Below, in pieces: positions 1-64,000 of a stretch of DNA of 64,000 bases; the first letter of the stretch is position 1, and the number at the start of each line of letters is the position of its first letter. The notes under the pieces were generated by a model. That model was not told the origin of the DNA, ran no database searches, and saw only the letters and a list, made by a program, of their open reading frames with translations. The stretch spans positions 1 through 64,000 of IMG/VR virus record IMGVR_UViG_3300042868_009074; one strand, 5' to 3'. The position numbers were made by a program, and so were the translations under genes.

Positions 1-162
1 GGAACAAATAAGGCTATTGCATTTTGTCAAGACTGCCCCGTAAAAACACCATGTGCTTTATATGCTATTGAAAATAATATTAACCATGGTGTATGGGGCG
101 GTCTATCAATTCGTGCAAGAGCTGTTATCCGAAGAAATACTAAAATTAAATCACTCCACTAG
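1..162 (+). CDS. whiB: WhiB-family transcription regulator (5' truncated by window edge)
   Basis: Frame 1 reads GTNKAIAFCQDCPVKTPCALYAIENNINHGVWGGLSIRARAVIRR...*, with CxxCPVxxxC and GVWGG WhiB hallmarks. Confidence 0.9.
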   Translation, partial: GTNKAIAFCQDCPVKTPCALYAIENNINHGVWGGLSIRARAVIRRNTKIKSLH

Positions 163-971
163 ATAAGTAACAATAGAAGTAGAATGAATCATCGAGCCAG
201 ATTTGTAACAGGCCTTGGAAATGAATCACAATCACAAATTAGTAACATCTGTTGTAAATGAATCACCACAAGCAAATAAATAACATAGAGAATAAATGAA
301 TCATTGCATTTGACAAGTAACAATTTTTTCGAATGAATCAGAACGCACAATTTGTAACGATAAATGGAAATGAATCAACAAAACAAATTAGTAACATGGG
401 TGTTGAATGAATCACTGGAAGTAACAAGTAACACGAGCCGAAAATGAATCATTTGTCTGGATTAGTAACACATTATTAGAATGAATCATTAGCTTGGATT
501 AGTAACATATTATTAGAATGAATCAATCAAAACGAATTGTAACATTGTTCGCAAATGAATCAAAGCGCCTAACTAATACCATAGGAAGAAAATGAATCAC
601 TCCCTCAGAGAATACCATTTCCTTCGAATGAATCAATGGGATCAACTAATATCAATTAAACAGAATGAATCATCCAGTCGGACTTATATCATGACCAATA
701 AATGAATCATAGTTACGGACTTCTAACATATCTAGTAAATGAATCGCCACTCTTGACCTGTAACAAATCATGCGAATGAATCATCCTAAATTATAAACTA
801 TCACCAAAATGGAATGAATCACATTGTTCGATTAGTATCACAGTTATCAAATGAATCAGATCAAAAGAACTAGTATCACTACAACCAAATGAATCATTGA
901 TTCGGATTTATATCACAATAACAAAATGAATCATACCTATCTATCAGTAACATTAGAAGCGAATGAATCAA
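163..971 (+). repeat. Periodic array of 22 units (~37 bp): AATGAATCA-N12-14-(mostly R)TA(A/T/C)CA-N9, with unique spacers
   Basis: AATGAATC(A) starts at 183,220,257,295,332,369,406,443,480,517,554,591,627,664,701,738,775,813,850,888,925,962; second motif GTAACA/GTATCA/ATATCA/ATACCA at a near-fixed offset; half unit at 163-182. Confidence 0.95.
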
Positions 972-1024
972 ATTTGCAGTCTATGCAAAGATATGAAAAC
1001 AATATTAATACAAAAGGATAAATA

Positions 1025-1462
1025 ATGCTTCTATCTATGATGCTAATTCTTGCAGTCACTTCAACTCTTTTAGAGTTAATGATTGCTGCCAGAGTCCCAG
1101 CTTGGCGCAGACTTTCTGCTAAAAGCCCACTGTTTAATTTATTAAACTCATTGTTTATCTCATATATTATGGGTATAGCATTTGGTGCAGCTGGCCTCAT
1201 TGCCTTGGGTGCAGGTGTAATATCAACTGTACTCTCAGTACCTGGATATCAATTCCTTTATTGGAATTACGATAGCCCTATGGCAAAACGCCATGGTGGA
1301 AGTATGTATCAACATACATTCAAGAAATGGTCTACAACCATTACTGACTTCTTCCACCTTATCTATAAGATTTTACGAATTCTTACAGCTCCAATATGGA
1401 TCACTCGCGCAGCGATTGTGAAATATAACGCATTCAAAAATCGTAAATCTGCAATCGCTTAA
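1025..1462 (+). CDS. Hypothetical membrane protein (about 3 TM segments)
   Basis: 145-aa ORF with hydrophobic stretches; AAAGGA upstream. Confidence 0.7.
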   Translation: MLLSMMLILAVTSTLLELMIAARVPAWRRLSAKSPLFNLLNSLFISYIMGIAFGAAGLIALGAGVISTVLSVPGYQFLYWNYDSPMAKRHGGSMYQHTFKKWSTTITDFFHLIYKILRILTAPIWITRAAIVKYNAFKNRKSAIA

Positions 1463-1484
1463 TTTATTATTAAATATATCAAGC

Positions 1485-1510
1485 AAAAAAAGGGAAGAGA
1501 CAATCTTCCC
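1485..1510 (-). terminator. Hairpin GGGAAGA-gacaa-TCTTCCC with A-tract on its 5' side (terminator-like for - strand transcripts)
   Basis: Perfect 7-bp stem 1492-1510 preceded by A7 on + strand. Confidence 0.4.
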
Positions 1511-1542
1511 GCACAATCAATTTACTCAGGAGGTAAATAACC

Positions 1543-4074
1543 ATGGCAAATCGCCGTACCAACCGCACATATACACCTTCAGTACGTCTGCGGTCCATGC
1601 CACGTGGACCACTACGTTCTGTAAATAACTACCAGTTTGGATTCTATGACATTGGCGTTCTTCGCCACTGTCTTAACACCAGTAATCCTACAGAATATCG
1701 CGTAGCTGCACTGCCAATACCACAGAATGATATTGAGCTCAATGCTGCTAAGAAAATCATCCAACACCCAGCTGTTGAGTATGCCATTGTAGACAAGAAT
1801 AAGCTTGTTCTTACTCTCATAGATGGCAGCTCAAAAGGCTGGATGGGCAACCTCACCGAACTTGGCTACACAGTCAAGGGAGGTGGCAAGGCTGCCAAGC
1901 GTATGAAGTCATTTCATCGCCCAACTCTAATCAATGCTCACTTTGATCATCTCAACGTACAAATTGTTGAACCAACAGACTATTCTACGGTCGATTGGGC
2001 CAACGATGTATCTGACGATTATTCAACTCCAGAAGTCCTTGAGCGTCTGCTCGATGGCTGCTTCGTAGTCTCCTCGAGAATTATGAAGCAAGGCATTGAA
2101 AATCTACCAGTATATGAGCCATACAATACTCACGATACCGATGAGTATTATTATGACCCAAATATCCGTCGTCAACTTCAGAACTTTCTCGCAAATTCTA
2201 AAGTCTTTAATGCTCGCATTATTTGTAATCTCGGCACCATCAAGGGCAACATGATCGTATCTGATCGTTTGCCTGAAGGTATCGATGTAATCACAGCCCG
2301 TGCAAACATTAAGACCGAGGTTATCTATAACGGAGGTTATCGTTTACTCGCTGAGCCACAAGGCCCTAAGTCACGTGTTATCACTGACGATCAGACCGTA
2401 ATTAACTTTCCAAAGTTATTTCGTAAGTCTGAGATGGAAATGTGGCTTAAAGAAGAATATGAAAAGATGTTCCAAGATGCTATCAACGGTAAGTTGTTGC
2501 AGAACTGGAAGTCTATCTATACTCGACTTTGGCGAGACTCTGACGATATCGAAGATAAGGAAGTACAGGCTCGCATGAGCTATGTAGCATATCGTTGGGT
2601 AGCAGCAGGCTTGAATATTACGGATTCTCCGTGGCTATTTGAGAACCTTGCTATTTCACACGCTATGCCATTGCAAAAGCGTATACCCATTCCTTGTTCA
2701 GTCTATGAACAAATTATTCCAGAGTCTATTGCTCGCATGGCCGGCTATGACATTGATGTTGAAACTGAAACGATTCAACGTATCAATGAAATTGGCGTAC
2801 ATGTAGTAAATGACGTAGACTGGATTGAGATGTATGAATCTCATGGTGGTCACGACGCTGACGACTTCTTTAAGCTGTTCTACCGCCACATTGAAGGCGG
2901 AACATATGACGGAGAAAACGTAGTAATTGCTATTCGTTCACCGAATGGTAAAGGCGAGTATTCCGTATTTAAACATGTTGAAGGCCAATGGTCTCCAACG
3001 TGGGTAAAATCTAACGGAGAAGAAGTTAAGTTTCCTGTAGTAAATGGACGTGGATGGTCTACCAGATTATCCACAGCTATTCGCTTCAACGAAGTATCTT
3101 ACACTGGCTTGCCCTCTACATATCTCCCCTCAGATGCTCACGTATCTGAAAGCTATGACCACGCTCAAGTTATTGCTGACCTTCAGGCTGCAATGAACGG
3201 TGGCAATGTGGGACGCTATGTCAATGCAGTTATGCTGCATTCCATGGTATTTCCTAACCATCGTACTATGCAACTTTGTTCCTTAGAAGATGCTATTGAT
3301 GGGTGTACTCAAACTGCTGACCCAGCAGATCGTGCAGCCATCGATGAAGAAGCCAAAAAGCTTGTTCATGAAGTTATCGAGTCAGGTCGTCCTATCGACC
3401 GTGCCTTCTGGATGTCTCGTAACTTTAAGAACTCATTGAAGGAAGATCAAACAGTAGAACTATATGATGGAAAGATTACGCAAATTTATGATTTGTGTGC
3501 TCATTATTTCCAAGCATATCGTACTCGTGTAACCAAGTGGTCACAGGAAAACGCACGCCCAGATGATGCCATTCATCAGTTGGGTGCTCGTTTGTACTTC
3601 CATGCACTACCACACTTACGTCGTTTTCGTATGAATATCTACAATGCTAACTCAGCAGAAGTTATTCAGAACAACTCAAACGTACAACGTGATGCATGGG
3701 AAAACCTGTATCAAGGTATCATTGATACAATCGAAAGCTTTGAGAGAGCTCAGGATAAACATGACTTTGTCTTGTCATTATACTCTGCTTCTCTCAAGGT
3801 CACAACTTCTGGTGGGAAAATTTCCGACCAGATTGTTATGAATCGTATTGTTCATCCATATCTTGAACGAGCACTTCAGCACTACGGCTTAGCTAAACGT
3901 GTGATGATTGAGCGACGTCAAGACGGAACTCTTAATATTCAGCAAACAAAAGCTGATCAATGGACTTACAATCCTGATCAAGAAGAATCGAAAACTTTCG
4001 ATGACATCTTTGAATATCAGAAGTTCCACTCTAAACACTCACCCATTATTCACACAACATCCAACCGTGTATAA
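1543..4074 (+). CDS. Putative single-chain two-barrel RNA polymerase, RdRP(RNAi)/YonO-like, with a non-canonical GGHDADD catalytic loop
   Basis: Motifs LLDGCFVVS (cf. FSDGxGxIS), FNARI..GTIKGNMIV (cf. FQIR.GG.KGVL), TDDQTVIN (cf. LNRQ.I), GGHDADDF (cf. GSDLDGD), IRSPNGKGE (cf. KNPxxHPGD), GNVGRYVNA (cf. NLGxIxNA), EDAIDG (cf. AVDFxKTG); strong SD AGGAGG. Confidence 0.65.
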   Translation: MANRRTNRTYTPSVRLRSMPRGPLRSVNNYQFGFYDIGVLRHCLNTSNPTEYRVAALPIPQNDIELNAAKKIIQHPAVEYAIVDKNKLVLTLIDGSSKGWMGNLTELGYTVKGGGKAAKRMKSFHRPTLINAHFDHLNVQIVEPTDYSTVDWANDVSDDYSTPEVLERLLDGCFVVSSRIMKQGIENLPVYEPYNTHDTDEYYYDPNIRRQLQNFLANSKVFNARIICNLGTIKGNMIVSDRLPEGIDVITARANIKTEVIYNGGYRLLAEPQGPKSRVITDDQTVINFPKLFRKSEMEMWLKEEYEKMFQDAINGKLLQNWKSIYTRLWRDSDDIEDKEVQARMSYVAYRWVAAGLNITDSPWLFENLAISHAMPLQKRIPIPCSVYEQIIPESIARMAGYDIDVETETIQRINEIGVHVVNDVDWIEMYESHGGHDADDFFKLFYRHIEGGTYDGENVVIAIRSPNGKGEYSVFKHVEGQWSPTWVKSNGEEVKFPVVNGRGWSTRLSTAIRFNEVSYTGLPSTYLPSDAHVSESYDHAQVIADLQAAMNGGNVGRYVNAVMLHSMVFPNHRTMQLCSLEDAIDGCTQTADPADRAAIDEEAKKLVHEVIESGRPIDRAFWMSRNFKNSLKEDQTVELYDGKITQIYDLCAHYFQAYRTRVTKWSQENARPDDAIHQLGARLYFHALPHLRRFRMNIYNANSAEVIQNNSNVQRDAWENLYQGIIDTIESFERAQDKHDFVLSLYSASLKVTTSGGKISDQIVMNRIVHPYLERALQHYGLAKRVMIERRQDGTLNIQQTKADQWTYNPDQEESKTFDDIFEYQKFHSKHSPIIHTTSNRV

Positions 4075-4089
4075 AATTGGCTATTCAAA

Positions 4090-4135
4090 ACTGGGGAGAC
4101 GAGCTCGTCTCGTCTTCCCAGTAGGTCTATTTTTT
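4090..4135 (+). terminator. Intrinsic terminator downstream of the polymerase gene
   Basis: ACTGGGGAGACGAG-ctcgt-CTCGTCTTCCCAGT stem, then aggtctattttttc. Confidence 0.65.
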
Positions 4136-4160
4136 CATATATAACCCAAAGTAGGTAACT

Positions 4161-4517
4161 ATGTTAACATTCAATCATTATAGAATCGATCCTAATTCAT
4201 GGATTGATGATCTTCAAGCCCAAGTACACATGAGGGAATTATTTCCTGAAATGTATATGGCTGAAGAAATTAAACCAAAAAATCTTATCAGTAAGATTTC
4301 TTATAAAGCAGGCTCTCTGACTGCTGGTACTAAAAACTTTTTTTCAAAAACGGAAACTAAAACAGCTACACTAATGGCTTATTGGGCTGCTGACTCACTA
4401 GTAGGGTTAATGCTTATGCTAACCACTACCAGCTCAATTGCTTTTGTTGTTGCTTTTGCTATGATTATTCTTCATACCTATGCTACCTTTAGCATTGTAT
4501 CAGAAGTAACTAAATAG
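4161..4517 (+). CDS. Hypothetical membrane protein
   Basis: 118-aa ORF with C-terminal hydrophobic segments; AGGT upstream. Confidence 0.7.
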   Translation: MLTFNHYRIDPNSWIDDLQAQVHMRELFPEMYMAEEIKPKNLISKISYKAGSLTAGTKNFFSKTETKTATLMAYWAADSLVGLMLMLTTTSSIAFVVAFAMIILHTYATFSIVSEVTK

Positions 4518-4528
4518 ATTTTAATTAT

Positions 4529-5143
4529 ATGCTAGAAATCCCTGATAATATTAGTAAATTTATTACTAATATGTCTTCTGAAATAGAAGCCATTAAACAC
4601 ACTTTTGTATCCACTACTGAAAAAGAGAAAGACAGCTTCAAACCATTTGCTGTATTCTTCTCTGATCCCGATACAAAATCTTTTGTTATAACATCTAGAC
4701 CTATCTACGATGCTAACGATTATTATACAGCTGTATCAGAAATGTTATTTGCATACTCTGCTAATGACTCTGAAGCTGTATTATTTGCAGTTGACTCAAA
4801 TAAAGAGATTAACGGCGTCACCCATGATTTACTTGAAGTATACATGGCTTGTAACGACTACTGCGCTATCTTTAGTTTTCCTTACTCATTAGATGATAAT
4901 CTCAAATTCCATTGGAATGAAAATTTATTTGACACCCACAGTATGGAAACACTAGAAAAAGCTTATGATACAAGTGGACAATTCCACGCAAGCTTAGAAA
5001 TATTCGAAGCTTTGTATCTCCACACTCATATGCGTATCCAGCATTTTGATATTGGAAAACTTAAATCTTTCTATGATGCTAATAATTTTAATTATGCGCA
5101 TCTACTAGAGCACAGCTCTAAACAAACTACCCTAACCTTATAA
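4529..5143 (+). CDS. Hypothetical protein
   Basis: 204-aa ORF packed in the + strand gene run. Confidence 0.75.
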   Translation: MLEIPDNISKFITNMSSEIEAIKHTFVSTTEKEKDSFKPFAVFFSDPDTKSFVITSRPIYDANDYYTAVSEMLFAYSANDSEAVLFAVDSNKEINGVTHDLLEVYMACNDYCAIFSFPYSLDDNLKFHWNENLFDTHSMETLEKAYDTSGQFHASLEIFEALYLHTHMRIQHFDIGKLKSFYDANNFNYAHLLEHSSKQTTLTL

Positions 5144-5164
5144 ACAGAAAACACACAAAGACAC

Positions 5165-5317
5165 ATGTTAACTTTAGAAAAAGAAAATGTGATTCTTTGG
5201 GAGGCAGAATCAATAATCAAGAATGTTGTTATAGTTGAAGAATCTATACTACATCAAATAGAAAAATATATGCAGGACGAAGCCTTCTATGGCGATCCTG
5301 ATTTTTCTTATTATTAA
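5165..5317 (+). CDS. Small acidic hypothetical protein (50 aa)
   Basis: Manual translation MLTLEKENVILWEAESII...YGDPDFSYY*; fills gap between genes. Confidence 0.5.
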   Translation: MLTLEKENVILWEAESIIKNVVIVEESILHQIEKYMQDEAFYGDPDFSYY

Positions 5318-5337
5318 TATTAAGGTATAATATAAAT

Positions 5338-7011
5338 ATGACAATCATATTGCGACCATATCAAGAAGAAGCTCTTAACGCTATTTTAGAAAATTGTTCT
5401 AAAGGCGTTTCTAGGCAGCTTGTTGTACTACCTACGGGCGCAGGTAAAACAGTCATATTTTCACACCTTCCAATTATTAAACCAGACGCATTACCCATGC
5501 TAGTTCTAGCTCATCGTAGCGAATTGTTGGATCAAGCCAGAAATAAAATTATGGCTTCTAATCCACATCTTAGCGTAGAAATAGAACAAGCAGAGCGTAA
5601 AGCCGGTCAGGTTGACGTAGTTGTGGCATCTGTTGCCACTCTAGGTCGAAATAATACTCCTCGTATAGAGGAATACCCCAAGGATTATTTTAAATCCATA
5701 GTTATAGATGAGGCCCATCATGCTGCTGCTCCTAGTTATCGAAGAATTATTGACTTTTTCTCTCCTGATTTTCTCTTGGGCGTTACTGCGACGCCGCAAA
5801 GATCGGATTCTACTAGGTTAATTGACGTATTCCAAGAAATCGTCTACTATAAATCTATCCAAGATCTAATTGGAGAAGGCTATCTCTGCCCACTTGTTGG
5901 CTACAGAGTTAAATCAAACATAGACATTTCTAATGTCGAAATCAGAAACGGTGAATATGCACAAGATCAACTTGAAGAAGCTATTGATACTCCTGAGCGT
6001 AACGCTCATATCGTCGCTAGCTACCTTGCTTTGGCTAGTAATGAAAAGGCCATTGTATTCGCATCCGGCGTCAAGCACGCCGAAAACTTGGCCCTATCCT
6101 TTATCCAAGCGTCGGTAACGACAGAAGTGATAGTTGGGACTACTCCTCGAGAAAAAAGAGAAGAGGTCCTTGCGAATTTTGCCAAGGGCAAGGTTTCGGT
6201 TATTGTAAATGTAGGCGTTTTAACTGAAGGGTTCGACGAACCATCAGTCCAAGCTATTATACTAGCTAAACCCACTCGTTCAACTCTATTGTATACACAA
6301 ATTGTTGGACGTGGAACTCGCCTACATGAAAGCAAAGTATCTTGCAAAATAATCGACATTGCAGACACCACAAGAGGAAAGAAGCCTATTGGCCTTCCTA
6401 CTCTGTTGGGTCTTCCCCCAGAATTCGATTTAGAAGGACAGAGTCTAACAGACGTAGCTGAAAAGTTTAAAGAACTTGAAGACTTCTGCCCCGGTGAATC
6501 AGTTCGTGTTCTTAATCCACAAGACATTGAACTAGCATATACTAGAATTAACCTCTTTATGCCACCACCACCTAACCCCACTGTGCTAGAATATTCTAAA
6601 CTTGTTTGGGCTGAAGTAGGGGAAGATGACTATTATCTTGGTGTTTCTAATGGTGAGTCTCTTAGGATACATGCTGACACACTAGGCAGGTGGAATGTTA
6701 CCCTTAAAGATTCTAATACTAAAGAAGTAAAAATTCTTGGCATTACTGAAACTATGAGAGAAGCATTCGCTCGCAGTGATCGTTGGGTTCAAAACCACAG
6801 AACTTCAGCTATGAGCCTATTGGATTCATCCGCCACTTGGCGAGCAGATGGACCAACAGATTCTCAGCAAAAACTTCTCAAAAGAATAGGTATACCCTTA
6901 ACGTCAGACATGACTAAAGGTATGGCTAGTCAAATTATCTCTCGTTACTACGAGAGTAATCCCAAGCCTAAATGGCTTCAAAATAAAATATCTTATAAAA
7001 ATAAATGGTAA
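5338..7011 (+). CDS. Superfamily 2 DEAD/DEAH-box helicase (Irc3/ResIII-like)
   Basis: LRPYQ Q-motif, PTGAGKT, DEAHH, TAT, LTEGFD, QIVGRGTR; TATAAT 6 nt before ATG. Confidence 0.92.
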   Translation: MTIILRPYQEEALNAILENCSKGVSRQLVVLPTGAGKTVIFSHLPIIKPDALPMLVLAHRSELLDQARNKIMASNPHLSVEIEQAERKAGQVDVVVASVATLGRNNTPRIEEYPKDYFKSIVIDEAHHAAAPSYRRIIDFFSPDFLLGVTATPQRSDSTRLIDVFQEIVYYKSIQDLIGEGYLCPLVGYRVKSNIDISNVEIRNGEYAQDQLEEAIDTPERNAHIVASYLALASNEKAIVFASGVKHAENLALSFIQASVTTEVIVGTTPREKREEVLANFAKGKVSVIVNVGVLTEGFDEPSVQAIILAKPTRSTLLYTQIVGRGTRLHESKVSCKIIDIADTTRGKKPIGLPTLLGLPPEFDLEGQSLTDVAEKFKELEDFCPGESVRVLNPQDIELAYTRINLFMPPPPNPTVLEYSKLVWAEVGEDDYYLGVSNGESLRIHADTLGRWNVTLKDSNTKEVKILGITETMREAFARSDRWVQNHRTSAMSLLDSSATWRADGPTDSQQKLLKRIGIPLTSDMTKGMASQIISRYYESNPKPKWLQNKISYKNKW

Positions 7012-7012
7012 T

Positions 7013-8530
7013 ATGAAAAATAAAAAAGCATCAATACTAATAACAGCTTTACTTTTGTTTTCTACACAAAGTAATCTAATCTTTAATTCTAACCCTGTTC
7101 AAGCTAAATCTATTTCTAGCGTTAAGAAACGGGCTTATAAGAATATAAAGCTTGAGAAACGTATTGTTAAGAAGAAATCAGTAACTGTTTATCGTAAATT
7201 CTTAGATACATCAGTTCCTTACATAGGCGCTGATACAGCACATGCTTCTTCTAACAAAGGCAAAGGCACTTACGTAGTATTGATTGACACTGGCGTCAAT
7301 GTCGACCACCCCATGCTCAAAGGTAGAGTAGCTCTAGAAGCTTGCTTTACCTTATTTCGTTCATGCCCTAATGGCACTAACCAACAAACTGGAACAGGAG
7401 CAGCTGCACCTGTAGACTGGCATGGCTCTCACGTATCCGGCATTATGGCAGGATCTTATCAACAATATGTAGGCGTTGCTCCAGAAGCTAAGATTATAGC
7501 TATTAATGTATTCGATAAAGATTTATCTTCATCTGAAACAGCTATAACTTTAGCCTTAAATTGGGTTAACTCTATATCTAGGGACTATAATATAGCTTCA
7601 GTTAATATGAGTCTAGGAACTAGCAGAATATATCAAGGTTATTGTGACACAGTCTCTCCTAAAATGACTACTGCTGTTAAGAATTTGTATGACAAAAATA
7701 TAGCAGTAGTAGTGGCTGCTGGAAACTCGTATGCTTTAGGCATGAGTAGCCCAGCTTGCATTAGCTATTCAGTTAGCGTAGCTTCTATGACTTATGATGG
7801 TTATGTAAATGATTTTTCTAACTTATCTAAAAATACTACATTTGCTGCTCCTGGCTATCGAATTGTATCAGCTGGAGCTGGAACCACTATGAGAGCTGCC
7901 ACAGGCACATCTATGGCTGCTCCTCACGTAGCTGGTATATTTTCTATTTATAGACAAATGTACCCAACTCATACTTTACAGCAAGCCATTAATAGAATAA
8001 AAGCTAGCTCTAAAATAGCTACTGACTATTACTCTGATATTAAGATTTCAGCTATCAACATAGCTACACTATCCAATATAGAAGATAGCCCGACTACCAC
8101 AAGTAGTACAACTACCTTACCTTGGATTAATCCCCCAACTACAACTACGCTTCCAGTAACTACTACTACTTTACCAGAAACAATTGTTACTACAACTGTT
8201 CCTTCAGTTCCAGTAGTTACCACTACAACTATTGTATCTAAATTACCTTTATTTAAGCCAACTGATCTAAAGCTCCGTGCTTTAAAAATTAATTCAACTT
8301 ACTTTTACTTATCTTACAGTGATTCTACTGTTGATAAAACATTAGTTAATGATTACACTTTATCGTGCAACGATGGCTCTAAGTTTCCAGTTTCTTTAGA
8401 ATTAAATTATAACTCTCATGTGATTAAAGTAATGTCAAACATTGCTTTTACTTCATGTTATCTTTATGCCAATTTAGAAAATGGCACAACTAGTGCTAAT
8501 AGTTCACCTGCTATCATAACTTATGGATAA
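7013..8530 (+). CDS. Secreted S8 subtilisin-like serine protease with Thr/Pro-rich linker
   Basis: Signal peptide; catalytic motifs IDTG, HGSHV, AAGN, GTSMAAPHV. Confidence 0.92.
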   Translation: MKNKKASILITALLLFSTQSNLIFNSNPVQAKSISSVKKRAYKNIKLEKRIVKKKSVTVYRKFLDTSVPYIGADTAHASSNKGKGTYVVLIDTGVNVDHPMLKGRVALEACFTLFRSCPNGTNQQTGTGAAAPVDWHGSHVSGIMAGSYQQYVGVAPEAKIIAINVFDKDLSSSETAITLALNWVNSISRDYNIASVNMSLGTSRIYQGYCDTVSPKMTTAVKNLYDKNIAVVVAAGNSYALGMSSPACISYSVSVASMTYDGYVNDFSNLSKNTTFAAPGYRIVSAGAGTTMRAATGTSMAAPHVAGIFSIYRQMYPTHTLQQAINRIKASSKIATDYYSDIKISAINIATLSNIEDSPTTTSSTTTLPWINPPTTTTLPVTTTTLPETIVTTTVPSVPVVTTTTIVSKLPLFKPTDLKLRALKINSTYFYLSYSDSTVDKTLVNDYTLSCNDGSKFPVSLELNYNSHVIKVMSNIAFTSCYLYANLENGTTSANSSPAIITYG

Positions 8531-8724
8531 GATTAAACCTTCTTATCTATATAGTGATAGAAACAAAAAATGTTCATCTTGTTTTGTTATTTCAAAACAC
8601 GTTGAAAAATCTAAAAAATATGACATATTACTATGTATAGATTGTTTAAAGGATAAGATATTATCCGATACACAATCATCCAAAAACTAAGACAAAAATA
8701 CTCTATTACACAGAAAGGAAATTT

Positions 8725-8955
8725 ATGTCAATCTCTATCTCAATTGGATCACATCCACAAGATATTATAAACCTTCAAAAAACTAAGGATATTATTTCCT
8801 TCGTTTCAAATCTTATAAAATCAGAAGATCAAGAATTTATCTTCGCTAAAACCAACTATACCAGAAATGATATGCAAAACTTAATCAAATGGTATGGAGA
8901 TCTACTGGATATCCTGTATAATGCAGGTACTCCAGAAGAACTGTTCCCAGCTTAA
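8725..8955 (+). CDS. Hypothetical protein
   Basis: 76-aa ORF with AAAGGA SD. Confidence 0.7.
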   Translation: MSISISIGSHPQDIINLQKTKDIISFVSNLIKSEDQEFIFAKTNYTRNDMQNLIKWYGDLLDILYNAGTPEELFPA

Positions 8956-8971
8956 CTATTCTATTTCACTC

Positions 8972-9054
8972 ACCCGAGTGGCGGAATGGCAGACGCAGGG
9001 GGCTTAAACCCCCCGGAGGGCAACCTCTTACCGGTTCAAGTCCGGTCTCGGGTA
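8972..9054 (+). tRNA. tRNA-Leu(TAA)
   Basis: ACCCGAG/CTCGGGT acceptor stem, GGGGG-CT TAA AC-CCCCC anticodon arm, long variable arm, TTCAAGT T-loop; followed by CTA not CCA. Confidence 0.93.
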
Positions 9055-9079
9055 CTACAAATATAGAAAAGGAAATAAA

Positions 9080-9547
9080 ATGACCGAATTAACCCCACCA
9101 CTTCCTAATATGGATTCACCTAGATCCACAAACGGAATGAAGCAAATGGGAATCATTATGATTCTTCTTGCAGCCGTAGCTTTGCTTATTGGCATTCTCA
9201 TTGCATCACGCGATAACTCATCTGCTCCCGCAGCAACCAATGCTCCAGTCCAAACTTATGCTCCAGCTCCAGTTGTCAACAAGTATGAAGCTTATCTTGA
9301 CCATGTTTACAATAACTCTGGTCAAGCTAATACAATTACTAAAGCTTCTCTTATTGAATATGGCGATACTATTTGTTCTGCCTTAGATAATGGTAGAACA
9401 ATTCCTTATATCGTAGATTATCTTTCAAATAGTTCTTCTAGCGAAACCGATGCTGCTTTGTATGCCTCAGTAATCTTTGGAGCAATTACATATATCTGTG
9501 ATGAATACAAAGGTGATCTTAACCTTTATCTTTCTAACTCTAACTAA
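9080..9547 (+). CDS. Membrane-anchored DUF732-like protein
   Basis: N-terminal TM helix, Ala/Pro linker, YGDTICSALDNG...AITYIC two-Cys pattern typical of actinobacterial DUF732. Confidence 0.6.
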   Translation: MTELTPPLPNMDSPRSTNGMKQMGIIMILLAAVALLIGILIASRDNSSAPAATNAPVQTYAPAPVVNKYEAYLDHVYNNSGQANTITKASLIEYGDTICSALDNGRTIPYIVDYLSNSSSSETDAALYASVIFGAITYICDEYKGDLNLYLSNSN

Positions 9548-9816
9548 TGAAAAAATTCATTAGTAATTTAATTCCAAAAATCAGACCATTTACTGATGGA
9601 TTTGATTACGGTATTAAACATCACAAGACAATTGAAGATCATCACTTCTTCACTTATCCATATGGTTCAGATGAATATAAATTGTTCAAAAAACAAAATG
9701 ATCTTTATCGTAAAGGCATACGTATAGCAAGAGTATATTCTCGCTATAGAAATGAAATTCTTTTACTTATATATGTATTATCGACAGCATTGATATTTTC
9801 ACGCTGCGGTTGGTAA
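9547..9816 (+). CDS. Hypothetical protein with C-terminal TM
   Basis: 89-aa ORF coupled by TAATG. Confidence 0.65.
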   Translation: MKKFISNLIPKIRPFTDGFDYGIKHHKTIEDHHFFTYPYGSDEYKLFKKQNDLYRKGIRIARVYSRYRNEILLLIYVLSTALIFSRCGW

Positions 9817-9822
9817 ATACTT

Positions 9823-9895
9823 TCCCAGATAGCTCAGTTGGCAGAGCAGCGGACTGTTAATCCGCTTGTCGTAGGTTCGAGCCCTACTCTGGGAG
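9823..9895 (+). tRNA. tRNA-Asn(GTT)
   Basis: Canonical cloverleaf TCCCAGA/TCTGGGA, GCGGA-CT GTT AA-TCCGC. Confidence 0.95.
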
Positions 9896-9897
9896 CT

Positions 9898-10101
9898 ATG
9901 ACAAAATCTAAATATGACATGTCTCACCTACTAGGTAGACGTATAGAAATAATTACTTGCACCGATAGATACACTAATCTTGTTCCTGGCTCTCAGGGAA
10001 CAGTAACTGCGGTAGATTCCAACGGAACTGTATTCGCAAAATGGGATACTGGCTCTATTCTAGGCCTCATCCCTGGCGTTGATACCTGGAAATATCTATG
10101 A
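9898..10101 (+). CDS. DUF4314-like small protein (start reassigned to ATG 9898; upstream part of the listed ORF is the tRNA)
   Basis: GRRIE...TDRYTNLVPGSQGTVTAVDSNGTVFAKWDTGSILGLIPGVD pattern. Confidence 0.75.
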   Translation: MTKSKYDMSHLLGRRIEIITCTDRYTNLVPGSQGTVTAVDSNGTVFAKWDTGSILGLIPGVDTWKYL

Positions 10102-10390
10102 TCACTAATATAGTATTGTTATTAAATACTATATTTGCATTGTTTATTATAAGAATAATATACGATGCTATCAAACATAAAGGATAAAATGTTACATTAT
10201 ATTCAATCACTTATTACTCGTTATTCTTTTAAGCGTACTGCTAGACAACGTTATAAATCTTATAACAAAATACATCAAACTCCTTATGGAGTTCCCACTA
10301 GAAATCAAGGTTATTACGAATGAAAGATATACTAATCATATTAGTTATTGCAGGTGTTCTAACTTTTATAGTAGAAAAACTTTGGAAGCC

Positions 10391-10558
10391 ATGACATATA
10401 TTAAAATGCACGTAAAAGATAAACTGGACATTATTGCCCATGTTTTAACTCGCAACGGAGTTACTGTTTGGTATGGTATACCAGAACAAATAGTAGCTGA
10501 GCTTAAAGCTAATGGTTACAAAATTAAAAAACGTAAATCTTTTTCTAAAAATATTTAA
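10391..10558 (+). CDS. Small hypothetical protein
   Basis: Likely start at internal ATG of listed ORF 10286..10558. Confidence 0.55.
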   Translation: MTYIKMHVKDKLDIIAHVLTRNGVTVWYGIPEQIVAELKANGYKIKKRKSFSKNI

Positions 10559-10573
10559 CAACACCATACACCC

Positions 10574-10646
10574 GCGCCTTTAGCTCAGTTGGTAGAGCAG
10601 TGGACTTTTAATCCATGTGTCCCGGGTTCGACCCCCGGAGGGCGCA
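10574..10646 (+). tRNA. tRNA-Lys(TTT)
   Basis: GCGCCTT/AGGGCGC acceptor stem, GTGGA-CT TTT AA-TCCAT. Confidence 0.95.
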
Positions 10647-10648
10647 CT

Positions 10649-10927
10649 ATGACAAATGAACTAAACTCATTAAACGAACTTACAATTGGTGATATCGTAG
10701 GTGACACTAATCGTATCGTTATTGCCTGCACTAAAAAAGCAGAAAGAATTCCGGATGACTCTTATGCATATTGGGTTACCATATGCTTTAAAGAACAAGA
10801 GTATCATCCGTACGTAGTATGGAATGTTATTGCTCGTCCCGAGGGTTTTAGTTCCGTTGAAGGAGATTACTACTTTACTCTGGAAGAAGCTTTAATCCAA
10901 TACAAAAAACGTGGGGGAGAAGCTTAA
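10649..10927 (+). CDS. Hypothetical protein (start reassigned to ATG 10649)
   Basis: ATG begins 3 nt after the tRNA-Lys discriminator; upstream part of listed ORF is the tRNA. Confidence 0.7.
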   Translation: MTNELNSLNELTIGDIVGDTNRIVIACTKKAERIPDDSYAYWVTICFKEQEYHPYVVWNVIARPEGFSSVEGDYYFTLEEALIQYKKRGGEA

Positions 10928-11071
10928 TGAATAACTTAACTCTCACCAATATGATTGACCAGACTATCACCGATATCTCTGGTCAAAACTTTGTCCCCAC
11001 AGAAAAAATTATAGATCTATTATTAGATATTAGATTACACTTACTTATACAGGAAGAAGCAACACCCACTT

Positions 11072-11272
11072 ATGAAAGTTAAACTTAACGTAGAAATTCA
11101 TGCTGATATTCCAGGCGAATTTCAAGATGACGCAGATGCAGTTCAATTACTTCAAGAAGAAATAAACGAACGCTTTGAGATCAATTATGAATATGATAAA
11201 GGCGATCAACCTTCAGTTATGTTCGAATCAGCTCAAATTAAGATTTACATCCCAGGGGCAGGTAAACTATAA
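11072..11272 (+). CDS. Small acidic hypothetical protein
   Basis: 66-aa ORF in packed small-gene run. Confidence 0.6.
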   Translation: MKVKLNVEIHADIPGEFQDDADAVQLLQEEINERFEINYEYDKGDQPSVMFESAQIKIYIPGAGKL

Positions 11273-11564
11273 TGTGCTCAGGCTCAATAGAACAGCATGA
11301 TCTCGATCAATTAGAGCGGGAATTAGAAGAAAAAAAAGCTGTAGATAATTATGTTAATAACTACAGAGTATCTTTTTCTACTTTTAGCTTATTAGTTCCA
11401 TCTTTACGTGATTAATGCCATGCAGTGATGTGCAATCACTAAACATTTTGGGAGCTAACAGTCCCCATTGCTACGGGATCTTATTCGTTTACGACTAGCC
11501 CGTCCACAAAGTGGACATACCAATTCACCTTTTCCCCTAGACCAGGTGGCCACAACTGTCCTAC

Positions 11565-11638
11565 GGGCCCTTAGCTCAGTCGGTTAGAGCATCGGACTCA
11601 TAATCCGTGTGTCCTGGGTTCGAGCCCCAGAGGGCCCA
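11565..11638 (+). tRNA. tRNA with CAT anticodon (Ile2-like or elongator Met)
   Basis: GGGCCCT/AGGGCCC acceptor stem, TCGGA-CT CAT AA-TCCGT; no C1:A72 mismatch, so not initiator. Confidence 0.92.
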
Positions 11639-11782
11639 CTATGAACTTTATTATTTCATTTCTTGAACTCATTGTTATTTTATTAAATACAACAGTCTTC
11701 TTTAGATTTTTATTTATATCATTAGCAATGACTCTATACCTATACTCAGTCAAAAATATACGAACACAAAAGGAATACCCTA

Positions 11783-12097
11783 ATGACAAACACAATCCAT
11801 ACCCCTGAAGCTGCTCTTAAACATTATAAGATTCAACCAGCTTCTGATTCAGATTTTCCATACACTAAAGTTGGTTCTGAAATATACAATGCTGTTGTTA
11901 TACAGTTTATTGATATGGCTGATGATTTAGCTAAGAGTTTAAATAATAAACTTAAATTAGATTATCAAATTTCATCTCTTGATATACTTGATTCTCTAGC
12001 TACTGTTGGCCTAGAGCTTAATGTATTTGAAGAAGATCTTACCGAATACAACTGGCCATCTCTTGCCTATTTGGAAATTCTCAAAGAGAAAAAATAA
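11783..12097 (+). CDS. Hypothetical protein
   Basis: 104-aa ORF, AAGGA upstream. Confidence 0.7.
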   Translation: MTNTIHTPEAALKHYKIQPASDSDFPYTKVGSEIYNAVVIQFIDMADDLAKSLNNKLKLDYQISSLDILDSLATVGLELNVFEEDLTEYNWPSLAYLEILKEKK

Positions 12098-12360
12098 TGC
12101 CTTACATAGAGCAAGATGATCGTGTCTTTTTAGACCAAAGGGTTACATTTAACAATAATGCAATTCAAACTCCTGGCGAATTAAATTATGCTATTACTAA
12201 ACTATTAGATCACTACATTAGCTCTCATGGTTTATCCTATACCAACATCAATGAAGCCATTGGTGTGTTGGAGTGCTCTAAGATGGAATTATACCGTCGT
12301 ATAGCTGTTCCCTATGAAGATATTAAGATGCAAGAAAACGGAGACGTTTATACCGTATGA
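12097..12360 (+). CDS. DUF6899-like phage protein
   Basis: MPYI...GELNYAIT...NEAIGVLECSKMELYRR.AVPYED.K..ENGDVY pattern. Confidence 0.75.
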   Translation: MPYIEQDDRVFLDQRVTFNNNAIQTPGELNYAITKLLDHYISSHGLSYTNINEAIGVLECSKMELYRRIAVPYEDIKMQENGDVYTV

Positions 12361-12536
12361 GTAATAGAGTAAACGTTACCGCTCATGTATATAAGCCATC
12401 TACTGTCTATTATCCTGATAGTTCTAGACAATGTGCTCATGCAGATTGTACCACTCGTCTTTCGATGTATAACTCTACAGAATATTGCTGCACTCATGAA
12501 CGTCAATATCGCAATCTATATGTATATAAGGATTAA
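12357..12536 (+). CDS. Small Cys/His (zinc-finger-like) protein, 59 aa
   Basis: Manual translation includes CAHADCTTRLSMYNSTEYCCTH; ATGA-coupled. Confidence 0.6.
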   Translation: MSNRVNVTAHVYKPSTVYYPDSSRQCAHADCTTRLSMYNSTEYCCTHERQYRNLYVYKD

Positions 12537-12538
12537 TT

Positions 12539-13009
12539 ATGGGAATGGATGTTTACGGCGTTAAGCCTAAAAACGAAGCTGGAGAATACTTTCGCTCCAA
12601 TGTTTGGTTCTGGCACCCTTTATGGGATTGCCTAGAAAACCTTCATCCAACACTGTGTGAGAAGTGCGAATCTCCTCACGACAATTCAGGCTCTGGCCTT
12701 AATGCTAGAGACTCTTTAGCTTTATCTAAGCTTTTAAAAAAAGATTTAGATTCAGGTGTTATCGAAGAATATATTAAAAAATATTATGAAGCTATTGCTT
12801 TAGTTCCTCTTGATGATTGCAAGTTTTGCGACAACAAGGGTACTCGAGACTGGCCTTCTGATGATGGCACAGTCCTCACTAAGCAATGCAACGCTTGTGC
12901 AGGAACTCTCAAAGTTGCTAACTTTGTTACTCATTATCATATGGACATTGAGCTCATGAAAGAGTTTCAAATCTTTCTTGAAAACTGTGGTGGATTTACA
13001 ATTTGTTAA
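12539..13009 (+). CDS. Conserved phage protein with CxxC zinc-ribbon insert
   Basis: MGMDVYG...FRSNVWFWHPLW; CKFC and CNAC. Confidence 0.75.
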   Translation: MGMDVYGVKPKNEAGEYFRSNVWFWHPLWDCLENLHPTLCEKCESPHDNSGSGLNARDSLALSKLLKKDLDSGVIEEYIKKYYEAIALVPLDDCKFCDNKGTRDWPSDDGTVLTKQCNACAGTLKVANFVTHYHMDIELMKEFQIFLENCGGFTIC

Positions 13010-13245
13010 TCAAACCCAAGAACCCTCCTGCTTCTCCTCCTCTCCCTATCAGAGAAAGAATACTTGCCAAATACCATAATGATCTCACCATGATGGATCA
13101 CATAGATGCCTTTGTTCTATACGAAGCAGCTATGCATAAACTATATGTTAAGGTTAACCCCTGGCTTGCCAGAAATAAGTATGGCAAACCTTCGAGAACT
13201 AGAACTCGAAAAGATTTTGAGCCTAAAGAGGAAGCTTATGATTAG
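13003..13245 (+). CDS. Hypothetical protein
   Basis: 80-aa ORF, TTG start. Confidence 0.55.
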   Translation: MLIKPKNPPASPPLPIRERILAKYHNDLTMMDHIDAFVLYEAAMHKLYVKVNPWLARNKYGKPSRTRTRKDFEPKEEAYD

Positions 13246-13455
13246 CTCCCTTTAGCCAAATAGATTTATAGCAGCTAGTGAATTCAAACTTACTACGTGG
13301 TAAAACACAGAAATAAGCCGACTGAATTGCTAACTAAAAGCAATGATGCTAGTGGCCCCATATCGCCCCATTGCCTGCTATAATTAGTTTAAAGGATAAA
13401 ACATGTCTTCACCCTTATTACATTATCGAATACCCACCCTACTTCTCGTTTTCAC

Positions 13456-13529
13456 GAGCTAGTAGCTCAGTTGGTAAGAGCATCATTCTTATAAAATGAA
13501 GGTCCGGGGTTCAATCCCCCGTTAGCTCA
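13456..13529 (+). tRNA. tRNA-Ile(TAT)
   Basis: GAGCTAG/TTAGCTC acceptor stem, TCATT-CT TAT AA-AATGA, CGGGG-TTCAATC-CCCCG. Confidence 0.88.
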
Positions 13530-13554
13530 CAATTAAAATTTATTAGGAGAAATC

Positions 13555-13842
13555 ATGATCGACATAGATCAACTCTATCAAAATGAAATTGATTTATTAA
13601 ATGATAGAATTTCTACTTTTACAGAATTCTCATTTAATATAAACAATCTATTTAAACAAACTCAAGGCGTTCGAAATTCTTTAGACCTAGCTCAAGAATA
13701 TGTTAATAGCAAAGATTATATAAACGGTTATAAGTCTCTTCTTCATTCTATTTCTTTATTAGTAAATATTAATGAAGATATACTATCTCAATATTCTCAA
13801 ATGTCTATAATCCTAAAGGATTCTAATGGCTCGCAAATTTAA
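13555..13842 (+). CDS. Hypothetical coiled-coil protein
   Basis: 95-aa ORF, SD AGGAG. Confidence 0.7.
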   Translation: MIDIDQLYQNEIDLLNDRISTFTEFSFNINNLFKQTQGVRNSLDLAQEYVNSKDYINGYKSLLHSISLLVNINEDILSQYSQMSIILKDSNGSQI

Positions 13843-14236
13843 AGTTAAAGGTCTCAAAAACCTCTCCGATGTTGTTCTTTCTCAAGTATCTTGGAAAGAC
13901 AAAGCACATTGTAAGACCAAAGAAGTTTCTATATTCTTTGGCAACCCTAAATCTAATGAAACTAATCTAGCTGTTTCTATTTGCAAGTCTTGTTCTGTTA
14001 GACAGGACTGTTTCTATGAGGCTATCCAGTATGGATATGACGGTGTTTGGGGCGGTTCTACTGCTGAACAACGACAGTCTATTATAGATGTAGTTATGGA
14101 ATCTAACATAACTAATCTAACAAAAGAAACATCTAATACTCTACTTTCCTATGTAGACATGATAGGTAAAACCAAAAATTCAGCAACAGCTGATCTTATA
14201 AACATCAAATTATCTGAATTGGATCCAAATGTCTAA
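13826..14236 (+). CDS. whiB: WhiB-family transcription regulator
   Basis: WKDKAHC...CKSCSVRQDC...GVWGG...R. Confidence 0.9.
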   Translation: MARKFKVKGLKNLSDVVLSQVSWKDKAHCKTKEVSIFFGNPKSNETNLAVSICKSCSVRQDCFYEAIQYGYDGVWGGSTAEQRQSIIDVVMESNITNLTKETSNTLLSYVDMIGKTKNSATADLINIKLSELDPNV

Positions 14237-14939
14237 TAATATTTACAACACTAATGACGATGATATCTTCGATGATTACCAAGAACCTTCTACTTCAACT
14301 GATCCACTCCTTGAAGCTCCTCTTGTTAATGAAGATAAATCATTTGAAAAAGTTTTCTCAGATTTAAATTCTCCATTTGAATCACTCATCCAAAATTCTT
14401 CACTCAAAGTAAACTTTGGGGAAGCTTTCTACAACGCTGCTCATGAGTGGATTATGCAAGGCTATCGTGAAGCTGGCGATATATCTATTATAGATTCACT
14501 TGTTAAAATGAGCGATGGTAAATATCTTTATGAACACCGTCTCAATTGCTCCCGGCAAACTCTAGCTCGTAAAAAAACTGTACTTAAATTTTTGTCTATT
14601 CTCCTAGACAACACAGATGAATCTAACACTATTGTTTCTAATAATACGCATCATGATTTTAATTTCTCTGAAGCTTACTTTAGTATGTTCTTTCGTAGCT
14701 TTTACAATATACAGCTACATACTTTTCATCATGAAACCGCTTTGTATAAAGCTTTGTGTGAAATACTAGAAGTAGAACCAGATCACGATCTTTGTGATCC
14801 AAATGTAGAAACTGTTGCTATTACTAGCACTACAGACTACATTAATACTTTGTATATGCAATACTTCGACAGAGATTCCCTACAGCAGAAAATTGATAAG
14901 TATCTTGAAGAAATTTCCTTTAATAAAAATCAAGCCTAA
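14229..14939 (+). CDS. Hypothetical acidic protein
   Basis: 236-aa ORF overlapping whiB end. Confidence 0.75.
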   Translation: MSNNIYNTNDDDIFDDYQEPSTSTDPLLEAPLVNEDKSFEKVFSDLNSPFESLIQNSSLKVNFGEAFYNAAHEWIMQGYREAGDISIIDSLVKMSDGKYLYEHRLNCSRQTLARKKTVLKFLSILLDNTDESNTIVSNNTHHDFNFSEAYFSMFFRSFYNIQLHTFHHETALYKALCEILEVEPDHDLCDPNVETVAITSTTDYINTLYMQYFDRDSLQQKIDKYLEEISFNKNQA

Positions 14940-15360
14940 AACAGCTCAACTACTCTTGACTATAGGTAGTGCAGCTGGCTTAGCAGCTATCAATTACACG
15001 ATTATACATAATCCTATTGTATTCGTATTTGTTATGTCTTTATTCTTACATGAATTTGGACATTACTTTATTGCCAGGAAGTATGGCGCTAACGCCGACC
15101 TTCCTTATTTTATCCCTTTATTCCCATTGAATATTGGAATAACAAGAATTAGAAATTTAAAACCCAAACATATTCCAGCTGTTTCTATAGCTGGTCCAAT
15201 GTTTGCTTCTATGTTTTTAATATTCTTTATAATGTTTAATTCTATTTATAGATTATTTGCATTCATGCCATTATTTTTAATTTTAGCTTTTGAAATTATA
15301 TTGAACTATTTTGGTTCTGATGGAAAAAAATATCGTAAATATAATTTACAAACAGTCTAG
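14905..15360 (+). CDS. M50 (site-2 protease-like) membrane metallopeptidase; start uncertain (TTG 14905)
   Basis: LHEFGH zinc motif, VSIAGP, TM segments, SDG equivalent of the D ligand. Confidence 0.78.
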   Translation: MKKFPLIKIKPKTAQLLLTIGSAAGLAAINYTIIHNPIVFVFVMSLFLHEFGHYFIARKYGANADLPYFIPLFPLNIGITRIRNLKPKHIPAVSIAGPMFASMFLIFFIMFNSIYRLFAFMPLFLILAFEIILNYFGSDGKKYRKYNLQTV

Positions 15361-15441
15361 TTCAAACACAACCCTACAAGTATAGATTATTTCTACGCTT
15401 GTCAACCATAAATCCTTATATAGGAACTAAGTGAGTAAACA

Positions 15442-15675
15442 ATGAACACAGGCATAAAAAACTACCAAGATAAAATACAATCTTATTTAAACGATTGTTA
15501 TTTTGACATTGGCTCAACTCCTACTGGTAACATTCCTTTTATTCTAGATGAAGCTCATCTAGCTAAGATGTTAACCAGAATAGTGGTGAGTGCAGCCACT
15601 GTTTTAACTACTACATTATCCCTTAAGCAATACTCTAAAGAGATGATCAAACACTATAGAAAGACTAAACTATGA
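15442..15675 (+). CDS. Hypothetical protein
   Basis: 77-aa ORF. Confidence 0.6.
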   Translation: MNTGIKNYQDKIQSYLNDCYFDIGSTPTGNIPFILDEAHLAKMLTRIVVSAATVLTTTLSLKQYSKEMIKHYRKTKL

Positions 15676-16064
15676 GTTCTTACCCAGAAAAAATTCCAGA
15701 TGGAATTGGATCTATAAATGCTTTTCCATTTTCCTTTACCGCAGGCAAGGATGTCAAGCGTGAGTTAGAATTTCAAGTTGATCAAATCAATTCTCGCATA
15801 GAGAAGATTGTTGAACACTTTGTGTATAACGATATTCCTATAGTCCATTATATTCTCAAGGCTTCCAACCAAAAGAATGATCTTAAAAAGCTGGCTAAAG
15901 CTATTGACAGACTTGCTGACCTTGTCCAAATACAAGAGAACCTTTCTTCTCGCCTTAACATAGTTAAGGTTCTCGAGACTGACTCAGCTTGGTTTGCTTC
16001 AACTTTTTCTGACTATTCTTCTGAATTAGATCAAGACTTAATTAATATCATTAATCACCAGTAG
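15672..16064 (+). CDS. Hypothetical coiled-coil protein
   Basis: 130-aa ORF, ATGA-coupled. Confidence 0.7.
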   Translation: MSSYPEKIPDGIGSINAFPFSFTAGKDVKRELEFQVDQINSRIEKIVEHFVYNDIPIVHYILKASNQKNDLKKLAKAIDRLADLVQIQENLSSRLNIVKVLETDSAWFASTFSDYSSELDQDLINIINHQ

Positions 16065-16069
16065 GAACT

Positions 16070-17884
16070 ATGACTGTCAATTATTCAATTATTCAATCAG
16101 ACGAAGGTGCTATAGCAGTACAATCTACTGTTCAGTCCTTTAATCTAGACCACATTACTAACAAAGATATTGTTTCTTTTTATACCCGGTTCTCTCAATT
16201 CAGTGCTTGGGATACAGGCATTCTTCCAGTAGACGGAAGTGGTGTTCTATCCATACGTACTGCTGGCGAATACACTCAGTTTGCCTATCAGCATAAACCT
16301 GGTCTTTACCATGTTAACTGGGGTGAATCAGAAGGTGCAGCAGCTGCAGCATACTATCTTGCTCAACCATATCGAATCATTATTTGTGACATGAAAGATG
16401 GCAATCTTCTTGGAGCTAGAATGTTCTACTCCCCATATCCCATAACCAACCCATCTCAGCCACTGTACCATGTTAATCTTCCTAATATTAACTGCAATGG
16501 CTACCGTGGCAATGGTGTTGGCTGGATCTGCCTATACCAAAATGAAGATTGGTCTACTCTTCCACTTAATGAACGGATTGTTCGATTCATTGAACGCTGT
16601 TCAGGTGTAGAAACTTACAACGATGCCAATATGTCAGAGACTGATGGTACTCGTTTTTACAAGAAAAATGATAAACCATCTTATTTCTGGGACCCAGTAG
16701 AATGGGAAACCAAATCCGCCGAAGAAGGATATCAATGGACTCTAGATGAAGATCTTTTGATTCCTGTCCTAGTTAAGTCCATGGACAGTCAGTCTGAGCA
16801 TTGCTCTAACGGTGTTCCCCTAACATTTGCTGATGCTCTTGTAGGAGACTACCAGGCTTACTACTATGACAAAAAGCACACTAAGACCATCAATGCTGTC
16901 ATACGTCCTGATAAAGAATTGGATCCTAAAGAAATCCTTTCTTTCTTTGTAGCTTCTTACAACGGAGCTAATTCCCAAAGTAATCCTTTATTAAATAATA
17001 CTTTTGAATCTTCTGAATTAGTTAAACAAAACGTTGGCTCTGCCACTTTTACTGGTTCAGTATTAACTAACGCTCCTGCAGCTCATGCTTCTCATGAAGA
17101 TTCCCCAGATGTTTATTGTGAGACTTGTGAAAATTACTTTACTCAAGATGATATATCTGGAGACTACTATGGCAATAATGTTTGCACTGGTTGCTTAGAA
17201 GACAGTTTTACCTATATTGAATCTGCTGATGCTTATTTTAATCATGAAGATGAAAATATTATATATATAGAACTTCAGGCTACTTCCTTCCATACTGAAT
17301 TTGACTCAGTTGAGATATGTGAAAACTGCAATCAAGCATACGGTAAAGAAGGAAAGAATAACCCTCCTGACAAAGTCATTTGTTTAGATAACAATGACAA
17401 CGTTTGCCCTAAGTGCATTGAGAACTATGCTTACGATAAAGGTATTTCTACTGGGACTTGTGTTTCTTGTGCTAAGTTTGTTGTTACTGAACCAGATTTT
17501 TCTCATCATTACCTCAGCACTCACATTAGTCTTCCATATTATGACTATGAGACTAACGAATCATCGTCAGACGTTAAAGTAGTAACATTCTGTTCTTCTT
17601 GTCAAGACAAACTGCTGATATGTCCATGTGGATTGGTTAAATCTAAATCTTTAGAAGATTTCAATCCTTGTACCCCAATACAATCTGGCACAGGTGAAGA
17701 TGCTATTTCTATAGATAAAGCTTGTGTCTCCTGTGTCAACTTTACCTTTCATGACTCAGAAGAGTTAGAAGCAAATTTTGTTCCTGTATCAATCAGTAAT
17801 TTTACAAATTATCAGAATCAACTTACTTCTATTACTTCAATCCATCAAGGTTTTCAGAAAACTGTAGATGAAGAACCATTTTAA
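16070..17884 (+). CDS. Prokaryotic E2-like (family D-like) protein with C-terminal multi-CxxC region
   Basis: YYLAQPY..I...RMFYSPYPITNPSQPLYHVNLPNIN...GWICL; seven CxxC pairs downstream; lies next to JAB/E1/Ubl. Confidence 0.6.
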   Translation: MTVNYSIIQSDEGAIAVQSTVQSFNLDHITNKDIVSFYTRFSQFSAWDTGILPVDGSGVLSIRTAGEYTQFAYQHKPGLYHVNWGESEGAAAAAYYLAQPYRIIICDMKDGNLLGARMFYSPYPITNPSQPLYHVNLPNINCNGYRGNGVGWICLYQNEDWSTLPLNERIVRFIERCSGVETYNDANMSETDGTRFYKKNDKPSYFWDPVEWETKSAEEGYQWTLDEDLLIPVLVKSMDSQSEHCSNGVPLTFADALVGDYQAYYYDKKHTKTINAVIRPDKELDPKEILSFFVASYNGANSQSNPLLNNTFESSELVKQNVGSATFTGSVLTNAPAAHASHEDSPDVYCETCENYFTQDDISGDYYGNNVCTGCLEDSFTYIESADAYFNHEDENIIYIELQATSFHTEFDSVEICENCNQAYGKEGKNNPPDKVICLDNNDNVCPKCIENYAYDKGISTGTCVSCAKFVVTEPDFSHHYLSTHISLPYYDYETNESSSDVKVVTFCSSCQDKLLICPCGLVKSKSLEDFNPCTPIQSGTGEDAISIDKACVSCVNFTFHDSEELEANFVPVSISNFTNYQNQLTSITSIHQGFQKTVDEEPF

Positions 17885-17916
17885 TAAAATAAAAACAAAT
17901 CTTTATAAGGAGATTT

Positions 17917-19572
17917 ATGTCTAACGATACTAAGGAAATAAAAACCATCACTTTAGATGATTTAAATTACTTTTGGATGCCTAACGGTGCTCCATGCTTT
18001 ATCGCCAATAACTATGATGTTGTTGATGATTACTGCGATACTGTTGAAAGTTTTGGCTTTCAAATTTATTATATCATAACCGATAAAGAAACAAGTAAAA
18101 CTGTTCAAGTCAAAAACGACAAAGGAGTTATGATTCCAACTGAAGTATATGATTATACTCCAGCTGTATTTAAAGTTGTTAATAACTTTACAGGTCGTGC
18201 CGTCATGGAATCCAAAGAACCTTTCGGTACTTCATTCTGCCCAGTAAAAGAAGTAGCAGAGTATACTATGCCTTCAATTCCTCGGATTATTATCGATAAA
18301 CTTGATGAGTTCTTTAGATTAGTTCATGCTCAGCATGGCACTGAGTCTATTGTTATCTTGACTTATGATACCACTAAAGAAGGTTCTGAAGGTTGGGGCG
18401 TCTTAGTCCCCGAGCAAGAGAACAACTCTGTTCACTGCAAGTATGACAATGATTCTATTGCTGCTATTAAACCAGATCATGTCATGATTGTTGGCTCTGT
18501 CCACAGTCATCCTGAGATGTCGGCATATGCTTCTGGTACAGACCATGAAGACCAAGCTGACTTTGATGGCATCCATATTACTTATGGCTGGCAAAAATCA
18601 GTTAATGCTGGAGCTACCCAGTATCACTTGGAGCTTCAGATTGGTGGTTCTAACTATGTACTCAAACCTGAAGATGTATTTGAATACAACCCTCCTCCCA
18701 CTAAGGACCCTGACCCAGAGGTTCTAGAGTGGAGCTCTAAAGTAAAAAAAGTATCCCCCCCGCTTATGGGGGTTTCGGGTACTCAGGTGGCGCATACACC
18801 AAGCCAGTCGTACCAGGCAAGTTGGGCTCTTCAAGCGACCAACTCTCGACCTATTCAAGCTGGTATGGATACGATTAGTTCTTTCGATAGAACTAAATTC
18901 ATATCTGACCTAGGTACAGTTGAAGCAGATGCTGTAGTTGCTATAGAAATAGATGATTCAACTAATCCAGATCGCAACTGCTTGATCTGTTATTTTCCTC
19001 TAACTTTAGCTGATCTCAACACTGGCTTCTGCATGACTTGTGATACTCCTATAATCACTCCAGAAATGGGTCATAGAGATATTCTAGCATTCCTAGACTA
19101 TTACTGTGACCAACGTGCTTTGGATCCTACAGTTCCTTATTATGTTTACTGCATGGATGAAAATAATAATTCAAATAACTTTTTGATTAATATTAAATCT
19201 GCTGGTCAAATTTCTAATCTAGAAGATCCTGAAGTAGAATTATATTCTGGTGCTGACTTTCTAGAGTATACAGTTTGCTGCAGTACGCCATTAACTATGG
19301 TGGAACTGTGCAAGTGCACTGTTACTGTCTTAGAGGAACACGTTGCTGACTTTGACAAAGCACACAAGGAAGTAGACATCTATGATTCTACTGACGACTG
19401 CTTGTCATGTGATAGTTATTATCAAACTTCATGTCCTCAATTTAAAAATGCTTTAGTTAATTATGTAACTTATAATTCTATTGTAAATGTTCAAATAAAA
19501 AAATGCGACAACTATGTCTATTATAAAGACTTAACTGCCGTCAATAATTTCGAAAGTACTTATTATGACTGA
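17917..19572 (+). CDS. JAB/MPN+ metallo-isopeptidase with C-terminal Cys-rich domain (possible -1 frameshift isoform ending at 18878)
   Basis: HGTES (Glu) and GSVHSHPEMSAYASGTD JAMM motif; CLIC, CMTC, CLSC in the C-terminal part. Confidence 0.85.
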   Translation: MSNDTKEIKTITLDDLNYFWMPNGAPCFIANNYDVVDDYCDTVESFGFQIYYIITDKETSKTVQVKNDKGVMIPTEVYDYTPAVFKVVNNFTGRAVMESKEPFGTSFCPVKEVAEYTMPSIPRIIIDKLDEFFRLVHAQHGTESIVILTYDTTKEGSEGWGVLVPEQENNSVHCKYDNDSIAAIKPDHVMIVGSVHSHPEMSAYASGTDHEDQADFDGIHITYGWQKSVNAGATQYHLELQIGGSNYVLKPEDVFEYNPPPTKDPDPEVLEWSSKVKKVSPPLMGVSGTQVAHTPSQSYQASWALQATNSRPIQAGMDTISSFDRTKFISDLGTVEADAVVAIEIDDSTNPDRNCLICYFPLTLADLNTGFCMTCDTPIITPEMGHRDILAFLDYYCDQRALDPTVPYYVYCMDENNNSNNFLINIKSAGQISNLEDPEVELYSGADFLEYTVCCSTPLTMVELCKCTVTVLEEHVADFDKAHKEVDIYDSTDDCLSCDSYYQTSCPQFKNALVNYVTYNSIVNVQIKKCDNYVYYKDLTAVNNFESTYYD

Positions 19573-20320
19573 TCAAAAACGTTTTGTTCTTGTTGGAGCT
19601 GGTGGCATTGGCACTTGGCTTGCAGCTGGACTTGCTCGCATGTTAGAGTTTAAATATCCTGGCTCTGCTCTTATTATCGTCGATGGTGATACATATGAAG
19701 AACGGAACAAAGAGCGTCAATCATTTTCTCAGATGGGAAACAAAGCAGTTGCTACTGCCCATGACTTGACCCAACAGTTTCCTAACACTATGTTTATCCC
19801 AGTCCCTAAATGGGTTGTTGACGACAACTTTGGTGGAGTCACAGATGATCAAGATTCTCCTAAAATTAAAGCTTCTGCTTTGATTACCGAAAACGATGTA
19901 GTCTTTGCTGTTGTTGACAACTTTGCTGCTCGTAAGATTATCTTTGATGCTGCTCAAAACTTAGACAACGTTGACATCTTTACTGGTGGCAACGATGACG
20001 CTTTATTTGGTAGTGTTTATCATTACCAACGCCGTGATGGTCACGATGTAACTGACCATCCAGTGCATACTCATTCTGAATATGAAAATCCTCCAGACAA
20101 AAATCCTGGTGAATTATCATGTCAAGATCGTGCCAAAATCGAAGGTGGTACTCAGCTATTGGCTACCAATATGGCTGTAGCTGCCTTCCTTCTTGGTCGC
20201 GTACAAAAGACAATTGTGTCTAATCAAAATCCCGACGAAGCAGAAATTTATTTTGACCTTGGTATCGGCAAGTCCGAACCATATGATCGTCGACCAACCC
20301 TACAACCTGTAGTACAATAA
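19565..20320 (+). CDS. ThiF/E1-like ubiquitin-like protein activating enzyme
   Basis: GAGGIG, VDGDTYEERNKERQ, DNFAAR, candidate catalytic Cys in LSCQD. Confidence 0.9.
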   Translation: MTDQKRFVLVGAGGIGTWLAAGLARMLEFKYPGSALIIVDGDTYEERNKERQSFSQMGNKAVATAHDLTQQFPNTMFIPVPKWVVDDNFGGVTDDQDSPKIKASALITENDVVFAVVDNFAARKIIFDAAQNLDNVDIFTGGNDDALFGSVYHYQRRDGHDVTDHPVHTHSEYENPPDKNPGELSCQDRAKIEGGTQLLATNMAVAAFLLGRVQKTIVSNQNPDEAEIYFDLGIGKSEPYDRRPTLQPVVQ

Positions 20321-20334
20321 AGGAGATAACAGTT

Positions 20335-20592
20335 ATGACTGCTATGAATAATACCGGAGGAGCAGCACAGTCTGCTTCTGGCCAAATGGCAAATGTCCGT
20401 TTTGGCGTTTACACTCAACCAGCACCAGTTGCTGGAAAGACTGTTCGCGAAGTTCGCGAGCAGTTCTCAAAGCTTTGGGGAATACCTTCTGATGCAGTAG
20501 CATACAAGGGTAAAGACAAGCTCGATGAGGATACTGTTATCGGTGCATCTGATAACGTAGAGTTCCACCGCCGTGCTGGCGAAAAGGGTTAA
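20335..20592 (+). CDS. Ubiquitin-like (beta-grasp) protein ending in Gly
   Basis: VRFG...VAGKTVREVR..F...WGIP...LDEDTVIG.SDNVEF.RRAGEKG; SD AAGGAG; directly after E1. Confidence 0.78.
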   Translation: MTAMNNTGGAAQSASGQMANVRFGVYTQPAPVAGKTVREVREQFSKLWGIPSDAVAYKGKDKLDEDTVIGASDNVEFHRRAGEKG

Positions 20593-20614
20593 TTTAACTC
20601 TTCCCTAAATCTGA

Positions 20615-20662
20615 GGGAGAGTATGCTTAACTTACTTTGAGTGTACTCTCCCACTTTTTTTC
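20615..20662 (+). terminator. Intrinsic terminator after the Ubl gene
   Basis: 15-bp stem GGGAGAGTATGCTTA/TGAGTGTACTCTCCC followed by a T run. Confidence 0.8.
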
Positions 20663-20695
20663 AAAGCCACCAGTTACTAATCAAGGTTTATATTA

Positions 20696-22312
20696 ATGCT
20701 TTTTTCTCAAATAAAATTAGGTCATCCAACTTTATGGATTAAATCTATAGATTCTTTTAAGACTATAGAATCTATTGTAAATTATCCATCTAGAATTTAT
20801 TTTACATTAGATCCAGTTAAAGGTTTTTGTGAATATAAAAACCAAACTTGGAAACCAGTATTGGTAGACATGCCAAACCCAGATGATCCTGGTACAACTA
20901 TTAAAAAAACTACTTTTGATTTTGTAGTTGCAAACGAATTCCTTTCTACTTACCTAGAAGATAAGCCAAAGACATTTATATTTAACATCTTTGCTCAAGC
21001 TCAAGAGTTTGTAGGAAGTTATGCTGGCTTATTTAACCACGCTATGATGCAGTATCGTGATGCCTTTTGGACTAATGATTTATCTGAAATGCCTCTTCAG
21101 TATATTGTTACATCCCCATTTGATTGCCCTGAAGAATTTGCACACTTGTTTAAATTCGTAGAAATGGGCTATCCTTCTTCTGAAGAACTAACATCAGTTC
21201 TTTCTCATATCTCTACCTCTTCTGACGGTCAGTTAGTTAAGCCAGAGACAGTAAAAGATATTGTCAATGCCGGACTTGGTTTATCTGAGTCTGAGTTTAT
21301 CAACTTATCTTTACAATCTGTTTTAGAATGTGGCGAAGTATCTTCTGAATATATTTATTCTCAGAAGATGAGCGACATGAAGAAGAACGGCATACTTGAA
21401 ATCATCAAGCCTAAAGTTCACTTTCAAAATATTGGTGGCCTTGATGCCATTAAAGATTTGATTATACGTAATGCTAATCTATGGCATAACCCAGAACAAG
21501 CTGCTAAGTTTGGTATTTCTCCAATCCGTCGCATGCTTATGGTTGGGGTTCCAGGTACTGGCAAGTCAGCTATCTGTGAAGCTACTGCTAATGCCCTGGG
21601 TTTGGACCTAGCTCGTACTGGCATTAGCCAGGTAATGAACTCTTACATTGGTCAATCAGAGCAGAATATGCGTACTGTATTTAAACAAATCAATGCAATG
21701 GCTCCACTTTGTGTTTGGATCGATGAGTTTGGTCGAGATCTATCCGGTGGCTCCAGCTCGTCTCATGTAGATGGTGGCACTACAGACCGTGTCCACGGAG
21801 AGTTCCTTACAGGCCTTCAGGAGCTTCCTGACAACGTATTCTTGATGTGTGCAGCTAATCAGCTAGAACACCTTAAACCAGAGATGCTTCGTGCAGATCG
21901 TTTCGATAAGATTATGTTTGTAGGCTTGCCTTCATTTAGTGAGCGTTCTGATATTATTAAAATATATCTTTCCGACATTGACACAGATCATGTGTATAAT
22001 TATGATGCGATTTCTCATGCTACTCAGTATTTTACTGGTGCTGAGATCAAGTCTCTTATTAAGGAAGTTAAATTTTACGTTAGTTCTTCAGAACTTCGTG
22101 CAATCAATACCAATGATGTAGTTTCTTATGCTCCTAAAATGAGAAACATTCTTTGGAATAAAAGTCGTCCAATGATTCAAGACCTCTACAAAACAGCTAT
22201 AGATCAATGGGATTGGGCATCGACGGATCAGTTCGAAGATGCTAAACTTATAATGAACCCCAATCGTTCTACAGCACCTGTTTCAGCCCCTAAAATACCA
22301 GTATTTAAATAG
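20696..22312 (+). CDS. AAA+ ATPase (Ycf46/SpoVK/CDC48-like)
   Basis: GVPGTGKS Walker A, VWIDE Walker B, AAN...PEMLRADRFD second region of homology. Confidence 0.92.
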   Translation: MLFSQIKLGHPTLWIKSIDSFKTIESIVNYPSRIYFTLDPVKGFCEYKNQTWKPVLVDMPNPDDPGTTIKKTTFDFVVANEFLSTYLEDKPKTFIFNIFAQAQEFVGSYAGLFNHAMMQYRDAFWTNDLSEMPLQYIVTSPFDCPEEFAHLFKFVEMGYPSSEELTSVLSHISTSSDGQLVKPETVKDIVNAGLGLSESEFINLSLQSVLECGEVSSEYIYSQKMSDMKKNGILEIIKPKVHFQNIGGLDAIKDLIIRNANLWHNPEQAAKFGISPIRRMLMVGVPGTGKSAICEATANALGLDLARTGISQVMNSYIGQSEQNMRTVFKQINAMAPLCVWIDEFGRDLSGGSSSSHVDGGTTDRVHGEFLTGLQELPDNVFLMCAANQLEHLKPEMLRADRFDKIMFVGLPSFSERSDIIKIYLSDIDTDHVYNYDAISHATQYFTGAEIKSLIKEVKFYVSSSELRAINTNDVVSYAPKMRNILWNKSRPMIQDLYKTAIDQWDWASTDQFEDAKLIMNPNRSTAPVSAPKIPVFK

Positions 22313-22324
22313 ATAGGATAAATA

Positions 22325-22966
22325 ATGTCAGATGAAGTAATGAATTCCGTACAGGAATTCTTAACACAATTAGATGATGATTCAAATTCACCAGAGCAAG
22401 TATTCTCTAGTGACAACAAAGATTATGAAAATGATCTTTACAAGAAATGGTTTCGCTCTAAGAGCCAGAGTGGATTTTTATCCATTCGTCCTTGGTTCAC
22501 CGGAATGAAATTTAAAATTGATATTGGCAAAACTTCTCCAGATGGAAAGTTGATTAGCCATACTCATCTTTATGTAGACGCTGTAGACTTTGCGGCTTAC
22601 CTTCGTGCTATTGTACAGGGCAACGCTGCTTCTATATTCCCAGCAAATGATCGCATGGGGATTCCATCTCCAGAAGGTTTTGCTTCCTATGGTGGATCTA
22701 AGGTAGAAGGTAAAGCTATCTCTCGCATCTTTAAGGCCCACCACTGGACTAATGGTGACACAGTAGACCCTAACGCTTTCGTCTGGAAGTCTGGTCATTT
22801 TGCAGCAAGAGTCTCTGACACTGGTGCATTTATACCTGATATGAAGTCTCCTTTATCTGTCGACTCCATTAAAGTTACTCGTCAAGATATCTGTTCTATA
22901 TCTTATATTTTAGATTTAGCTCTTAATTCTTATGTAGCTAACAATCAGAGCTGGTACGAGGTTTAA
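22325..22966 (+). CDS. Hypothetical protein
   Basis: 213-aa ORF. Confidence 0.8.
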   Translation: MSDEVMNSVQEFLTQLDDDSNSPEQVFSSDNKDYENDLYKKWFRSKSQSGFLSIRPWFTGMKFKIDIGKTSPDGKLISHTHLYVDAVDFAAYLRAIVQGNAASIFPANDRMGIPSPEGFASYGGSKVEGKAISRIFKAHHWTNGDTVDPNAFVWKSGHFAARVSDTGAFIPDMKSPLSVDSIKVTRQDICSISYILDLALNSYVANNQSWYEV

Positions 22967-22967
22967 T

Positions 22968-23345
22968 ATGACTGAAGAAAATACTACATCTGTTTTTACA
23001 GTTGATCAATTGAAGGAATACGTAGAATCTTTATTCGTTAACTTTTCTCAAATGATTGATGAGAAGTTTGACGAAATAGATAAAAAAGTAGAAGCTTTTG
23101 AAAAGCAAATAGCAACTCTGGTTATTGGCTTTGGTGAACAAGCTGTCTTTCTTGAGGCTTTGCTAGCCCAACTATCTTTTGCTACTGAAGATGAACAAAA
23201 AGCTTTTCAAACTAACGTTGGAGAAGCTAGAAAACAAATGCTGAAAGTGATGAAAGATGGATCTGAAAACCTCGTGGCCGGTGAGAATGAAAGACTTGCC
23301 TCAGCCATTAATGACGTGGTTAATTCAAAGTCAGCTGAGCTCTGA
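22968..23345 (+). CDS. Hypothetical coiled-coil protein
   Basis: 125-aa helical ORF. Confidence 0.75.
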   Translation: MTEENTTSVFTVDQLKEYVESLFVNFSQMIDEKFDEIDKKVEAFEKQIATLVIGFGEQAVFLEALLAQLSFATEDEQKAFQTNVGEARKQMLKVMKDGSENLVAGENERLASAINDVVNSKSAEL

Positions 23346-23544
23346 AAATAACGGACACTGCGTACTATTCGTAGATCCTCATTCAATTGATTTAATTAAA
23401 GATATATCTAACCTATCTCAGGTATATCCTTTAGTTAAGTCTATGTACCCAGATATGACATCTTTGCATGTCGTATCATTTCCTATAAAGCAATTTATAG
23501 AGAACAAAACTTTATCCTTCCACTCAGTAAAGGCTGTATTATGA
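23257..23544 (+). CDS. Hypothetical protein (start uncertain)
   Basis: Fills gap between flanking genes. Confidence 0.45.
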   Translation: MDLKTSWPVRMKDLPQPLMTWLIQSQLSSENNGHCVLFVDPHSIDLIKDISNLSQVYPLVKSMYPDMTSLHVVSFPIKQFIENKTLSFHSVKAVL

Positions 23545-24188
23545 TAATTTCTTCTATTGATACTCTTGATCAATTAAATGCAATTTCTTATTCTCAATTT
23601 TTAGAATCTGATCTTATTACTTTTAATTTAATTTCTGCTTATGTTATTAATAATAATTTGTATTCAAATTTGCGGGCCGCCCTACAAATAGAATCTTATT
23701 CAGATTATTCCCTTAGATTAATCGACGATAATCCAGAGAGTACTTACTCTGCTGAAACTCTTGCTACATTTGAGACTTATGCTCCATTAGCTGATGGAGT
23801 TAATTATTACTTCTATCCTTATTCTATTAAAGAATTTACTTCTCAATTCTTTTCTGGGCTTGTTCCCACACTTGCCGAGTCAATTATTTCCTTAATGAAA
23901 TCAACTGGTAGAATCACTCAAATTGGTGGAGGATCAGGTAAGGCTATTATTATAAAGACCCAGTTAATGACTGACGTTCATTTTCAGTCCATTCCTAAGA
24001 CAGTTTCTCCTCAAGAATCTATTCTTGGCATAACTGATGCTCTTTCTTCTTTGACTTCTTACGTTAAAAACAATGAATATCTTTATGACGTTATCGCTCA
24101 AAAAGATCAATTGATAATTGCCCTTCGCGAAGAAGTAAATCAACTTAATAATAAAGTTGTGTCCGTTTATCAAACTACTTGGAGGTAG
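23541..24188 (+). CDS. Hypothetical protein with C-terminal coiled coil
   Basis: 215-aa ORF, ATGA-coupled. Confidence 0.75.
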   Translation: MIISSIDTLDQLNAISYSQFLESDLITFNLISAYVINNNLYSNLRAALQIESYSDYSLRLIDDNPESTYSAETLATFETYAPLADGVNYYFYPYSIKEFTSQFFSGLVPTLAESIISLMKSTGRITQIGGGSGKAIIIKTQLMTDVHFQSIPKTVSPQESILGITDALSSLTSYVKNNEYLYDVIAQKDQLIIALREEVNQLNNKVVSVYQTTWR

Positions 24189-24191
24189 ATC

Positions 24192-24974
24192 ATGCAATTT
24201 GTAGTAGACCCCAATATGGAGATGACTCCTTCTAATATCTATCAAATGCTTTACAGTTATCGGGATACTCTGTTCTATGCTGCTCTTGATTCTGAGCATC
24301 GTCAAGTTGTAGATGTTGCCATTCAGGTTACTGAAAAAGGTCATCACCCAAAAGACGCTCTATTCCATAAAGCCTATAAGACTTTGTGTAAAATTTTTAA
24401 TGTAGATTTTGGCCCACAATCTTTTGCTCAAGTTTTCTTAACTCCTTCATCTGAAGTTTTAAATTCTGGTCCACAAAAAAAGCCACTTAAAAACTACATT
24501 GCCTGCACTAGTTACAGTTGTGGTTCCAACTTGTCTAACGACTACGAATACGCTAATGCTGTTGAGTTTGCTTCTTGTTCTAATTCATCTGTTCCTGGGA
24601 TGTATTGCATTGCAGCCACCTGCCAAACACAGTGTCCTGTTTATCAGGCAGACCAATCTCTATATGCTTCTTACCAGTTCTCCCACGATGATATCAACTA
24701 TGATTATACCGTCCATACTTACAGGCACATCTATGGAGATATACACTATCAGATTTTTGATCAAGATAATAATTTGATTAATGAATTAAAATTTGATTCA
24801 TTAACTCATTTGTCTATAGACCCCAATGAACTTTCTAATGAACTTAAGTCAATAGTCAAAGAAGTTCATCATAATATTTTTTATTCTGAATCTTTTCCTT
24901 TATCAGAACTACAATCTGAACAAGAAATTTCTCAAGATAATAAGAAATCATATTTAGCTACACTAATTTCCTAG
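24192..24974 (+). CDS. Hypothetical protein with Cys cluster
   Basis: CTSYSC...CSNSSVPGMYCIAATCQTQC. Confidence 0.75.
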   Translation: MQFVVDPNMEMTPSNIYQMLYSYRDTLFYAALDSEHRQVVDVAIQVTEKGHHPKDALFHKAYKTLCKIFNVDFGPQSFAQVFLTPSSEVLNSGPQKKPLKNYIACTSYSCGSNLSNDYEYANAVEFASCSNSSVPGMYCIAATCQTQCPVYQADQSLYASYQFSHDDINYDYTVHTYRHIYGDIHYQIFDQDNNLINELKFDSLTHLSIDPNELSNELKSIVKEVHHNIFYSESFPLSELQSEQEISQDNKKSYLATLIS

Positions 24975-24981
24975 GAATAAA

Positions 24982-26337
24982 ATGTCACATAACTATTCTG
25001 TTTTAGATGAACTTTTCGTCAAAAATTTACAATTCAACATAGACCTTCAACCTTTAATTAGTAGCAACAGTAAAATGGACACTGTCCCCCCTGCTTTGGC
25101 TTCTTTGATTCTCTCTAAATCAATTGAGCAATCTTGGGCTCCTAGTAATTACTACAACTCTAATATTGTAGCTAACGAATTGCAAACTGTTTTTCCTTTT
25201 CTTTCTGAAATAACTTATAACGTTAGTCTTACTTCTCATTACTTAGATGATCTTAAGAGCAAGAATTCTATAAAGTATGACAAATCATTCTTTAACACTT
25301 TTGCTCCTATAGCTGTTAGGTATACTAATGGCAGCAATATGTGGTTGATTGAGCGTCCTCCTTTTCAAGCCAATATTACCTACAGGGCTGCTGGTTCTAA
25401 CAGAATAGGCAAAGAAGTTTCCTATTCTATCTGGATGCCGTGGACTGTTATGTTTTTAGATGTTCGTCCAGAGCAGTCTTTCTATGATGCCTACTTGTAT
25501 TTTAATGATGGTCCTATTAGTTCTTTAGACGATGTTGCAGTTCCTTGTTTCTTTCCAAATATGTATGGCGACGGCAGGATGTGTTTAAATCAATCTGGTG
25601 TTATGTTGCAACAGCATCTGTCTCAAACTAATTCCTTCGATATCGCTACTATATATAATTTTCTTATTAATGATTACATGTCTGGTGGATGGAACTTAGA
25701 TTTAGGTATTCAGAATTTTGATAGAATTAGAAATCTTACTCAATTAACTAAGCAGTCTTATAGTCAAATAGTTCATGGTATTCCTAATGACAAAAACTAC
25801 CCCTCTTCTGTTTCTCCTAAAACTGGAAGAATTATACTTAAAAAGTATGTAAGTAATTTCTTAAATTATTTTTCTTTGTCTCCTATGAATTTAGTTTTAG
25901 ATCTCGTAACTTCCGTTAAACAACAAAAAGTACGTGACTTTAAAACTTATGCTCAATTAATTGAATCTCATGAAGATACCGCTTCTCCTGTTAATTCTCT
26001 TCTTTCTAGCTATAACACTGGTTCTCCGAGCATACTTCAGTCTTACAGGCTTCTTGTTTCTCCCAAGTTCTGCACTAGAGAAGTACTACATGATGATCCT
26101 CTTACCGATTATGCCAAGGTAGCTAAATCTATTATAGCTGTATTGGATGATCACCTTAAAGATAGTCTTCAAGATATTCTTACAACTACAGATCAATATA
26201 AGGTTATACAATCTTTTCAGACTGAGAATCCAATTCTATACATTGAAAATGAAGATACTGTGTTTATAGTAGATGAGAACTCTTCTGAGGAATTTTTCAA
26301 GCAGCTTATTGGCATTAAAGAAACGGCATCGTTATGA
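24982..26337 (+). CDS. Prokaryotic E2-like protein (paralog 2)
   Basis: IERPP...YSIWMPWTVMF...LYFNDGPISSLDD...FFPNMYGDGRMCL. Confidence 0.6.
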   Translation: MSHNYSVLDELFVKNLQFNIDLQPLISSNSKMDTVPPALASLILSKSIEQSWAPSNYYNSNIVANELQTVFPFLSEITYNVSLTSHYLDDLKSKNSIKYDKSFFNTFAPIAVRYTNGSNMWLIERPPFQANITYRAAGSNRIGKEVSYSIWMPWTVMFLDVRPEQSFYDAYLYFNDGPISSLDDVAVPCFFPNMYGDGRMCLNQSGVMLQQHLSQTNSFDIATIYNFLINDYMSGGWNLDLGIQNFDRIRNLTQLTKQSYSQIVHGIPNDKNYPSSVSPKTGRIILKKYVSNFLNYFSLSPMNLVLDLVTSVKQQKVRDFKTYAQLIESHEDTASPVNSLLSSYNTGSPSILQSYRLLVSPKFCTREVLHDDPLTDYAKVAKSIIAVLDDHLKDSLQDILTTTDQYKVIQSFQTENPILYIENEDTVFIVDENSSEEFFKQLIGIKETASL

Positions 26338-27500
26338 TTCAAGCTTCACTATTATCTACTAAGTCTCGCCAGTATTGGAATGACAATAGCACTTTAAAGA
26401 ACCTTAGTGCTAACAACGAGTATTCCGATCCTTCCGACACTAATAACCCTAAGGCAGCACTTTCTTTTGTTAATAGCTTAAATGATAAGAACGTAGATTC
26501 TGGCTTACTTCCTCCCGGGGTAAGGGTTTTTCTTCCTGGTTTCGTGATTTTTGAGCGTCCTCCTTCTATGCAGATGGTTCAGTACATTGATGCTAATGTT
26601 GACTCCATAAGAGAATACGAGGACAGCGGTTCTTTCTATGAAGATGGTGATTCTGAATCTGGCGAGTATCACGAAGAATTGAATTCTTATTCACTTCGTA
26701 TACCCGTTCCTTGGCAGTTATACATGGCCACATACAGCACCAATCCTGCTTCTATGTATAGAGTTACCAGTATTCGTATGTATTTTATGAATACACCTTT
26801 AAATCATCCCGACGTTGAATTGTATGCTCCATATGTAAATAATTTCTTTACAGACGGATCCTTATGTACTCCTATGTTTGATACTATAGATGAGATAGAC
26901 AGATATCCTCAAAATCTTGCTGGAGTTATTGCTTCTGCTTATGATTGGATCTGGAACACTGGCTTCAATGCTGATCTCAAGGAATGCATAGACATTAATT
27001 TTAATCATAATATTGCTCGTAAGAATCCTGTCATTAAGGACTTTCTTACTAAGTATGGAATACGTGAATATAAACCAGAACTTAGCAGATACGCTGCTTT
27101 TTATGATTATATGTCTCAACTTTCTGTCACTGATATAATAAATTTAGAGTGGGCTAGTCCTTCATACGGTCATCATTTTGATATGGATAAAGAGTTTCTG
27201 TTTTTAAATGATGAGGCTTTATTGGCGGAATTTCATGATTCCGAGTATTATAATCCTGATTCCGATGATGAGTACTATGATTTTAAACGCTTTCTTCCTG
27301 ATGTTAGTCAGATTAGCAAAACATACTCTAACATAATAGACTCTATGTTCTTTTCTAGAAGGACTAGAAGTATGGTTCGTGGGATTTATTCTGACTTAAC
27401 TGCTAAAAACAATATAGTCCTCAGCAGTCCTTCTTATTTTTGTCAGTCTTTGGCAAATCATATTCAATCTAATCCTTCTATTCTAGTTGATTCACTCTAG
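26334..27500 (+). CDS. Prokaryotic E2-like protein (paralog 3)
   Basis: FERPP...RIPVPWQLY...MYFMNTPLNHPDVELYAPYVNNFFTDGSLC. Confidence 0.6.
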   Translation: MIQASLLSTKSRQYWNDNSTLKNLSANNEYSDPSDTNNPKAALSFVNSLNDKNVDSGLLPPGVRVFLPGFVIFERPPSMQMVQYIDANVDSIREYEDSGSFYEDGDSESGEYHEELNSYSLRIPVPWQLYMATYSTNPASMYRVTSIRMYFMNTPLNHPDVELYAPYVNNFFTDGSLCTPMFDTIDEIDRYPQNLAGVIASAYDWIWNTGFNADLKECIDINFNHNIARKNPVIKDFLTKYGIREYKPELSRYAAFYDYMSQLSVTDIINLEWASPSYGHHFDMDKEFLFLNDEALLAEFHDSEYYNPDSDDEYYDFKRFLPDVSQISKTYSNIIDSMFFSRRTRSMVRGIYSDLTAKNNIVLSSPSYFCQSLANHIQSNPSILVDSL

Positions 27501-27552
27501 TTTATATGATATTATATACCTATATATAAACTTTAAAGGTATTATTAAAACC

Positions 27553-27846
27553 ATGCACGGTAAAAAACCACTAGAACCAATCTTTACTAGATCTGAACTA
27601 GCTCAGATACTTAACGTTTCTCCATTAACAATTGCTAATCGTGAAAAAAATAAAAAGTATCCTAGTCCAAAAAGAGATTTAAATAAATATAGAATATATA
27701 ATTTAAATGATGTTTTAAATCTTCAACTTATAACTTATTCTTATATAGATCCTAAGCCAATTATTTCTATACTTTATGACAAAGGCTATAAGGATAGTAA
27801 ATTTCTTGGTGAAATGATAGATCAAGCTTTATCGAAGAGAGTATAA
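27553..27846 (+). CDS. MerR-like helix-turn-helix DNA-binding protein
   Basis: FTRSELAQILNVSPLTIANRE...PKRDLNKYRIYNLNDV. Confidence 0.8.
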   Translation: MHGKKPLEPIFTRSELAQILNVSPLTIANREKNKKYPSPKRDLNKYRIYNLNDVLNLQLITYSYIDPKPIISILYDKGYKDSKFLGEMIDQALSKRV

Positions 27847-27847
27847 T

Positions 27848-28069
27848 ATGAGCGAAGATGATAATTCATTTAAATTAATAGACGACGTTAGTGACTATGT
27901 TTCTACTGACATAATTGTTGACTTAAAATCTGGCATCTATAATCTGTTTGTAAGTCTAGTAGAATATCTTTCTATTGACTTTGGCCCAGTTCAAGGCGCA
28001 GATGAAGCATGCAAATATCTAGAGAGACTATCGGCTCAAGTCCGAGAAGCTTTCGAAGAAAAACAATAA
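27848..28069 (+). CDS. Hypothetical acidic protein
   Basis: 73-aa ORF. Confidence 0.65.
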   Translation: MSEDDNSFKLIDDVSDYVSTDIIVDLKSGIYNLFVSLVEYLSIDFGPVQGADEACKYLERLSAQVREAFEEKQ

Positions 28070-28092
28070 ATAACTATACTGAAAGAAATAAA

Positions 28093-28518
28093 ATGTTAGA
28101 TCCTAAAAATATAACAACCATTACCGCTGGTGTTGTCGCAGACCCAGAGTTAATAAATGACAAAATAGCTAAGTTCCGCATCGCGTTGGACTACGCTGGT
28201 TCTGAAAAGGATTCTGAATCTAATTCAGGATACTTCGATGTTACCTATTACCTCAAAGATAAAGAGGGCTTTATTGGAAAGAACGCTTCATTTGTACACG
28301 GTCAAATCACCGGTGGAAAAATGAAGAAGGGTTCTCAGATCTCCATTATTGGCCGTCTCTTCCAGGAGCGTTGGTCACAAGATGGGACTAAGCGTTCTAA
28401 GATAGTTATCATTGCAGAGCACGTTTCTTATGCAGCTGGTGGAGCTAAGCCAGCCGATGGAGCAGTCACTGCTTCTGGCACAGCACCTAAATACGCTTCA
28501 GTACCTGAAGAGTTTTAG
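28093..28518 (+). CDS. ssb: Single-stranded DNA-binding protein
   Basis: N..TITAGVVADPE...KGSQISIIGRLFQERWSQDGTKRSKIVIIAEHV, C-terminal PEEF tail; start at 28093. Confidence 0.85.
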   Translation: MLDPKNITTITAGVVADPELINDKIAKFRIALDYAGSEKDSESNSGYFDVTYYLKDKEGFIGKNASFVHGQITGGKMKKGSQISIIGRLFQERWSQDGTKRSKIVIIAEHVSYAAGGAKPADGAVTASGTAPKYASVPEEF

Positions 28519-29258
28519 TGGAGGAATTCTCTCAGGAAGATCTTGATTCATTAATTGAAGAAGCTCTCTCTGGAGAAACATCTAAGTTAGTCCCTAAAAA
28601 TGGACTTTATCTTAGCCTAATGGAAACTAATATGCTGTCTCATATGTATGAGACTTTTACAAAGCATATACCTAATGAAAGACTAGTCTCTTTATTCCAG
28701 GAAGTTAGAAATGATATTCTTTCTTCTAAGAATTCTATAGAACTTAAAGACCTTCATACCATTACTAAGAATTGCAGAAAATGCGCTGATGTTTCAGGTT
28801 CTTCCGAACTTCCTAAATGGAACTCCAAAAATCCGGACGTCTTATTAATTATAGACAACCCCAATGTGGATAAAGAGTCTATTGATTTACTTGTTTCTAA
28901 GATTAAATCAATAGGCTTTGATTCCAGTAAGGTGTGTCTTACTTATGTTACTAGATGTCCAGTTTTTAGAAAACCAGAAAACTCTGAAGTTATAAACTGC
29001 TCCCCTTATTTACATACGGAAATACAGTTACTTAATCCAAAGCTAATAGTTACTTTTGGCTTATTGCCATTAGGTGCTGTATTAAACTCTACGGTGCAGC
29101 TTAAGCAATACAGGGGTGTTATATCGTGGCTTGGCTATTGGCCAATACTTGCTACTTATTCTCCTGCTCATTGTCTTAGGTCCGGCGATCAAATGGTAGA
29201 ACAGTTTACTTCAGATATACAACAAGCTTATAACTTCTGCTATACTGATGCTGTTTAG
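28518..29258 (+). CDS. Uracil-DNA glycosylase family 4-like protein with degenerate catalytic motifs
   Basis: CRKC, TYVTRCP, CSPYLHTEIQLLNPKLIVTFG; motif A reads IDNPN and motif B reads TYSPA. Confidence 0.75.
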   Translation: MEEFSQEDLDSLIEEALSGETSKLVPKNGLYLSLMETNMLSHMYETFTKHIPNERLVSLFQEVRNDILSSKNSIELKDLHTITKNCRKCADVSGSSELPKWNSKNPDVLLIIDNPNVDKESIDLLVSKIKSIGFDSSKVCLTYVTRCPVFRKPENSEVINCSPYLHTEIQLLNPKLIVTFGLLPLGAVLNSTVQLKQYRGVISWLGYWPILATYSPAHCLRSGDQMVEQFTSDIQQAYNFCYTDAV

Positions 29259-29270
29259 GTACACTTAATT

Positions 29271-29690
29271 ATGATAACTTTATTACAAAAAACTACGATA
29301 CTCGAATCATCTTATGATGAAGAAGACTCTAATTATTTTTTAGAAACAATTCAAAAAGATTATTCTATTCTTTATTCATCTAAGGATTATCCAGTAGATG
29401 CTGTAACCGAATCTATCAATACCTTTATTATGCTGCATGCGACTATTAGTATGCCTGATAAAGGTTATGGTAAGTTTTGGAGCGCCAAACCAATTGGTGC
29501 ATTTAGATATGTCTTGAATGCAGATGGTTCTTTTGGCGAATACTCTATCATAAAACCTCTTACCGGTTATTTAGTGCAAGGTGCTTATTGGAGTAACGGT
29601 TTTTATTATTTAGTTTCTCATTTAGATTTTGTTTTAGAAGCTAATTTGTTTGTTGATTTAGCTACCAAAGAGCAGTATAATTACCCTTAG
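29271..29690 (+). CDS. Hypothetical protein
   Basis: 139-aa ORF. Confidence 0.7.
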   Translation: MITLLQKTTILESSYDEEDSNYFLETIQKDYSILYSSKDYPVDAVTESINTFIMLHATISMPDKGYGKFWSAKPIGAFRYVLNADGSFGEYSIIKPLTGYLVQGAYWSNGFYYLVSHLDFVLEANLFVDLATKEQYNYP

Positions 29691-29723
29691 TAAATTATTG
29701 CTGTACCTAAGGTAGAATTAAAC

Positions 29724-30182
29724 ATGAGCAAAAAAGCTTCCATGGAAGAACGTTTCTTTGAAAAAGTTAATAAAACTGATTCTTGTTGGCTTTGGACTGG
29801 TTCCCTAACTTCTCGTGGTTATGGATGTTTGGGCGTTGCTGGTAAAACTACTGCAGCTCATAGATATTCTTATCAAATCCATACCGGAGAAATTCCAGAA
29901 GGTTTAATAATCTGTCATAGCTGTGATGTTCCATCGTGCGTAAACCCTGACCATTTATGGGCTGGCACTTATGCCGACAACATGAAGGACATGGTAAAGA
30001 AAGACAGACATGGGGAATCCAGTAGAAAGAAAACTCATTGTAGAAAAGGTCATTCTTTTGAGGAATTTGAACCCCTTGTATATATTAAGAAACAAGGCAG
30101 ACAAGCTGGAAAAGAATATAGAACTTGTAGAGAATGCAAGCGTATAAGCGATTATAACTACTATACTAAAAACAATAAATAA
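29724..30182 (+). mobile_element. Free-standing HNH homing endonuclease
   Basis: CWLWTG...AHRYSY...ICHSCDVPSCVNPDHL...NMKD, C-terminal THCRKGH..RTCREC. Confidence 0.9.
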
Positions 30183-30189
30183 ATTTCTA

Positions 30190-30261
30190 GCCTTTATAGT
30201 TAAATGGATATAACAAGAAACTTCTAATTTCTCGTTCTAGGTTCGATTCCTAGTGGAGGCA
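30190..30261 (+). tRNA. tRNA-Arg(TCT)
   Basis: GCCTTTA/TGGAGGC acceptor stem, AGAAA-CT TCT AA-TTTCT, CTAGG-TTCGATT-CCTAG. Confidence 0.9.
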
Positions 30262-30334
30262 CAGAGAGTAGTTGTTACTCAGGTCCATCGAAATACCAGA
30301 ATAATAACTACTCTTTATAATCGAAAGTAAAAAT

Positions 30335-31624
30335 ATGAAAAATAAATTACTAGCTTTTGCTGTACTTTTTTCTACCCTTATTCCTTTTTCATCAATTCCT
30401 CACCCTACTATTGCAAACGCAACCATAGCAGTACCAACTACGACCATTGTCTCAACGACAAACCAAATACTCACCTTGGACTCTGACTCGCTATCCAAAA
30501 CTTCGATGGTCTTGCAATCAAACACCAACAGCAACAGTGTCTACTGGACAGTTCGAGTACGAGACCCATTTGGTGGACGCCTAACTAGCAGCATCGTAGG
30601 TGCACGACTCTGCTCTACAGTATCATCGTGGCCCGATGGTGCTGGTTGCACCGGCGCCACTTCAATTGGTCAAGGCAACAACGTTGATCGAATTTATACG
30701 TTCCTTTTCCTAATTTCACCAGACGCTCCAAACGGTCAATGGCTAGGAAGAATCTTTGGCCCAATCAGCGGACAACCCGACATCATCGGACAATCAAGAA
30801 TTTTAGTGACTGCACCAGTCACCACAACTATACCTTCCACTACTACTGTAGCCCCCACTACAACTACCACAACTGTAGCTCCAACTACCACTACTTCAAC
30901 AACCAGTACAACAACTAGCACAACTGTTGCAATAAGAACAACTGTTCCAGATCTTCCAACTTTTGAACATTTATATATTAAACAACAAACTTATTATCCA
31001 TATAACATAATTTATACTAATTTTTCTTGCGAAGACCATTATTCAAAACCTAAAGTAATTCATTATATGTTAAAGGATAATTTTACTGAAGTTTTAGTTA
31101 AAAATTTTTACTCTTCTTGTAAACAATTTACTTTTGATTATCCTAAAAATATTTCTAATTGTTGGCAGGTTGCTCCAGTAAATGCTACTGGCCAAGGTCA
31201 GTGGAGTAATAAAGTTTGTTATGAAGAAACTATTGTAGCTCCAACAACTACCACAACAACTATTCCAAAAGTTTTAGCTTCTTCTAATGCTTACAGTTCT
31301 TATTCTTCTTTTGTCCCAAAATATAAAAAAGTAAAAGTTAAACAAACTTTATTTTACAGGACTGGCGCTATATGCTTTGATGGTTGGAGATCCTATTCAA
31401 CTGGATCAGGAACTTGCTCTTGGCATGGCGGTGTCTATAAATGGTTGGGATACAGTAAGACTACTTGGGTAAAAAAAACTGTACCCATAATACCAAAAGT
31501 ACCGATTGTTACTGGTAGTTGTTATGGTTGCATTTCTTCCATTACTGGACGTCCTAGGACTAATTATGTAAGCGGTTATACTAGATCTAATGGAACATAT
31601 GTTAATAGCTACTGGAGATCTTAG
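30335..31624 (+). CDS. Secreted Thr-rich protein with Fn3-like and DUF3761-like modules
   Basis: Signal peptide, poly-Thr linkers, VAPVNATGQGQWS (Fn3-like), GAICFDGWRSYSTGSGTCSWHGGV, C-terminal VSGYTRSNGTYV. Confidence 0.7.
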   Translation: MKNKLLAFAVLFSTLIPFSSIPHPTIANATIAVPTTTIVSTTNQILTLDSDSLSKTSMVLQSNTNSNSVYWTVRVRDPFGGRLTSSIVGARLCSTVSSWPDGAGCTGATSIGQGNNVDRIYTFLFLISPDAPNGQWLGRIFGPISGQPDIIGQSRILVTAPVTTTIPSTTTVAPTTTTTTVAPTTTTSTTSTTTSTTVAIRTTVPDLPTFEHLYIKQQTYYPYNIIYTNFSCEDHYSKPKVIHYMLKDNFTEVLVKNFYSSCKQFTFDYPKNISNCWQVAPVNATGQGQWSNKVCYEETIVAPTTTTTTIPKVLASSNAYSSYSSFVPKYKKVKVKQTLFYRTGAICFDGWRSYSTGSGTCSWHGGVYKWLGYSKTTWVKKTVPIIPKVPIVTGSCYGCISSITGRPRTNYVSGYTRSNGTYVNSYWRS

Positions 31625-31628
31625 AACT

Positions 31629-31892
31629 ATGAACCATCAAGATTATGTCTACGTAATATTTGAAGACAGTTCAGTTCTTCATTCTTGTGCTTGGGCAGAA
31701 GATTTAGAGGCTCTTATTCTTGTTTTTAATTCTGGGGCCATCTGGATATATGATGATGCCACTCGAGATGTCTATCAAGGTTTAATTAATTCTCAATCAG
31801 TTGGTAAATATTTTAATTTAAATATAAGAAATACTTTATCAGGAAATTTAATTTATAAGAAAGGATCCCAAGTTGGGCAAGAAGCGCAATAA
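31629..31892 (+). CDS. KTSC domain protein
   Basis: LVFNSGAIWIY...VYQGLINSQSVGKYFNLNIR. Confidence 0.82.
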   Translation: MNHQDYVYVIFEDSSVLHSCAWAEDLEALILVFNSGAIWIYDDATRDVYQGLINSQSVGKYFNLNIRNTLSGNLIYKKGSQVGQEAQ

Positions 31893-32095
31893 AAATAGGG
31901 GTCCTAAGAATAATACTAGGAAATCAAACAATCCCCATTATACTGTATATAGCTCATATAAGGTTTCTCCTCAGCAGATTAATACTTTAGCTTATTCTGT
32001 ATTTGGATCGTTGTATTATAATCCTGTGGAAGATTGATATTCCCGGGATTCTACGATATACTTATTTCTAACTTTTTAAATATATCGGGGAAATT

Positions 32096-32704
32096 ATGAC
32101 CACTATAATTGCAATTCAAGGGCCAGACTATGCCCTGGTGTGTAGCGATTCTAGAATATCTAGCATGGACGAAGGTGGCTTTACATCCCAGATCACAACA
32201 TTAGGTTCTAACTCAGCTAAAGTAGCAGAGAACAATAAGTATCTATTAGGTGCTGCCGGCGACATGAGAGCTATTAATATACTGCATCATGCTTTTACCC
32301 CACCTATTCCTCCTGTTGGGACTACTGGTAAGAAGTTAGATAACTTTATCACTACTAAGTTTGTTCCATCATTAAGAGAATGCTTTGAGAAACAAGGTTA
32401 TGCGTCTCCTGAGAATGAATCATCTACACATATAGCACAGCATGAATCTACTATTTTGACAGTAGTATCTGGTAACATCTATATTATTGATGGCGACTAT
32501 TCTTGGACTTCAGATGTTAATGGCATTTATGCTATTGGCACTGGCAGTTACTATGCACTGGGTGCTCTACAAGTTCTGTGTTCAACAAAAATAGCGACAC
32601 CAGCTCAAGCTAAAAAGAATGCTTTAAAAGCTATTGCCATATCGGCTAAATACGATCCATATACCGGTGGACCATTCCACTGTTATATTCAGGAAAAATC
32701 TTAA
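32096..32704 (+). CDS. Proteasome-beta/HslV-like Ntn threonine protease
   Basis: M-TTIIAI (N-terminal Thr), SDSRIS, Lys in SAKV, GAAGD, AIGTGS, DPYTGG. Confidence 0.85.
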   Translation: MTTIIAIQGPDYALVCSDSRISSMDEGGFTSQITTLGSNSAKVAENNKYLLGAAGDMRAINILHHAFTPPIPPVGTTGKKLDNFITTKFVPSLRECFEKQGYASPENESSTHIAQHESTILTVVSGNIYIIDGDYSWTSDVNGIYAIGTGSYYALGALQVLCSTKIATPAQAKKNALKAIAISAKYDPYTGGPFHCYIQEKS

Positions 32705-32722
32705 TTTATTTGGGGAATAAGA

Positions 32723-33040
32723 ATGGAATTAGAAGAACTAATCTGCGAACAATGCAACAAGCATTGGCAACGAACTAAAGCTAGAGGCAGAAAACCTAAG
32801 CTATGCCCAACCTGTCTTAATTCTACATCATTAGTTCTTGTTCAAGAGGATGACGATATGTTTGAAGAAATCCCTATTGCCGAAGAACCTACTCCTGACA
32901 AGACTTTGTATAAACCCAATTCTAAATGGCAGTGTTCTGCTTGTGACGCCAAAGTTAGAATTGGTGTAGGCGTTAATGTTCCACCTGTTCACAAATGCCC
33001 CAAACGTGCTAATAGACTATTGTCATTAGACTTAATATAA
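32723..33040 (+). CDS. Double zinc-ribbon protein
   Basis: CEQC...CPTC and CSAC...HKC. Confidence 0.7.
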   Translation: MELEELICEQCNKHWQRTKARGRKPKLCPTCLNSTSLVLVQEDDDMFEEIPIAEEPTPDKTLYKPNSKWQCSACDAKVRIGVGVNVPPVHKCPKRANRLLSLDLI

Positions 33041-33179
33041 AATATTTCTATCTATAAATAACCAGTAACAACAATAGAAAGAATAAAATGACAGCGACGA
33101 CTGTACAAATGATAGCAGCTTTATTAGAGCTTGCTTTTATACTATTCAAAACACTTACCTCCAATTTGTTGGTTTCATC

Positions 33180-33530
33180 ATGATGAATTTTCCAACATGG
33201 CCTTGTAACTTTCCTCAAAAGGCACAGGTTACTAATGATGACAAAGCGGAGAGGATATCTAAAAAAATGTTTAAAAAAGGACCTAGTCTTGAAAAAGTTA
33301 TAGGTGACTTGGCACTCAGTGGTGGCTTTGAGCAATATAAGACTATCAAAGACATAGCTTTAGATCCTATAGCTAAAGAAAGCTTTATCAAATCATTAGA
33401 TAGCTATTTAAATGATTTGACTCTAAAACAATTAAGTTTGACCAAACTTGCTGAAGGTTCTTATATTATGAATTTTGATATAGACGATCCTGCAATTCCT
33501 TTTAAAGAAGGTCAGAAAAGTGACTTATGA
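33180..33530 (+). CDS. Hypothetical protein
   Basis: 116-aa ORF. Confidence 0.6.
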   Translation: MMNFPTWPCNFPQKAQVTNDDKAERISKKMFKKGPSLEKVIGDLALSGGFEQYKTIKDIALDPIAKESFIKSLDSYLNDLTLKQLSLTKLAEGSYIMNFDIDDPAIPFKEGQKSDL

Positions 33531-33747
33531 TGAGTGGATACAAATAGGCCTCAAGAATAAATTTTGCGGTCCTGCTGTATGTGAGATTCACGATGGACTT
33601 CCATTGACCTTAGAAGAAGAGGATGAGTTCTTTAAGGGCTTTGATCCCTGCGTACATATTGTTAGACTTTATGAGACTCCAGAAATTGCTCATTTAGTAG
33701 AGGATAATCATCCTCCTTCTAATTGGAGAAAACCTTATGACAAATAA
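33520..33747 (+). CDS. Conserved small phage protein
   Basis: WIQIG...FCGPAVCEIHDGLP....DPCVHIVRLY; GTG start. Confidence 0.7.
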   Translation: MTYDEWIQIGLKNKFCGPAVCEIHDGLPLTLEEEDEFFKGFDPCVHIVRLYETPEIAHLVEDNHPPSNWRKPYDK

Positions 33748-33934
33748 ATATTTTCAATTAGCTCAAGAATTTTATCCTTACACTAAATCTGATGCAAGCC
33801 AGGCAATTCTAATTGGACCTTCTTTGAAAGATCATACCTGTGAACCTAAATGTGCAGACTGCCAATGGTATAATTGGGGGCTATCTTTTATGGATAGGGA
33901 ACTAAAAGGAGAATTTAATGAATTCAATATATAA
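33737..33934 (+). CDS. Small hypothetical protein
   Basis: 65-aa ORF with HxCxxxCxxC. Confidence 0.55.
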   Translation: MTNKYFQLAQEFYPYTKSDASQAILIGPSLKDHTCEPKCADCQWYNWGLSFMDRELKGEFNEFNI

Positions 33935-34331
33935 AGCTTTAAATAATATCTTTATATTAACGCGCAATACAGTTAGTATGTTTTTGCCACTTAAAGAAAT
34001 TAAACTTTCAGAAGATTTAAATAAAGCAGATGCATATCCCCATAAGCATATGCCCACATCTACTGCTACTAAGAGTTCATATAAATATACTAAGAATGAC
34101 CATTCATATCCTTATGATCAAAAGAAAGAAAGCCCTTATAGTTCAGTTAAGGTTAATCACAATAGAAATATTTGGACTGACAGAACAGACATAGCTATAT
34201 TGAGACTTAAAAAAGCCGTTTCTAATAAAGGTCCAAACCCAAAGTTTCATGACAAGCTAATGAAGAAACATCGTAGTGAGTGGCCAGAACTCTGGGTTGC
34301 TATTGACGCTTTGTTGAAAGCTGATGAGTAA
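33918..34331 (+). CDS. Hypothetical basic protein
   Basis: 137-aa ORF. Confidence 0.65.
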   Translation: MNSIYKALNNIFILTRNTVSMFLPLKEIKLSEDLNKADAYPHKHMPTSTATKSSYKYTKNDHSYPYDQKKESPYSSVKVNHNRNIWTDRTDIAILRLKKAVSNKGPNPKFHDKLMKKHRSEWPELWVAIDALLKADE

Positions 34332-34337
34332 ACTTTT

Positions 34338-34532
34338 ATGTTTCCCATTTCTTTGTCTGAAGAAGCTTATAAAAGATTAACTATGACATGGGGTCCTGAA
34401 GTAATTTTGCGCTGCAAGTGTACTGATTGGCCTTCTCATTCTATGTTCGGCCAGAAGGGATCTGGTAGGTGTGGATCATGTCATCAAGTAACTCAAATGA
34501 TTCCTTATAGATGGAGCACTACTGATGGTTGA
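34338..34532 (+). CDS. Small Cys-containing protein
   Basis: CKC...CGSC. Confidence 0.55.
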   Translation: MFPISLSEEAYKRLTMTWGPEVILRCKCTDWPSHSMFGQKGSGRCGSCHQVTQMIPYRWSTTDG

Positions 34533-35277
34533 CCATCTTGAAATGAGAAAAGCTTTAAATCGAGCTCAACAGTCTTTACTAGCACCTGATTCAGGTGGCT
34601 GGTCTAGGATTGATAATATATGGACTGAAACTACTGACGATCTTTATGTGGACAATATAGATTTTCAAGTCAAAAAAGAAGGTTCTTTTAAAGTTACTGT
34701 TGATGGTTTTCCAAGACAAGGTAATAGATATCTTAGAAGAAAGATCCTTTTAGCCTTCCCTCAAGCAGCTATGCCATTTCCTTTGTGTCATAAGCAAGTG
34801 GCGTTAGAAGAAGCTATTAGCGATAGTCATTTTGTGTTATCTACTTTTAGAGATCCTTTGAAGAGTGTTAGTTCTTATATATCTGAATTCATTCATCACA
34901 ATAACGTAAACGGAATTTTAAATCCTTTAAAAGATTATATTTATACTGAAGATGATTATTTTTATATAGAAAAATGTTTTTTATTTTATATTAGAATGAC
35001 AGATTTTATATATAATAATATTGACGATATCTTTGTTGTTCCATTTGATTCTATTGCCGGCGATAAAGATAATTCTTTAACAGCATCTATCTCTAAATTA
35101 TTACCTACCACAGAATATATAGATCCTTACGAAGTAGAACCTCACTCTAGTCGCGATACTAAAATGCAAGATTACTTAATGACAGATAAGTTTCATCATA
35201 TACTAGAGTTAGCTAATCAATCCTATAATAGGGTTTTAGATTTATCTAGCATTAAAAGAGATAGGTTTGTATTATGA
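34525..35277 (+). CDS. PAPS-dependent sulfotransferase-like protein
   Basis: DGFPRQGNRYL (5'-PSB-like) and FRDPLKSVSSY (3'-PB-like). Confidence 0.65.
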   Translation: MVDHLEMRKALNRAQQSLLAPDSGGWSRIDNIWTETTDDLYVDNIDFQVKKEGSFKVTVDGFPRQGNRYLRRKILLAFPQAAMPFPLCHKQVALEEAISDSHFVLSTFRDPLKSVSSYISEFIHHNNVNGILNPLKDYIYTEDDYFYIEKCFLFYIRMTDFIYNNIDDIFVVPFDSIAGDKDNSLTASISKLLPTTEYIDPYEVEPHSSRDTKMQDYLMTDKFHHILELANQSYNRVLDLSSIKRDRFVL

Positions 35278-36017
35278 TAATATTAATTATAGGTTTACCG
35301 GGAGCTGGCAAAACAGCTTTAGCTACTCAGTTGGCAGCTAAGACCAATTCTATTCATATTAATGCTGATGTAGTAAGAGCTGATCTTAGCTCTGATCTTG
35401 GTTTTTCTATAGAAGATCGTATAGAACAGGCTCGTAGAGTTGGAGCTATAGCTAGACTTCTTTCTGACCAAGATAGAGATGTAGTAGTTGATTTTATTTG
35501 TCCCACTAAAGCTACAAGAGAATCTTTTGGTCGCGCCGATAAAATCATTTGGGTAGATAGAATAAATAAAAGTCACTACGAAGACACCAATGCTATATGG
35601 GAAGACCCATTAGAATATGACCTTAGAATTAAACCTCACCTTACTCTTGATCAAGAAGTGGATTTTGTTATTGATCGATTCCAGCTTGTAGACTGGACTA
35701 AGCCAACTACCTTACTGCTTGGTCGCTACCAGCCTTGGCATGATGGTCACTCAGCCCTTATGAGCGAGGGTTTAAAGAGAACCAATCAAGTTGTTATAGC
35801 TGTTAGGTCTAGCTATAAGACTTCTGAGAAAGACCCTTTTACTTATCCTGAAGTTAAGCAGTTCATTGAGTCTAAAGAAACTAATCCTTTTGTATTGCAA
35901 TTTCCTAATATTACTAATATAATTTACGGTAGAGACGTAGGATATGAAATAGAAAAAGTTGATCTTTCTTCTGACCTTCAAGCTATTTCTGCTACAGCTA
36001 TCAGATCTAAATTATAA
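35274..36017 (+). CDS. cysC: Adenylylsulfate kinase-like domain fused to HxGH nucleotidyltransferase domain
   Basis: GLPGAGKT, INADVVR...DLGFSIEDRIEQARR; GRYQPWHDGH. Confidence 0.85.
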   Translation: MIILIIGLPGAGKTALATQLAAKTNSIHINADVVRADLSSDLGFSIEDRIEQARRVGAIARLLSDQDRDVVVDFICPTKATRESFGRADKIIWVDRINKSHYEDTNAIWEDPLEYDLRIKPHLTLDQEVDFVIDRFQLVDWTKPTTLLLGRYQPWHDGHSALMSEGLKRTNQVVIAVRSSYKTSEKDPFTYPEVKQFIESKETNPFVLQFPNITNIIYGRDVGYEIEKVDLSSDLQAISATAIRSKL

Positions 36018-36042
36018 TTTAAAAAACCTATATGGGGTAAAA

Positions 36043-36267
36043 ATGAAAAAAAATTTTCGAGACCAAATTCGTTTTTACATAAATTCTAAATTTCCCAATA
36101 AAAAAATAAAGATTAAGTTCGTCACTCATTCTGGCAAAAAGATTTGCAACGTAAAGCTAACTAAGAAACAATTCAATGCTATTACATTGGCTGCTTCTTT
36201 AAGCAATGAAACCGTTCAAGACTTTTTCTTAAATTCTATTAAAATATATCTAAAGGATAAAAAATGA
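36043..36267 (+). CDS. Small basic hypothetical protein
   Basis: Start at internal ATG after GGGG SD-like sequence. Confidence 0.6.
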   Translation: MKKNFRDQIRFYINSKFPNKKIKIKFVTHSGKKICNVKLTKKQFNAITLAASLSNETVQDFFLNSIKIYLKDKK

Positions 36268-36503
36268 ACCATCATGTACACTTTAGTGACATTATAAAGA
36301 AGTTAAAAAGAGAACCTTTAAATAGTGACCAACCAGACTTGACTACTAATGAGCAAATACTAAACCAAAGATCTTTGATAAAATTTTGGATAGATCATGC
36401 TACCAGATTAGAAGAACAAAATAACCAACTAAAGATTGAATTAGAACAAGCTTCTCAATCAGCCATTATGCTAAGAGAGTTAATGAATGAATCACGACCC
36501 TAG
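36264..36503 (+). CDS. Small coiled-coil protein
   Basis: 79-aa ORF, ATGA-coupled. Confidence 0.6.
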   Translation: MNHHVHFSDIIKKLKREPLNSDQPDLTTNEQILNQRSLIKFWIDHATRLEEQNNQLKIELEQASQSAIMLRELMNESRP

Positions 36504-37098
36504 CAGAAAACCTCCTCTCTATAAGGGCAACAGTGTTCAAGAAGCTTTTGTTCTAAATCTATTAGATGAGAAAAGAAGTGGTCATTACGTTGAGTTAGGT
36601 GCTTTTGATTCTAACTTAGGAAGTAATACATATCATCTCGAGAATGATTATGGATGGAATGGCGTTTCATTTGAAATATTAGATGACAGACGCAATCAAT
36701 TTATATCTAATAGAAAAAATCCTTGTTACGGTGATGCTCTAGACTTTAACTATATTAATTACTTTGAAGAGAATAACTTTCCTAAGCAAATAGATTATCT
36801 TCAAGTAGATATAGACGCCGGCTATCAACAAGATGGTAGACCCTTTGGCAATCATTATCTTACTCTATTGGGCCTTATATCTTTGCCATTGACCCAGTAT
36901 AGATTCTCTGTTATAACTTTTGAGCATGATTCTAATATGTATTTTAGAAATACTGGAATGCGTGACGCACAGAGAGAAATTCTAGATTCTTTAGGGTATA
37001 CTCTTGTGGTTAGGGAAATCCACGAAGATTGGTGGGTTGACCCGAATGTATTACCGATTGATAAATATAGGAAATACCTAAGATGGGAGACACTGTAA
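36487..37098 (+). CDS. FkbM-like SAM-dependent methyltransferase
   Basis: YVELGAFD...SNTYHLE...GWNGVSFE; IDYLQVDID; ITFEHD. Confidence 0.8.
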   Translation: MNHDPSRKPPLYKGNSVQEAFVLNLLDEKRSGHYVELGAFDSNLGSNTYHLENDYGWNGVSFEILDDRRNQFISNRKNPCYGDALDFNYINYFEENNFPKQIDYLQVDIDAGYQQDGRPFGNHYLTLLGLISLPLTQYRFSVITFEHDSNMYFRNTGMRDAQREILDSLGYTLVVREIHEDWWVDPNVLPIDKYRKYLRWETL

Positions 37099-37643
37099 TG
37101 ACTTACTCTACTTTAATAATAGAAGACTTTATTGATGATAAAGATCTAGATCTACTAATAGAATCTTTTGCTAAAGCACCTTTTGATTCCGCGCCAAATA
37201 ATCCAAATCTATTCAGCTATCAAATACCTAGAGACTATATTCATGCAGCAATAACTGACATGATTAATGATAAGCTCACTAGCACTCTAGAAGAGCATTA
37301 TAAGGTAAAGATATCTCAATACACAAGTGGATCAGTCACTCGCTACACAGAAGGACAATATATAGGGTTACATGCAGACTGGGCCCCGGAAGATGTGTAC
37401 GTTCAAACTCTTGATAAAAAGAGAGTAGACATTAGTTCTGTTACGTATCTTAATCAGGATTTTACTGGTGGAGAATTAGTATTCTGTGAAATTAGTAAAG
37501 ATTTATTAATGACTAAATTGATGACTTTAGTTCCAAGAAGCGGAATGGTCATATTCTTTGATGCCCTTAAATCACACTACACCAAGCCAATAATTAAAGG
37601 TGCTAAGTATTCTTATACTAACTTTTATTCTTTAGAGGATTAA
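37098..37643 (+). CDS. 2OG-Fe(II) oxygenase (prolyl-4-hydroxylase-like)
   Basis: LHAD...SVTYLNQDFTGGEL...HYTKP..KGAKYS. Confidence 0.85.
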   Translation: MTYSTLIIEDFIDDKDLDLLIESFAKAPFDSAPNNPNLFSYQIPRDYIHAAITDMINDKLTSTLEEHYKVKISQYTSGSVTRYTEGQYIGLHADWAPEDVYVQTLDKKRVDISSVTYLNQDFTGGELVFCEISKDLLMTKLMTLVPRSGMVIFFDALKSHYTKPIIKGAKYSYTNFYSLED

Positions 37644-37681
37644 AAAAAATTCAAAAGGCTAAGGTTAATAACTATAGGACA

Positions 37682-37996
37682 CTAAAGCCTAAATCTCATT
37701 ACTTGAGCTGCTACTTCTCCAGCTTCTAATACTCCACTAAGAGTTCTCCTGGCCATTCCTCCAGCTTGTGTGACTGCTTCTGCTACCATAGCTTCTGGCT
37801 CAGCAACTTCTGAGGCAACTTGGGCTATAGCTCCTGGTCTTACTTGGCTAATGCCTGTAGAGATTCTTTCTGAATATTTAACTAAATTTTGATAATTGGC
37901 GAATGTCTTATTATTTAGTTCTCCAAAATTTCTAATCATATAATCGTCAGCAGTGCTTTGTAGTTGCCTCATTACCGGGTTGAGTACCTGGCCCAT
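37682..37996 (-). CDS. Hypothetical Ala-rich protein (putative virion/injected)
   Basis: 104-aa ORF downstream of and co-directional with 38001..38921. Confidence 0.65.
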   Translation of the reverse strand: MGQVLNPVMRQLQSTADDYMIRNFGELNNKTFANYQNLVKYSERISTGISQVRPGAIAQVASEVAEPEAMVAEAVTQAGGMARRTLSGVLEAGEVAAQVMRFRL

Positions 37997-38000
37997 TTCA

Positions 38001-38921
38001 TCACCGATAGTTTACAGTACCCATAAAAGTTCCATGAGCCTCTATTGATCCCAATTTTTCTAAATTATCAAAATCTAAATGAGCAGCCAATGCATTATAT
38101 GCTGGGGATTTACGCGCATCATCTAAATAACGTTTTGTATAATTTCCAAACGGCAGAAATTCATCATTTAACTGATGATAACCTGATAGAAAAGTTCTTT
38201 GAATATCATCGGAAGAGGCACCTCCATTTAATATCAAATCTATGGAACTTTGTCCAATTTTGGTTTTTGATATTAATCCAGAAAAAGACTCCGCTTTAGC
38301 CTCCGATAAACCATGTTCACCCATTGCTTTTAGAAATTTATTTTGAAATTCATCAGCTACGTCTTTTGTTATACCAAATGGTGTTTCTGCTCCCTGAGAC
38401 TCGTCTGCAAATTGAGTTAATGTATCTAATACTTGATAAAACTCAATAAAACCTTTTGATTTAGCTAAATTAGTTAAATTATCTACACTATGACCAATTT
38501 CATGTAACCCAGTTTTTAACATTCTTGTTTGGGATTCTGTTGCAACATCGTTTGGATTAAATACTAGTAAGTTACTAATCGTGTTGCTGTCTTTAATTTT
38601 AATACCTTCATGTTTTAACATATCAGCTAAAGCAGTTCTTTGATATGGTTGTACGGTTGCAGCATGTGCCCTAGCTGTTGGGCCCAGAGGGTTAAAGCCA
38701 AATTTTGCCAATACATCATTATTTACGGAAATGCCTAAGGTTCTTCTGGTCATAGTTGAAGCGGGGACGAAATTTTCTTCCATATGAATATAAGATCTAT
38801 CTAACCCTATATCTTTCATGTTTGTTTCTAATGCTCGCATGCCCTTCTTAGCTTCTGGGGCAGATTTTCCAGCAGCAAACATAAAATGGTCAATGGGCAT
38901 TGAGACTGGGAATAAATCCAT
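38001..38921 (-). CDS. Zincin-like (HExxH) protein
   Basis: GLHEIGHSV and downstream EAKAE; preceded by TTACTAT. Confidence 0.6.
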   Translation of the reverse strand: MDLFPVSMPIDHFMFAAGKSAPEAKKGMRALETNMKDIGLDRSYIHMEENFVPASTMTRRTLGISVNNDVLAKFGFNPLGPTARAHAATVQPYQRTALADMLKHEGIKIKDSNTISNLLVFNPNDVATESQTRMLKTGLHEIGHSVDNLTNLAKSKGFIEFYQVLDTLTQFADESQGAETPFGITKDVADEFQNKFLKAMGEHGLSEAKAESFSGLISKTKIGQSSIDLILNGGASSDDIQRTFLSGYHQLNDEFLPFGNYTKRYLDDARKSPAYNALAAHLDFDNLEKLGSIEAHGTFMGTVNYR

Positions 38922-38951
38922 GTTATAACCTTAAAATTAAAAACTAATTAT

Positions 38952-38958
38952 ATAGTAA
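38952..38958 (-). promoter_or_regulatory. TTACTAT motif (candidate late promoter; one of 8 copies)
   Basis: Same motif at 44443, 48048, 51403, 52251, 61029, 61623, 61850, each upstream of a - strand gene. Confidence 0.55.
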
Positions 38959-38996
38959 CCCTTTAAAGTGATAGGACCTCAAAACGCCAAAAATGT

Positions 38997-39005
38997 TGGT
39001 ATAAT
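38997..39005 (+). promoter_or_regulatory. Extended -10 promoter TGGTATAAT for a leaderless gene
   Basis: 7 nt before ATG 39013. Confidence 0.7.
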
Positions 39006-39012
39006 ATAGCCC

Positions 39013-39411
39013 ATGGGAATGTTTGATTATTTTACAATAGAGTACCCTTTGCCCTTAGAGTCTTATGTGCTATCTAAATACAGGTCATTTGTTCATGCTG
39101 CTGTTGGTCAAGATGAGTTTCAGTGTAAGGATATGGATTGCTGTCTAGATAGGTATTTGATTGATAATGCCGGCCGAATATATAAAAGCGATTTAGTAGA
39201 CTTTGAATTGGATGAAAGAACAGAATTTAAAAAGATTTACTTTCATGGACATATAAATGTTTACAGCATGGTTTACCTTGACGAAGAGGGCTGGGGAAGT
39301 AAAAACAAGTTTTGGTTGGAGTATGACTTGAAATTTACTGATGGCTTGTTAGTACAAGCTACTATGACTTCACCTACGGAAGAAGAACTACAGGTCCTAT
39401 CAGGTTCATAG
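39013..39411 (+). CDS. Conserved phage hypothetical protein, probably leaderless
   Basis: MGMFDY...FQCKDMDCCLDRYLID..GR...FTDG; TGGTATAAT 7 nt before ATG. Confidence 0.75.
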   Translation: MGMFDYFTIEYPLPLESYVLSKYRSFVHAAVGQDEFQCKDMDCCLDRYLIDNAGRIYKSDLVDFELDERTEFKKIYFHGHINVYSMVYLDEEGWGSKNKFWLEYDLKFTDGLLVQATMTSPTEEELQVLSGS

Positions 39412-39439
39412 AGTTCACGTATGGTATACTGTTATATAT

Positions 39440-39515
<76 letters not shown>

Positions 39516-39538
39516 ATCTTACCCAAAGGGCTATAAAA

Positions 39539-40450
39539 ATGTATAACTTAGATTTAAGCTATAAAGAAATTTATCCTAAAATTTTTGTATATACCAACTT
39601 GTTTCCGGATCATCAAAACCTGCACAAGATAATGCAAAGATCGGAAGATGAATCACAAGGCAAGGGTGTGTACCATAAATGGACTGATTGGTTTATCTTT
39701 GGAAGATATTGTAGTTCTAGATCCTATAAATTTGCAATAGAAGACATCAAGAAATCTTTTAACGAAGGCATTGAATATGATTTTAATTTATATGAAGAAG
39801 AATTGTTATTACATGATAGATTAAACGAAGCAGTAACAGCAGCTATTTGTAATTATGTAGGTATTAACGATGTACGTTTGCCAGAAAATTCTTATATTTC
39901 AGACCAAAACATAGCTAGATACAACCCAGGAGTGGATTCTGGCGAAGGCAAAACGATGCAGTATCATACTGATTATGGTATTGGAGAATGGTATTGGCCT
40001 GGTGAAAAATTTCTATTGACTGCCACAACATATATGAATGATGACTATGAGGGTGGGGAAATAATGTTTTCTATAGGTGATGAAATAATTAAGTATAAAC
40101 CACAGGCTGGAGAAATAATAGTATTTCCTTCTGGCTCACCTTTGTTTCCAGGTGGTGAACCGTACTTTCATGCAGTTGGGGGGATAAGAAACAATAGTAA
40201 ATCTTTAGTTAGAATGTATTTAAAGCATACAGCTAATGGTGAAAAAAAATGGTATGATGGTGAAGAAAAATATGGCAAAGATGAATGGTATGAAATAGCT
40301 AAAAAGAGAGCGGAAGGGCACAACTCTATTGCCGTTTTTGACAACGAGCCTAGACTATGCTCCGCCCTTATCACCAAGCTATATGGCATCGAAAAAGAAA
40401 GCTATACAGTAAAAGAAGATGTTTTCTATGATGAAGATGAAATCCAATAA
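39539..40450 (+). CDS. 2OG-Fe(II) oxygenase (prolyl-4-hydroxylase-like)
   Basis: YHTD...TTYMNDDYEGGEI...PYFHAV...RMY. Confidence 0.85.
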   Translation: MYNLDLSYKEIYPKIFVYTNLFPDHQNLHKIMQRSEDESQGKGVYHKWTDWFIFGRYCSSRSYKFAIEDIKKSFNEGIEYDFNLYEEELLLHDRLNEAVTAAICNYVGINDVRLPENSYISDQNIARYNPGVDSGEGKTMQYHTDYGIGEWYWPGEKFLLTATTYMNDDYEGGEIMFSIGDEIIKYKPQAGEIIVFPSGSPLFPGGEPYFHAVGGIRNNSKSLVRMYLKHTANGEKKWYDGEEKYGKDEWYEIAKKRAEGHNSIAVFDNEPRLCSALITKLYGIEKESYTVKEDVFYDEDEIQ

Positions 40451-40468
40451 ACAATTAAGAGGTATTTA

Positions 40469-41497
40469 ATGTCGTCAATTTTTATACAAATAGCTTGTTA
40501 TCATGATTTAGAATTATTAGAAACTATAAAAGATGTTTTAAATAAATCTTCAGAAAATAATGATTTACATTTTGGTGTTCATAATTGTTTCTTTGAAGAA
40601 AATCCACATGATGAATCTTTTATGAGATCAGAGTTAAACAAGCTAAATAGAAATTATAAATTATCTATCAAGCACTCTAAGTTTCCAGACAATATCGGGA
40701 TGGGATTAGGCAGATACATTGCTAACGAATTCTATAGCAATGAAGACTTCTACATGCAGATCGATTCTCATATGATGTTTATGCATAAGTGGGACGAAGT
40801 TTTAATTGGCTTGTTGAATGAAGCTAAGAAAACCGGCATTGAAAAACCGATTATAAGCGACCCAACTAATGCTTACCTTGTAGATGGGAATGGACAAAGA
40901 CAGATAGAGGACAAGAGCTTATTTGATCATTTTAAGAATAAAAATTTTGATGTTCAAAAGTTAATTGAAGAACAATCATTTGCAAAAGCTAAGTACAATA
41001 TATCTGGTTTAAATGAACGCAATGAAGTAAGCACTACATTCAAACACTGTTTTGATATAGATTTAAGTGTAGAAAATTTACATAATATTTTTGAATTTAT
41101 ATATATCAACGGTGCTTTTATCTTTGGAGATGGTACACTACATGCTATTAAACCTAATAGAAATTTACTTTTAATTGGGGATGAGACTCTTACTTCTTCT
41201 AGGTTCTATACGCATGGATATACCGTTTTGAGAACGACAGACATCAAAGTTTGCTGCCATCTTACTAGAACTAAGCCAGGTTTACCTGGCGAGGATTGGA
41301 TCGTAGATCGTAGAAGAGAATCACAACAAGATTTAAGAAGTTATAATGAAGCCGAGGGTGAAGGCGAAATTATCTTCAGAAAACTATATGAAAAAAATAT
41401 AATGGAATTAAGAAAAATATTGGGACTGAGAATAAAAGATGATCAGTCACTTGGAAATGAAAGAGACTATCAAGAAGTAATTGATAGCTTATTGTAA
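40469..41497 (+). CDS. Gnt1/Skp1-hydroxyproline GlcNAc-transferase-like glycosyltransferase
   Basis: SIFIQIACYHD...G.GLGRY...YMQIDSHMMF..KWD; GDETL.SSRFYTHGY. Confidence 0.75.
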   Translation: MSSIFIQIACYHDLELLETIKDVLNKSSENNDLHFGVHNCFFEENPHDESFMRSELNKLNRNYKLSIKHSKFPDNIGMGLGRYIANEFYSNEDFYMQIDSHMMFMHKWDEVLIGLLNEAKKTGIEKPIISDPTNAYLVDGNGQRQIEDKSLFDHFKNKNFDVQKLIEEQSFAKAKYNISGLNERNEVSTTFKHCFDIDLSVENLHNIFEFIYINGAFIFGDGTLHAIKPNRNLLLIGDETLTSSRFYTHGYTVLRTTDIKVCCHLTRTKPGLPGEDWIVDRRRESQQDLRSYNEAEGEGEIIFRKLYEKNIMELRKILGLRIKDDQSLGNERDYQEVIDSLL

Positions 41498-41508
41498 AGG
41501 AAAATAAA

Positions 41509-42525
41509 ATGAGTAAAAGAATATTATTAACAGGAGCTGGTGGCTTTGTAGGGCACCATACATTAGAGCATATTTTTAAGACAACAGATTGGGATGTAGT
41601 TATTACTGACTCATTCCGTCATCGTGGAGTAACAGACAGAATCACTTCTATAGCTTCATGGGAAGCTAACAAGCATCGCGCAAAACTTATCACACATGAT
41701 TTGACTGTCCCATTTTCAGATGTAATGATTAAGCAGATTGGACACGTAGACTATATTATTTCTATGGCTTCTGATTCTCATGTCGATAGATCGATTACAG
41801 AACCAGCACCTTTCATAACTAATAACGTAGCTCTCATAGTTAACATGTTAGAGTTGGCACGTAAGATTAAACCAGAAGTTTTTCTGCAGGTTTCTACAGA
41901 TGAAGTGTATGGTCCTGCACCAGCTGGTTACGCTCATGCCGAGTGGGATACTATCCTTCCATCCAATCCTTACTCAGCCTCTAAGGCTTCACAGGAAGCT
42001 ATCTGCAATTCCTACTGGCGTACATATGATGTACCGGTAGTAATAACTAACACGATGAATATTATTGGTGAACGCCAAGACGCAGAAAAGTTTGTACCTA
42101 AGGTTATGTATTCCCTAGAGAAGAATATACCTATGACAATTCATGGCTCTGAGGGTAACATTGGTTCAAGATACTACCTCCATGCGAGAAACCAAGCTGA
42201 TGCACTTCTTTACATTCTAAAGAACCTGCCGGCAACACCATATCCAAACAATGATAGACCAGATAGATATAATATCGTTGGAGAGAGTGAAATAGACAAT
42301 CTCACAATGGCTAAAATGATAGCTAAGTACTGGGGCAAGGAACTTCAGTATGAACTAGTAGACTTCCACTCAACAAGACCAGGACATGATCTTCGCTATG
42401 CCCTTGATGGAAAGAAGTTAGCTGATGCTGGATGGGTTGCTCCAATTCCTTTGGAAGCTTCGCTTGAAGCTACAATCGAATGGACTAAAGAACATCCTGA
42501 ATGGCTATGGAGAGAAGAAGCTTAA
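41509..42525 (+). CDS. rmlB: dTDP-glucose 4,6-dehydratase-like NAD-dependent epimerase/dehydratase
   Basis: TGAGGFVG, SHVDRSI, STDEVYG, YSASK, RPGHDLRYALD. Confidence 0.88.
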   Translation: MSKRILLTGAGGFVGHHTLEHIFKTTDWDVVITDSFRHRGVTDRITSIASWEANKHRAKLITHDLTVPFSDVMIKQIGHVDYIISMASDSHVDRSITEPAPFITNNVALIVNMLELARKIKPEVFLQVSTDEVYGPAPAGYAHAEWDTILPSNPYSASKASQEAICNSYWRTYDVPVVITNTMNIIGERQDAEKFVPKVMYSLEKNIPMTIHGSEGNIGSRYYLHARNQADALLYILKNLPATPYPNNDRPDRYNIVGESEIDNLTMAKMIAKYWGKELQYELVDFHSTRPGHDLRYALDGKKLADAGWVAPIPLEASLEATIEWTKEHPEWLWREEA

Positions 42526-44387
42526 CCACCTAGGTCTGAGGTATCGCCCCTACCAGCTAGTCTGTTAGCAGTATAGCCACCAAGCCCAAGTGCTGAACCT
42601 ACCGCTAGCATCTTGAGGTTTCTTGATCCCTTGATGCCTTGAGTTACAGCTTCAGCCATAGCTTTTGATCCATCTGCTGAAAGCAGTTTTTGACCAGGTT
42701 TACGAGCTGTCCTGATATCTCCACCCATTCTACGAAGAGCTTCCCTTGCTGTTAAATCAACGTCTTGTTGTGCTGTTTTATTTACTATTTTTGCAGTAGG
42801 AGCTGTAGGAGAAGTCGCTGGGATAATTGGGGTTTTAGGCGCTGTGGGTGGAGTTGGAGCTGTTGATGGAGTAATGGCAGCTCCGTGTGGACCAGGAGTA
42901 GTTCTAACTGAAGTTGGGGCACCTACCGTAGGACCTCTAGAGATAGGTGGTTTAGTTGTTGGAGGAACAGATACTGGCGGTACGCTAGTAGAAGTCACCG
43001 GAGGTGGGGTGACTATAGGCTGCCCAGAAGCTACCTTTGCTGCAGTTGCTCCAGTATCATATTCACCTGCTAAAGGGGTTACTTTAGTGGCATTAGCAGT
43101 AGACACACTTGGGCCAGAAGTAAGCGGTGGAGTTCCCGGGGCTGAAACTTGCCCTCGTCCATTAATAGGAGGAAGGGGTCCTTTATAATTATACTCATCT
43201 ACAGTTACAGGTATTGCAAATTTACCTGTAGATCCTAGCGCTGGTGGTGCTGGGATGGTTACTGGTATCTTTCTAGCAGATCTTTCTTGGGCAATTTGTT
43301 CGATTGTTTTATACGGACTAACATAACCATCTTCTCCATGCAGTAGTCTTGACATCTCTGGCGATTCAGATGTAACTGCGTTAATTCTTCCAATTTGTTC
43401 TGGATTTATTTCTCCAGTAATTTTATATTTTTGATCTGCCCCAACAATATTTGTTCTGCCACCGATGTTATCGTCACTATACTGGGTAGCAAGATCAAAT
43501 TTACCTGTTGAGACATCTTGCCCTAAGTAATCAGTAGTAAATCTTGCAGAGATACCTCGTGATATTGGTGTATTTACAACTCCAGTATCTCTCATTGTTA
43601 AGCCAGCCCTAAATGCCGGATTATTTTGATCAACTAATCTATGACCCAATCTACTTTCTAGTCTGGAAGTTATTTCATCTCTAGCTTCCAGACTTTGAGG
43701 ATAAGCGGAAAAATGTCTTCCATCTCCATAGGCACCGGGAGATGTCTTAAAGGTTAATCCACTTTCCTGAAAAGTCTCAGCAGCAGTTAAAATATCACGA
43801 GGATCTATAAAACTGTTTCCAGTTTTACCAAAAGGAACATGATTTTTTTGATAAAAATTAAGAAAGTGATTAGGTTTAATGCCTAAGGCAGAGACTCTTT
43901 CATCAAATTGTGCTGCAACAGTTTTGTCAATTACAGACAAATCCATTCCTCTTCCAGCTTTAGCTAGGGCATCTTCGTGTGTTAGGTCAGCAACAAAATC
44001 ACCATGAATTTTCCATCCATGATTTTGATTTATTCCGTTAGGTCTAACAGATTCATATCTTGAGTCAAATACTCCTGACGGAGAGTCCAGTTGAAACATA
44101 TTGTTAGAAAATTCGTGAGGACTAATAGCTTTTGGCAACTCATGCCCAAAAACTCTTCGAGAATAATCAGCTATATCTGCCTTAGCTACCTGAGCCAATT
44201 GTCCTTCTGGCAAACCGCTGACTGGGCTTACATTTCCATTTATATTAGGTCTTATAAATTGAAAAACCTCAGTCCCATCGTCCCTAGTAAGGGCTGATAT
44301 ACTAATTATTTGATTAGGGCTAGTTATGAGTTTGGGGAATTTTTTACTTTGTGAATCGAAAATAATTTCATGAATAGATTGAGCCAT
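42522..44387 (-). CDS. Putative virion protein with LanKC-NTD/OspF-like lyase-type domain and Pro/Thr-rich tail
   Basis: HGWKIH...LTFK...GRHFSAYP...ISARF pattern; long P/T/A linker; C-terminal hydrophobic Gly-rich helix; TTACTAT upstream. Confidence 0.55.
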   Translation of the reverse strand: MAQSIHEIIFDSQSKKFPKLITSPNQIISISALTRDDGTEVFQFIRPNINGNVSPVSGLPEGQLAQVAKADIADYSRRVFGHELPKAISPHEFSNNMFQLDSPSGVFDSRYESVRPNGINQNHGWKIHGDFVADLTHEDALAKAGRGMDLSVIDKTVAAQFDERVSALGIKPNHFLNFYQKNHVPFGKTGNSFIDPRDILTAAETFQESGLTFKTSPGAYGDGRHFSAYPQSLEARDEITSRLESRLGHRLVDQNNPAFRAGLTMRDTGVVNTPISRGISARFTTDYLGQDVSTGKFDLATQYSDDNIGGRTNIVGADQKYKITGEINPEQIGRINAVTSESPEMSRLLHGEDGYVSPYKTIEQIAQERSARKIPVTIPAPPALGSTGKFAIPVTVDEYNYKGPLPPINGRGQVSAPGTPPLTSGPSVSTANATKVTPLAGEYDTGATAAKVASGQPIVTPPPVTSTSVPPVSVPPTTKPPISRGPTVGAPTSVRTTPGPHGAAITPSTAPTPPTAPKTPIIPATSPTAPTAKIVNKTAQQDVDLTAREALRRMGGDIRTARKPGQKLLSADGSKAMAEAVTQGIKGSRNLKMLAVGSALGLGGYTANRLAGRGDTSDLGG

Positions 44388-44469
44388 AATTTTAAAAATC
44401 CTTACTAAAGCTAATCTAGAAAATAAGCGTTACTAGTTATATATAGTAACCTATGTATGGAGGTATGTT

Positions 44470-44685
44470 ATGGCAGCAAAGAAGCCAGCTAAGAAAAATA
44501 TAACAAGTGTTAAAGAAGTTAAAAAAGAATTGCCCGGAAAAGCTATTATGTATTTTGGGGTTCCCGAAAGAGCATTCGTTTGCCCGTCTTGCAATAAAAC
44601 TTTAATTAAAGGTATTATATACGAACACAATAGTAGTTCGTATTGCACTAGAGGTTGTATCCCAGCCCCAGAAGTGGTAGTATAG
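44470..44685 (+). CDS. Small zinc-finger protein
   Basis: CPSC...YCTRGC; SD GGAGG. Confidence 0.65.
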   Translation: MAAKKPAKKNITSVKEVKKELPGKAIMYFGVPERAFVCPSCNKTLIKGIIYEHNSSSYCTRGCIPAPEVVV

Positions 44686-44689
44686 CCCC

Positions 44690-45055
44690 ATGCAAAACTA
44701 TTGGCTCTCAGAACAGCATAAAGATATGGGCAGTGAGATGGCTGGCAATGTCAGTTATAAGCTACCTGCAGCTGAGCAGGAATTCGCCAATGCACTAATG
44801 GCTATTGCCAAGAAGTACGGCAAGCTTGCCAATGGAGATGGTAACGGTATCTGGGTTGGGTACGTTGATGCATCTGAAAATGATAATGCTGAAATTGGTG
44901 TTATGTGTTCTAATTGTGCTCTTTATGCCGGCGGTGGCGTTTGCAAGATCGTTAAGCAAAAGGTACAAGATGGCGGTTACTGCCGCCTTGCTGCTATTCC
45001 AGATGGCGTAGTCAACGGTAGTAAAAAAGACGACGACGATGACGAAGAAGACTAG
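44690..45055 (+). CDS. Protein with HiPIP-like four-Cys motif, probably leaderless
   Basis: CSNCALY....CKIV..KVQDGGYC; TGGTAGTAT 6 nt before ATG. Confidence 0.65.
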   Translation: MQNYWLSEQHKDMGSEMAGNVSYKLPAAEQEFANALMAIAKKYGKLANGDGNGIWVGYVDASENDNAEIGVMCSNCALYAGGGVCKIVKQKVQDGGYCRLAAIPDGVVNGSKKDDDDDEED

Positions 45056-45309
45056 GGCTTTACTCCCCACTTACCTATAGGGCAAGTAGCGTGTAGTAAT
45101 TTAGTCTTTGCGGGCATAAAGCAACCGCACTTAGTGCAAGTTTTAGCTGCCGTTAAATAAGGGCAGTCTTGACAAACGGAATATCTATATTCTTGTTCAT
45201 CATCAGTTACGTATTCTGTATCTGGATTTGCAAAATCCCATGGACGTACAACGCCAGTCTCCTGACGTTCTGCGTTCTTTTTTTTCCATTCTTGCCAAGG
45301 ATTAGTCAT
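45052..45309 (-). CDS. DUF6171-like Cys-rich small protein
   Basis: RYSVCQDCP...TCTKCGCFMPAKTKL..ATCPIGKW. Confidence 0.75.
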   Translation of the reverse strand: MTNPWQEWKKKNAERQETGVVRPWDFANPDTEYVTDDEQEYRYSVCQDCPYLTAAKTCTKCGCFMPAKTKLLHATCPIGKWGVKP

Positions 45310-45313
45310 AGTA

Positions 45314-45520
45314 CTATTCTACAGGAGAATTGAAGTCTTGTCCATCCCAAAGAAATCCTTCTTCAACCAACTGGTCAACAATTTCAACAATTGTAGGATT
45401 ACTACGCATAATAGCAATGGTTTTTTGTAACTCTTGTGGCAACTCGCCACCGTCCACTGTTTCCGGAAATCTTCCAATTTTTGCAACTTCTCCATCAACT
45501 ATAAATGCAAATATACTCAT
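45314..45520 (-). CDS. Small tail-associated hypothetical protein
   Basis: FAFIVDGEV...GFLWDGQDF; follows tail-fibre-like gene. Confidence 0.65.
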   Translation of the reverse strand: MSIFAFIVDGEVAKIGRFPETVDGGELPQELQKTIAIMRSNPTIVEIVDQLVEEGFLWDGQDFNSPVE

Positions 45521-45561
45521 ATTTTAATTCCTTTCATTAAAACTTATCATATCTATCAAAT

Positions 45562-47260
45562 TTAAAACAGAATACATGCATTACCGTAGGCTCTCCATGC
45601 TCCTGTGGTAGCACATCTTCTCATGTCCAAGGTACCTTCGACCCCACCACCAAAGTTACAACCGGTGGTTTGTTCGCATGAACTATCATTATACCTTAAG
45701 TACCCATCTCCAAATATATTTATACTATAGTACCCAGTAATTGCCCCCTCAAACCCCGTTGCATAAACGCATTCACCACCACCTGGTGAAGCTGATACAA
45801 AACTGTCAGAACAACCCGAGCAGCCGCATGTTCCACCTGTACAAGCAGAACATGGTCCGGCAGCCGAACACTCAGAGCATGACCCAGACGTACATTCAGA
45901 GCATGTTCTACCTGTACATCCGGTGTAGGCAGAATCACAACCAGCGGTACTGTTTTGGTTGTAAGTGTACCCCGTTGCTTGTCCGCCTCTTGTCCACCTG
46001 TAGCAAGTTCTGGTATTTGTGTTGGAAGCGGTTAGCGTACTTGTTCCGGCAGTTGCTGTTCTTGTTCCGGCAGCACCGCTGCTCGTGGGTAACGTGCCAG
46101 TAACATTACGGGTGCCACAACTGTCGCAGCCTCCATCGCATGAAGGACAGGTGCAGGTGCAGGTTGGAGCAGTACAGCCCCCGGAACAGTCTGGAGCAGC
46201 ACAAGTACAGGCGGCGGTAGTACATGCGTCAGGGTGATGAACAGTACCCGCTTCAGAAGTCCAACCACCATAACCGACTGTAGATATAGAACTATACGGA
46301 CCAGTTCCCAAACTATTGACCGCTGCTACTCTCACTTTTGTTACGGTTGCCGTGTAGCCAGGATCAAAGGTTTTAGAAACAGCAGTAGAACCCGTTGGTA
46401 AAGCACTCGCAAAAGTGGAACCATCATTAGTTGTTGTCTGATAAACGTATCCAGTAATTGCACTGCCACCATTTACGGCAGGCGCGGTCCATGCCAATGA
46501 GTCCTGTGTGCTAGTGGTACCGCTACGAGTCAGTGCCCCTATTGTTGGTGCATCTGGAACCGTGGCAGGAGTTACTATGGCTGATATAGCGGAATATGGT
46601 CCAGTGCCACCATTGGTGCCAGCATTAGTAGCTGCTACTCTGAAGTAATAAGTTTGTCCATTATCTAAAGGATTTAAACCAGTAACCAATTTTGGCGATG
46701 AAGATGATACTGGACTTACTGTCGTAATATCAGAAGCAAATGTTGCAGAAGTAGAATATTGAACGGTGTAAGAGCTGACAGCGGTACCTCCATTATCAGA
46801 TGGGGCAACCCATGATACTGAAGACTGACCTCTTGTTCCAGATGCTCCCACTACAGAAGTAGGTGCACCTGGGACAGTGTTAGGTTTAAATGCAGCTGTT
46901 TCTTCAGACTCTGCGCCATCCCCTAAAGAGTTAACTGCTCTTATCTTAATTTTGTATAAATAACCATTAGTTAATGAAGGAATAACGAAAGATGTTCCAG
47001 ATGTCCAACTAGATAATGTGTATGCGCCGTATTCACCATAAGTGCTTCCATTGTTAGTGGAAATAGATAAAGAATATTTATACCCAGTGATGGCTAGCCC
47101 GGCCATTAAATGCTGGTGCAATAAAACTTACTGTTAGTTGATTACTTTGCTCTGTTACAGTGGTAAGTGTACTTGTAAACGTAGGTGCTCCAGGAATAGT
47201 GCCGGCAGCAAAAAACCCTCTTCCTGGCTTAAAACTTCCTTGCGAATTTAAAAATGGCAT
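45562..47260 (-). CDS. Fibronectin type III repeat tail-fibre-like protein with Cys-rich C-terminus; one extra base near 47101 splits it
   Basis: PGAP...W.AP..NGG..ITGY repeats; removing one base joins ORF 47078..47260 to ORF 45562..47121 as APAFNGGLAITGYKY. Confidence 0.8.
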
Positions 47261-47272
47261 TTTAAATACCTA

Positions 47273-48007
47273 CTATGCAAACTTGGCTTGACTTGCGAAT
47301 ACTTTATATGCTGATGCTGTTTTAAGAATTGTTATAGAATAAATGTCTAAAGCATTTCCTGTTGATGGTGCTGATCCGCCAAACCAATTAATTGTTTGAG
47401 AAGATCCATTTATATTTACAACACTGAGCTTTCTTGCATTTCCCGACTTATCAATTATAATAGTTACTGTAATAGTTTGTCCCGCTGAAAGAATATTGTC
47501 TAAATCAGTAATACTACCATTGCCTCTGATATTCAAAGTAAAATCTGCAGAAGGTGTTCCCGTAAAATAATAAATAGAACTTGTCAATACATCAATATTA
47601 GTAGGAGTTGCACTCAATGCAGTGGTTGTATCTAGCGTTGCAGTTTCTAAAACTTGCTTTAGAACAATGCCATTATTGATAGTGGTAGTTCCAGTAGACG
47701 CTCCAATTGTTGCAGCGGTTGACGAACTCAGCACAGCCGAAGAGGTTAGAACGTCTGTTCCATCTACTTTATATGTTTTTCCAGAAGCTACATCAAAGCT
47801 GTCGTCTGTTTTTAAAACATCAGCAGCAGATCTATAAAGAGTTGTGTCAGGAGTAGCTGATCCAGAACTCCATTTCAGCTTGCCACCTGCATCTATAGAG
47901 AAGTTTGGGGTAGCACTTCCATATGGGGCTATTTCTAAAGCTGTGTCTGCTGCGGTATTAAATTTACGTGCACGTAAAATATTGTAAAAATTGGGCATTG
48001 GCCTCAA
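47273..48007 (-). CDS. Tail fibre/baseplate-associated structural protein
   Basis: Beta-rich Thr/Ser/Gly composition; DAGGKLKW..GSATPDTTLYRSAADVLKTDD and NW.GGSAP...DIYSITILKT patterns common in phage tail proteins. Confidence 0.7.
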   Translation of the reverse strand: MRPMPNFYNILRARKFNTAADTALEIAPYGSATPNFSIDAGGKLKWSSGSATPDTTLYRSAADVLKTDDSFDVASGKTYKVDGTDVLTSSAVLSSSTAATIGASTGTTTINNGIVLKQVLETATLDTTTALSATPTNIDVLTSSIYYFTGTPSADFTLNIRGNGSITDLDNILSAGQTITVTIIIDKSGNARKLSVVNINGSSQTINWFGGSAPSTGNALDIYSITILKTASAYKVFASQAKFA

Positions 48008-48054
48008 CCAAACCTTTCTAAATTAAAAGCCCTCGAGCTTATTTAATATAGTAA

Positions 48055-48297
48055 TTAGCTTTGTGCTTTTTTGTCTACTTTAGTAAAAACTTGATTGATT
48101 TCTGTGGTAGATAGTTTGCCATCGTCCAAAAAGGCACGAGAAAGTCCCTCAACTACTGTAGCAACTCCAGCCATGCCTGCCATAAAGCAAGCTTTCCATA
48201 TAGGAACGCCGGCAATAGCACCAGCACCGATGACGCCAAGGCCAGATGCAGCAAAGGTAGCTACTATTCTTAAAATTATATTATATGTAGTCTTCAT
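48055..48297 (-). CDS. Small two-TM protein (holin-like)
   Basis: Two hydrophobic helices, C-terminal LDDGKLSTTEIN. Confidence 0.6.
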   Translation of the reverse strand: MKTTYNIILRIVATFAASGLGVIGAGAIAGVPIWKACFMAGMAGVATVVEGLSRAFLDDGKLSTTEINQVFTKVDKKAQS

Positions 48298-51200
48298 TTA
48301 ATCCTCATCATTTTTAATCATGGCGTGGACATAGTGAACCAAAAAGGCACAACCTGTAGCTATGATCGTAATTTTTCTAGTTTCTCCAGAAAGAGTTGCG
48401 AACACTACGACACTACCTGAAATGGTAAAAGCCAGTGCTGAAGTCTCCCTTGAGAATTTTTTAATAAAGCCCCATGGACTAAATTTCCTTTTCATTGTTT
48501 CCTCCTCGTATTTAAATATACTGTTTCTTGTGAAGTGGTTATCTTCTTGATCTTCCGGACCCTCTATTCCAGGGTCCTCTTCTTCTTCGCCTTCTGGATT
48601 CTCATCTTCCTTGCGACCATTGCTATTGGTTCCGTCGCCAGGACCTCCACCAGAGCCCCCAGAACCGCCTCCAGAGCCCCCAGAACCGCCTGATGGACCA
48701 GATGACCCAGTTCCTGCTCCCACGCCAACCGTAGCTGCTGATAGAGCTGCTGTAGCAGCCAAGAGAGTTCTACGAGATCCCACGTCTACCTGGGATCCAG
48801 TTGGCACATAGTCGTCAAGACCTTCTCCGTAAACGTCAATTTGAGTTTCAAATTCATCTTTAATTTCATCTGGGGCATCAGAAACTGCAGCTACCAAGGC
48901 TGCTTCCTCTGCTACAGATAGGTCACCAACTGGAATAGAATCAAAGATTTCAGCTGCCTGATCTGTGTCAATTGATTCCAAGACCTTCTCGCTGGTTGCG
49001 AGGTCAGTGGCCTGGTCTTCAGTAACGCCGTTTTCAATAACCGAATCAACTGCATCAGAGACCTGGTCTTCTGTAATGGTATCTGACTCCAAGACTCCAA
49101 CCAGTTCCTCAAACTGTTCATTCGATATCGGAGCATCTAAAATTGAATCAATAACAGAATCAAATTTTTCATCTGAAATAGGCTCATCAAAGATGTTGTC
49201 CAATGCAGCACTGAACTGTTCTGTAGATAGTGGCTCTTCAAAGACTGCTTGCACTGCAGCATCAAACTGCTCATCGCTCAGAGTTTTAACATCTTCAAAG
49301 ACGGCTGCTACTGCATCATCAAACTGAGCATCAGAAAGTGGACCATCAAACACTGCGGTAACAGCGTCTTCAAACTGTGCATCAGATAATTGAGTTGGGT
49401 CTTCAAATACTGCATCTACTGCAGCAGCGAAGTTCTCGTTAGACATGGGTCCATCAAACACTGATTCAATTACGGTAGCAAACTGAGTATCTGAGAGCTC
49501 TTGATCTAGAAGTGAGCTAACAACAGCGGTTAGTTGTTCTGGTGTTTCTGCGTCTGCAACTAAGTCATCAACTGCGTCTGCAATTCCTGCGTTAGACATA
49601 GGTCCATCAAAAATGTCTTCTACTGCAGCGTCTGCAGCGTCTTGAGTATCTTTAGGAACTATTATTTCTGGAGTTGGATCTTCAGGTATAACAACTGGAG
49701 TTACTTCTTCTGGAATTGTAGTAATAACTTCTGGGCTAACTGCTGGCGTATCTACTGGTTCAAATATTGTTTCAATAATGGTTGTTACAGGTGGCGAAAT
49801 TGTCGTAGTTGTTATTGTTTCTGGTTCTGGCGTTGAAACTGGAGTTAGATCTAGGTCTGGAATTGAAACAGTAGTATTTTCTGTTGGAAGAGTTTCGACA
49901 GGGGGAGGGACAACCTCTGGTGCAGTTGTTGTTGTTGTTGTGCCTGTTGGCACTTGTGGGACTATGGTTGTGGTTGTGGTGGTTGTATCCGGATCTGATG
50001 TTGTTGCATCAGCAACTTCCTGAGGACCATACAAACAGCTCCCTATTCCCTCGCCCACACATGGGGCGGTACCTGCTTGAATTTTAAATCGTACAGAACC
50101 ATAGCCAGTTTGACCTGAAGTATCAATCACATAAGTAGTATTTGCAGCATATGTCCAAACACCCCAACCGCCAGATTCTATGTTGTTATCTAAATTATAA
50201 AAAAGAATACTGTACATATACGGCTGCGTATTACTTGCATCTGGTGCATCCCAACTCAAGGTCACACTTCCATCGTCATTTGCTATGGCTGTTAAATTTT
50301 GGATAGAGTTAAAGTAAGGTACAGTAGTTGTGGTCGTTGTATCTGGTACTGTTGTGGTTGTAGCCGTAGTTGTTGTCGTAGACGTTGTTGTAGTAGTTGG
50401 CGGAAGAGTTGGTGCTGTTTCATTATTTGGCTCAACTCCACCAAACACCGCACATGAACTACCAGATTGATCGCAAGACAGCGTTGTTCCTATCTGGTCA
50501 TCAATCATTAAGACTGGTGGCAAACCTTGGTCATCTAAGTTGAACGATGTAAAGCCTAATTTATAAGTTCCAGTAACAGATACTTTATATGTTGATACTT
50601 GCCAACCAGTAGCACCGTAGGAGTTTGTCGAGTAGTCACCTGTGCCAGGGTTAGAAAATCCTAACAGTGCGTACGACTGATTAAAGTTATTAACTGTGAT
50701 TGCTGGAGTCGACGCAACGGTGACAGGAACAAGAGACGTAATAGATCCATCATTAAATGGAACGTAGTCAGTTGCCATATAGTTCCAAGACATTGTGTAT
50801 GTAATGCCAGCAGTTAATTGAACTTCACGAGTAATCCATGCTGCATCAGTTGGATTGCCACCGCCAAAACCAGATGCCTGTGCTTGTGACGACAGCATTG
50901 TTGTTATCTGAGATGTTTGAGTTGCAGAAAGACCAAGTGCTGCAGTAGCTTGAGTAAACGTTTGCTCACCTTTTGGCTGCAGGGCAACAGCATATGTTCC
51001 GCCCTTTGGAGAAAAAGTCCAGCTGCCTGCAGCAACTGCTGCAGCATAGTAAGGATTGTCGATTGTTTCGTATTGTGCAGGAGAGGTGTTTGGGATTACC
51101 CTGGTAATCGTTGGGCTCCCCATTGCTCCATTTGCGCCATGAGTAAATGTTCTAGAGCCATTGAATATTGTTACACCAGTTCCGCCACCGTTAATTGAAG

Positions 51201-51375
51201 TGCCAAGTGTTCCAGTTTGTGACCCTCTAGACCAGCCAGTTAGCGTGCCGTCTTCAAATCCAGCATTTGGTATAGATACAGAACTACCTGTAGCCCTTGC
51301 TGTTATTGGGGAAATCCAAGCAATAACAAATAATAATACAAGTATCCATGATCCACGACGTGGTATTATTCTCAT
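48298..51375 (-). CDS. Large secreted/membrane-anchored protein with Fn3-like domain, Thr/Pro linker and acidic 17-19-aa repeats
   Basis: Signal peptide; poly-Thr; about 9 repeats like VFDGPLSDAQFDDAVAA; GGS linker; two C-terminal TM helices. Confidence 0.8.
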   Translation of the reverse strand: MRIIPRRGSWILVLLFVIAWISPITARATGSSVSIPNAGFEDGTLTGWSRGSQTGTLGTSINGGGTGVTIFNGSRTFTHGANGAMGSPTITRVIPNTSPAQYETIDNPYYAAAVAAGSWTFSPKGGTYAVALQPKGEQTFTQATAALGLSATQTSQITTMLSSQAQASGFGGGNPTDAAWITREVQLTAGITYTMSWNYMATDYVPFNDGSITSLVPVTVASTPAITVNNFNQSYALLGFSNPGTGDYSTNSYGATGWQVSTYKVSVTGTYKLGFTSFNLDDQGLPPVLMIDDQIGTTLSCDQSGSSCAVFGGVEPNNETAPTLPPTTTTTSTTTTTATTTTVPDTTTTTTVPYFNSIQNLTAIANDDGSVTLSWDAPDASNTQPYMYSILFYNLDNNIESGGWGVWTYAANTTYVIDTSGQTGYGSVRFKIQAGTAPCVGEGIGSCLYGPQEVADATTSDPDTTTTTTTIVPQVPTGTTTTTTAPEVVPPPVETLPTENTTVSIPDLDLTPVSTPEPETITTTTISPPVTTIIETIFEPVDTPAVSPEVITTIPEEVTPVVIPEDPTPEIIVPKDTQDAADAAVEDIFDGPMSNAGIADAVDDLVADAETPEQLTAVVSSLLDQELSDTQFATVIESVFDGPMSNENFAAAVDAVFEDPTQLSDAQFEDAVTAVFDGPLSDAQFDDAVAAVFEDVKTLSDEQFDAAVQAVFEEPLSTEQFSAALDNIFDEPISDEKFDSVIDSILDAPISNEQFEELVGVLESDTITEDQVSDAVDSVIENGVTEDQATDLATSEKVLESIDTDQAAEIFDSIPVGDLSVAEEAALVAAVSDAPDEIKDEFETQIDVYGEGLDDYVPTGSQVDVGSRRTLLAATAALSAATVGVGAGTGSSGPSGGSGGSGGGSGGSGGGPGDGTNSNGRKEDENPEGEEEEDPGIEGPEDQEDNHFTRNSIFKYEEETMKRKFSPWGFIKKFSRETSALAFTISGSVVVFATLSGETRKITIIATGCAFLVHYVHAMIKNDED

Positions 51376-51456
51376 CAGTCAGCCCTCCGATGTTCAAGAA
51401 TAATAGTAATGATCATCAAGGATTTTTCATTAGTGAATCCTAACTGAGAAAGGGAA

Positions 51457-51488
51457 AAGCCCCAGTAGAAATTAATCCACTGGGGCTT
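51457..51488 (-). terminator. Intrinsic terminator downstream of endolysin
   Basis: AAGCCCCAGT...ACTGGGGCTT stem; U-rich tail on - strand. Confidence 0.7.
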
Positions 51489-51681
51489 CGCACCGGCCTC
51501 CGTTGCAAGGAGATCAGTATATCATAAGATACTAATCTCTACTACTACTGAAGGTAAAATATTTAATCTATTTCTATATCTGGATCAGATTTTTTAATTC
51601 CGTCAAATACAATAGCCAATATGGCAAGAGGCATTGCAAACATTGAAGCGACAATAGATATTACTAATATCGCTTTCAACA

Positions 51682-52215
51682 TTAAGCTGCGCCTGGTTTT
51701 GGCGTTGCTCTCCATGCAGCTTCAAACTTTGCAGCGTCATTAGCCATTTCTGGAGATAATTCAAAGTGAAGCCATTTGCCACCGAAACTTCCGGCGTTGT
51801 CTTTAGCATCGTAAATTTTTACGCCCTTGACCCCTTCGCCACGGGAACAGCGGTATCCACGACCGTAGCCAACGTTTTTGTCTGCCTTGTCAGCATCGAA
51901 AGCATAGTCATGAATCTCTTCAATGCCAAGCTCTTTTGAATACTTAAGAAACCAATCCCAAGCTTCAACTGCAGCTTTACGATCTGTATAACCAACGTCA
52001 CATGCACGACCTGTTGCATGAACTGATAGCCACTTTTCCATACCAGGATCGCCTAGCTTTTTACCAGCGGTATTGGAGTTACGCATTAAGCGATTTGAAT
52101 AAGCTCCAAGGTTAGTGAACTTCCAACGCTTTCCGCATAGTTCAATTAGCTTTTGAGTGCCAGGCTTTGCGCCCTTGCCATCACCGTCTGAGTTGCCTGT
52201 ATACTTTCTTGCCAT
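51682..52215 (-). CDS. M15-like peptidoglycan peptidase (endolysin)
   Basis: SVHATGRACD and WLHFE zinc motifs; SD AAGGAG. Confidence 0.8.
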   Translation of the reverse strand: MARKYTGNSDGDGKGAKPGTQKLIELCGKRWKFTNLGAYSNRLMRNSNTAGKKLGDPGMEKWLSVHATGRACDVGYTDRKAAVEAWDWFLKYSKELGIEEIHDYAFDADKADKNVGYGRGYRCSRGEGVKGVKIYDAKDNAGSFGGKWLHFELSPEMANDAAKFEAAWRATPKPGAA

Positions 52216-52260
52216 TTTATTTATTCTCCTTATATACTATCGTGTTAATAATAGTAACGA

Positions 52261-52897
52261 CTAAATGTATTCCCCGAATCTTTTGATCTCCCTACCGGGA
52301 ACGCCAACTACAGTAGCGTTATCGTTTATGTGATCTATAACAACTGTTCCAGCTCCTAGCGTACAGTTTGATCCTACGCTCTTAAAGTTAATTATGACAC
52401 TACCAGCTCCTATAGAAGTAGCTTCCCCTACATTGACATCTCCGCAGATTCTAGCTCCAGGACTAACCGTGCAATAATCCCCTATTGTACTGGACTGATT
52501 AATGGATGCAGCTGTGTTTACATGTACGTGGACACCAAGATTAACTTTAGTGGTTAAAACAGAATATGGACCCATTGTTAAACCATTTCCGTATTGACAC
52601 TGTGTTCCAACTACAGCCGTTTCATGTATCAGATTGGCAGCACGTTCGATTCTATTTATATTTGATTCTATTTCTCTTCTTATTCTAGACGAGTTAATAG
52701 CTATTGTATATTTTAAATTTGGATATTTATCTAATAAAAAATTTATAAAAGATACATCACCAAGTAAATCGCCATTATTAACAGATGGGTCGTCGTCTAA
52801 ATAGCCTATGACATTCCAATATTCATATTTATCAGAATGAGCCAGGTATTCTAAATCTCTAGAATGCCCACCAGCTCCGAATTAAAACTAAATCCAT
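52261..52897 (-). CDS. PglD/NeuD-like sugar O-acetyltransferase; one extra base near 52880 shifts frame after about 6 codons
   Basis: Hexapeptide repeats, VVGVP; restored N-terminus MDLVLIGAGGHSRDL...GYLDD; span 637 nt = 3n+1. Confidence 0.8.
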
Positions 52898-53325
52898 AAT
52901 TTAATCTTTGAAAAATCGTTATCACAAATTCCATATACATTTATTATGTCTTCTGGTTTTTTTGGGAATAGTACAACACTGTTATTTAGTTTTTTAACTC
53001 CTGGAAAAGCCCATATTAAACCTGAAGATGTCATCGTATACTCATCTGTCTGATGCCAAAAAAAGTTAGCATTGGGGTAATCATTGAATAAAGATTCAAA
53101 TGCTTCTGAATTCTTGCAATGTAGCCAGTATCTTTTATCTAAATAGTCTTTTATATTAATTTTATATTGAGCTTCATCATGACCTAAATACCAAGACCCA
53201 TCAAATAGTCTAATGTCTATCTCTACATCGTATCCTTGAGATAAAGCTTCTTCAATATACTCTGGACTATTTTCTAGATCTTTTTTAATACCGGCGTAGT
53301 TGCCTCTATGTGCAATTAATTTCAT
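52888..53325 (-). CDS. GDPD-like phosphodiesterase (short)
   Basis: LIAHRGN, GYDVEIDI, LGHD, WLHCKN. Confidence 0.8.
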   Translation of the reverse strand: MKLIAHRGNYAGIKKDLENSPEYIEEALSQGYDVEIDIRLFDGSWYLGHDEAQYKINIKDYLDKRYWLHCKNSEAFESLFNDYPNANFFWHQTDEYTMTSSGLIWAFPGVKKLNNSVVLFPKKPEDIINVYGICDNDFSKIKLWI

Positions 53326-54692
53326 TTTGTATAATTTTGTAAGAAATAGTTAAGGTCTTCTGGTGTACCAATTCCCCACATCTTTTCTATATTTTTTACT
53401 CTAATTTTTTTACCATCTTCTATAGCTTGATTGAATACAGGGCAAACATAAAACTCACCATTTGTTCTAATATCTTTATCTATCATTTGCTCCGCATATT
53501 TTACATAGTCGGAACCCTTTTTCCAGAAGTAAATGCCAACGGTAGCCAAATTGCTAATAGGTTTTTTTTCGGCAACTTCTGAAACAAATCCGTCTTCATT
53601 TAACTTTGCATAAGACCACTTGGGATGCGAGGCCTCAAATGTTAAAATTCCACCATCTATTCCGTCCGCATTAAAGGCGTACAGCGCCTCATTGCTATTC
53701 CATTCCACAAATTGATCTGAGTTAGCCATTATCAAAGGACTGTCATTATCTATTAATTCTTTTGCCAAAAGAGTCGTGCATGCTGCTCCCTCTGTAAGCG
53801 AATCAACTTGCACTATTTTGCAATTTGGGGCTATAAGCTTAAGCAAATACTGTAAATTGTATTTCTCATAGTGTTCTTTTTGCACTATGAATATATAATT
53901 TGCCTCAATGTTTAAATTCTCCACAACCACTTGAATCATCGGTTTTCCATTAACTTCTATTAAAGGTTTTGGAAATGTGTATCCAGCTGCTTCGAATCTA
54001 CTTCCCGCTCCAGCCATTGGTATTAATACATTCATTTTTTCTGATCTCCAAGGTATATTTTTTTCTTCTTTTTGAGAAAGAATATTAATGATTTTATCAA
54101 TTTTTTTAACATTTAAATCATCTCTATTTTCTACGGCAATTAGATTAGCTCCGCTATCTAAAGCCCCCTGTCTTCCTATGTGACTATCTTCGATTATCAC
54201 ACAATTTTTAGGTAGGGCATTACACGCAATCATGCATCGCCAATACATTTCCGGAAAAGGTTTAGTTCTTTTTACATCGTCGTTACTCATGAAGTAATCT
54301 ACATACTTGATTAAGCCCAGCTTAAGAAGAACTAGTTTTACTGTGTCTCTAACGCTATTTGAAGCTACTGCTATTTTTATATTATTGTCTTTTATTCTTT
54401 TAAAATAAGAAATTAGTTCTTCATCTTGATATAAATTATCAAAAATCGACAATGTTTCTTCTTGTTTTTTTTGCCACACAGCATTGTGCAAATTAGCAGG
54501 TAGCCCTTTTGATTCTGATAATGTATTTAATTTCTTAGTTGTTGGTAGACCATCGTATATGCTTAAGTGCTCTTCTCTGGAAATTGTGTATTGGTCACCA
54601 AAAAAAGCAAGGGCTTTGTTTAGTGCGTGATAGTGGACTTCTCTGCTATCGAGAAGTACTCCGTCTAAATCAAATATAGCTAAATTATTCAT
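53322..54692 (-). CDS. HAD phosphatase fused to NTP-transferase (sugar nucleotidyltransferase-like)
   Basis: FDLDGVL, KPFP, IEDS; PMAGAGSRF...PKPL, EKKPIS, GTPEDL. Confidence 0.88.
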   Translation of the reverse strand: MNNLAIFDLDGVLLDSREVHYHALNKALAFFGDQYTISREEHLSIYDGLPTTKKLNTLSESKGLPANLHNAVWQKKQEETLSIFDNLYQDEELISYFKRIKDNNIKIAVASNSVRDTVKLVLLKLGLIKYVDYFMSNDDVKRTKPFPEMYWRCMIACNALPKNCVIIEDSHIGRQGALDSGANLIAVENRDDLNVKKIDKIINILSQKEEKNIPWRSEKMNVLIPMAGAGSRFEAAGYTFPKPLIEVNGKPMIQVVVENLNIEANYIFIVQKEHYEKYNLQYLLKLIAPNCKIVQVDSLTEGAACTTLLAKELIDNDSPLIMANSDQFVEWNSNEALYAFNADGIDGGILTFEASHPKWSYAKLNEDGFVSEVAEKKPISNLATVGIYFWKKGSDYVKYAEQMIDKDIRTNGEFYVCPVFNQAIEDGKKIRVKNIEKMWGIGTPEDLNYFLQNYTK

Positions 54693-54696
54693 ATGA

Positions 54697-55365
54697 TCAC
54701 ATTCTTAGTAGATAGTTTTTCTTTACGTATGTTTCATCATACGAACCATAAAAATCGCCCATAGGACCTTGCAAAGAATTGGTAACATCATAGCCTAACT
54801 CCCCCAATACCATACCTAGTATTCTTTCAGTTGCGCATGATTCATATTTATTATTTGGAAGTATATTAAAAAATCCACAATCAGATAGATCTTTCATTAC
54901 CTGATCTTGGCACAACATCATCGGGCCGAAAACACCTTTATAAATACCAGGCACTCCATACCCTACGGACTCTCTCATAACTGAATCCGCCCATACAGAC
55001 AGATCATTGTCATTTGCATCTCTGCCTATTGGAACCGGTGGAGAATCCCACCATCTTATAGTAGTAAGTTTGCTACTTTTTACAAAATCAATATTATCTT
55101 TCAATACAAGAGAGTCATGAATACAGTAATAAAAGTCTTCTTCTGGATTATTTTTATAACCTATGTTATAAGCCTCTAGGGCGTAATGCCTATTCTCAAC
55201 ATCATATATGACAACTGAAGAGTCTATGTCTTGAAAATATGATTTATCATTTGAATCAGAATCTACGATAACTATTTTTTCATTTGGATGAAAACGCATT
55301 ATAGAATCAATGCATTCGAAAATAACAGGATAATTAGAGTCAAATTTACACGGTATTATAAACAA
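54697..55365 (-). CDS. GT-A fold glycosyltransferase-like protein
   Basis: IVIVDSDS, CIHDS, ER motif. Confidence 0.6.
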   Translation of the reverse strand: MFIIPCKFDSNYPVIFECIDSIMRFHPNEKIVIVDSDSNDKSYFQDIDSSVVIYDVENRHYALEAYNIGYKNNPEEDFYYCIHDSLVLKDNIDFVKSSKLTTIRWWDSPPVPIGRDANDNDLSVWADSVMRESVGYGVPGIYKGVFGPMMLCQDQVMKDLSDCGFFNILPNNKYESCATERILGMVLGELGYDVTNSLQGPMGDFYGSYDETYVKKNYLLRM

Positions 55366-55367
55366 AA

Positions 55368-56102
55368 CTACTCCTCATTGGTAAGCAGAAAGCAGCCAAA
55401 GCCTTCAGGCAGGTCTTTTATATCTATGCAATTGTCATAATCGTCAAAAGCGTGGGTGTATATTTTAGATAATGATGCTACCAGACTACGATGACCTTCT
55501 TCTCTATTCGGATTAAAAGAAGTATGCAAAGACAGTACCATTGGTATTTTTGCTTTCATTAAAGATTCTTCAAAAGAAGGTATTGCTATTGATTCATAAC
55601 CTTCAATATCTACCTTGATTAACGAGTAATCGCCTAAGGAAAGAAGCTCTTCCATATCAACCCCATCTACTATTTCCCTACCTGGATTAACAGAATCTAA
55701 TACTCTCGTCATTGAGTCACCTAGTTCAACACTAGGATCTATTGCTACTTGCTTGCTTGAAGAGAATGCCTTTTCCAAAAGAATAACATTTTTAAATTTG
55801 TTAGCTTCTATATTTTTCTGTAAAAAACTAAAAGCCACTGGATCTGGTTCAACAGCTATTACTTTTCTGGAAAGCTCCGCTGCATATAGGGTGTTTGGAC
55901 CAATCCACGCACCTATGTCTAAGAAGTCTTTTTGTTTATTCAAATATTTGTCATATGCTCTGAATACAGAAGGCTCTGAATCTGGATAGAATTTTTCCCA
56001 ATAGTCAAAACCTGGTGGTCTATGAAATAAATCATCATCTATTACATTAAATGTAAAATTATTTTTTTTAACTGTAATCTTTTCTGTCATTAGAGAAACC
56101 AA
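55368..56102 (-). CDS. FkbM family methyltransferase
   Basis: FLDIGAWIG, AVEPDP, IKVDIEGYE. Confidence 0.88.
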   Translation of the reverse strand: MVSLMTEKITVKKNNFTFNVIDDDLFHRPPGFDYWEKFYPDSEPSVFRAYDKYLNKQKDFLDIGAWIGPNTLYAAELSRKVIAVEPDPVAFSFLQKNIEANKFKNVILLEKAFSSSKQVAIDPSVELGDSMTRVLDSVNPGREIVDGVDMEELLSLGDYSLIKVDIEGYESIAIPSFEESLMKAKIPMVLSLHTSFNPNREEGHRSLVASLSKIYTHAFDDYDNCIDIKDLPEGFGCFLLTNEE

Positions 56103-56746
56103 CCTTCACTTCTTCTTCCGCCTATGTGGGTGACTAATGGTTCATCATATATATTTCCATAAAAACCAAATCTATAATCTTTATCTATAGAATGAACTTT
56201 TGTTGTAAACTCAGATTCTCCACCATGATCTGGCCAACCCATCTTAACCGTAGACATAGGATATAAGCATGGGTTTAATGTAAATAATCGACCATGTTGA
56301 AAGTAATCTTCTTTTTGAGAATAGTCTTCAAGATGTTGAAAGACAAATCCACCTACTGCTTCTTCAGGAGGATTAACAGAAGCGCGAACTAAAGCCATTT
56401 GAACAAGATGTGGATTCTGTCTTAATAAAAATGCCATGTGTGCTATGTCTATTGATTTATTAAATAGAAAGTCATCTTCTAAATGAAAAACGTAGTCAAC
56501 TTCTGGGTTAACAGAACTCCAAGCTGATTGGACTGCTCCAGCCAATCCTCTTCTTTGTTCATGTGATACTATATTAAACCCTGGAAATCTATTAACCAAA
56601 AAATCATGATATCTTGGATCGCCAGAGTCATTAATGATTAACTTTTCAAAAAAATCATAATTAATTACTTCGTTAAATCTATCTATAGTTTGCTCAATGC
56701 AAGCTTGTCTTCCGTCAGTTATTACTACTAATGATATTTTATTCAC
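56090..56746 (-). CDS. Glycosyltransferase family 2-like
   Basis: VITDGR, IINDSGD, FHLEDDF, HIGG. Confidence 0.8.
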   Translation of the reverse strand: MNKISLVVITDGRQACIEQTIDRFNEVINYDFFEKLIINDSGDPRYHDFLVNRFPGFNIVSHEQRRGLAGAVQSAWSSVNPEVDYVFHLEDDFLFNKSIDIAHMAFLLRQNPHLVQMALVRASVNPPEEAVGGFVFQHLEDYSQKEDYFQHGRLFTLNPCLYPMSTVKMGWPDHGGESEFTTKVHSIDKDYRFGFYGNIYDEPLVTHIGGRRSEGWFL

Positions 56747-57627
56747 AATGTTAGTTCCTTTATTGGTGCGGGGTCGTGAATTAAGGTTCCAGTATCTCCA
56801 GTTACTAATATGTTTTTTTCATAGAATTTTACTAAGCCCTCTAAGCCGTCTGACTCGTATACCTTGAAGTGCTCTGCCCAAGCTGCACCATTATATAAAT
56901 CAGCTCCTTCACCAAGCGCCTTGCAAGATTCGTAAGCATTTAGTATTTTTTTCATAAAATGATCTAAGGATCTCCATTGAAAATGTCTAATCTCTATAAG
57001 TTGAGGACCAAAGATAATCTTATCATGACCGTAGTCATCTATTACAGTCTTGATGTTAGTGCCAATATTCCAACCGTTATGCTGTACAAAATGATTTCCA
57101 TTTGAAATTCTTACAAAGCTATCGTCATCTCTGAACTTAAAGCAGCTTTTGTGATTTGTTGGAAGATTCCATTTCCATTGCATTGAGTGAAAGGGGGAAG
57201 TTCCAGGTTCATCGAATTCTGTGATTGAATGATTTGTATACAATACCTTATAAGCATCTACTCCATCTTGGTCCAACAGCTCGAAAGCCTCTTGCAAGGT
57301 CTTGTCGTGCGCATGCCAGATCTCATCAATATCAAACGGAATAACCCATTGAGCTCCATGGCTTCTAGCCATAGAAGCAAGATTGGTCATCTTGTCGGAT
57401 TGAGTGTAGGCTACAACATTGTCATCTAAGATAATAATCTGAATATTTGGATTATACTTTGCTATGTTAGATTTAGCTTCTTCTATTTTTTGTCTAGTAT
57501 CATCTTTTGAAAGATTATCTGCAATTATTATTCCGGCAGCACCGTTTGCAGCAAAGTGATACATCGTGTGATCAATAATATCACCTTCGTCCTTAGCCAT
57601 CCCCACTGCCCAAAAATTAGTTGACAT
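56743..57627 (-). CDS. Glycosyltransferase family 2-like
   Basis: MAKDEGDII, IADNLSKDDT, PFDIDE, RHFQWRS. Confidence 0.82.
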   Translation of the reverse strand: MSTNFWAVGMAKDEGDIIDHTMYHFAANGAAGIIIADNLSKDDTRQKIEEAKSNIAKYNPNIQIIILDDNVVAYTQSDKMTNLASMARSHGAQWVIPFDIDEIWHAHDKTLQEAFELLDQDGVDAYKVLYTNHSITEFDEPGTSPFHSMQWKWNLPTNHKSCFKFRDDDSFVRISNGNHFVQHNGWNIGTNIKTVIDDYGHDKIIFGPQLIEIRHFQWRSLDHFMKKILNAYESCKALGEGADLYNGAAWAEHFKVYESDGLEGLVKFYEKNILVTGDTGTLIHDPAPIKELTL

Positions 57628-58354
57628 TTACATCCTCATTTCCTACTGGGGTTAATCCATTCGCCATATTCCATTGAACGGAATTCTGTCTGTACATTTT
57701 AGCCTGAAGCGGTTCGCTAGTATCTATTGGGTAGAAAGTGTATCCGGCTTTTTCTAGTCTATCATAAAATATAGAATCTGCGCCAGACCAGCACCATTCT
57801 TCGTCGTTCCATCCATCTACTGCGTCAAACGATGCTCTGCTTGTCATCACTTGGTTATGATCTAGCTTATCAGCACCACGTACTAGTGGTTCATCAAAGA
57901 ATCTAACGCCTCTACCGTCAATTCCTCCACCATCGATATTATCGTTAGTATCTTTTACATGCTGTGCACAAAAGACTATGTCATGACCAGTTCGGTCTAC
58001 ATAAGACATCATCTTCTCTAGCATTGTAGGATAAAAATAATCGTCATCTGCTAAGTACATAAGATATTCACCATTGGAGAATCGTCTTACTCCTGTATTA
58101 ATTTGAGTAGCATATCTAGCGGTTTTTAATCTGTCTTCTTCTTTTATATTTGAGTTGAAAGCTATAACATTATCTAATGAAACGTATTCCTCTATGATAT
58201 TAATTACTTCTTGGTCAGAAGAATTATCGTCAGCTATTATTAGCTCAAAGTTATCATATGTTTGATTGATAACCGATTCTATGGCTCTAGTTAAATACTT
58301 TGCATTGTTATAACTTGTTAATACAACTGATACTTTTTTATTTGACACTTTCAC
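57617..58354 (-). CDS. Glycosyltransferase family 2
   Basis: VSVVLTSYN, IIADDNSSD, YLADDD. Confidence 0.88.
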   Translation of the reverse strand: MKVSNKKVSVVLTSYNNAKYLTRAIESVINQTYDNFELIIADDNSSDQEVINIIEEYVSLDNVIAFNSNIKEEDRLKTARYATQINTGVRRFSNGEYLMYLADDDYFYPTMLEKMMSYVDRTGHDIVFCAQHVKDTNDNIDGGGIDGRGVRFFDEPLVRGADKLDHNQVMTSRASFDAVDGWNDEEWCWSGADSIFYDRLEKAGYTFYPIDTSEPLQAKMYRQNSVQWNMANGLTPVGNEDVNVN

Positions 58355-58574
58355 TTCTCCATTTAATCATATTGCGAATATGTACATATTGCCACAGGAT
58401 CCACATTGCTAAAAAACCAGGCTTATCAAATATTATAGAGTATATAACCCAAGGAAATGAATGCAGGGCAACTATCAGATGTCCATACCATTTCTTATTG
58501 CCCACTAAGTAGCTACCAGATACTCCTATGAGTTCCATGCTAAATAATATCCAAGTCCAAGCTGTTTCGCTCAT
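58338..58574 (-). CDS. Small multi-TM membrane protein (PnuC-like)
   Basis: Hydrophobic, Trp-rich; start at MSETAW. Confidence 0.6.
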   Translation of the reverse strand: MSETAWTWILFSMELIGVSGSYLVGNKKWYGHLIVALHSFPWVIYSIIFDKPGFLAMWILWQYVHIRNMIKWRSESVK

Positions 58575-58615
58575 ATGTCTCTCTTCCGTTATATTGTGGT
58601 ACAATTATAACACAG

Positions 58616-58710
58616 GGAGAGGTGCCAGAGCTAGGTCGAATGGGGCATCCTGCTAAGATGTTGAAGGTCTTAAAAGCCTTCCGTGGGTTCGAATCCCACC
58701 CTCTCCGCCA
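58616..58710 (+). tRNA. tRNA-Ser(GCT)
   Basis: GGAGAGG/CCTCTCC acceptor stem, G73, CCA encoded, long variable arm, CT GCT AA loop; TGGTACAAT upstream. Confidence 0.93.
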
Positions 58711-58777
58711 TTATCTTTTCCAGAGAAAAGAAACATACATCATAACGACGAGAGTAAAAAACGTTATGTATAGCATA

Positions 58778-58993
58778 TTAATCCTGAGTTAGAACTTTCA
58801 TTATCAAAAAAGAAAGACGCATCAGATCACGGTTATCAATACTGAAAACGTAATCTGATCCGTCTCTTGCTTTAACATTGAATGTATGCGCTTTTACAAG
58901 CTCACCTTCAGTGTTGAGCATTGTTGCTTCTTTTGTTAGTTGGATCTGATCTATCATTGGCATAAAGCCACTGAAAGAATTATCTTCTGACAT
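58778..58993 (-). CDS. Small hypothetical protein
   Basis: 71-aa ORF. Confidence 0.65.
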   Translation of the reverse strand: MSEDNSFSGFMPMIDQIQLTKEATMLNTEGELVKAHTFNVKARDGSDYVFSIDNRDLMRLSFLIMKVLTQD

Positions 58994-59006
58994 ACTATAT
59001 CCTGAC

Positions 59007-59801
59007 TTAATCTTCTACTAGAATGTATAAATGATTCTGTGGATCTGATTCGTAAGCCCAAAATCTACTGAATATTCTTTGATCGTATTCAAAACCACCT
59101 TTTACAGCGTGATACATTGAGAATAGGTCAACTAATATGGTATCATACAAATCCCAAATCCACCACTTTTGAATTTGTTCGTCGTCATTAACGGTATTAA
59201 ATATCCATTTTAGTATAATATTAAAAAGTTCAACATCTTCTTTTGAAGGTTCTTTATCATGAATAGTTATTAGGTCTTCTGATATGTTAGGACCGATTCT
59301 TAACATTGGCTCATGAGTATTTGGGTGTGGCTTAATTGCATCACGCGCAGGAAAATTACCATTAGAATCTTTAACTACTGCACCAGATAGAAACTGCAAC
59401 CATTCTTTTGGCATCTTTTTCCATACGTCTCTAGAATTGATAAATCCAGTCATACCATGCCCAATCGGACAAGTTAACTCCCTCATGTTCCAAGAAGCTG
59501 CTACCTGAGGATTAGTACTCTTTACATGTTCTAAGTGCCATGGAATTAATATCTGATCTTTAGTTTTTTTTTCCTCATATAGATCAATTGTAAAAGTATG
59601 GTTTTCCATATTGATAGAAGAGATATGTTTCCATTTTAATTTTTCTGCAAAAACATTCATTAATTTTTCTTGTTCAGAAAAAGAAATGTTTATTTTATTA
59701 AATCCTAAAAAACCTTCAGATAAAAACATGTCTACATAATAATCGATATTGTCAATAATATCTTTATACTGACAATTCTCTATTTTTTTTATTACATTCA
59801 T
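59007..59801 (-). CDS. TauD/TfdA-like 2OG-Fe(II) dioxygenase
   Basis: PWHLEH...TGF...W..YDTILVD...YHAVKGG...R. Confidence 0.75.
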   Translation of the reverse strand: MNVIKKIENCQYKDIIDNIDYYVDMFLSEGFLGFNKINISFSEQEKLMNVFAEKLKWKHISSINMENHTFTIDLYEEKKTKDQILIPWHLEHVKSTNPQVAASWNMRELTCPIGHGMTGFINSRDVWKKMPKEWLQFLSGAVVKDSNGNFPARDAIKPHPNTHEPMLRIGPNISEDLITIHDKEPSKEDVELFNIILKWIFNTVNDDEQIQKWWIWDLYDTILVDLFSMYHAVKGGFEYDQRIFSRFWAYESDPQNHLYILVED

Positions 59802-59832
59802 TTTATTGTGTCACTTTTTAGGACCAGCCATA

Positions 59833-59994
59833 CTATTTCTTTTTCTTTGCTGCTCTCATATTATCTATAAGATTTGGATATGGTCTTCCTGCAGCTTTTG
59901 CCATTGCTTTAGCCGAAGCTTTTGCTTTAGGTGCAAGTTTTTTTGATTTTGATTTAGGATTTGGACTATCCCAAACCTGCTTATCTTTTGCCAT
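59833..59994 (-). CDS. Small basic protein (53 aa)
   Basis: MAKDKQVWD...KAAGRPYPNLIDNMRAAKKRK*. Confidence 0.75.
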   Translation of the reverse strand: MAKDKQVWDSPNPKSKSKKLAPKAKASAKAMAKAAGRPYPNLIDNMRAAKKKK

Positions 59995-59996
59995 TA

Positions 59997-60140
59997 TTAT
60001 TTTTTCTTATTCTTTCCCATAATAGACTTCTGAAGAAATGCTGGTAACTTCTTTTGTGCAGCTGTCATTCCTGCAGCCTTAGGTGCAGCTTTTGCTGGCT
60101 TAGCTATCATTTTTTTTGCGGATGCTTTTTTCATTGCCAT
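59997..60140 (-). CDS. Small Lys/Ala-rich protein (47 aa)
   Basis: MAMKKASAKK...KKLPAFLQK..KKK*; SD GAGG. Confidence 0.7.
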   Translation of the reverse strand: MAMKKASAKKMIAKPAKAAPKAAGMTAAQKKLPAFLQKSIMGKNKKK

Positions 60141-60163
60141 TTTATTTTTCCTCTTTTGTTGTG

Positions 60164-60469
60164 TTATTTATTTTTTGAATTATTTCTTTTTGAAATGCCA
60201 GCAGCTTTTTTCTTAGCGTCTGCTTTAGAACTAGCACCCCAAGCATTTAATGATAATAGTAACCTAGTTGGTTTACCATTCTTATCTTTTTCTGGACCGG
60301 GCATTCCGCCCATCCTTGCTAAGAATGAAGCACGTCTTGGGTTGTCTCCAGCTTTTACTGGGGCCTTAAGATTCATACCATCTTTTTTAGCAGAGGCTCT
60401 ACCCTTGGCATTTAATCCACCTTTAGGGTTTTTGCCCGCTTTTGTTTGCCATGTCGGTGATTTCGCCAT
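60164..60469 (-). CDS. DUF6321-like basic protein
   Basis: GKNPKGGLNAKGRAS...RRASFLARM...PTRLLLSLNAWG. Confidence 0.8.
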   Translation of the reverse strand: MAKSPTWQTKAGKNPKGGLNAKGRASAKKDGMNLKAPVKAGDNPRRASFLARMGGMPGPEKDKNGKPTRLLLSLNAWGASSKADAKKKAAGISKRNNSKNK

Positions 60470-60579
60470 TACTTCTTCTTTCTTGCCATTTGGATGAATG
60501 GTGGAAGCTTTTTTTCAGCTGCAGGAATTGCTTTTGATGCCTTCTTAGCTGAAGGATTAGATGTTTTTTTAGATTTCAT
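60469..60579 (-). CDS. Small basic protein (36 aa)
   Basis: MKSKKTS...KKLPPFIQMARKKK*; TAATG-coupled. Confidence 0.6.
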   Translation of the reverse strand: MKSKKTSNPSAKKASKAIPAAEKKLPPFIQMARKKK

Positions 60580-60593
60580 AACAACTCGTCTTA

Positions 60594-60788
60594 TCAGTTT
60601 GGCTTTTTCATCTTCTTGTTTGAAGAAAATGTTTCAGCAGTGGCTTTTTTTGTGCCGTACATCTTGTAAGCAGGAACAGATTTTGCGCCATTAATACTAT
60701 TATCTTTTTTTGGCTTGCCTGCATTTAGAATTGTGTTATTATCTTTATTGGTTTTAGCTGCTTTGTTAGCTGCTTTTTTTGCTGCCAT
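60594..60788 (-). CDS. Small basic protein
   Basis: Start at MAAKK after AAGGA. Confidence 0.65.
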   Translation of the reverse strand: MAAKKAANKAAKTNKDNNTILNAGKPKKDNSINGAKSVPAYKMYGTKKATAETFSSNKKMKKPN

Positions 60789-60789
60789 T

Positions 60790-60987
60790 TTATTTTCCTT
60801 TTTTATTGATCTTCCTAAGGGTCTTAGCAAGGTTTGCCTGCTGTACCGTCAACTTACTATATTTTGATGGATTTTTGGTTACGGCTGATGCCATACCCGC
60901 TACAGATTTATTGGCCTTTTTAGCCTTAGCAGTAAACGCACCTGGGCGCTTGATTGCTCCCTGAATCCAGTTTTTCTTATCTGCCAT
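60790..60987 (-). CDS. Small basic conserved phage protein
   Basis: KNWIQGAIKRPGAFTAKAKK...ANLAKTL. Confidence 0.75.
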   Translation of the reverse strand: MADKKNWIQGAIKRPGAFTAKAKKANKSVAGMASAVTKNPSKYSKLTVQQANLAKTLRKINKKGK

Positions 60988-61073
60988 GTTGATTCCTTAT
61001 AAGTTAAACAAGTAAGGGTGATACCATTATAGTACCACCCCCACCCACTTTTTATATTATAGCACGGATGCTA

Positions 61074-61286
61074 TTAACCGATAGTCTTGCCCTTGGTATT
61101 CTTGATTGGGCGCTTAGCAAGATTCATTTGACCGGCAGATGCTGCTGGCTTAGGGGCTGATGTGCCCTTCTTTTCAATGGTCTTACCTTTGCTATTCTTG
61201 ATAGGACGAACGCCCATCTTTGCTTGACCTGCACTTACGCTTGGTTCTGGTGCCGAAGTACCTTTTCCTGACATTTTCTTTGCCAT
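61074..61286 (-). CDS. Small basic protein with internal duplication
   Basis: KGTSAP.P..SAGQ...RPIKN.KGKTI occurs twice; SD AAGGAG. Confidence 0.75.
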   Translation of the reverse strand: MAKKMSGKGTSAPEPSVSAGQAKMGVRPIKNSKGKTIEKKGTSAPKPAASAGQMNLAKRPIKNTKGKTIG

Positions 61287-61315
61287 TTTATTTTCTCCTT
61301 GTATTAATACTAGTA

Positions 61316-61549
61316 TTATTTTCCACGATGAGATTTGAGATGTACATCTATCTTATCGTCGACCTTGTCAACTTGATCATCTAGGTGATCAAGTTTTTTA
61401 TGTAAATGAATCATATCATCTTTTACATTTATGAGCAAATCTGCGACCACATTATGATCGCTTTTATTTTCTTTTCTTCCCGCTTGAACTAGGGATGCTA
61501 ATATAGCGCCCAATGCAGCTATTAAAGAAACTATAATTGCCGAATCCAC
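61316..61549 (-). CDS. TM plus coiled-coil protein (holin/lysis-associated-like)
   Basis: N-terminal hydrophobic helix then heptads; GTG start. Confidence 0.65.
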   Translation of the reverse strand: MDSAIIVSLIAALGAILASLVQAGRKENKSDHNVVADLLINVKDDMIHLHKKLDHLDDQVDKVDDKIDVHLKSHRGK

Positions 61550-61652
61550 TGAAGTCTACTTCTTCTTAGAGATTTTTTTAGGAGCAGCTATTTTTTTTGC
61601 CATAGAACTCGTGTTCAACAAAATAGTACCAATTTGATAATCTTTATTTGAA

Positions 61653-61814
61653 CTATTTTTTTGCGATGCCTTTTTTGCTGCCATTTGTTTTTTTTCCTTT
61701 AAATTTAGTTATATTGGTTTTAGTAACTTTAGGATTAGGCTGCAAAATACCCTTGAAATTAGTAGTCCCCATTTTTGGGAGTCCGCCTATAAAAAGTTCT
61801 TTTTTCTTAGCCAT
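61653..61814 (-). CDS. Small basic protein (53 aa)
   Basis: Manual translation MAKKKELFIGGLPKMG...KKGIAKK*. Confidence 0.6.
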   Translation of the reverse strand: MAKKKELFIGGLPKMGTTNFKGILQPNPKVTKTNITKFKGKKTNGSKKGIAKK

Positions 61815-61917
61815 GAAAATCCCAAAAATATACTACTAGACATCTAAGTATAGTAATGTAAAAACAAAAAAATTCCCCCTATATATAGAATATAAGGGGA
61901 ACTTTCTTTGAAATATA

Positions 61918-62223
61918 TTAAGCTGACTTCTTAGGTCTGCCTTTTGGATTCTTAGTTTCCTTGGCAGGAGCAGCTTTTTCAGCCTTCTTAGCAGCTGGTT
62001 TAGGAGCTTTCTTTTTAGCTTCATCAACTACTTTTTTGCCCTCTTCAACAGCAGTCTTGACAACTTTTTCAGCTGCAACATCTGCTACTTCTGCAATTTC
62101 CTGGACGTCTTCAACTACTGAATCAATTATTGAATTAATAACTGAATCCTGTATATTTGAAGGTTTGCTCTTCTTAAACTTTAAAAGAAGACCAGTTACT
62201 TTCTTTGCTAATTTCTTAATCAT
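61918..62223 (-). CDS. Protein with histone-H1-like Lys/Ala/Pro tail
   Basis: C-terminal KKKAPKPAAKKAEKAAPAK; SD GAGG. Confidence 0.75.
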   Translation of the reverse strand: MIKKLAKKVTGLLLKFKKSKPSNIQDSVINSIIDSVVEDVQEIAEVADVAAEKVVKTAVEEGKKVVDEAKKKAPKPAAKKAEKAAPAKETKNPKGRPKKSA

Positions 62224-62310
62224 GATTACCTCGTTTAGTTAACTTTATTTTGAATTAATTCAGACTATAGTCTATATCATATTATTTAAATATGCAAGTT
62301 TTTGACAAAA

Positions 62311-62631
62311 TTATTTAGCTTGTTGTGTATCTTTAATTAGCTGATATCTTTCGCCAGTTTCTCTAGAAACAAGACCGAACCCATAGGCAGCTGCTTCTTT
62401 TACAGCTTCCGACAAGGCTTCCTTATCATCTAGAGACATTTCAGAAAGGGGAAGGGAGATCGCTGCGTAAACGTCAACGTTCTCAAAATTTCCTATATTA
62501 ACCTTTCTATTAACTCCGCATATAAAAACGGGGTTCGTACTGATAGTAACCTCTCCGGCCAATGCACTAACTGCTTGGTCTAGTGGTGCGTCTGTGGATT
62601 GCTCCTGGGCTGACTTTGATATCTTAGGCAT
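62311..62631 (-). CDS. Conserved phage hypothetical protein
   Basis: GVNRKVNIGNFENVD; SD GAGGA. Confidence 0.75.
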   Translation of the reverse strand: MPKISKSAQEQSTDAPLDQAVSALAGEVTISTNPVFICGVNRKVNIGNFENVDVYAAISLPLSEMSLDDKEALSEAVKEAAAYGFGLVSRETGERYQLIKDTQQAK

Positions 62632-63433
62632 TTACTTCCTCTTTGATTCCTATTTGCTTTAGTGTTTCGAGTGTTTGTTGTTCAACGTTCATATTATCGG
62701 TATTAATTACCAATGTGGCTATCTTTTTTATATCTTCTATAGATTGTTCTGACTTGTGGGAAGCTTGCACCTCGTCCATAAGTCTACCATCTCTTTTCAT
62801 CAATCTTTCGTCTAATGTTTCTTGAGATGCGTCAAAACAGATGACTATTCCGTTTGGCTGCTTGAGGATAGCCTCTGCTTCGTTTACGAAACGAACATCG
62901 GATACCAGAATCACTACTTGTGGGACTAAGGCATCTTCGTTGTCTCTCGACTCAGCAAAAAAAGATTTAATGTTTGATTTATATATCTGATAGCTTTTTC
63001 TTATTCCCCAATTAACGAAACAATTAGGATCAAAGTCCCTACATATATCTCCTGCTTTTTGGAGGAAAGTTCTAGGCTTAATACCTTCTGGCTCTATTGG
63101 CATAGAAAATACTTGCTCTACCATTTTAGTTAGATCCTGGTAATGCGGAACATTACCTATTGGCGATCCACCAAAAATTTCGTATAGAACATCATGAATT
63201 GCATACATTCTTCTCGATGCTTCATTATTTCCCTGTATGAGCTTCTTGGCAGATGCTAATTCATAAAGAGGAATTGCATAAAATATATGATCCCACTTTA
63301 ATCCGTACTTGTTAGTCTCTAAGGAGCCTTTTGGAACTATGCTCTCAGCAACTGAAGTTTTACCGCTTCCAGCTCTACCAGCTAACCCAATTATGATTGG
63401 GTGATCTTGATGTCTTATGTATTGGTTAATCAT
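62624..63433 (-). CDS. Deoxynucleoside monophosphate kinase
   Basis: GLAGRAGSGKT, RTFLQKAG, SDVRFVNE, HKSE; TGATATAAT 7 nt before ATG. Confidence 0.85.
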   Translation of the reverse strand: MINQYIRHQDHPIIIGLAGRAGSGKTSVAESIVPKGSLETNKYGLKWDHIFYAIPLYELASAKKLIQGNNEASRRMYAIHDVLYEIFGGSPIGNVPHYQDLTKMVEQVFSMPIEPEGIKPRTFLQKAGDICRDFDPNCFVNWGIRKSYQIYKSNIKSFFAESRDNEDALVPQVVILVSDVRFVNEAEAILKQPNGIVICFDASQETLDERLMKRDGRLMDEVQASHKSEQSIEDIKKIATLVINTDNMNVEQQTLETLKQIGIKEEVNA

Positions 63434-63441
63434 AAGTAAGA

Positions 63442-63885
63442 TTATATCACATCATCTTTTGTTTTGGGCGTTTTTCTTTTTTCCAAAGTATCTAGAAATT
63501 CATTAGCAAGAGCGTCGGGTTCCCATACGAAAGATCTTTCAACTTGTACAACCTTGAAATTAAATTCATCTCTAATATCTTCCACTGTCATCAATAACGG
63601 CAATAGAGAATCGTTTCTGCATTTCCATTTTCCGTTTATCTGATTAGCTACAACAGCTGAGTCTGTATAGATTACAGGGTTTAATAGATCTCCCATAGAG
63701 CAGATTAACAGACCAGCAATTACTGCTTCATACTCAGCTTCGTTATTACTCCTTGGGCCAAGACCTCTAGCAAACTGTGCAATCTTTTTTCTATTTCTAT
63801 AGATAGTCGTTGCGCAAGCAGCTTCCCCTATCCTTTTTTGCCCCTGCCCTCTTGATGCCCCGTCACAAAAAACTTCTATAATCAC
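63442..63885 (-). CDS. rnhA: Ribonuclease HI
   Basis: FCDGASRG, NNEAEYEA, YTDSAVV, N/E..D.LAN. Confidence 0.92.
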   Translation of the reverse strand: MIIEVFCDGASRGQGQKRIGEAACATTIYRNRKKIAQFARGLGPRSNNEAEYEAVIAGLLICSMGDLLNPVIYTDSAVVANQINGKWKCRNDSLLPLLMTVEDIRDEFNFKVVQVERSFVWEPDALANEFLDTLEKRKTPKTKDDVI

Positions 63886-63894
63886 CTAACAACC

Positions 63895-63999
63895 CTAACT
63901 AATTTTAACGTTGTATTTAATATTATATCTTTTTGCCATTTGGACTATATTCTCCTCTTGAGAAGGAGAACTAGCAATGTAAGTTGAGTTCAAAAGAAA
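63895..63999 (-). CDS. 3' end of a gene entering from beyond the window
   Basis: Open frame ...FLLNSTYIASSPSQEENIVQMAKRYNIKYNVKIS*. Confidence 0.5.
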   Translation of the reverse strand, partial: FLLNSTYIASSPSQEENIVQMAKRYNIKYNVKIS

Positions 64000-64000
64000 T

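Follow-up and report, generated by a model that had tools for sequence, protein, structure and literature searches.

Results

A probable dual-repeat TIGR array at the start of the window

The repeat array near the start of the window (the whole 64,000-nucleotide stretch analysed here, positions 1–64,000 of IMG/VR record IMGVR_UViG_3300042868_009074, + strand coordinates) is very probably a dual-repeat TIGR guide-RNA array served by a TasA partner protein, with the WhiB-like, membrane protein (TM145) and polymerase (POL) genes around it being neighbours rather than required parts. TIGR is an RNA-guided DNA-targeting system described in 2025 (PMC12045711). The phage is an uncultured freshwater jumbo phage and, judging from its WhiB and DUF732 genes, its host is probably a freshwater actinobacterium. 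The window's contig is chimeric, joining sequence from two related phages.

As delimited by a unit table and by the information content per position, the array occupies positions 148–971 (+ strand) and contains 22 tigRNA units of 36–38 nt, each composed of a 10-nt edge repeat, an 8-nt spacer A, a 10–12-nt loop repeat and an 8-nt spacer B, in that order. The edge repeat, RAAUGAAUCA as RNA (RAATGAATCA in DNA), is invariant over AATGAATC in 22/22 units; the loop repeat is ~11 nt long and has the consensus GAUUAGUAACA as RNA (GATTAGTAACA in the unit table). ATGAATC[AG] anchors (n = 22, positions 184–963) recur every 36–38 nt, with a spacing of 37 in 17 of the 21 intervals. With 21 copies of AATGAATCA in the array and 11 in the remaining 267 kb (both strands), the array is far beyond chance, and it is present unchanged in four independent assemblies. 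No + strand ORF of at least 60 aa runs across it. The array opens with a degenerate edge repeat (AAATCA, 148–153), as described for the TIGR family, which lies inside the WhiB 3' end and is overlapped by the last WhiB codons; 22 intact edge repeats follow, the last of them at 962–971. TIGR arrays are defined by two alternating 8–12-nt repeats, spacers of ~9 nt (8–12) and a unit of ~36 nt, with 16 variable nt in SpTIGR (PMC12045711), and the window array, with its 10-nt edge repeat, 10–12-nt loop repeat, 8+8-nt spacers and 37-nt unit, is of this dual-repeat kind.

Both repeats carry signals resembling boxes D and C. The edge repeat has UG..UCA in 21/22 units and UCG in one, and the loop repeat has a box-D-like G in 14/22 units and a terminal CA in 21/22 (ACA 13, UCA 6, CCA 2), with no strict covariation between its third-last base and the edge repeat. 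Neither complementarity within units nor a conserved hairpin was found in the array, and its predicted RNA folds less well than shuffled versions (z = +2.35), which fits the dual-repeat TIGR type. Directly 3' of the last edge repeat, a short hairpin can be read from the sequence (TTTGCA-GTCTA-TGCAAA, 974–990, + strand); it is absent from the output of the terminator scan and, having no U-tract, is not a canonical intrinsic terminator. The scan detected no U-tract terminator directly after the array, the next true terminator being at 4090–4122.

A target search over 1.9 Mb of phage DNA with 16 spacer nucleotides, arranged in either geometry and allowing at most 1 mismatch, gave 7 matches against an estimated ~6 by chance, 16 nt being too short for specificity in large databases; no exact spacer-pair target was found in this DNA. 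Two metatranscriptome runs provided tiny contigs, one of which (151 nt, carrying no strand or end information) spans two units (627–709) of a related array. Counted against the TIGR reading were the 37-nt unit (canonically 36), the looseness of the loop repeat, the missing U-tract terminator after the array, the separation of Tas from the array and the number of spacer matches relative to chance.

The Tas partner gene lies beyond the window

Independent metagenome contigs that are 99.9–100% identical to the window over their overlaps (932–2116 nt) extend leftwards past its first position. A 283-aa Tas gene (L134:1528–2379) is located on the same strand, 2.3 kb to the left of position 1, with six genes between it and the array; it is known from these other contigs, identical to window positions 1–932 up to 1–2116, and not from the window's own contig. 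Because it lies 2.3 kb beyond the left edge, it could not be seen in the first-pass annotation. A profile of the Tas family compared with the PDB matched solved TasH structures (E 1.6e-58), PDB 9mty, which is titled only as an IS110 C-terminal-domain protein (E 1.5e-35), and the IS110-family transposases IS621 and ISCro4; Tas also matches phrog_4285 and Pfam PF02371. Residues Y264 and H271 (PRPYIIAHGDH) align to the catalytic Y289/H296 of SpTasH with the same +7 spacing (PMC13421893). There is no HNH-like N-terminus, nor any HNH or RuvC nuclease domain, in the 283-aa protein and, by its sequence, the partner is a nuclease-less, Nop-domain-only Tas of the TasA type. A Tas paralogue in phage B is without the C-terminal Tyr/His loop.

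The system resembles SpTIGR-TasH of Salicola phage CGphi29 (Faure et al. 2025, PMC12045711; PMC13421893), whose array has been experimentally validated (PMC12045711); among cultured-phage records, CGphi29 alone gave a tblastn match to the Tas of the window phage. The SpTIGR architecture, read directly from the Salicola phage record, displays the same alternation of 10–11-nt edge and loop repeats with 8+8-nt spacers, and both systems have the array on the Tas strand, a homologous Nop domain and the conserved Tyr/His processing pair. They differ in unit length (37 nt in the window array, 36 in SpTIGR), in repeat sequence (RAAUGAAUCA and GAUUAGUAACA as against RAAGCGAGCCA and AAGACAACCA), in the intervening distance and genes between Tas and the window array, in the lack of a terminator after the latter and in host (probably a freshwater actinobacterium for the window phage, a halophile for CGphi29). 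In contrast to SpTasH, the window phage's Tas has no N-terminal HNH nuclease and is therefore assigned to the TasA type. In this it is like MbTasA, a nuclease-less Nop-only effector (Xu et al. 2026, bioRxiv 10.64898/2026.09.09.750476), and by analogy RNA-guided DNA binding without cleavage would be expected, although MbTasA, for which repression was shown, belongs to a Minisyncoccota bacterium and not to a phage. TIGR arrays share with CRISPR arrays the tandem conserved repeats and variable spacers that are transcribed and cut to unit-length guide RNAs, but a unit combines two distinct short repeats with a pair of 8-nt spacers, and there are no cas genes or known adaptation machinery; unlike CRISPR, TIGR reads both DNA strands and does not need a PAM (PMC12045711). 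CRISPR-Cas was itself tried as an identity for the array and rejected, the two different 10–11-nt repeats and 8-nt spacers being unlike a single 25–36-nt repeat with spacers about as long. No Cas family came up in Pfam scans of the ORFs tested from 1 to 22.3 kb, or among the Pfam annotations of the 11 kb upstream.

A two-barrel polymerase downstream of the array

The first-pass annotation had described an array between a WhiB gene and a co-directional membrane protein and polymerase pair ending at a strong terminator, and all of these parts are present. The 3' end (C-terminus) of the WhiB-like gene occupies positions 1–162 (+ strand; Pfam PF02467, E 6e-12), and the full gene, of 81 aa, is complete at L131:1362–1607, on a contig with 100% identity to window positions 1–932. 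TM145 (1025–1462, + strand) is an ORF encoding a 145-aa predicted membrane protein with no Pfam family and a weak match to phrog_7294; across the lineage it is the conserved upstream neighbour of POL, with synteny in L001, L006, L007, L017, L046 and L080. An intrinsic terminator with a 14-pair stem (8 G–C pairs) and a T-run, placed by the terminator scan at 4090–4122 (+ strand; feature 4090–4135), closes the WhiB-array-TM145-POL stretch, and equivalent terminators follow POL in L001 (8544–8581) and L002 (8561–8602). A helicase gene is found 4 kb from the array.

POL (1543–4074, + strand) is an 843-aa protein predicted to be a single-subunit two-barrel (RdRP-fold) polymerase. Its AlphaFold model, built with an alignment (pLDDT 92, pTM 0.92), matched maize RDR2 (E 1e-7, probability 1.0) and the Thermus phage RNAPs P32 gp64 and P74 gp62 (E 4e-5 to 5e-4) in Foldseek, and VIA-align returned Z 11.7 over 567 residues for RDR2 and Z 8.9 for both P74 gp62 and P32 gp64. 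Isolated DPBB matches fall at residues 131–273, and the model has a core of two double-psi beta-barrels. Such a fold is common to P23-45 gp64/P74-26 gp62, crAss-like phi14:2 gp66 and the cellular RdRPs QDE-1 and RDR2, with which POL also shares an invariant acidic, putatively metal-binding loop: D438, D440 and D441 (GGxDxDD) are invariant in 104 POL homologues. It differs from these polymerases in having no sequence-level family match and in its signature, which is DxDD rather than DxDxD, the third Asp being one position off. POL has no Pfam or PHROG match, the PF05183 gathering score is reached neither by POL nor by nine distant homologues (Pfam), and its link to PF05183 clusters is through language-model neighbours only; no POL homologue was found in 50,697 GenBank phage records. 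Among phage enzymes the nearest in structure is P23-45 gp64, which transcribes phage genes from a DNA template (PMC10770324). POL itself is most likely a DNA-dependent RNA polymerase with which the phage transcribes its own genes.

The array accompanies Tas rather than the polymerase

The first-pass annotation had joined WhiB, array, membrane protein and polymerase into one functional module, in which the array would be a battery of WhiB or polymerase binding sites, or would serve the RdRP-like enzyme as template for making or amplifying short variable RNAs, as in RNAi. In its favour, the parts lie side by side in one orientation, the polymerase has the fold of RNAi-pathway RdRPs, the Tas-array cassette stays beside TM145/POL through three gene orders in this lineage and, in L001, the segment between two intrinsic terminators consists of exactly Tas, array, TM145 and POL. 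However, the co-occurrence of array and polymerase, proposed at the time as a check, goes against such a module, in the way that had been named as its refutation, and identifies Tas as the conserved partner. The array is present in 76/80 Tas loci, always on the Tas strand and starting directly downstream of Tas in almost all of them, whereas the polymerase is nearby in 11 of the 80, nearly all of the other 69 having arrays; conversely, an array is found at 10 of the 41 polymerase loci, leaving 31 without one within 10 kb either side. Five complete array-rich jumbo phages (12 to 41 array-unit matches each) have one Tas each (5/5) and no polymerase (0/5) in a profile search with a positive control. 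Apart from the window's phage, WhiB lies next to the array in a single relative (L002/L003). P23-45 gp64, moreover, works from a DNA template. The supposed similarity between the units and a motif upstream of late genes also fails: TGTTACTAAT is exact in 4/22 units and within 1 mismatch in 8/22, GTTACTAT is at chance level (19 copies genome-wide, 4 of them upstream of genes, against an estimated ~18 expected from base composition), TGTTACTA was never found upstream of genes in non-coding DNA, and the motif that is truly enriched there, TTACTATA(T) (14 upstream regions, 12.5-fold), does not occur in the array. The RNAi-like module is thus largely refuted by co-occurrence, and we consider it very unlikely. 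What holds of it, in spirit, is the array as an apparent source of ~37-nt variable RNAs for an RNA-guided system; the roles it gave to WhiB and the polymerase are unsupported, and both genes, like TM145, adjoin the system, probably in the same transcription unit, without being required by it. The co-location itself survives in this lineage where, because of the persistent adjacency and the terminators bracketing the four in L001, Tas, array, TM145 and POL appear to share one transcription unit, with no shared mechanism implied.

Conservation of only two short boxes at a fixed 37-bp spacing (~3.5 helical turns), the presence of several arrays per genome in array-rich relatives and the nearby helicase gene could all be accommodated by a protein-binding site acting at the DNA level, such as replication-origin iterons or a sopC-type centromere. 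F plasmid sopC comprises 12 x 43 bp and, like plasmid iterons, is built of tandem ~40-bp units each with a short conserved box. Unlike these, the window array is strand-specific and Tas-associated, with no palindromic core and no partition or initiator gene nearby, neighbourhood scans having found no Rep or Par family. Moreover, its box pattern (xG...xCA in both repeats) and 8+8-nt spacers are the geometry of tigRNAs, and published arrays of the same architecture work as RNA, so that a DNA-level site is extremely improbable. A tandem promoter battery, from which the host RNA polymerase or the phage polymerase would drive TM145 and POL, agrees with the array preceding TM145-POL immediately and in the same orientation in the window, L001, L002 and L004, but in L007, L017, L046 and L080 the array is downstream of POL. 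Sigma-70-like matches in the array are not enriched (16 against 20.5 expected), the genome's enriched upstream motif TTACTATAT is absent from it, and its 37-bp spacing is below the footprint of RNA polymerase, which is longer than this; we give such a battery almost no credence.

Discussion

If the array is a TIGR array, it would be transcribed from the + strand within a long operon that runs from TasA through five small genes, WhiB, the array, TM145 and the polymerase to the terminator. The pre-tigRNA would be cut within the edge repeats to yield ~37-nt tigRNAs with two 8-nt spacers each, and the likely nuclease, by homology with SpTasH, would be the phage's own TasA acting via Tyr264/His271. 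With Tas as their only partner, published TIGR arrays undergo transcription and processing in E. coli (PMC12045711), and TasA is an RNA-guided repressor (bioRxiv 10.64898/2026.09.09.750476). Because this Tas lacks HNH and RuvC nuclease domains, RNA-guided binding rather than cleavage would be expected, interfering with transcription or replication at as many as 22 sites; the host and competing mobile elements are candidates for carrying these sites.

The retention of one terminator-bounded operon through three rearrangements, and a cassette with no terminator of its own, raise the unlikely prospect that in this freshwater jumbo phage lineage the TasA-TIGR cassette is functionally wired to the two-barrel RNA polymerase and its membrane-protein partner. 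Pre-tigRNA might then be a product of the phage polymerase, or its processing might govern how the polymerase mRNA downstream is expressed; alternatively, a TasA-tigRNA complex might act together with the phage polymerase to steer or block transcription, the two forming an early take-over module.

With the high probability given at the outset, the identity of this non-coding array is settled, and the tempting 'phage RNAi' reading is removed as unsupported. There is also a practical warning here, the array's true partner being encoded beyond the window's edge on what is a chimeric assembly. The analysis adds a long (22-guide), 37-nt-unit TasA-type TIGR locus from a jumbo phage probably infecting freshwater Actinobacteria. 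One edge repeat (AAUGAAUCA) is common to the TIGR arrays of many unrelated large phages, and some of these phages have five or more dispersed arrays with a single Tas gene serving them all. A regulatory or take-over role for such systems could reasonably be sought in a lineage whose array appears to share an operon with the phage's own RNA polymerase.

Architecture of the repeat array

The left end of the window holds the 3' part of a WhiB-like gene (+ strand, frame 1, from the window start to a stop at 160–162; Pfam PF02467, E 6e-12) and a non-coding array on the same strand (148–971), in which 22 copies of ATGAATC[AG] lie at 184–963. The copies are spaced by 36–38 nt, with exactly 37 nt in 17 of the 21 intervals. 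Ten positions of each of the 22 units, RAATGAATCA, are near-invariant and contain box A; a second, looser box with the consensus GATTAGTAACA lies ~18 nt beyond the first, and two 8-nt stretches per unit carry no information content. There are 21 copies of AATGAATCA in the array versus 11 in the other 267 kb (both strands), and no further array of this type was found elsewhere in G000, the whole contig. The published definition of TIGR-Tas systems, in which edge and loop repeats of 8–12 nt alternate with spacers of ~9 nt (Faure et al., 2025; PMC12045711), fits this arrangement. The unit of the experimentally validated SpTIGR array, read from the record of Salicola phage CGphi29 as RAAGCGAGCCA, 8 nt, AAGACAACCA and 7–8 nt, has the same architecture as the window's RAAUGAAUCA, 8 nt, GAUUAGUAACA and 8 nt; the number of variable nucleotides published for the Salicola system is 16 (PMC12045711).

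A literature search for the repeat sequence returned nothing relevant, and several other readings of the array were weighed. A coding repeat is rejected because the array is not spanned by any long ORF and a period of 37 nt shifts the frame; some 36-nt arrays in other phages hold an ATG frame, yet have stops. Structured RNA units are likewise rejected, since the two variable stretches show no complementarity in the 37-nt units (113) or the 36-nt units (227), an Rfam search of the array gave no match, and the whole array folds worse than its own shuffles (z = +2.35). This lack of internal complementarity and poor folding are consistent with a dual-repeat TIGR array, not a stem-loop type, and TIGR array RNA is described as free of extended duplexes (PMC12045711). 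Sigma-70 promoters were dropped because a scan revealed no promoter enrichment in the array and because the spacing and variable positions are unsuitable; boxes of the IHF, Fur and GlnR types misfit on spacing and variable positions.

The window contig joins two related phages

Positions 1–50,536 of G000 (267,766 bp) are collinear with 208–267.6 kb of the same contig at 30–92% protein identity, and the last 127 bases of G000 exactly repeat 50,537–50,663. The contig is therefore a chimera, consisting of a 50.5-kb piece of phage A, which bears the array, and a ~217-kb circle of the related phage B (50,537–267,639, closed via the 127-bp overlap with the contig end). Outside the window, at G000 208,038–216,308 (loci L089 and L109), phage B carries its own copy of TM145, a predicted membrane protein (208,038–208,553), and a paralogue of the window polymerase (210,228–212,771, 53% identical). 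A 159-nt tandem repeat of 12.9 copies, also outside the window (260,059–262,101), falls in the region paralogous to a 1025-aa minus-strand ORF at window 48,298–51,375; it probably encodes a repetitive fibre-like protein, and the assembly broke here.

A Tas-family partner beyond the window edge

Relatives came from two separate scans of viral contigs, one for the polymerase and one for three correctly spaced copies of box A. Across widely differing phages, the array begins ~32 nt past the stop of a same-strand gene for a protein of 265–320 aa. These proteins are mutually homologous members of phrog_4285 with a weak match to the IS110 C-terminal domain (PF02371). Their family profile matches the solved TasH structures at E 1.6e-58; it also matches PDB 9mty (E 1.5e-35), a chain whose title gives no more than an IS110 C-terminal-domain protein, and the IS621 and ISCro4 transposases. 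By this homology the family is the Tas of TIGR-Tas systems, whose arrays adjoin tas genes and start with a truncated edge repeat (PMC12045711).

Phage A was extended leftward by an exact-match search of metagenome contigs followed by protein look-up. Five contigs are identical or nearly so to the window over 932–2116 nt (L131, L132, L134 and L135 at 100%, L136 at 99.9%), and the four from the protein look-up (L132, L134, L135 and L136) each derive from a different sample and have identical sets of 22 units. The gene order in this extension is Tas, five small genes, WhiB (81 aa) and array. The Tas gene (L134:1528–2379) lies on the same strand as the array and encodes 283 aa, 77% identical to the Tas of L001, a relative of the window phage. 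It has no HNH or RuvC domain and is therefore classed as TasA-type, the nuclease-less form. Its Y264 and H271 align with Y289 and H296 of SpTasH, the residues that cut pre-tigRNA (PMC13421893), and are retained. Immediately after the Tas stop, L132:8936–9052 contains a GC-rich hairpin and, beyond it, a degenerate TIGR unit (..GAATGTATCAATGAATTATC..CTTGTAACA..), which from its sequence looks like the relic of an array that once started directly after Tas. Its position suggests that Tas-array was the ancestral order and that the WhiB-containing block was inserted later. Within G000 itself, the search for Tas turned up a single divergent 251-aa paralogue (215,553–216,308), which lacks the C-terminal Tyr/His processing loop, has no dual-repeat array nearby and belongs to phage B.

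Array position and unit turnover

Within the window's lineage (polymerases 52–76% identical) the same AATGAATCA array with its 37-nt period is always co-oriented and varies in position, lying upstream of TM145 and the polymerase in the window and L001, between them in L002, L004 and L005, and downstream of the polymerase in L007, L017, L046, L080 and L050. Arrays of 36-nt units with an identical box A and a second box of AGUAUCA, GAGAACCA, AGAAACA or others occur in many unrelated large phages, some of them with at least five arrays per genome on both strands; a reversed-pattern control gave zero matches. Five complete, unrelated jumbo phages from IMG/VR (G001–G005, 141–320 kb) have the edge repeat AAUGAAUCA in common with the window array and pair it with different loop repeats; each has several dispersed arrays on both strands and a single Tas gene, the arrays of G001 lying at 57.8, 85.4–86.8, 153.2, 207.8–208.3 and 226.3 kb.

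Comparison of window 184–971 with L002:5391–5909 revealed eight common units (35–37 of 37 nt), in differing order and with unshared units between them. No units are shared with L001, which has the closer polymerase. The reordering, together with the lack of shared units in L001, argues that units turn over and are reshuffled when repeats recombine. L002 and the window are 63% identical in polymerase and 92% identical in WhiB, which indicates that a WhiB-array segment was recently exchanged between the two phages. Selection on the spacers was considered as the cause of the shared units and rejected, since the recently shared segment accounts for them.

The polymerase and its linkage to the array

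Downstream of the array on the same strand lie the 145-aa membrane-type ORF TM145 (1025–1462), an 843-aa ORF, POL (1543–4074), and a terminator with a 14-pair stem identified by a terminator scan (4090–4122). The first-pass annotation had described this layout of WhiB, array, membrane ORF, polymerase and terminator correctly. Searches with the POL sequence were empty in Pfam, PHROGs, PDB sequences and GenBank phages; metagenomes yielded 275 clusters of homologues. A single-sequence structure prediction was useless (pLDDT 33), and an AlphaFold model built with a 104-sequence alignment reached pLDDT 92 and pTM 0.92. Foldseek matched this model to maize RDR2 (E 1e-7, probability 1.0) and to the Thermus-phage RNA polymerases P32 gp64 and P74 gp62 (E 4e-5 to 5e-4), and VIA-align scored RDR2 at Z 11.7 (567 residues) and the two phage enzymes at Z 8.9. 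D438, D440 and D441 (GGxDxDD), K119, K234 and R465 are invariant in 104 homologues. As a statement on fold, the label 'RdRP-like' was thus right. The phage enzyme closest in structure is the P23-45 gp64 homologue, which transcribes DNA into RNA for early and middle phage genes (PMC10770324). By analogy, we infer that POL is most likely a phage DNA-dependent RNA polymerase.

Array units had also been likened to a motif upstream of putative late genes, a resemblance that closer counting showed to be weak: four of the 22 units carry TGTTACTAAT exactly, and eight match it with at most one mismatch. In the contig, GTTACTAT is seen 19 times versus ~18 predicted from base composition (an estimate), with only four copies upstream of genes. 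An unbiased 8-mer count over the 80 nt upstream of genes recovered TTACTATA(T) in 14 upstream regions contig-wide (12.5-fold enriched), mostly ahead of minus-strand, structural-looking genes; it is absent from the array. Window sites are at 38951, 44442, 48047 and 61849 on the minus strand and 60854 on the plus strand. The motif is a candidate promoter for one particular stage of phage transcription, perhaps the stage run by the two-barrel polymerase.

The proposal that WhiB, array, membrane protein and polymerase form one functional module is contradicted by co-occurrence. Counting same-strand arrays with a period of 34–39 nt and polymerases within 10 kb, 76 of 80 Tas loci have an array and 11 of 80 a polymerase, all 11 in the window's lineage. 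Conversely, an array is found at 10 of 41 polymerase loci and a Tas-like gene at 25, with neither at 16. In a profile search the five array-rich jumbo phages have Tas (5/5, E 1e-85 to 1e-106) and no polymerase (0/5); as a positive control, the polymerase profile finds both copies in G000. Only in phage A and L002/L003 does WhiB sit next to the array. Throughout the window's lineage, Tas, array, TM145 and POL remain next to each other. In the closest relative, L001, two strong intrinsic terminators (4017–4052 and 8544–8581) enclose exactly these four elements, which implies a single transcription unit there, and the scan found no terminator between the array and TM145-POL in the window; the four are therefore probably co-transcribed. 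We found no evidence for mechanistic coupling of the array system with the polymerase.

Spacer targets, RNA matches and neighbouring genes

From published cut positions and 8-nt 3' overhangs, a target was taken to read as spacer A and then spacer B in reverse complement. Neither this nor the opposite geometry exceeded chance in 1.9 Mb of phage sequence that included phages A and B: there were seven matches with at most one mismatch, versus an estimated ~6 expected. Two units (window 627–709) are matched exactly by a 151-nt riverine metatranscriptome contig with different flanks; a related array is thus present in an RNA library, where the contig may stem from either strand or from carried-over DNA. 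With two ~190-nt contigs in the polymerase gene, this is the yield of the public RNA runs, too little to show transcription or processing. Genes further downstream encode an SF2 helicase (window 5338–7011), an S8 subtilase (7013–8530), a DUF732 protein (9080–9547) and a second WhiB (13826–14236); a JAB/ThiF/AAA+ cluster (17917–22312) is suggestive of a module for ubiquitin-like or Pup-like modification. The presence of WhiB and DUF732 genes suggests that the host is an actinobacterium.

Discussion

Array architecture, partner homology and co-occurrence figures are shown by this analysis, as is the polymerase fold; the window array is a TIGR guide-RNA array whose TasA is encoded just beyond the window edge. 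It departs in minor respects from described TIGR systems, in its 37-nt unit, its embedding in an operon and its linkage to a two-barrel RNA polymerase. If Tas, array, TM145 and POL are co-transcribed, as is probable, they may make up an early 'take-over' operon. In such a phage the array would be transcribed, TasA would process the transcript, and the products may direct RNA-guided DNA binding or repression at target sites.

Follow-up and report, generated by a model that had tools for sequence, protein, structure and literature searches.

A 22-unit array of a jumbo phage that very probably belongs to the dual-repeat TIGR systems

TIGR-Tas systems, in which TIGR stands for tandem interspaced guide RNA, were described in 2025 (Faure et al., Science; PMC12045711). 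In their dual-repeat arrays, two short repeats of 8-12 nt, termed edge and loop, alternate, and each unit has two spacers of about 9 nt that are unique within the array; the initial (box D) and final (box C) nucleotides are the same in the two kinds of repeat, since edge and loop alike are bound by a symmetric Tas dimer (PMC12045711). The published dual-repeat unit is a "uniform 36 nt", and the literature total stands at 6,685 TIGR arrays. ParB-like genes are already described as part of TIGR/TasA loci. Residues Y289 and H296 of SpTasH are reported to cut the pre-tigRNA, and the published strand cuts fall at spacer position 5, giving a break with 8-nt 3' overhangs. One TasA is a reversible RNA-guided repressor (bioRxiv 10.64898/2026.09.09.750476). 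The validated array of Salicola phage CGphi29 (SpTIGR), which was read here as a positive control, has edge repeat AAGCGAGCCA, loop repeat AAGACAACCA and 8+8-nt spacers, starts with a truncated first edge repeat, and has a terminator at its end.

TIGR arrays resemble CRISPR arrays in that tandem repeats with unique spacers are cut into guide RNAs, and in that spacer content differs between relatives. The two differ in that TIGR has two short repeats whereas CRISPR has one of 25-36 nt, in that a TIGR guide comprises two 8-nt spacers pairing with opposite DNA strands, and in that TIGR has no cas genes, PAM or known adaptation machinery. Two guide segments and box C/D-type anchors are also found in box C/D snoRNAs and sRNAs (Nop5/Nop56/58) and in the IS110 bridge RNA, where a dimeric Nop-domain protein likewise binds the guide RNA. 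Unlike box C/D RNAs, TIGR has neither a K-turn/L7Ae partner nor fibrillarin, targets DNA rather than RNA, and carries its guides in tandem rather than as single genes; unlike the IS110 recombinases, TasA has no DEDD recombinase domain.

The DNA analysed here, hereafter the window, comprises positions 1-64,000 of the 267,766-bp IMG/VR contig IMGVR_UViG_3300042868_009074 (window base 1 is contig base 1). It has 37% GC and phage-like genes. An independently fetched locus (L032, positions 1-8286 of the same contig) has coordinates identical to those of the window. The region at the window's start is, with high confidence, a dual-repeat TIGR array of a jumbo phage.

The motif AATGAATC(A/G) is present in 22 copies on the + strand between positions 183 and 970, one every 36-38 bp, comprising 21 exact copies of AATGAATCA and one AATGAATCG. 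Intervals between copies are 37 bp in seventeen of 21 cases, 38 bp in three and 36 bp in one, so the copy number and spacing given in the initial annotation hold. Only five exact copies, both strands summed, are found in the remaining 63 kb. Tandem Repeats Finder returned fragments only, because most of each unit is unconserved.

Each unit opens with an edge repeat of 10 nt (R-AATGAATCA), after which come spacer A, a loop repeat of 11 nt (R-ATTAGTAACA) and spacer B. An alignment of 106 distinct 37-nt units, drawn from the window array and related arrays, presents two conserved blocks, namely a purine followed by AATGAATCA, and R-A-t-t-a-G-T-A-a-C-A. The information content of the two 8-nt stretches between the blocks is near 0, and 16 of the 37 unit positions are free. 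In the window array, spacer A has 7-9 nt and spacer B 8-9 nt, typically 8 (+/-1) each, rather than the 12-14 and 9 nt first assigned to the variable segments. The second motif noticed at the outset, GTAACA, is real, yet it is merely the 3' part of the 11-nt block; its drift from AACA to ACCA/ATCA in later units was confirmed. Edge and loop repeats alternate through all 22 units, and no two units have the same spacer pair (22/22 distinct). Both repeats have R-A at the start and C-A at the end, 18/19 nt apart, so the early suggestion of a dimer of an 18.5-bp sub-unit was essentially right; such pseudo-symmetry is expected if the RNA is bound by a symmetric Tas dimer (PMC12045711).

The array extends over 145-970 on the + strand, with edge repeats of 9-10 nt and loop repeats of 11 nt. 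Its units start at 145, 183, 220, 257, 295, 332, 369, 406, 443, 480 and 517 (units 1-11) and at 554, 591, 627, 664, 701, 738, 775, 813, 850, 888 and 925 (units 12-22). The first edge repeat (145-153, ATTAAATCA) is 5'-truncated and degenerate, lies in register with the array, and falls inside the last codons of a whiB-like gene, which places the array's beginning upstream of the 163-971 first proposed as its extent. After it come the first spacer A at 154-161 and, at 162-172, the first loop repeat, such that the whiB stop codon (160-162) falls at the boundary between these two. The terminal edge repeat (962-970) is full length and not 3'-truncated. The 22 complete units are thus bounded by 23 edge repeats, 22 of which are full length. 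A weak hairpin, TTTGCA-N5-TGCAAA, lies just past the array (~973-989), and no intrinsic terminator was found on the + strand in window positions 1-1600.

The array is non-coding and is not CRISPR, as the initial annotation had held: a 37-bp period cannot hold a frame and the ORFs crossing the array are of chance size only, while the repeats are two, of 10-11 nt, with 8-nt spacers, and no cas domain is present among the flanking genes scanned. A search of window positions 1-3000 against Rfam at a permissive threshold gave no match, and Rfam seems to contain no tigRNA family. A blastn search of positions 1-4100 against 50,697 phage records gave no match either.

In direct comparison with the published definition and with the validated CGphi29 array, the window array presents the same alternation of ~10-nt edge and loop repeats with two 8-nt spacers per unit, the same shared box D-like first and box C-like (CA) last nucleotides, a 5'-truncated first edge repeat, and a phage genome setting; in relatives, tas also precedes the array on the same strand. 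It fits the structural description in every respect except two. The unit has 37 nt instead of the reported 36, because the loop repeat has 11 nt, and the terminal truncated edge repeat and terminator, which are typical, are missing. Other differences concern size and setting: 22 units are present, compared with the usual 5-15; the first unit overlaps whiB; the closest relative's array lies five genes from tasA; and the window contig has no tas gene. The array represents an evident further case of a system already known, rather than an element of a new kind. Neither the motif nor metagenome 3300042868 was found in the available part of the supplement to PMC12045711.

Related arrays were sought in viral contigs by requiring two motif copies 27-29 nt apart, which yielded at least 118 loci. 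The matches listed include simple repeats with a period of 9, 12 or 18, which are unrelated, and about 29 loci with true 36-37-bp arrays having different spacers in every unit. The motif pair at a period of about 37 bp, which the initial annotation had proposed to seek in related phages, was thus found, with differing spacers and with gene neighbours that could be compared. The loop repeat varies by lineage (GATTAGTAACA, ATAGTATCA, GATAGAAACA, AAGAAACCCA, GAGAGAACCA). A truncated start repeat (TTAAATCA/TTAATCA) is also present in L120, L122, L021, L099, L059, L077 and L083, and several related arrays, e.g., those of L046, L077 and L083, end in a truncated repeat and a terminator.

In at least 21 of the loci found by motif, a gene for a protein of 266-397 aa precedes the array in the same orientation and ends 25-650 bp before it; L011 is an exception, with a distance of 1983 bp. 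Loci were also fetched in the reverse direction, seeded by Tas protein similarity, as a test free of motif bias, and a 34-39-bp periodic array was observed beside tas in 83 of these 88 loci. Read on the tas strand, the consensus of the Tas-linked arrays is GA-N6-(C)CA / N8 / GA-N6-(C)CA / N8, and the GA...(C)CA pattern is seen in about 50 such arrays and in SpTIGR. In a tree of 85 Tas proteins from the fetched loci, a sample biased by the motif-based search, the 37-nt period is common to the whole Tas clade of the window's relatives. The AATGAATCA edge repeat is found in this window-type TasA clade (support 100/99), whose members all have the 37-nt period, and also in at least six further Tas clades, one TasH (L059) among them, with different loop repeats. 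In L117, a 340-aa ParB-like protein (Pfam DUF6551, 2.6e-14) is encoded at 10863-11885, about 1.1 kb downstream of the array, which recalls the published tasParB association.

The upstream protein was characterized by means of a profile of 17 sequences (alignment A1), which matched TasH structures with E=3e-43, TIGR-TasR (TaTasR, 9mty) with 1.6e-29 and the IS621 recombinase with 4.6e-6. In Pfam, the family presents a weak Transposase_20 match only, and PHROGs labels it "transposase". The protein of L011/L120 has 284 aa, and its AlphaFold model (pLDDT 86.5) is all-helical with a disordered N-terminus and without a nuclease domain. When this model was compared with the PDB using Foldseek, the top 11 matches were TasH/TasR cryo-EM structures, with probability 1.00 and TM 0.5-0.7; IS110-family recombinases came next, IS621 and ISCro4 scoring lower. 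Its Y265 and H272 align with Y289 and H296 of SpTasH, and this processing dyad is conserved in the TasA of the relatives. Given the profile and fold matches, the Y/H dyad and the missing nuclease, the protein upstream of the related arrays is, on sequence and modelled structure, identified as TasA. The relatives' effector is thus a nuclease-free TasA, unlike the TasH of SpTIGR. The companion of such arrays is a Tas (Nop-domain) protein, and not WhiB or the 843-aa protein encoded downstream, both of which had been put forward as partners.

Within the 64-kb window, a profile search found no Tas-like ORF (E>1), and the window's contig is not among the matches of three protein-seeded scans of the viral collection. 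The contig starts partway through whiB and 145 nt ahead of the array. The nearest relatives are L120 and L122. In the 202.7-kb contig of L120, whiB is complete (81 aa; the window's whiB is 95% identical to it at the DNA level), and tasA comes first, 1.98 kb upstream, with four small ORFs, whiB, the array and orf846 after it in that order. In the 210.8-kb contig of L122, the order is tasA, array, orf145 and orf843, with tasA 76 bp upstream; its orf145 and orf843 have 73% DNA identity to the window. The simplest reading, based on the gene order of these relatives, is that the window phage probably carries tasA just beyond the contig end.

A different account of the locus is that of an orphan or decaying TIGR array, whose tasA was lost or was never in cis, leaving a relic or an array served in trans by the Tas protein of another element. 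No tas was detected in the window or on the contig, and six loci with the same edge repeat AATGAATCA and 36-nt arrays with loop ATAGTATCA gave no Tas match in their flanks: L046 (6792-7464), L077 (6029-6393), L083 (2974-3190), L096 (6676-6932; same 247-kb contig as L083), L088 (4842-6414) and L118 (2773-3061, - strand). These contigs are mostly of jumbo size (86-299 kb). Profile A1 had no match at E<=1e-3 in the ~3-7 kb flanking these six arrays, and BLASTP at 1e-5 found no conserved neighbouring protein; they may be served in trans, be orphans, or have a Tas too divergent to detect. A relative with a degenerate Tas-like ORF and no array (L209) also points towards decay. For the window, however, the contig starts so close to the array that a tasA within 2 kb upstream, as in both nearest relatives, would lie outside it, and the exact AATGAATCA in 21 of 22 full edge repeats, together with the kept spacer lengths, argues for ongoing selection. 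We therefore consider an orphan array improbable.

It is considerably less probable still that the array acts at the DNA level, i.e., as iterons, a partition centromere, a packaging platform or a regulator sponge, being bound as double-stranded DNA at its TGAATCA and TTAGTAA cores. These cores (TGA-A-TCA and TTA-G-TAA) are two 7-bp pseudo-palindromes at fixed spacing, there are replication-type genes nearby (a helicase at 5338-7011), and the L117 array has the ParB-like DUF6551 gene downstream of it. Iteron and centromere arrays (F sopC with 43-bp repeats, lambda ori, P1 incA/incC) likewise have direct repeats, fixed spacing and dyad-symmetric cores. In those arrays, though, conservation covers the whole unit or there is a single recurring motif, and their action is at the DNA level, whereas the window array has two alternating motifs, free spacers and a link to an RNA-binding Tas. 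The linkage of the same architecture to Tas in the protein-seeded loci always involves the tas strand, strand polarity and a 5'-truncated first repeat suit a transcript rather than a symmetric DNA site, and the ParB-like/TasA association already belongs to what is described for TIGR loci. Cumulative GC skew, which had been suggested as a check for an origin, does not change direction anywhere in the window, although the window's edge is where the array lies. Nothing was found that points to the iteron, packaging or sponge roles listed in the initial annotation; the evidence backs the last of its four proposed roles, a precursor of guide-type short RNAs. Least credible of all is a stack of tandem promoters, or an RNA repeat of 36 nt acting against an endoribonuclease in the manner of type III (ToxI-type) antitoxins. 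The unit of ~37 bp does equal the span from -35 to +1, and ToxI-type antitoxins are tandem 36-nt repeats. Yet a sigma-70 scan gave six sites where 8.7 were expected, the motif spacing misfits -35/-10 geometry (16-18 bp, in every unit), and no stand-alone unit is reused upstream of any gene in the 64 kb, so the tandem promoters proposed earlier found no support. As for ToxI, antitoxin repeats are conserved over their full length, while here 16 of 37 positions are unconstrained and the RNA is unstructured, and no ToxN-like gene is adjacent. A reading as dispersed promoters was rejected on the same scan and on the absence of units outside the array in the 64 kb.

Under the preferred reading, that of a TIGR array, the transcription, processing and targets of the window array may be proposed by analogy with the family. 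The array would be transcribed rightward, in the same direction as whiB and the relatives' upstream tasA. [quoted passage not shown] The resulting TasA2-tigRNA particle would read a 16-bp duplex, one strand pairing with spacer A and the neighbouring stretch of the opposite strand pairing with spacer B; written as a single strand, the target site would then be the sequence of spacer A joined to spacer B in reverse complement. From the published cut position and overhangs, we infer that each spacer pairs with the 3' half of its strand. Since a nuclease domain is missing from TasA, the likely outcome is binding and bending, by which genes of the host, of rival elements or of the phage itself would be repressed or blocked, rather than cleavage. 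The array RNA folds worse than shuffled controls (z=+2.35), which fits the published description of dual-repeat pre-tigRNA; a reading as structured RNA was rejected on this value.

Neither the window nor 1.7 Mb of viral DNA from related loci gave a target of the tandem spacers at up to one mismatch, in either geometry, which leaves the early suggestion of spacer matches to phage DNA without a hit there. Matches at 2-3 mismatches equal those of partner-shuffled controls, and the spacers of 299 foreign units gave a single AT-rich match with one mismatch in the window, which is within chance. Given that about 280 chance matches are expected for a single 16-mer in 596 Gb, 16-nt sites are too short for matches in large collections to be informative, a limit also noted in the field.

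The content of the array can be compared with that of the closest relative, L011/L120 (145-970 in the window; 8838-9320 in L120). Nine of the 22 window units recur there with at most two mismatches, in partly changed order. Since whiB is 95% identical while only these units are shared, array content turns over faster than the flanking genes. Near-duplicate pairs of units (at most four differences in 16 spacer nt) account for 5 of 1271 pairs within arrays, compared with 2 of 21,204 between unrelated arrays, an enrichment of about 40-fold. They are seen in the window, where the units at 443 and 480 (443-516), recognized from the start as near-duplicates, have four differences, and in the arrays of L021, L088, L049, L114 and L116; certain pairs share spacer A alone or spacer B alone. 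These observations suggest unit duplication and recombination inside repeats as routes of array change, and lend some support to the growth by local duplication proposed in the initial annotation, whose interpretation is partly supported overall.

The locus adds a 22-guide array in a ~268-kb phage with whiB, a clade with 37-nt units, and related phages sharing 9 of 22 units, along with near-duplicates and single-spacer sharing within arrays. This constitutes comparative material on array turnover and leaves knowledge of the mechanism unchanged; the natural targets, phage role and spacer gain of TIGR-Tas are questions of the field (PMC12045711; bioRxiv 10.64898/2026.09.09.750476). It also indicates that reading the sequence by itself can find TIGR arrays that tas-centred pipelines miss when the effector is off the contig. 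A more speculative and rather unlikely proposition is that, in large phages, a TIGR array need not stay coupled to its effector gene. It is based on the array being up to five genes from tasA with its first unit embedded in whiB, and on the other jumbo-size arrays with the same edge repeat that have neither tas nor a conserved neighbour within several kb. If true, there would be guide arrays served in trans and missed by tas-centred catalogues, and the window array could constitute a 22-guide TasA repressor programme against host or rival genes.

A further relative, L209 (IMGVR_UViG_3300013005_000001), has homologues of a 195-aa gene and of orf843 and no periodic array. Its Tas-like ORF is very divergent or degenerate and has a long branch in the tree, and L209 may have lost the system.

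The array occupies the stretch from the cut whiB to a 145-aa ORF. The 3' part of the whiB-like gene (1-162, +; Pfam Whib E=6e-12; stop TAG 160-162), cut by the contig start, is context outside the system. The 145-aa ORF (1025-1462, +) is syntenic context with no sign of belonging to the system; its homologues lie near the array in L021, L117, L001, L120 and L122, in varying gene order. The 843-aa ORF (1543-4074, +) is a conserved neighbour that adjoins the array in all members of the phage clade, with 54-64% identity in five loci and an invariant HGG-x-D-x-DD stretch, and is regarded as context only. It was also considered as a polymerase-like array partner on the basis of its HGGMDEDD motif; it has no Pfam, PHROG or PDB match, and an AlphaFold model from five sequences was unusable (pLDDT 35). 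Further along the window are the SF2 helicase mentioned above, a subtilase (7013-8530), a dNMP kinase-like gene (62624-63433) and an RNase H (63442-63885). The window also contains eight tRNA genes (Leu, Asn, Lys, Met, Ile, Arg, Gly and Ser), five of them clustered at 9-13.5 kb (8972-13530) and the others at 30190, 39440 and 58616.

Follow-up and report, generated by a model that had tools for sequence, protein, structure and literature searches.

A predicted two-barrel RNA polymerase family of uncultured phages in which a DxDD loop precedes the conserved Arg-x-Pro loop

An unannotated protein of 843 residues, encoded by an uncultured, probably actinobacterial, phage, is predicted to fold like the YonO and RNAi-type RNA polymerases, but its presumed metal-binding loop reads DxDD and is located before, not after, the conserved Arg-x-Pro loop. 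The gene occupies positions 1543–4074 (+) of the window, i.e. the 64,000-nucleotide stretch analysed (positions 1 to 64,000 of IMG/VR record IMGVR_UViG_3300042868_009074). The protein belongs to a large family known only from metagenomes (231 clusters at 90% identity; 275 at 50%). The signature used as a filter by Chaban et al. 2024 (PMC10770324, Suppl. Data 4), i.e. [RK]xP followed after 20–100 residues by DxDxD, is matched by only 19 of 241 members, at scattered non-homologous positions, so that published motif filters for this superfamily would miss the family. In contrast, 236 of the 241 members have DxDD followed 15–40 residues later by RxP.

The open reading frame is intact, running from an ATG at 1543 to the stop codon ending at 4074. 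An AGGAGG ribosome-binding site lies at 1528–1533 (+), 9 nt before the ATG, and a 14-pair terminator-like hairpin at 4090–4122 (+) just after the gene. A short GC hairpin at 1492–1510 (−), with its T-run on the minus strand, separates the upstream membrane-protein ORF from the polymerase gene. The motifs listed in a preliminary description made from the sequence alone were all found where it had placed them, namely DGCFVVS (residues 171–177), FNARIICNLGTIKG (222–235), TDDQ (281–284), GGHDADD (435–441; nt 2845–2865, with DADD at 2854–2865), RSPNGKGE (465–472; nt 2935–2958), NVGRYVN (555–561) and AID (584–586), and the Asp loop does precede the RSP segment. The observation reported there is thus confirmed. 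In an alignment of 66 sequences reaching down to about 20% identity, the invariant columns are K119, D171, G172, K234, G435, D438, D440, D441, R465, P467, G557 and D586. Eleven of these 12 fall within the 50 motif residues of that description (hypergeometric P 1.2e-13), as do 19 of the 34 columns that are at least 90% conserved in 241 sequences (P 1.2e-16), which is far beyond chance.

Sequence searches did not connect the family with any known polymerase family. Pfam, PHROGs and NCBIfam gave no match for the query or for 48 diverse members; neither did a PDB sequence search with the single sequence and with the profile, nor tblastn of the query and of two distant members against 50,697 GenBank phage records. 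Relatives of YonO carry Pfam PF05183, whereas this family does not. Alignment of the family profile with a YonO-family profile by hhalign was not significant (best E 0.04–0.2, with non-homologous segments), although three of the twelve weak local alignments are the expected motif pairs DG/DG, Q/Q and RSP/RSP; the best, though non-significant, local matches pair Q284 with YonO Q406 and RSP465 with RSP492. Of the collinear motifs of the RdRP/YonO-like proteins (DG..S, R..KG, Q, RxP, DxDGD, G...N and xD), all are present and conserved and six of the seven are collinear, the Asp loop being out of order and reading DxDD. An hhalign comparison of residues 376–455 with 456–540 revealed no internal repeat. 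A scan of 185,579 species genomes gave four loci, all on contigs from metagenome-assembled genomes of unrelated taxa; these are probably mis-binned phage contigs and indicate neither a host nor a prophage.

The assignment to the fold class is supported by structure prediction. The AlphaFold model (pLDDT 90.2, pTM 0.90) matched by Foldseek the plant RDR2 (7w82, E 4.5e-7; a further match at 1.3e-6; TM 0.34–0.43, with 7rqs at TM 0.43 over 873 columns) and the non-virion RNA polymerases gp64 of Thermus phage P23-45 and gp62 of P74-26 (8f72 and 8f5m; E 9e-6 to 5e-4). Generic double-psi beta-barrel (DPBB) proteins appeared among the weak whole-model hits (ranks 8–13), and a viral protein predicted as an RNA-dependent RNA polymerase was found in BFVD. 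Furthermore, the conserved residues correspond one-to-one to the functional residues described for QDE-1 (PMC9508822).

The helix 117–125 (1888–1917, +), with K116, the invariant K119 and R120, is the probable counterpart of the duplex-binding/DPBB1 auxiliary helix, the analogy to QDE-1 R671 (D1AH) being an inference. The first, beta-like barrel (residues about 130–272; 1930–2358, +) contains D171-G172, R225, K234-G235 and K257, corresponding to D709, R738, K743 and K767 of QDE-1. Of these, R225 (93%), K234 (99%) and K257 (98%) are conserved on a hairpin, as in QDE-1, their orientation towards the Asp loop being presumed by analogy only. The TDDQ segment (2383–2394, +), with Q284 conserved at 96%, resembles the NRQ motif containing QDE-1 Q797. 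A bridge-helix-like segment (3205–3249, +) carries G557 (98%) and N561 (92%) and is matched to the bridge-helix residue N1087 of QDE-1, and a trigger-loop-like segment, E582..A584-I-D586 (3286–3300, +), corresponds to V1115-D1116 of QDE-1; a covariation pair 436-582 was also detected.

The Asp-loop domain (residues 380–501; 2680–3045, +) consists of strands 382–383, 386–393, 410–414 and 419–422, helix 424–434, the DxDD loop and strands 442–451, 458–465, 474–478 and 499–501. In the GGHDADD loop (2845–2865, +), D438, D440 and D441 are 100% conserved in 241 members. These three acidic residues lie on a loop after a helix and enter a beta strand, as in other two-barrel polymerases, but with spacing i, i+2, i+3. 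A beta-hairpin of strands 442–451 and 458–465 (2866–2937, +), the tip of which varies in length across the family, joins the Asp loop to R465; the DxDD-to-RxP spacing is mostly 18–23 residues (23 in 119 sequences and 18 in 57), and covariation pairs 445-461, 445-463 and 450-460 were found. The segment R465-S-P467-N-G-K-G471-E472-Y473 (2935–2961, +) is the probable Pro-gate (R-x-P) loop, in which R465 and P467 are 100% conserved and G471, E472 and Y473 are conserved at 92–93%. It has the same RSPxxxxE spacing as YonO R492..E499.

The preliminary description assumed that the RxP segment normally comes before the Asp loop, which is correct: YonO has RSP492..DNDGD535, gp64 NRRP..ADYDGD and the E. 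coli beta-prime subunit RAP425..NADFDGD458, and in the archaeal DNA polymerase D (PolD) the Asp loop lies between strands 5 and 6. In the present model at most four strands, one of only two residues, precede the Asp loop after about 100 residues of helices, and at least three follow it, which does not agree with a canonical six-stranded double-psi barrel having the Asp loop between strands 5 and 6. The domain folded alone (pLDDT 92.8) gave no significant match to any PDB structure (best E 0.77); the only DPBB or polymerase rows were a p97-Ufd1-Npl4 entry at E 1.3 and a Pol II entry at E 6.6 (TM 0.10), although Foldseek may simply be insensitive to small barrels with insertions. Covariation (Neff about 140–150) places the RSP loop next to the Asp loop (pairs 436-472 and 434-474, involving E472 and S474) and closes the hairpin 458–465/474–478 (pair 460-477). 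Since the strand pairing rests on secondary structure and on this shallow covariation, which gives three apparent partners for strand 442–451, it cannot fix a topology; non-canonical wiring of the catalytic barrel is likely, but a true circular permutation is not shown. The interpretation given in the preliminary description is thus only partly supported: membership of the RNAi-RdRP/YonO/phage single-chain two-barrel class holds, and DxDD is invariant in the family, but homology to YonO is not seen at the sequence level, and of the proposed circularly permuted barrel only the reversed order, together with indications of non-canonical wiring, could be supported.

The gene most probably encodes, although with a likelihood only somewhat better than even, an active single-chain two-barrel nucleotide polymerase of the YonO/QDE-1/P23-45 gp64 class, presumably a DNA-dependent RNA polymerase transcribing part of the phage genome. 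[quoted passage not shown] The catalytic barrel appears to be wired differently from every described member: the helix-plus-Asp-loop unit comes first, the strand following it turns back as a simple hairpin, and the returning strand ends in the invariant R-S-P loop. This would bring the metal-binding aspartates and the ribose-sensing Arg/Pro together as in canonical enzymes, but through a different chain order. Family conservation, fold class, motif order and the lack of a sequential match for the Asp-loop domain are established by the analysis, whereas catalytic activity, template type, the exact strand topology and the genes transcribed are inferred. The phage setting agrees with this view, with genes for WhiB, a helicase, SSB and eight tRNAs, and TerL on related contigs. 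No promoter motif for a phage polymerase was found in the window, a crude k-mer scan of upstream regions giving only A/T-rich low-complexity words and a sigma-70 scan being at chance level. An upstream 37-nt array was considered as a dispersed promoter motif and rejected, since its box occurs outside the array only at about chance level. Rfam gave nothing on positions 1–5400, and no second polymerase-like gene is present in the window.

Among the alternatives, canonical wiring is unlikely but survives best. R380-I-P382 would then be the true Pro-gate loop, RSPNGxGEY would be the counterpart of a post-catalytic Pro-containing segment (ILSPANGEP of beta-prime; IVPLYYE of YonO), and DxDD would be the only real novelty. 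The [RK]xP lies 56 residues upstream of the Asp loop, inside the canonical spacing window, and P384 is 92% conserved; strand 419–422, helix 424–434, the Asp loop and strand 442–451 fit the canonical strand5-helix-loop-strand6 pattern; beta-prime has SPANGEP 28 residues after NADFDGD; and YonO has invariant P562, Y564, Y565 and E566 about 23 residues after DNDGD. On the other hand, position 380 is only 70% R plus 19% K and P382 is 78% conserved, whereas R465 and P467 are 100% conserved, and no beta strand precedes R380 for about 100 residues, leaving too few strands for a canonical barrel ahead of the Asp loop. Of the upstream [RK]xP..P..C segment only C385 gave a coupling, to the distal end of strand 442–451 (pair 385-449), while the RSP loop couples with the Asp loop. 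Moreover, the segment between the Asp loop and RSP is a hairpin, not the strand plus helix inferred for beta-prime and YonO from their sequences alone, and the isolated domain has no DPBB match.

It is also unlikely, and slightly more so, that the protein is a two-barrel enzyme with another role, such as a replication primase, a DNA polymerase or an RNA-templated RNA polymerase. The gene sits beside an SF2 helicase and near SSB, UDG-like and nucleotide-metabolism genes, QDE-1 uses both DNA and RNA templates, and PolD shows that the fold can make DNA. No primase or DNA polymerase was recognised among the ORFs scanned (about 40 of about 97 called in the window), but the window covers only part of the genome and this absence means little. 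Against such a role, the invariant Arg of the R-x-P loop reads ribose 2'-OH groups in QDE-1 and RNA polymerases, the helicase adjacency is lost in distant members, and the characterised phage relatives, YonO and gp64, are DNA-dependent transcriptases. A catalytically dead structural or regulatory derivative, suggested by the missing DxDxD signature and the lack of a sequence match to active families, is very unlikely, since conservation across 241 sequences down to about 20% identity is concentrated on exactly the residues forming the active site in QDE-1, a pattern typical of an active enzyme.

Two-barrel polymerases carry out all cellular transcription, and their catalytic signature, R-x-P and then DxDxD between strands 5 and 6 of a double-psi barrel, is treated as universal and used as a search filter. 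A large, well-conserved phage family that keeps every functional residue but changes both the Asp spacing and the order of the elements bears on how constrained the active-site architecture really is, how small beta-barrels can be rewired in evolution and how many phage transcription enzymes current surveys miss. It also offers a compact new enzyme, inferred from sequence, for transcription studies in abundant uncultured phages that are probably actinobacterial. It is possible, although slightly less likely than not, that this family is the first natural two-barrel polymerase whose catalytic barrel has a different strand order, with the helix-Asp-loop-strand unit hairpin-linked upstream of the R-x-P strand and the metal ligands reading DxDD. 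The universal RNA polymerase active site would then be rebuilt on a rewired small beta-barrel, a living example of the barrel-fold interconversions (DPBB, RIFT and related folds) so far shown only by protein engineering (PMC11258233), and motif-based surveys would have overlooked an abundant phage polymerase lineage.

Among known systems, YonO of the Bacillus prophage SPbeta, a single-chain DNA-dependent RNA polymerase (Forrest et al. 2017, PMC5467207), is likewise phage-encoded and about 840 residues long, and shares the DG, R..KG and Q motifs, the RSPxxxxE loop and the bridge- and trigger-like motifs in the same relative order, as well as the probable role as a phage transcriptase. Its DNDGD, however, lies 43 residues after RSP, whereas here DxDD lies 24 residues before it, and YonO ends in a Cys4 ribbon that is absent here. 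The eukaryotic RNAi RNA-dependent RNA polymerases QDE-1 and RDR2 are the best structural matches, with a one-to-one correspondence that also covers R962-x-P964, the Asp triad and D1116, but the identity is about 10%, the order of the Asp and R-x-P loops is reversed, DxDD replaces DxDxD, the Asp-loop domain is not sequentially superposable and the source is a phage, not a eukaryote. The gp64 and gp62 enzymes (PMC10770324) are also single-chain phage two-barrel RNA polymerases encoded among early-type genes, but no sequence similarity to them was detected, and gp64 has the canonical order and is about 230 residues shorter. Finally, PolD (DP2), which does not appear among the structural hits, shares a two-barrel catalytic core with a non-standard Asp signature of two invariant aspartates, but it keeps the Asp loop between strands 5 and 6, makes DNA and is multi-domain with Zn modules.

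The open reading frame at window positions 1543–4074 (+) is one uninterrupted frame of 843 codons, with AGGAGG lying nine bases before the ATG and a 14-pair terminator-like hairpin following directly at 4090–4122. Every motif listed in the preliminary description was found at the residue and nucleotide positions assigned to it, including GGHDADD at residues 435–441 (nt 2845–2865) and RSPNGKGE at residues 465–472; the observation itself is real and, given the conservation of these motifs, far beyond chance. The gene is not an orphan, since a word-indexed search found 231 clusters at 90% identity and an exhaustive HMMER search found 275 representatives at 50% identity, all of them from metagenomes and, where they carry a name, called hypothetical. 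In a 66-sequence alignment reaching about 20% identity, the invariant columns are K119, D171, G172, K234, G435, D438, D440, D441, R465, P467, G557 and D586, and eleven of these 12 lie inside the 50 motif residues singled out beforehand (P 1.2e-13). In 241 full-length members, D438, D440, D441, R465, P467, K119 and G172 are 100% conserved.

Sequence comparison did not relate the protein to any described family. No Pfam, PHROG or NCBIfam family was found for the query or for 48 diverse members, no PDB sequence was matched even with the family profile, and no tblastn match was obtained in 50,697 GenBank phage records for the query or for two distant members. In contrast, structure prediction with the family alignment gave a confident model (mean pLDDT 90.2, pTM 0.90), for which the only significant PDB matches by Foldseek were maize and Arabidopsis RDR2 (E 4.5e-7, 1.3e-6 and 7.7e-6; TM up to 0.43 over about 870 columns) and the non-virion RNA polymerases of Thermus phages, labelled in the PDB as phage P32 gp64 and P74 gp62 (E 9e-6 to 5e-4). 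Weak hits further down the list are generic double-psi barrels, namely formylmethanofuran dehydrogenase subunit D, the p97 N domain and expansin. In the viral library the model matched an uncharacterised protein of an 'uncultured Caudovirales phage' at 61% identity and, more weakly, a phage protein named RNA-dependent RNA polymerase.

The residues that build the active site of QDE-1 (PMC9508822) each have a conserved counterpart in the present protein, and all but the Asp loop come in the same order along the chain. [quoted passage not shown] R465-S-P467 corresponds to R962-x-P964 of the Pro-gate loop, which reads 2'-OH groups and the minor groove, while D438, D440 and D441 correspond to the metal-binding D1007, D1009 and D1011. 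Finally, N561 corresponds to N1087 of the bridge helix and D586 to D1116 of the trigger loop. Furthermore, K116, K119 and R120 lie on a helix just before the first barrel, where QDE-1 has its auxiliary helix. By predicted fold and by active-site inventory the protein therefore belongs to the single-chain two-barrel polymerases, i.e. the RNAi RdRP / YonO / gp64 clade of Chaban et al. 2024.

The window starts inside a WhiB-type gene (1–162, +), the stop codon of which is at 160–162; its C-terminal C-x-x-C..GVWGG motif is directly readable, and the syntenic genes in L001, L006 and L007, three contigs of relatives, are Pfam WhiB. Downstream of the polymerase gene and nearby lie an SF2 helicase, an S8 protease, SSB, a UDG-like protein and nucleotide-sugar enzymes. 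Eight tRNA genes (Leu-TAA, Asn, Lys-TTT, Met, Ile-TAT, Arg-TCT, Gly-TCC and Ser-GCT; 8972–13530, 30190–30262, 39440–39515 and 58616–58710) are scattered singly between small ORFs rather than clustered. The order WhiB, small membrane protein, polymerase, three small ORFs, helicase is kept at 63–88% identity but is lost in distant members. Related contigs reach about 200 kb and carry a lytic transglycosylase (SLT), DUF732 and an Rv2632c-like protein and, in a distant member, a large terminase and PhoH. A scan of one genome per species (185,579 species genomes) found only four loci (L011–L014), all on MAG contigs, assigned to Cyclobacteriaceae, Acidibacter, Limnohabitans and Saccharibacteria; these taxa are mutually inconsistent, which suggests phage contigs mis-binned into MAGs, and the scan gave no evidence of a prophage in a cultured organism. 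The element is best read as a large lytic phage of low-G+C (about 36%) bacteria that are probably Actinobacteria, the host assignment being an inference from the other actinobacterial-type genes and mainly from WhiB.

Between the WhiB gene and the small membrane-protein ORF upstream of the polymerase lies a tandem array with a 37-nt period (145–970, +; also at 9164–9412 of L006). It has 21 exact AATGAATCA boxes, most of them followed 13 nt later by GTAACA or a close variant, with variable sequence in between and all on one strand. A relative with an 88%-identical polymerase has the same array in the same place but with only about 6–7 units. Outside the array the box occurs at about chance level, and the array is not CRISPR-like and has no Rfam match; iterons or an origin, a centromere-like site or a protein-binding sponge may be considered as candidate roles. 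Elsewhere in the window, neighbouring ORFs carry a prokaryotic JAB deubiquitinase-like domain (17917–19572, +), a ThiF/E1-like domain (19565–20320, +) and an AAA ATPase (20696–22312, +), with an HslV-family peptidase 10 kb further on (32096–32704, +), which together suggest a phage-encoded ubiquitin-like or proteasome-like module. The S8 subtilase (7013–8530, +) and a 429-aa ORF (30335–31624, +) share Thr/Pro-rich linker repeats, with ACTAC-type DNA repeats at 8133–8226 and 30843–30928. Sugar and nucleotide-modification genes at 39539–42525 (+) and 53322–54692 (-), comprising a 2OG-Fe(II) oxygenase-like protein, a glycosyltransferase, a nucleotide-sugar epimerase and a HAD hydrolase fused to a nucleotidyl transferase, may serve DNA or surface glycan modification. 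A 1025-aa ORF with no family match (48298–51375, -) carries internal 51–57-nt (17–19 codon) repeats around 49129–49611 and lies in a block (about 42–52 kb) whose G+C (0.41–0.44) is clearly above that of the rest of the window (about 0.35).

The preliminary description had pointed to two oddities, a DxDD loop and its position before the RxP segment, and had proposed a circularly permuted catalytic barrel. Both oddities hold in the family. The loop reads G-G-x-D-x-D-D in all members, the residue between the aspartates being free (Q, A, L, E, G and others), and in 236 of 241 members DxDD is followed 15–40 residues later (mostly 18–23) by RxP. The proposed interpretation, however, is only partly supported. 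Four lines of evidence favour non-canonical wiring. Firstly, about 100 residues of helices (281–381) precede the Asp loop, followed by only strands 382–383, 386–393, 410–414 and 419–422, whereas strands 442–451, 458–465, 474–478 and 499–501 come after the loop, so that a barrel with five strands before the loop and one after is not available. Secondly, residues 372–540 folded alone with a 145-sequence alignment are confident (pLDDT 92.8), yet Foldseek found no significant PDB match (best E 0.77); the only DPBB or polymerase rows were a p97-Ufd1-Npl4 entry at E 1.3 and a Pol II entry at E 6.6 (TM 0.10), and the other weak top entries include small five-stranded barrels. The whole-protein hits are therefore carried by the rest of the molecule. 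Thirdly, the distance between DxDD and RxP takes mainly two values, 23 (119 sequences) and 18 (57 sequences), which is the behaviour of a β-hairpin whose tip length varies while its base is fixed, and the hairpin base would place the aspartates next to R465 and P467.

Fourthly, covariation (mean-field and pseudo-likelihood, Neff about 140–150) recovers the 442–451/458–465 hairpin (pairs 445–461, 445–463 and 450–460) and a hairpin 458–465/474–478 that closes the RSPNGKGE loop (460–477, 463–475 and 469–472), as well as contacts between the Asp loop or its helix and E472/S474 (436–472, 434–474 and 434–472), from G436 to E582, and from I464 to residue 289 beside the Q motif. These pairs fit the convergence of these elements on one site, although the covariation is too shallow to settle the strand order around the barrel, as strand 442–451 shows three apparent partners. 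The best local profile alignment with the YonO family pairs the strand plus RSP465 with the strand plus RSP492, although it is not significant, and the RSPxxxxE spacing is identical in the two families. What the analysis itself shows is the conservation of the motifs, their order, the similarity of the predicted fold and the lack of a sequential structural match for the Asp-loop domain, while the wiring of the barrel, the catalytic activity, the template type, the role in transcription and the host are inferred. On this evidence a rewired catalytic barrel is likely, if by no wide margin, whereas a circular permutation in the strict sense is unproven, and a relocation of the helix–Asp-loop–strand unit to a hairpin in front of the R-x-P strand describes the data equally well.

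A canonical reading survives. An upstream [RK]-[IV]-P-[IV]-P-C motif (R380 70% R plus 19% K, P382 78%, P384 92%) lies 56 residues before the Asp loop, and it resembles the first-strand RIxIP element of RdRPs, a resemblance that is no more than a lead. Moreover, β′ carries ILSPANGEP 28 residues after NADFDGD, and YonO has an invariant P..YYE about 23 residues after DNDGD. Against this reading, R465 and P467 are more strongly conserved than R380 and P382, no strand precedes R380, and C385 couples to the far end of strand 442–451 and not to the Asp loop.

By analogy with YonO, which transcribes late genes, and gp64, which transcribes early and middle genes, the most likely role is DNA-dependent transcription of phage genes, and the invariant Arg of the R-x-P loop fits ribonucleotide use. 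No candidate promoter consensus and no second polymerase gene were found in the window. A primase-like, RNA-templated or DNA-synthesising role is not excluded by the data.

The family is unannotated in every library searched. Published surveys treat DxDxD as the signature of two-barrel polymerases, and the supplementary table of Chaban et al. was filtered on '[RK]xP, 20–100 residues, DxDxD'; this filter misses the family, since the canonical pattern occurs in only 19 of the 241 members, at scattered non-homologous positions. The family differs from all described two-barrel polymerases in two defining features, the spacing of the aspartates and the order of the two loops, whereas the functional residues are kept, and only a different barrel topology, if real, would make this a categorically new architecture. 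The characterised relatives all have the opposite order to that found here: in YonO RSP492 is followed by DNDGD535, in gp64 NRRP by ADYDGD, in E. coli β′ RAP425 by NADFDGD458–464 and in QDE-1 R962 by D1007, and in PolD and the RNA polymerases the Asp loop follows a helix between the fifth and sixth barrel strands.

What the first reader, a model, noticed from the sequence alone, without database searches (positions are those of the whole stretch)
16070..22312. Phage-encoded ubiquitin-like conjugation operon: E2-like, JAB, E1, Ubl, AAA ATPase
Five consecutive co-directional genes cover activation (ThiF/E1 with candidate catalytic Cys and no sulfur-transfer partner nearby), conjugation (E2-like), deconjugation (JAMM HSH...D), the modifier (beta-grasp ending ...AGEKG) and a CDC48/Ycf46-like AAA unfoldase. 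Established: E1/E2/JAB/Ubl operons occur in bacteria (PRTRC cassettes, antiviral Bil-type systems that conjugate Ubls to virion proteins). A complete set in a lytic phage core, next to SSB and other replication genes, suggests a viral protein-tagging pathway for targeting host defence proteins, remodelling complexes or countering host Ubl defence.
Basis: partly seen in the sequence, partly recalled or inferred. Interest (0 to 1): 0.87.

Follow-up and report, generated by a model that had tools for sequence, protein, structure and literature searches.

The report
Jumbo-phage ubiquitin-like protein-tagging cassette
A very large uncultured phage encodes its own small ubiquitin-like protein, the enzyme that activates it, a protease that trims or removes it and a probable transfer enzyme; this is an undescribed viral relative of a little-studied plasmid cassette, and it suggests that some phages tag proteins much as eukaryotic cells do.

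Summary
The five co-directional genes are real. Four assignments hold. The 251-aa protein is a ThiF-type E1 with an intact adenylation site and an invariant Ser-Cys. The 551-aa protein is a JAB protease with a complete JAMM motif. The 85-aa protein has a ubiquitin fold and an invariant tail ending GEKG. The 538-aa protein is a classical AAA+ ATPase.

The "E2-like" call for the 604-aa protein has only indirect support. Its N-terminal 300 residues give a confident model with no PDB match and no Prok-E2 profile hit. It is, however, homologous to a protein of cultured Bacillus jumbo phages that weakly matches Prok-E2_D and PRTRC_B, and one cysteine (C154) is conserved throughout.

Those Bacillus phages have the same E2-like, JAB, ThiF order. 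They encode the modifier as four or five head-to-tail repeats that match Prok_Ub and PRTRC_C.

The core is therefore a four-gene, phage-borne, strongly diverged relative of the uncharacterised PRTRC (Iyer type 6d) cassette. The AAA+ gene is a conserved neighbour but probably not part of the cassette: a conserved hairpin follows the Ubl gene, distant relatives have genes inserted there, and the Bacillus loci examined have no AAA+ hit.

Protein conjugation is the likeliest function. The targets are unknown.

The parts
16070..17884 (+). Candidate E2-like (PRTRC_B / Prok-E2_D-like) protein, 604 aa. Residues 1-300 (16070-16969) form a conserved globular domain with invariant C154 in a GW-x-C-LY motif. 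Residues about 300-604 form a variable Cys-rich tail with several CxxC pairs, absent in some relatives.
   Evidence: Conservation. AF2 pLDDT 96. No PDB fold match. BFVD match to Bacillus phage WH1 gp214 at E 8.5e-10. hhalign 94%, E 9.5e-8. The homologue KLEB27-3 gp196 hits Prok-E2_D at 2.7e-4 and PRTRC_B at 1.1e-3.
17917..19572 (+). JAB/JAMM metalloprotease, 551 aa. It has an N-terminal alpha+beta extension (about residues 1-125), a JAMM core (about 130-260) and a Cys-rich C-terminal part with invariant CxxC pairs at 355/358 and 372/375. That C-terminal part is a separate ORF in divergent relatives.
   Evidence: Prok-JAB 2e-5. PRTRC_A 1.5e-4. E143, H196, H198, S206 and D209 invariant. Weak Rpn11-like and L37Ae zinc-ribbon PDB hits. 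Split ORFs in L062 and L066.
19565..20320 (+). Single-domain E1-like adenylyltransferase (ThiF family, PRTRC type), 251 aa, with no rhodanese domain. C186 is the only cysteine in the window protein and is invariant.
   Evidence: ThiF 7e-14. PRTRC_ThiF is the best NCBIfam hit, 3.6e-7. Invariant motifs. hhalign 99.3% to Bacillus-phage ThiF.
20335..20592 (+). Ubiquitin-like modifier, 85 aa. It has a disordered N-terminus (residues 1-17) and a beta-grasp core. The C-terminal E-F-H-R-R-A-G-E-K-G is invariant within the closer clade; the final G-E-K-G is kept in every relative checked.
   Evidence: Alignments. AF2 and Foldseek (ubiquitin, NEDD8, ISG15; TM 0.6-0.7 normalised to the target). hhalign 91%, E 1e-6 to the Bacillus-phage Prok_Ub repeat units.
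20615..20652 (+). Terminator-like hairpin with a 16-bp stem followed by a T-run, between the Ubl and AAA+ genes.
   Evidence: Best terminator-like site in 13-27 kb. A stable hairpin (-22 to -32 kcal/mol) sits at the same place in all 14 related loci, with different stem sequences.
20696..22312 (+). Classical single-domain AAA+ ATPase, 538 aa. It has Walker A (GVPGTGKS), Walker B (WIDEF) and a Y-I-G pore loop. It is a conserved neighbour whose membership of the cassette is doubtful.
   Evidence: Pfam AAA 4e-24 and phrog_8638 1e-66. CDC48, PAN and FtsH models score far below cut-off. IetA-like. Conservation. Separated from the Ubl gene in divergent loci.
22325..23345 (+). Two ORFs (213 aa and 125 aa) that always follow the AAA+ gene. 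Function unknown.
   Evidence: Synteny. No Pfam, NCBIfam, PDB or phage hits.
15672..16064 (+). Conserved 130-aa ORF immediately upstream of the E2-like gene. It has no conserved Cys or His. Function unknown.
   Evidence: Synteny. Alignment. No family hits.
14815..15360 (+). M50-like membrane metalloprotease ORF, conserved upstream in most related loci, including the most divergent one.
   Evidence: Peptidase_M50 1.2e-5, below cut-off. Synteny.

Best explanation
The four genes at 16070-20592 are a phage-borne, strongly diverged version of the prokaryotic Ubl / E2-like / JAB / E1 cassette known as PRTRC (Iyer type 6d).

Proposed mechanism:
1. The 85-aa beta-grasp protein is the modifier. Its C-terminal Gly85 is either already exposed or is exposed by the JAB protease. 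In relatives the JAB would remove a 2-residue extension, and in Bacillus jumbo phages it would cut a 4- or 5-unit head-to-tail polyprotein after ...K-G.
2. The 251-aa E1 adenylates Gly85 with ATP and probably takes the modifier onto Cys186 as a thioester.
3. The modifier passes to the invariant Cys154 of the 604-aa protein, which acts as the E2-like carrier, and from there to lysines of target proteins.
4. The fast-evolving zinc-ribbon tails of the E2-like and JAB proteins are the likeliest target- or partner-binding parts.
5. The JAB protease also reverses conjugation.

Shown here: the folds and families of the Ubl, E1 and JAB proteins, their catalytic residues, the conserved gene order, and homology to PRTRC-type proteins.

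Inferred: thioester transfer, the E2 role of the first protein, conjugation to lysines, and any target. The adjacent AAA+ unfoldase may act on tagged proteins, but the evidence places it in a separate unit.
For: - E1: ThiF domain. PRTRC_ThiF is the top NCBIfam hit. The adenylation motifs and S185-C186 are invariant from the window clade through Bacillus phages to a plasmid PRTRC-like ThiF.
- JAB: the full JAMM motif is invariant, with a PRTRC_A hit.
- Ubl: beta-grasp model with ubiquitin-family fold matches. The ...G-E-K-G end is invariant, and in some relatives it is followed by two extra residues (SL, NI, SK or LA).
- Homology to the repeat unit of Bacillus-phage proteins (hhalign 91%, E 1e-6). 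Those proteins are 4x and 5x tandem Ubls matching Prok_Ub at 3e-27 and PRTRC_C at 1e-20, above its cut-off.
- E2-like candidate: C154 is invariant in 60 diverse family members and is kept in the Bacillus homologues. The homologue hits Prok-E2_D and PRTRC_B across the Cys region. The secondary-structure order (helix, beta-meander, long loop carrying the conserved Cys, helix) is compatible with an elaborated UBC fold.
- The order E2-like, JAB, ThiF is identical in the window clade (53 IMG/VR loci), in 3 of the 4 MAG contigs (the fourth is too short to show it) and in three cultured Bacillus jumbo phages.
- No rhodanese, desulfurase or PP-loop domain was found in the neighbouring ORFs scanned.
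- E1 and Ubl are 73-85% identical across the related loci, while the E2-like and JAB proteins are 37-57% identical. This fits conserved chemistry with diverging specificity.
Against: - The E2-like domain has no direct profile hit to any Prok-E2, UBC or PRTRC_B model. A very confident model finds no E2 in the PDB by Foldseek; the best E-value is 0.09.
- The bridging hits (2.7e-4 and 1.1e-3) are below the curated cut-offs.
- The H-x-N motif that resembles the E2 HPN motif is not kept in the Bacillus homologues.
- The window Ubl and JAB score below the PRTRC cut-offs, or not at all.
- PRTRC itself has never been characterised biochemically as far as I could find. The analogy therefore rests on prediction (PMC1779556).
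- No target is known.
Confidence: 0.6

Rival explanations
1. Conjugation happens without an E2, as with archaeal SAMPs or Urm1. The E1 alone activates the Ubl and the JAB processes and removes it. The 604-aa protein would then be something else: the main substrate, an adaptor or E3-like specificity factor that works through its zinc-ribbon tail, or a cysteine enzyme of another kind.
For: A confident model of the N-terminal domain has no UBC or any other PDB fold match. No Prok-E2 profile hit was found in 60 family members. The tail is variable, Cys-rich and dispensable. The links to Prok-E2_D and PRTRC_B are sub-threshold.
Against: One cysteine is conserved across very distant phages, inside a dense block of invariant polar residues. 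The gene keeps its position directly upstream of JAB and E1, exactly as PRTRC_B does. Both weak family hits are to E2-like families and both cover the Cys region.
Confidence: 0.17
2. The Ubl is a sulfur carrier, not a protein modifier. The E1 adenylates it, it becomes a thiocarboxylate, and it donates sulfur to a small molecule or nucleic-acid modification. The JAB trims the C-terminal extension or releases an adduct, as in the QbsE/QbsD and CysO/Mec+ pathways (my knowledge of those pathways).
For: The E1 is short and of the MoeB/ThiF type. Two-residue C-terminal extensions occur in some relatives. A JAB next to a ThiS/MoaD-like protein is a known sulfur-pathway theme (PMC1779556). The phage carries many tRNA genes. 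One sulfurtransferase-complex chain appears among the fold matches (rank 37).
Against: The neighbours scanned contain no rhodanese, cysteine desulfurase, PP-loop or synthase partner. According to PMC1779556, the E1-like enzymes of these E1+JAB operon types never carry a rhodanese domain. The tail ends K-G rather than the G-G typical of sulfur carriers. Head-to-tail poly-Ubl genes in the Bacillus phages are a hallmark of modifiers. The best fold matches are ubiquitin, NEDD8 and ISG15. A conserved-Cys partner protein is present.
Confidence: 0.1
3. All five genes, and perhaps the two ORFs downstream, form one degradation pathway like the eukaryotic ubiquitin-Cdc48/proteasome pathway: proteins tagged with the Ubl are recognised and unfolded by the adjacent AAA+ ATPase.
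For: The AAA+ gene lies downstream of the Ubl gene in every complete locus of the freshwater clade. It has intact Walker motifs and an aromatic-hydrophobic-Gly pore loop. Its nearest models are CDC48, PAN and FtsH.
Against: A conserved terminator-like hairpin separates the two genes. Three or four unrelated genes are inserted between them in divergent relatives. The 14.7-kb Bacillus-phage loci have no AAA+ hit among the ten WH1 genes scanned and no gene annotated as AAA+. Related AAA+ proteins occur alone in Rhodobacter, Rhizobium and Mycobacterium phages. No protease partner is adjacent.
Confidence: 0.13

Closest known systems
PRTRC cassette (ParB-related, ThiF-related; TIGR03734-03738), which corresponds to operon type 6d of Iyer, Burroughs and Aravind 2006 (PMC1779556). 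It is found on ICEs and plasmids.
   Same: It has the same four parts: a small Ubl with a C-terminal Gly, an E2-like protein with a conserved Cys but no classical HPN histidine, a JAB with an extra N-terminal alpha+beta domain, and a short E1 without a rhodanese domain. The best NCBIfam hits of the window E1 and JAB are PRTRC_ThiF and PRTRC_A. The Bacillus-phage homologues hit PRTRC_C, B, A and ThiF.
   Different: The window proteins score far below every PRTRC cut-off, or not at all. There is no adjacent ParB gene. In the window the Ubl gene lies after the E1 gene. The E2-like and JAB proteins carry long zinc-ribbon tails. The E2-like domain is about twice the size of a UBC core. The carrier is a jumbo phage, not a conjugative element. 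PRTRC itself has no experimentally known function.
Cassette of cultured Bacillus jumbo phages vB_BceM_WH1 (gp211-gp216), Edson and vB_BauM_KLEB27-3 (gp199-gp194). In GenBank most of these genes are annotated as hypothetical.
   Same: The E2-like, JAB and ThiF proteins are homologous and in the same order. The Ubl units are homologous and have the same A-G-x-K-G end.
   Different: The Ubl is encoded upstream as 4 or 5 tandem 57-aa units with a short C-terminal cap. Two other genes (127-147 aa and 509-559 aa) lie between it and the E2-like gene. The E2-like protein has no zinc-ribbon tail. No AAA+ hit was found in the scanned part of the locus. Identity to the window proteins is only 12-27%.
Bil (BilABCD) antiphage ubiquitination systems, operon type 6c (PMC10557695)
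   Same: It has separate Ubl, E1, E2-like and JAB proteins, conjugates through thioesters, and uses the JAB to process the Ubl.
   Different: Bil has a large multidomain E1 and a CEHH-type E2. It is a bacterial defence system that tags phage proteins. Here the E1 is a single 251-aa domain, the system is encoded by the phage, and the sequence affinities are with PRTRC, not Bil.
Bub (6E/DUF6527) pathways and type II CBASS Cap2/Cap3 (PMC11601596, PMC10097602)
   Same: These are bacterial E1 and E2 machineries with a JAB peptidase, carried on mobile elements.
   Different: Bub uses oxyester intermediates and lacks catalytic cysteines, whereas both candidate cysteines are invariant here. Cap2 is an E2-E1 fusion that conjugates a CD-NTase, not a free Ubl. 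The PADLOC E1-E2 hits cover only the nucleotide-binding part of the window E1.
Archaeal SAMP/UbaA/JAMM system with Cdc48 and the proteasome, and the eukaryotic ubiquitin-Cdc48 pathway
   Same: A Ubl with a short E1 and a JAMM protease, with a Cdc48/PAN-like AAA+ ATPase encoded nearby.
   Different: SAMP conjugation needs no E2. The AAA+ protein here has a single ATPase domain, is transcriptionally separable, and has no proteasome partner.

Membership tests
Ubiquitin-like beta-grasp modifier | Beta-grasp fold | tested here: met
   AF2 model with pLDDT 74.7 overall and a core of 83-88, topology beta-beta-alpha-beta-beta-beta. Foldseek against the PDB gives ubiquitin, NEDD8, parkin Ubl and ISG15 at probability 1.00, with TM 0.6-0.7 normalised to the target.
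Ubiquitin-like beta-grasp modifier | Flexible C-terminal tail ending in Gly, free or exposed by processing | tested here: met
   ...G-E-K-G is invariant. It is terminal in most relatives and is followed by 2 residues in some. The homologous Bacillus-phage units are joined head to tail after K-G.
Ubiquitin-like beta-grasp modifier | Covalent attachment to target lysines | not testable with these tools
   Needs biochemistry or mass spectrometry.
E1-like adenylyltransferase (ThiF/MoeB/Uba) | Rossmann GxGxxG, Arg finger and Mg-binding Asp of the adenylation site | tested here: met
   Pfam ThiF 7e-14, above its cut-off. G11/G13/G14/G16, R51-Q52, N59-K60 and D118-N119...R123 are invariant.
E1-like adenylyltransferase (ThiF/MoeB/Uba) | Catalytic cysteine after the adenylation core | tested here: inconclusive
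   S185-C186 is invariant in all 7 distant sequences and C186 is the only Cys in the window protein. Placing it in the crossover loop is inferred from its spacing relative to MoeB and ThiF; no structural test was done.
JAMM/MPN+ metalloprotease | E ... H-x-H-x(7)-S-x(2)-D zinc site | tested here: met
   E143, H196, H198, S206 and D209 are invariant. Prok-JAB E 2e-5, 0.2 bits under the cut-off. Weak Rpn11-like PDB hits.
E2 / UBC superfamily (including Prok-E2_D and PRTRC_B) | Recognisable UBC fold or profile match | tested here: inconclusive
   There is no direct Pfam, NCBIfam or PDB profile hit and no E2 among the Foldseek PDB matches listed for a pLDDT-96 model. The homologous KLEB27-3 gp196 does hit Prok-E2_D at 2.7e-4 (21.1 bits, cut-off 25) and PRTRC_B at 1.1e-3. 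It is linked to the window domain by hhalign (94%), and the related WH1 gp214 is linked by Foldseek (8.5e-10).
E2 / UBC superfamily (including Prok-E2_D and PRTRC_B) | Conserved catalytic cysteine | tested here: met
   C154 is invariant in 60 representatives and aligns to a conserved Cys in all three Bacillus-phage homologues. The second Cys (C142) and H134 are not kept there.
PRTRC cassette (TIGR03734-03738) | Each protein scores above the curated NCBIfam cut-off | tested here: not met
   Window E1: 29.8 bits against a cut-off of 144.75. Window JAB: 21.4 bits against 101.8. The Ubl and the E2-like protein have no hit. Only the Bacillus-phage poly-Ubl passes PRTRC_C, with 73.6 bits against 45.95.
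PRTRC cassette (TIGR03734-03738) | Linked ParB-family gene | tested here: not met
   No ParB domain in the four upstream or five downstream ORFs scanned. A true PRTRC-like plasmid locus, scanned the same way, shows ParB next to ThiF.
Bil (BilABCD) | Large multidomain E1 and a CEHH-type E2 | tested here: not met
   The E1 is a single 251-aa ThiF domain. The candidate E2 has no CEHH-like profile hit. The family description is taken from PMC10557695.
CDC48 / PAN unfoldases (classical AAA+ clade) | AAA domain with Walker A and B, a pore loop and an AAA lid | tested here: met
   Pfam AAA 4e-24. AAA_lid_3 scores 3.6e-4, below its cut-off. GVPGTGKS, WIDEF and Y-I-G are visible and conserved.
CDC48 / PAN unfoldases (classical AAA+ clade) | Equivalog-level match, or the tandem D1-D2 architecture of CDC48 | tested here: not met
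   110 bits against a cut-off of 802 for CDC48. PAN 109 bits against 500. Only one AAA domain is present.

The most novel reading that the evidence does not exclude
Jumbo phages of at least two unrelated host groups run a complete ubiquitin-like conjugation pathway of their own: freshwater phages, which may infect Bacteroidota, and cultured Bacillus phages. In the Bacillus phages the modifier is made as a polyubiquitin-like precursor. The pathway would tag either the phage's own virion or assembly proteins or host proteins during infection. That would make it the first viral counterpart of the bacterial Bil, CBASS and Bub systems, and it would be testable in a culturable system.
Probability: 0.5. 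Interest if true: 0.85.

Novelty: new variant of a known kind. Interest (0 to 1): 0.72.

Why it matters
All experimentally studied prokaryotic ubiquitin-like conjugation systems (type II CBASS, Bil, Bub) are encoded by the cell and, where a role is known, act against phages. A phage-encoded cascade would reverse that picture. It would mean the virus covalently remodels proteins, either its own or the host's.

It would also give the long-predicted but uncharacterised PRTRC / type 6d family its first tractable biological context. Homologous cassettes exist in cultured Bacillus jumbo phages, where gene deletions and virion proteomics are possible.

The E2-like domain gives a confident model with no solved relative, so it is either a very derived UBC fold or a new Ubl-carrier fold. 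The polyubiquitin-like genes in phages are a striking parallel to eukaryotic polyubiquitin.

Tried and rejected
- DNA search of the region against 50,697 phage records found no match.
- Direct profile searches of the 604-aa protein and of 60 family members found nothing: Pfam, NCBIfam, PADLOC, PHROGs and PDB sequences.
- Foldseek of its model against the PDB found nothing, and no E2 among the matches listed.
- PDB sequence and profile searches with the E1 and Ubl alignments found nothing significant.
- I tested whether the upstream 130-aa ORF could be the true E2. It has no conserved Cys or His, so I rejected it.
- I tried a plasmid PRTRC-like locus from Geoalkalibacter as a bridge. Only ParB and ThiF are recognisable there, and its neighbours do not match the window proteins.
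- I compared the AAA+ gene's downstream 213-aa partner with the gene after the AAA+ of Rhodobacter phage RcTiptonus. There is no similarity.
- I compared the Bacillus-phage 127-aa and 509-aa proteins with the window's 130-aa, AAA+, 213-aa and 125-aa proteins. There is no similarity.
- I scanned the genes inserted between the Ubl and AAA+ genes in divergent loci. There were no informative domains.
- Searches for a paper on phage WH1 or KLEB27-3, or on phage-encoded or PRTRC-type Ubl systems, found none.
- I could not verify the 'SSB / replication genes' context.

Full report
**What is there.** The interval holds five co-directional ORFs with short gaps or small overlaps:
- 16070-17884 (604 aa)
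- 17917-19572 (551 aa)
- 19565-20320 (251 aa)
- 20335-20592 (85 aa)
- 20696-22312 (538 aa)

The window is the first 64 kb of IMG/VR contig UViG_3300042868_009074, which is 267,766 bp long. It carries 8 tRNA genes and has PHROG hits for a helicase and a protease. It has no DNA similarity to any of 50,697 deposited phage genomes. It is therefore an uncultured jumbo-size phage. Relatives are 170-216 kb contigs, mostly from environmental metagenomes.

**The three secure parts.**

*E1.* The 251-aa protein has a ThiF domain (E 7e-14), and its best NCBIfam model is PRTRC_ThiF. The following are invariant from the window clade through Bacillus phages to a plasmid PRTRC-like ThiF: GxGGxG, D42, R51-Q52, N59-K60, D118-N119...R123 and S185-C186. 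C186 is the protein's only cysteine. There is no rhodanese domain.

*JAB.* The 551-aa protein has a JAB core with E143, H196-x-H198, S206 and D209 invariant. Pfam Prok-JAB scores 0.2 bits under its cut-off, and there is a weak PRTRC_A hit. The core is preceded by an extra N-terminal domain, as described for type 6d JABs (PMC1779556). It is followed by a Cys-rich region with invariant CxxC pairs.

*Ubl.* The 85-aa protein has no family hit, but its AF2 model is a beta-grasp with a flexible tail. The best PDB matches are ubiquitin, NEDD8, the parkin Ubl domain and ISG15. In 163 database clusters it is 60-98% identical. The last ten residues are essentially invariant. The final G-E-K-G is kept even in a relative with only 28% identity, and is either terminal or followed by two residues: SL, NI, SK or LA. 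That is the signature of a modifier whose C-terminal glycine is the reactive end and is exposed by a protease when needed.

**The disputed part: is the first gene an E2?** Its N-terminal 300 residues define a compact family. There are 196 clusters at 50% identity among 1.84 billion proteins, with a sharp E-value edge and no distant relatives. The C-terminal half is a variable array of CxxC pairs that is missing in some relatives.

C154 is invariant in 60 diverse members, and H134, N136 and C142 are nearly so.

The tests gave mixed results.
- Against: no Pfam, NCBIfam, PADLOC or PDB profile hit, even when 60 members were scanned one by one. A pLDDT-96 model finds nothing in the PDB by Foldseek (best E 0.09) and no E2 among the matches listed.
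- For: the same model matches a 241-aa viral protein at E 8.5e-10. Its length and locus identify it as gp214 of Bacillus phage vB_BceM_WH1. Profile comparison confirms the relationship (94%, E 9.5e-8, 207 columns).
- For: the orthologue in phage KLEB27-3 (gp196) hits Prok-E2_D (E 2.7e-4, 21.1 bits against a cut-off of 25) and PRTRC_B (E 1.1e-3), in both cases across the conserved cysteine.
- In the Bacillus proteins only the C154 equivalent is kept. The histidine is not.

I therefore call this protein a candidate E2-like Ubl carrier: plausible, not demonstrated.

**The Bacillus-phage bridge.** Three cultured jumbo phages (WH1, Edson and KLEB27-3, 217-234 kb) have E2-like, JAB and ThiF genes in the same order as the window. 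hhalign probabilities are 94%, 95.5% and 99.3%.

Three genes upstream lies a protein made of five (WH1, Edson) or four (KLEB27-3) head-to-tail 57-aa units. Each unit ends A-G-(T/V)-K-G, and a short cap follows the last unit. These proteins match Pfam Prok_Ub (3e-27) and PRTRC_C (1e-20, above its cut-off). Their unit aligns end to end with the window Ubl (91%, E 1e-6).

This is a polyubiquitin-like precursor, which implies cleavage after K-G. WH1 gp211 is annotated 'virion structural protein' in GenBank. I could not find the basis for that annotation.

**What system it is.** All affinities point to the PRTRC cassette, that is operon type 6d of Iyer et al. 2006. That type has a Ubl with a C-terminal Gly, an E2-like protein with a conserved Cys but no classical His, a JAB with an N-terminal extension, and an E1 without rhodanese. 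The window version fails the membership tests: scores are far below the cut-offs and there is no ParB neighbour. It differs in gene order, in its zinc-ribbon tails and in being carried by a phage. It is not Bil-like (single-domain E1), not Bub-like (both cysteines present) and not Cap2-like (no fusion).

**Extent of the unit.** The order 130-aa ORF / E2-like / JAB / E1 / Ubl / AAA+ / 213-aa / 125-aa recurs in 53 IMG/VR loci and, as far as each contig extends, in 4 MAG contigs.

Several observations separate the AAA+ gene from the core.
- A stable hairpin follows the Ubl gene in all 14 loci checked, with different stem sequences. In the window it is the best terminator-like site of the region.
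- Three or four unrelated genes sit between the Ubl and AAA+ genes in the two divergent relatives inspected. Two further loci and one MAG contig show a gap of similar size.
- No AAA+ hit was found among the ten scanned genes of the Bacillus phage WH1 locus.
- Similar AAA+ genes stand alone in many phages.

The ATPase itself looks active and unfoldase-like, with Walker A and B motifs and a Y-I-G pore loop. A functional link remains possible but is not supported.

**Mechanism and rivals.** The best-supported reading is reversible Ubl conjugation: JAB maturation, adenylation by the E1, thioesters on C186 and then C154, and transfer to lysines. E1 and Ubl are 73-85% identical across the related loci, while the E2-like and JAB proteins are 37-57% identical with variable tails. 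This fits conserved chemistry with shifting specificity. I give this reading 0.6.

The rivals are:
- E2-independent conjugation, with the first protein as substrate or adaptor (0.17);
- a sulfur-carrier pathway (0.10). This is disfavoured by the lack of any sulfur-transfer partner, by the K-G end, by the poly-Ubl genes and by the ubiquitin-like fold matches;
- a five-gene tag-and-unfold pathway that includes the AAA+ (0.13).

Targets are unknown. Candidates are the phage's own virion or assembly proteins, host proteins, or interference with host Ubl-based defence. None was testable here.

**Distribution and novelty.** The E2-like domain is essentially phage-restricted. Among 185,579 species genomes only four short MAG contigs carry it. 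They are assigned to inconsistent taxa, and three show the same synteny while the fourth is too short to tell. I found no paper describing a phage-encoded PRTRC-like or complete Ubl system. The kind of system has been predicted since 2006. The phage-borne, zinc-ribbon-extended variant and its link to phage polyubiquitin-like genes appear to be new.

Noticed in passing
IMG/VR contig UViG_3300042868_009074, about 221.5-242.4 kb (locus L037), outside the window: The same 267.8-kb contig holds a second, diverged copy of the whole block; the E2-like domain is 58% identical and the E1 76%. The percent identities of that copy are the same as those of a separate 104-kb contig (L038). The long contig may therefore be a join of two related phage genomes rather than one genome with a duplication.
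   Followed up: partly
window 20615-20652: A 16-bp-stem hairpin with a T-run lies just after the Ubl gene. A hairpin of similar strength but different sequence (often GTGGGGG...CCCCCAC) occupies the same spot in all 14 related loci. In some loci it has no T-run, so it may be a terminator or an RNA-stability or processing element.
   Followed up: partly
L071:1781-2680 (Bacillus phage vB_BceM_WH1 gp211) and L072:4038-4745 (vB_BauM_KLEB27-3 gp199): These are polyubiquitin-like genes of 5 and 4 tandem 57-aa Prok_Ub units in cultured phages. One is annotated 'virion structural protein' and the other 'hypothetical'. I found no publication on them.
   Followed up: yes
window 14815-15360: An M50-like (site-2-protease-like) membrane metalloprotease ORF is conserved upstream of the cassette in most related loci, including the most divergent one. 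Its score is below the Pfam cut-off.
   Followed up: no
window 7013-8530 and 20696-22312: The window encodes a subtilisin-like S8 protease, and its AAA+ ATPase hits PADLOC IetA models (E 3e-25). From my own knowledge, IetA pairs with a serine protease in the IetAS defence system. The two genes are 12 kb apart here, so this may be a coincidence.
   Followed up: no
window 8972-13530, 30190, 39440, 58616: There are eight tRNA genes (Leu-taa, Asn, Lys-ttt, Met, Ile-tat, Arg-tct, Gly-tcc, Ser-gct). Five lie in a loose cluster just upstream of the cassette region.
   Followed up: no
window about 42000-52000: A block with higher G+C (0.41-0.44 against about 0.35 elsewhere) holds large minus-strand ORFs of 621, 519 (with an fn3 domain) and 1025 aa. 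None has a PHROG hit.
   Followed up: no
window 53322-54692 (minus strand): A fusion of a HAD-type hydrolase domain and a nucleotidyl-transferase domain (phrog_3980 and phrog_8468). It may be part of a sugar-nucleotide or DNA-modification pathway.
   Followed up: no
L062:12807-13379 and L066:8409-8957: In divergent relatives the Cys-rich C-terminal part of the JAB protein is a separate ORF, with a weak double zinc-ribbon hit. This shows that the zinc-ribbon module is an independent unit.
   Followed up: partly
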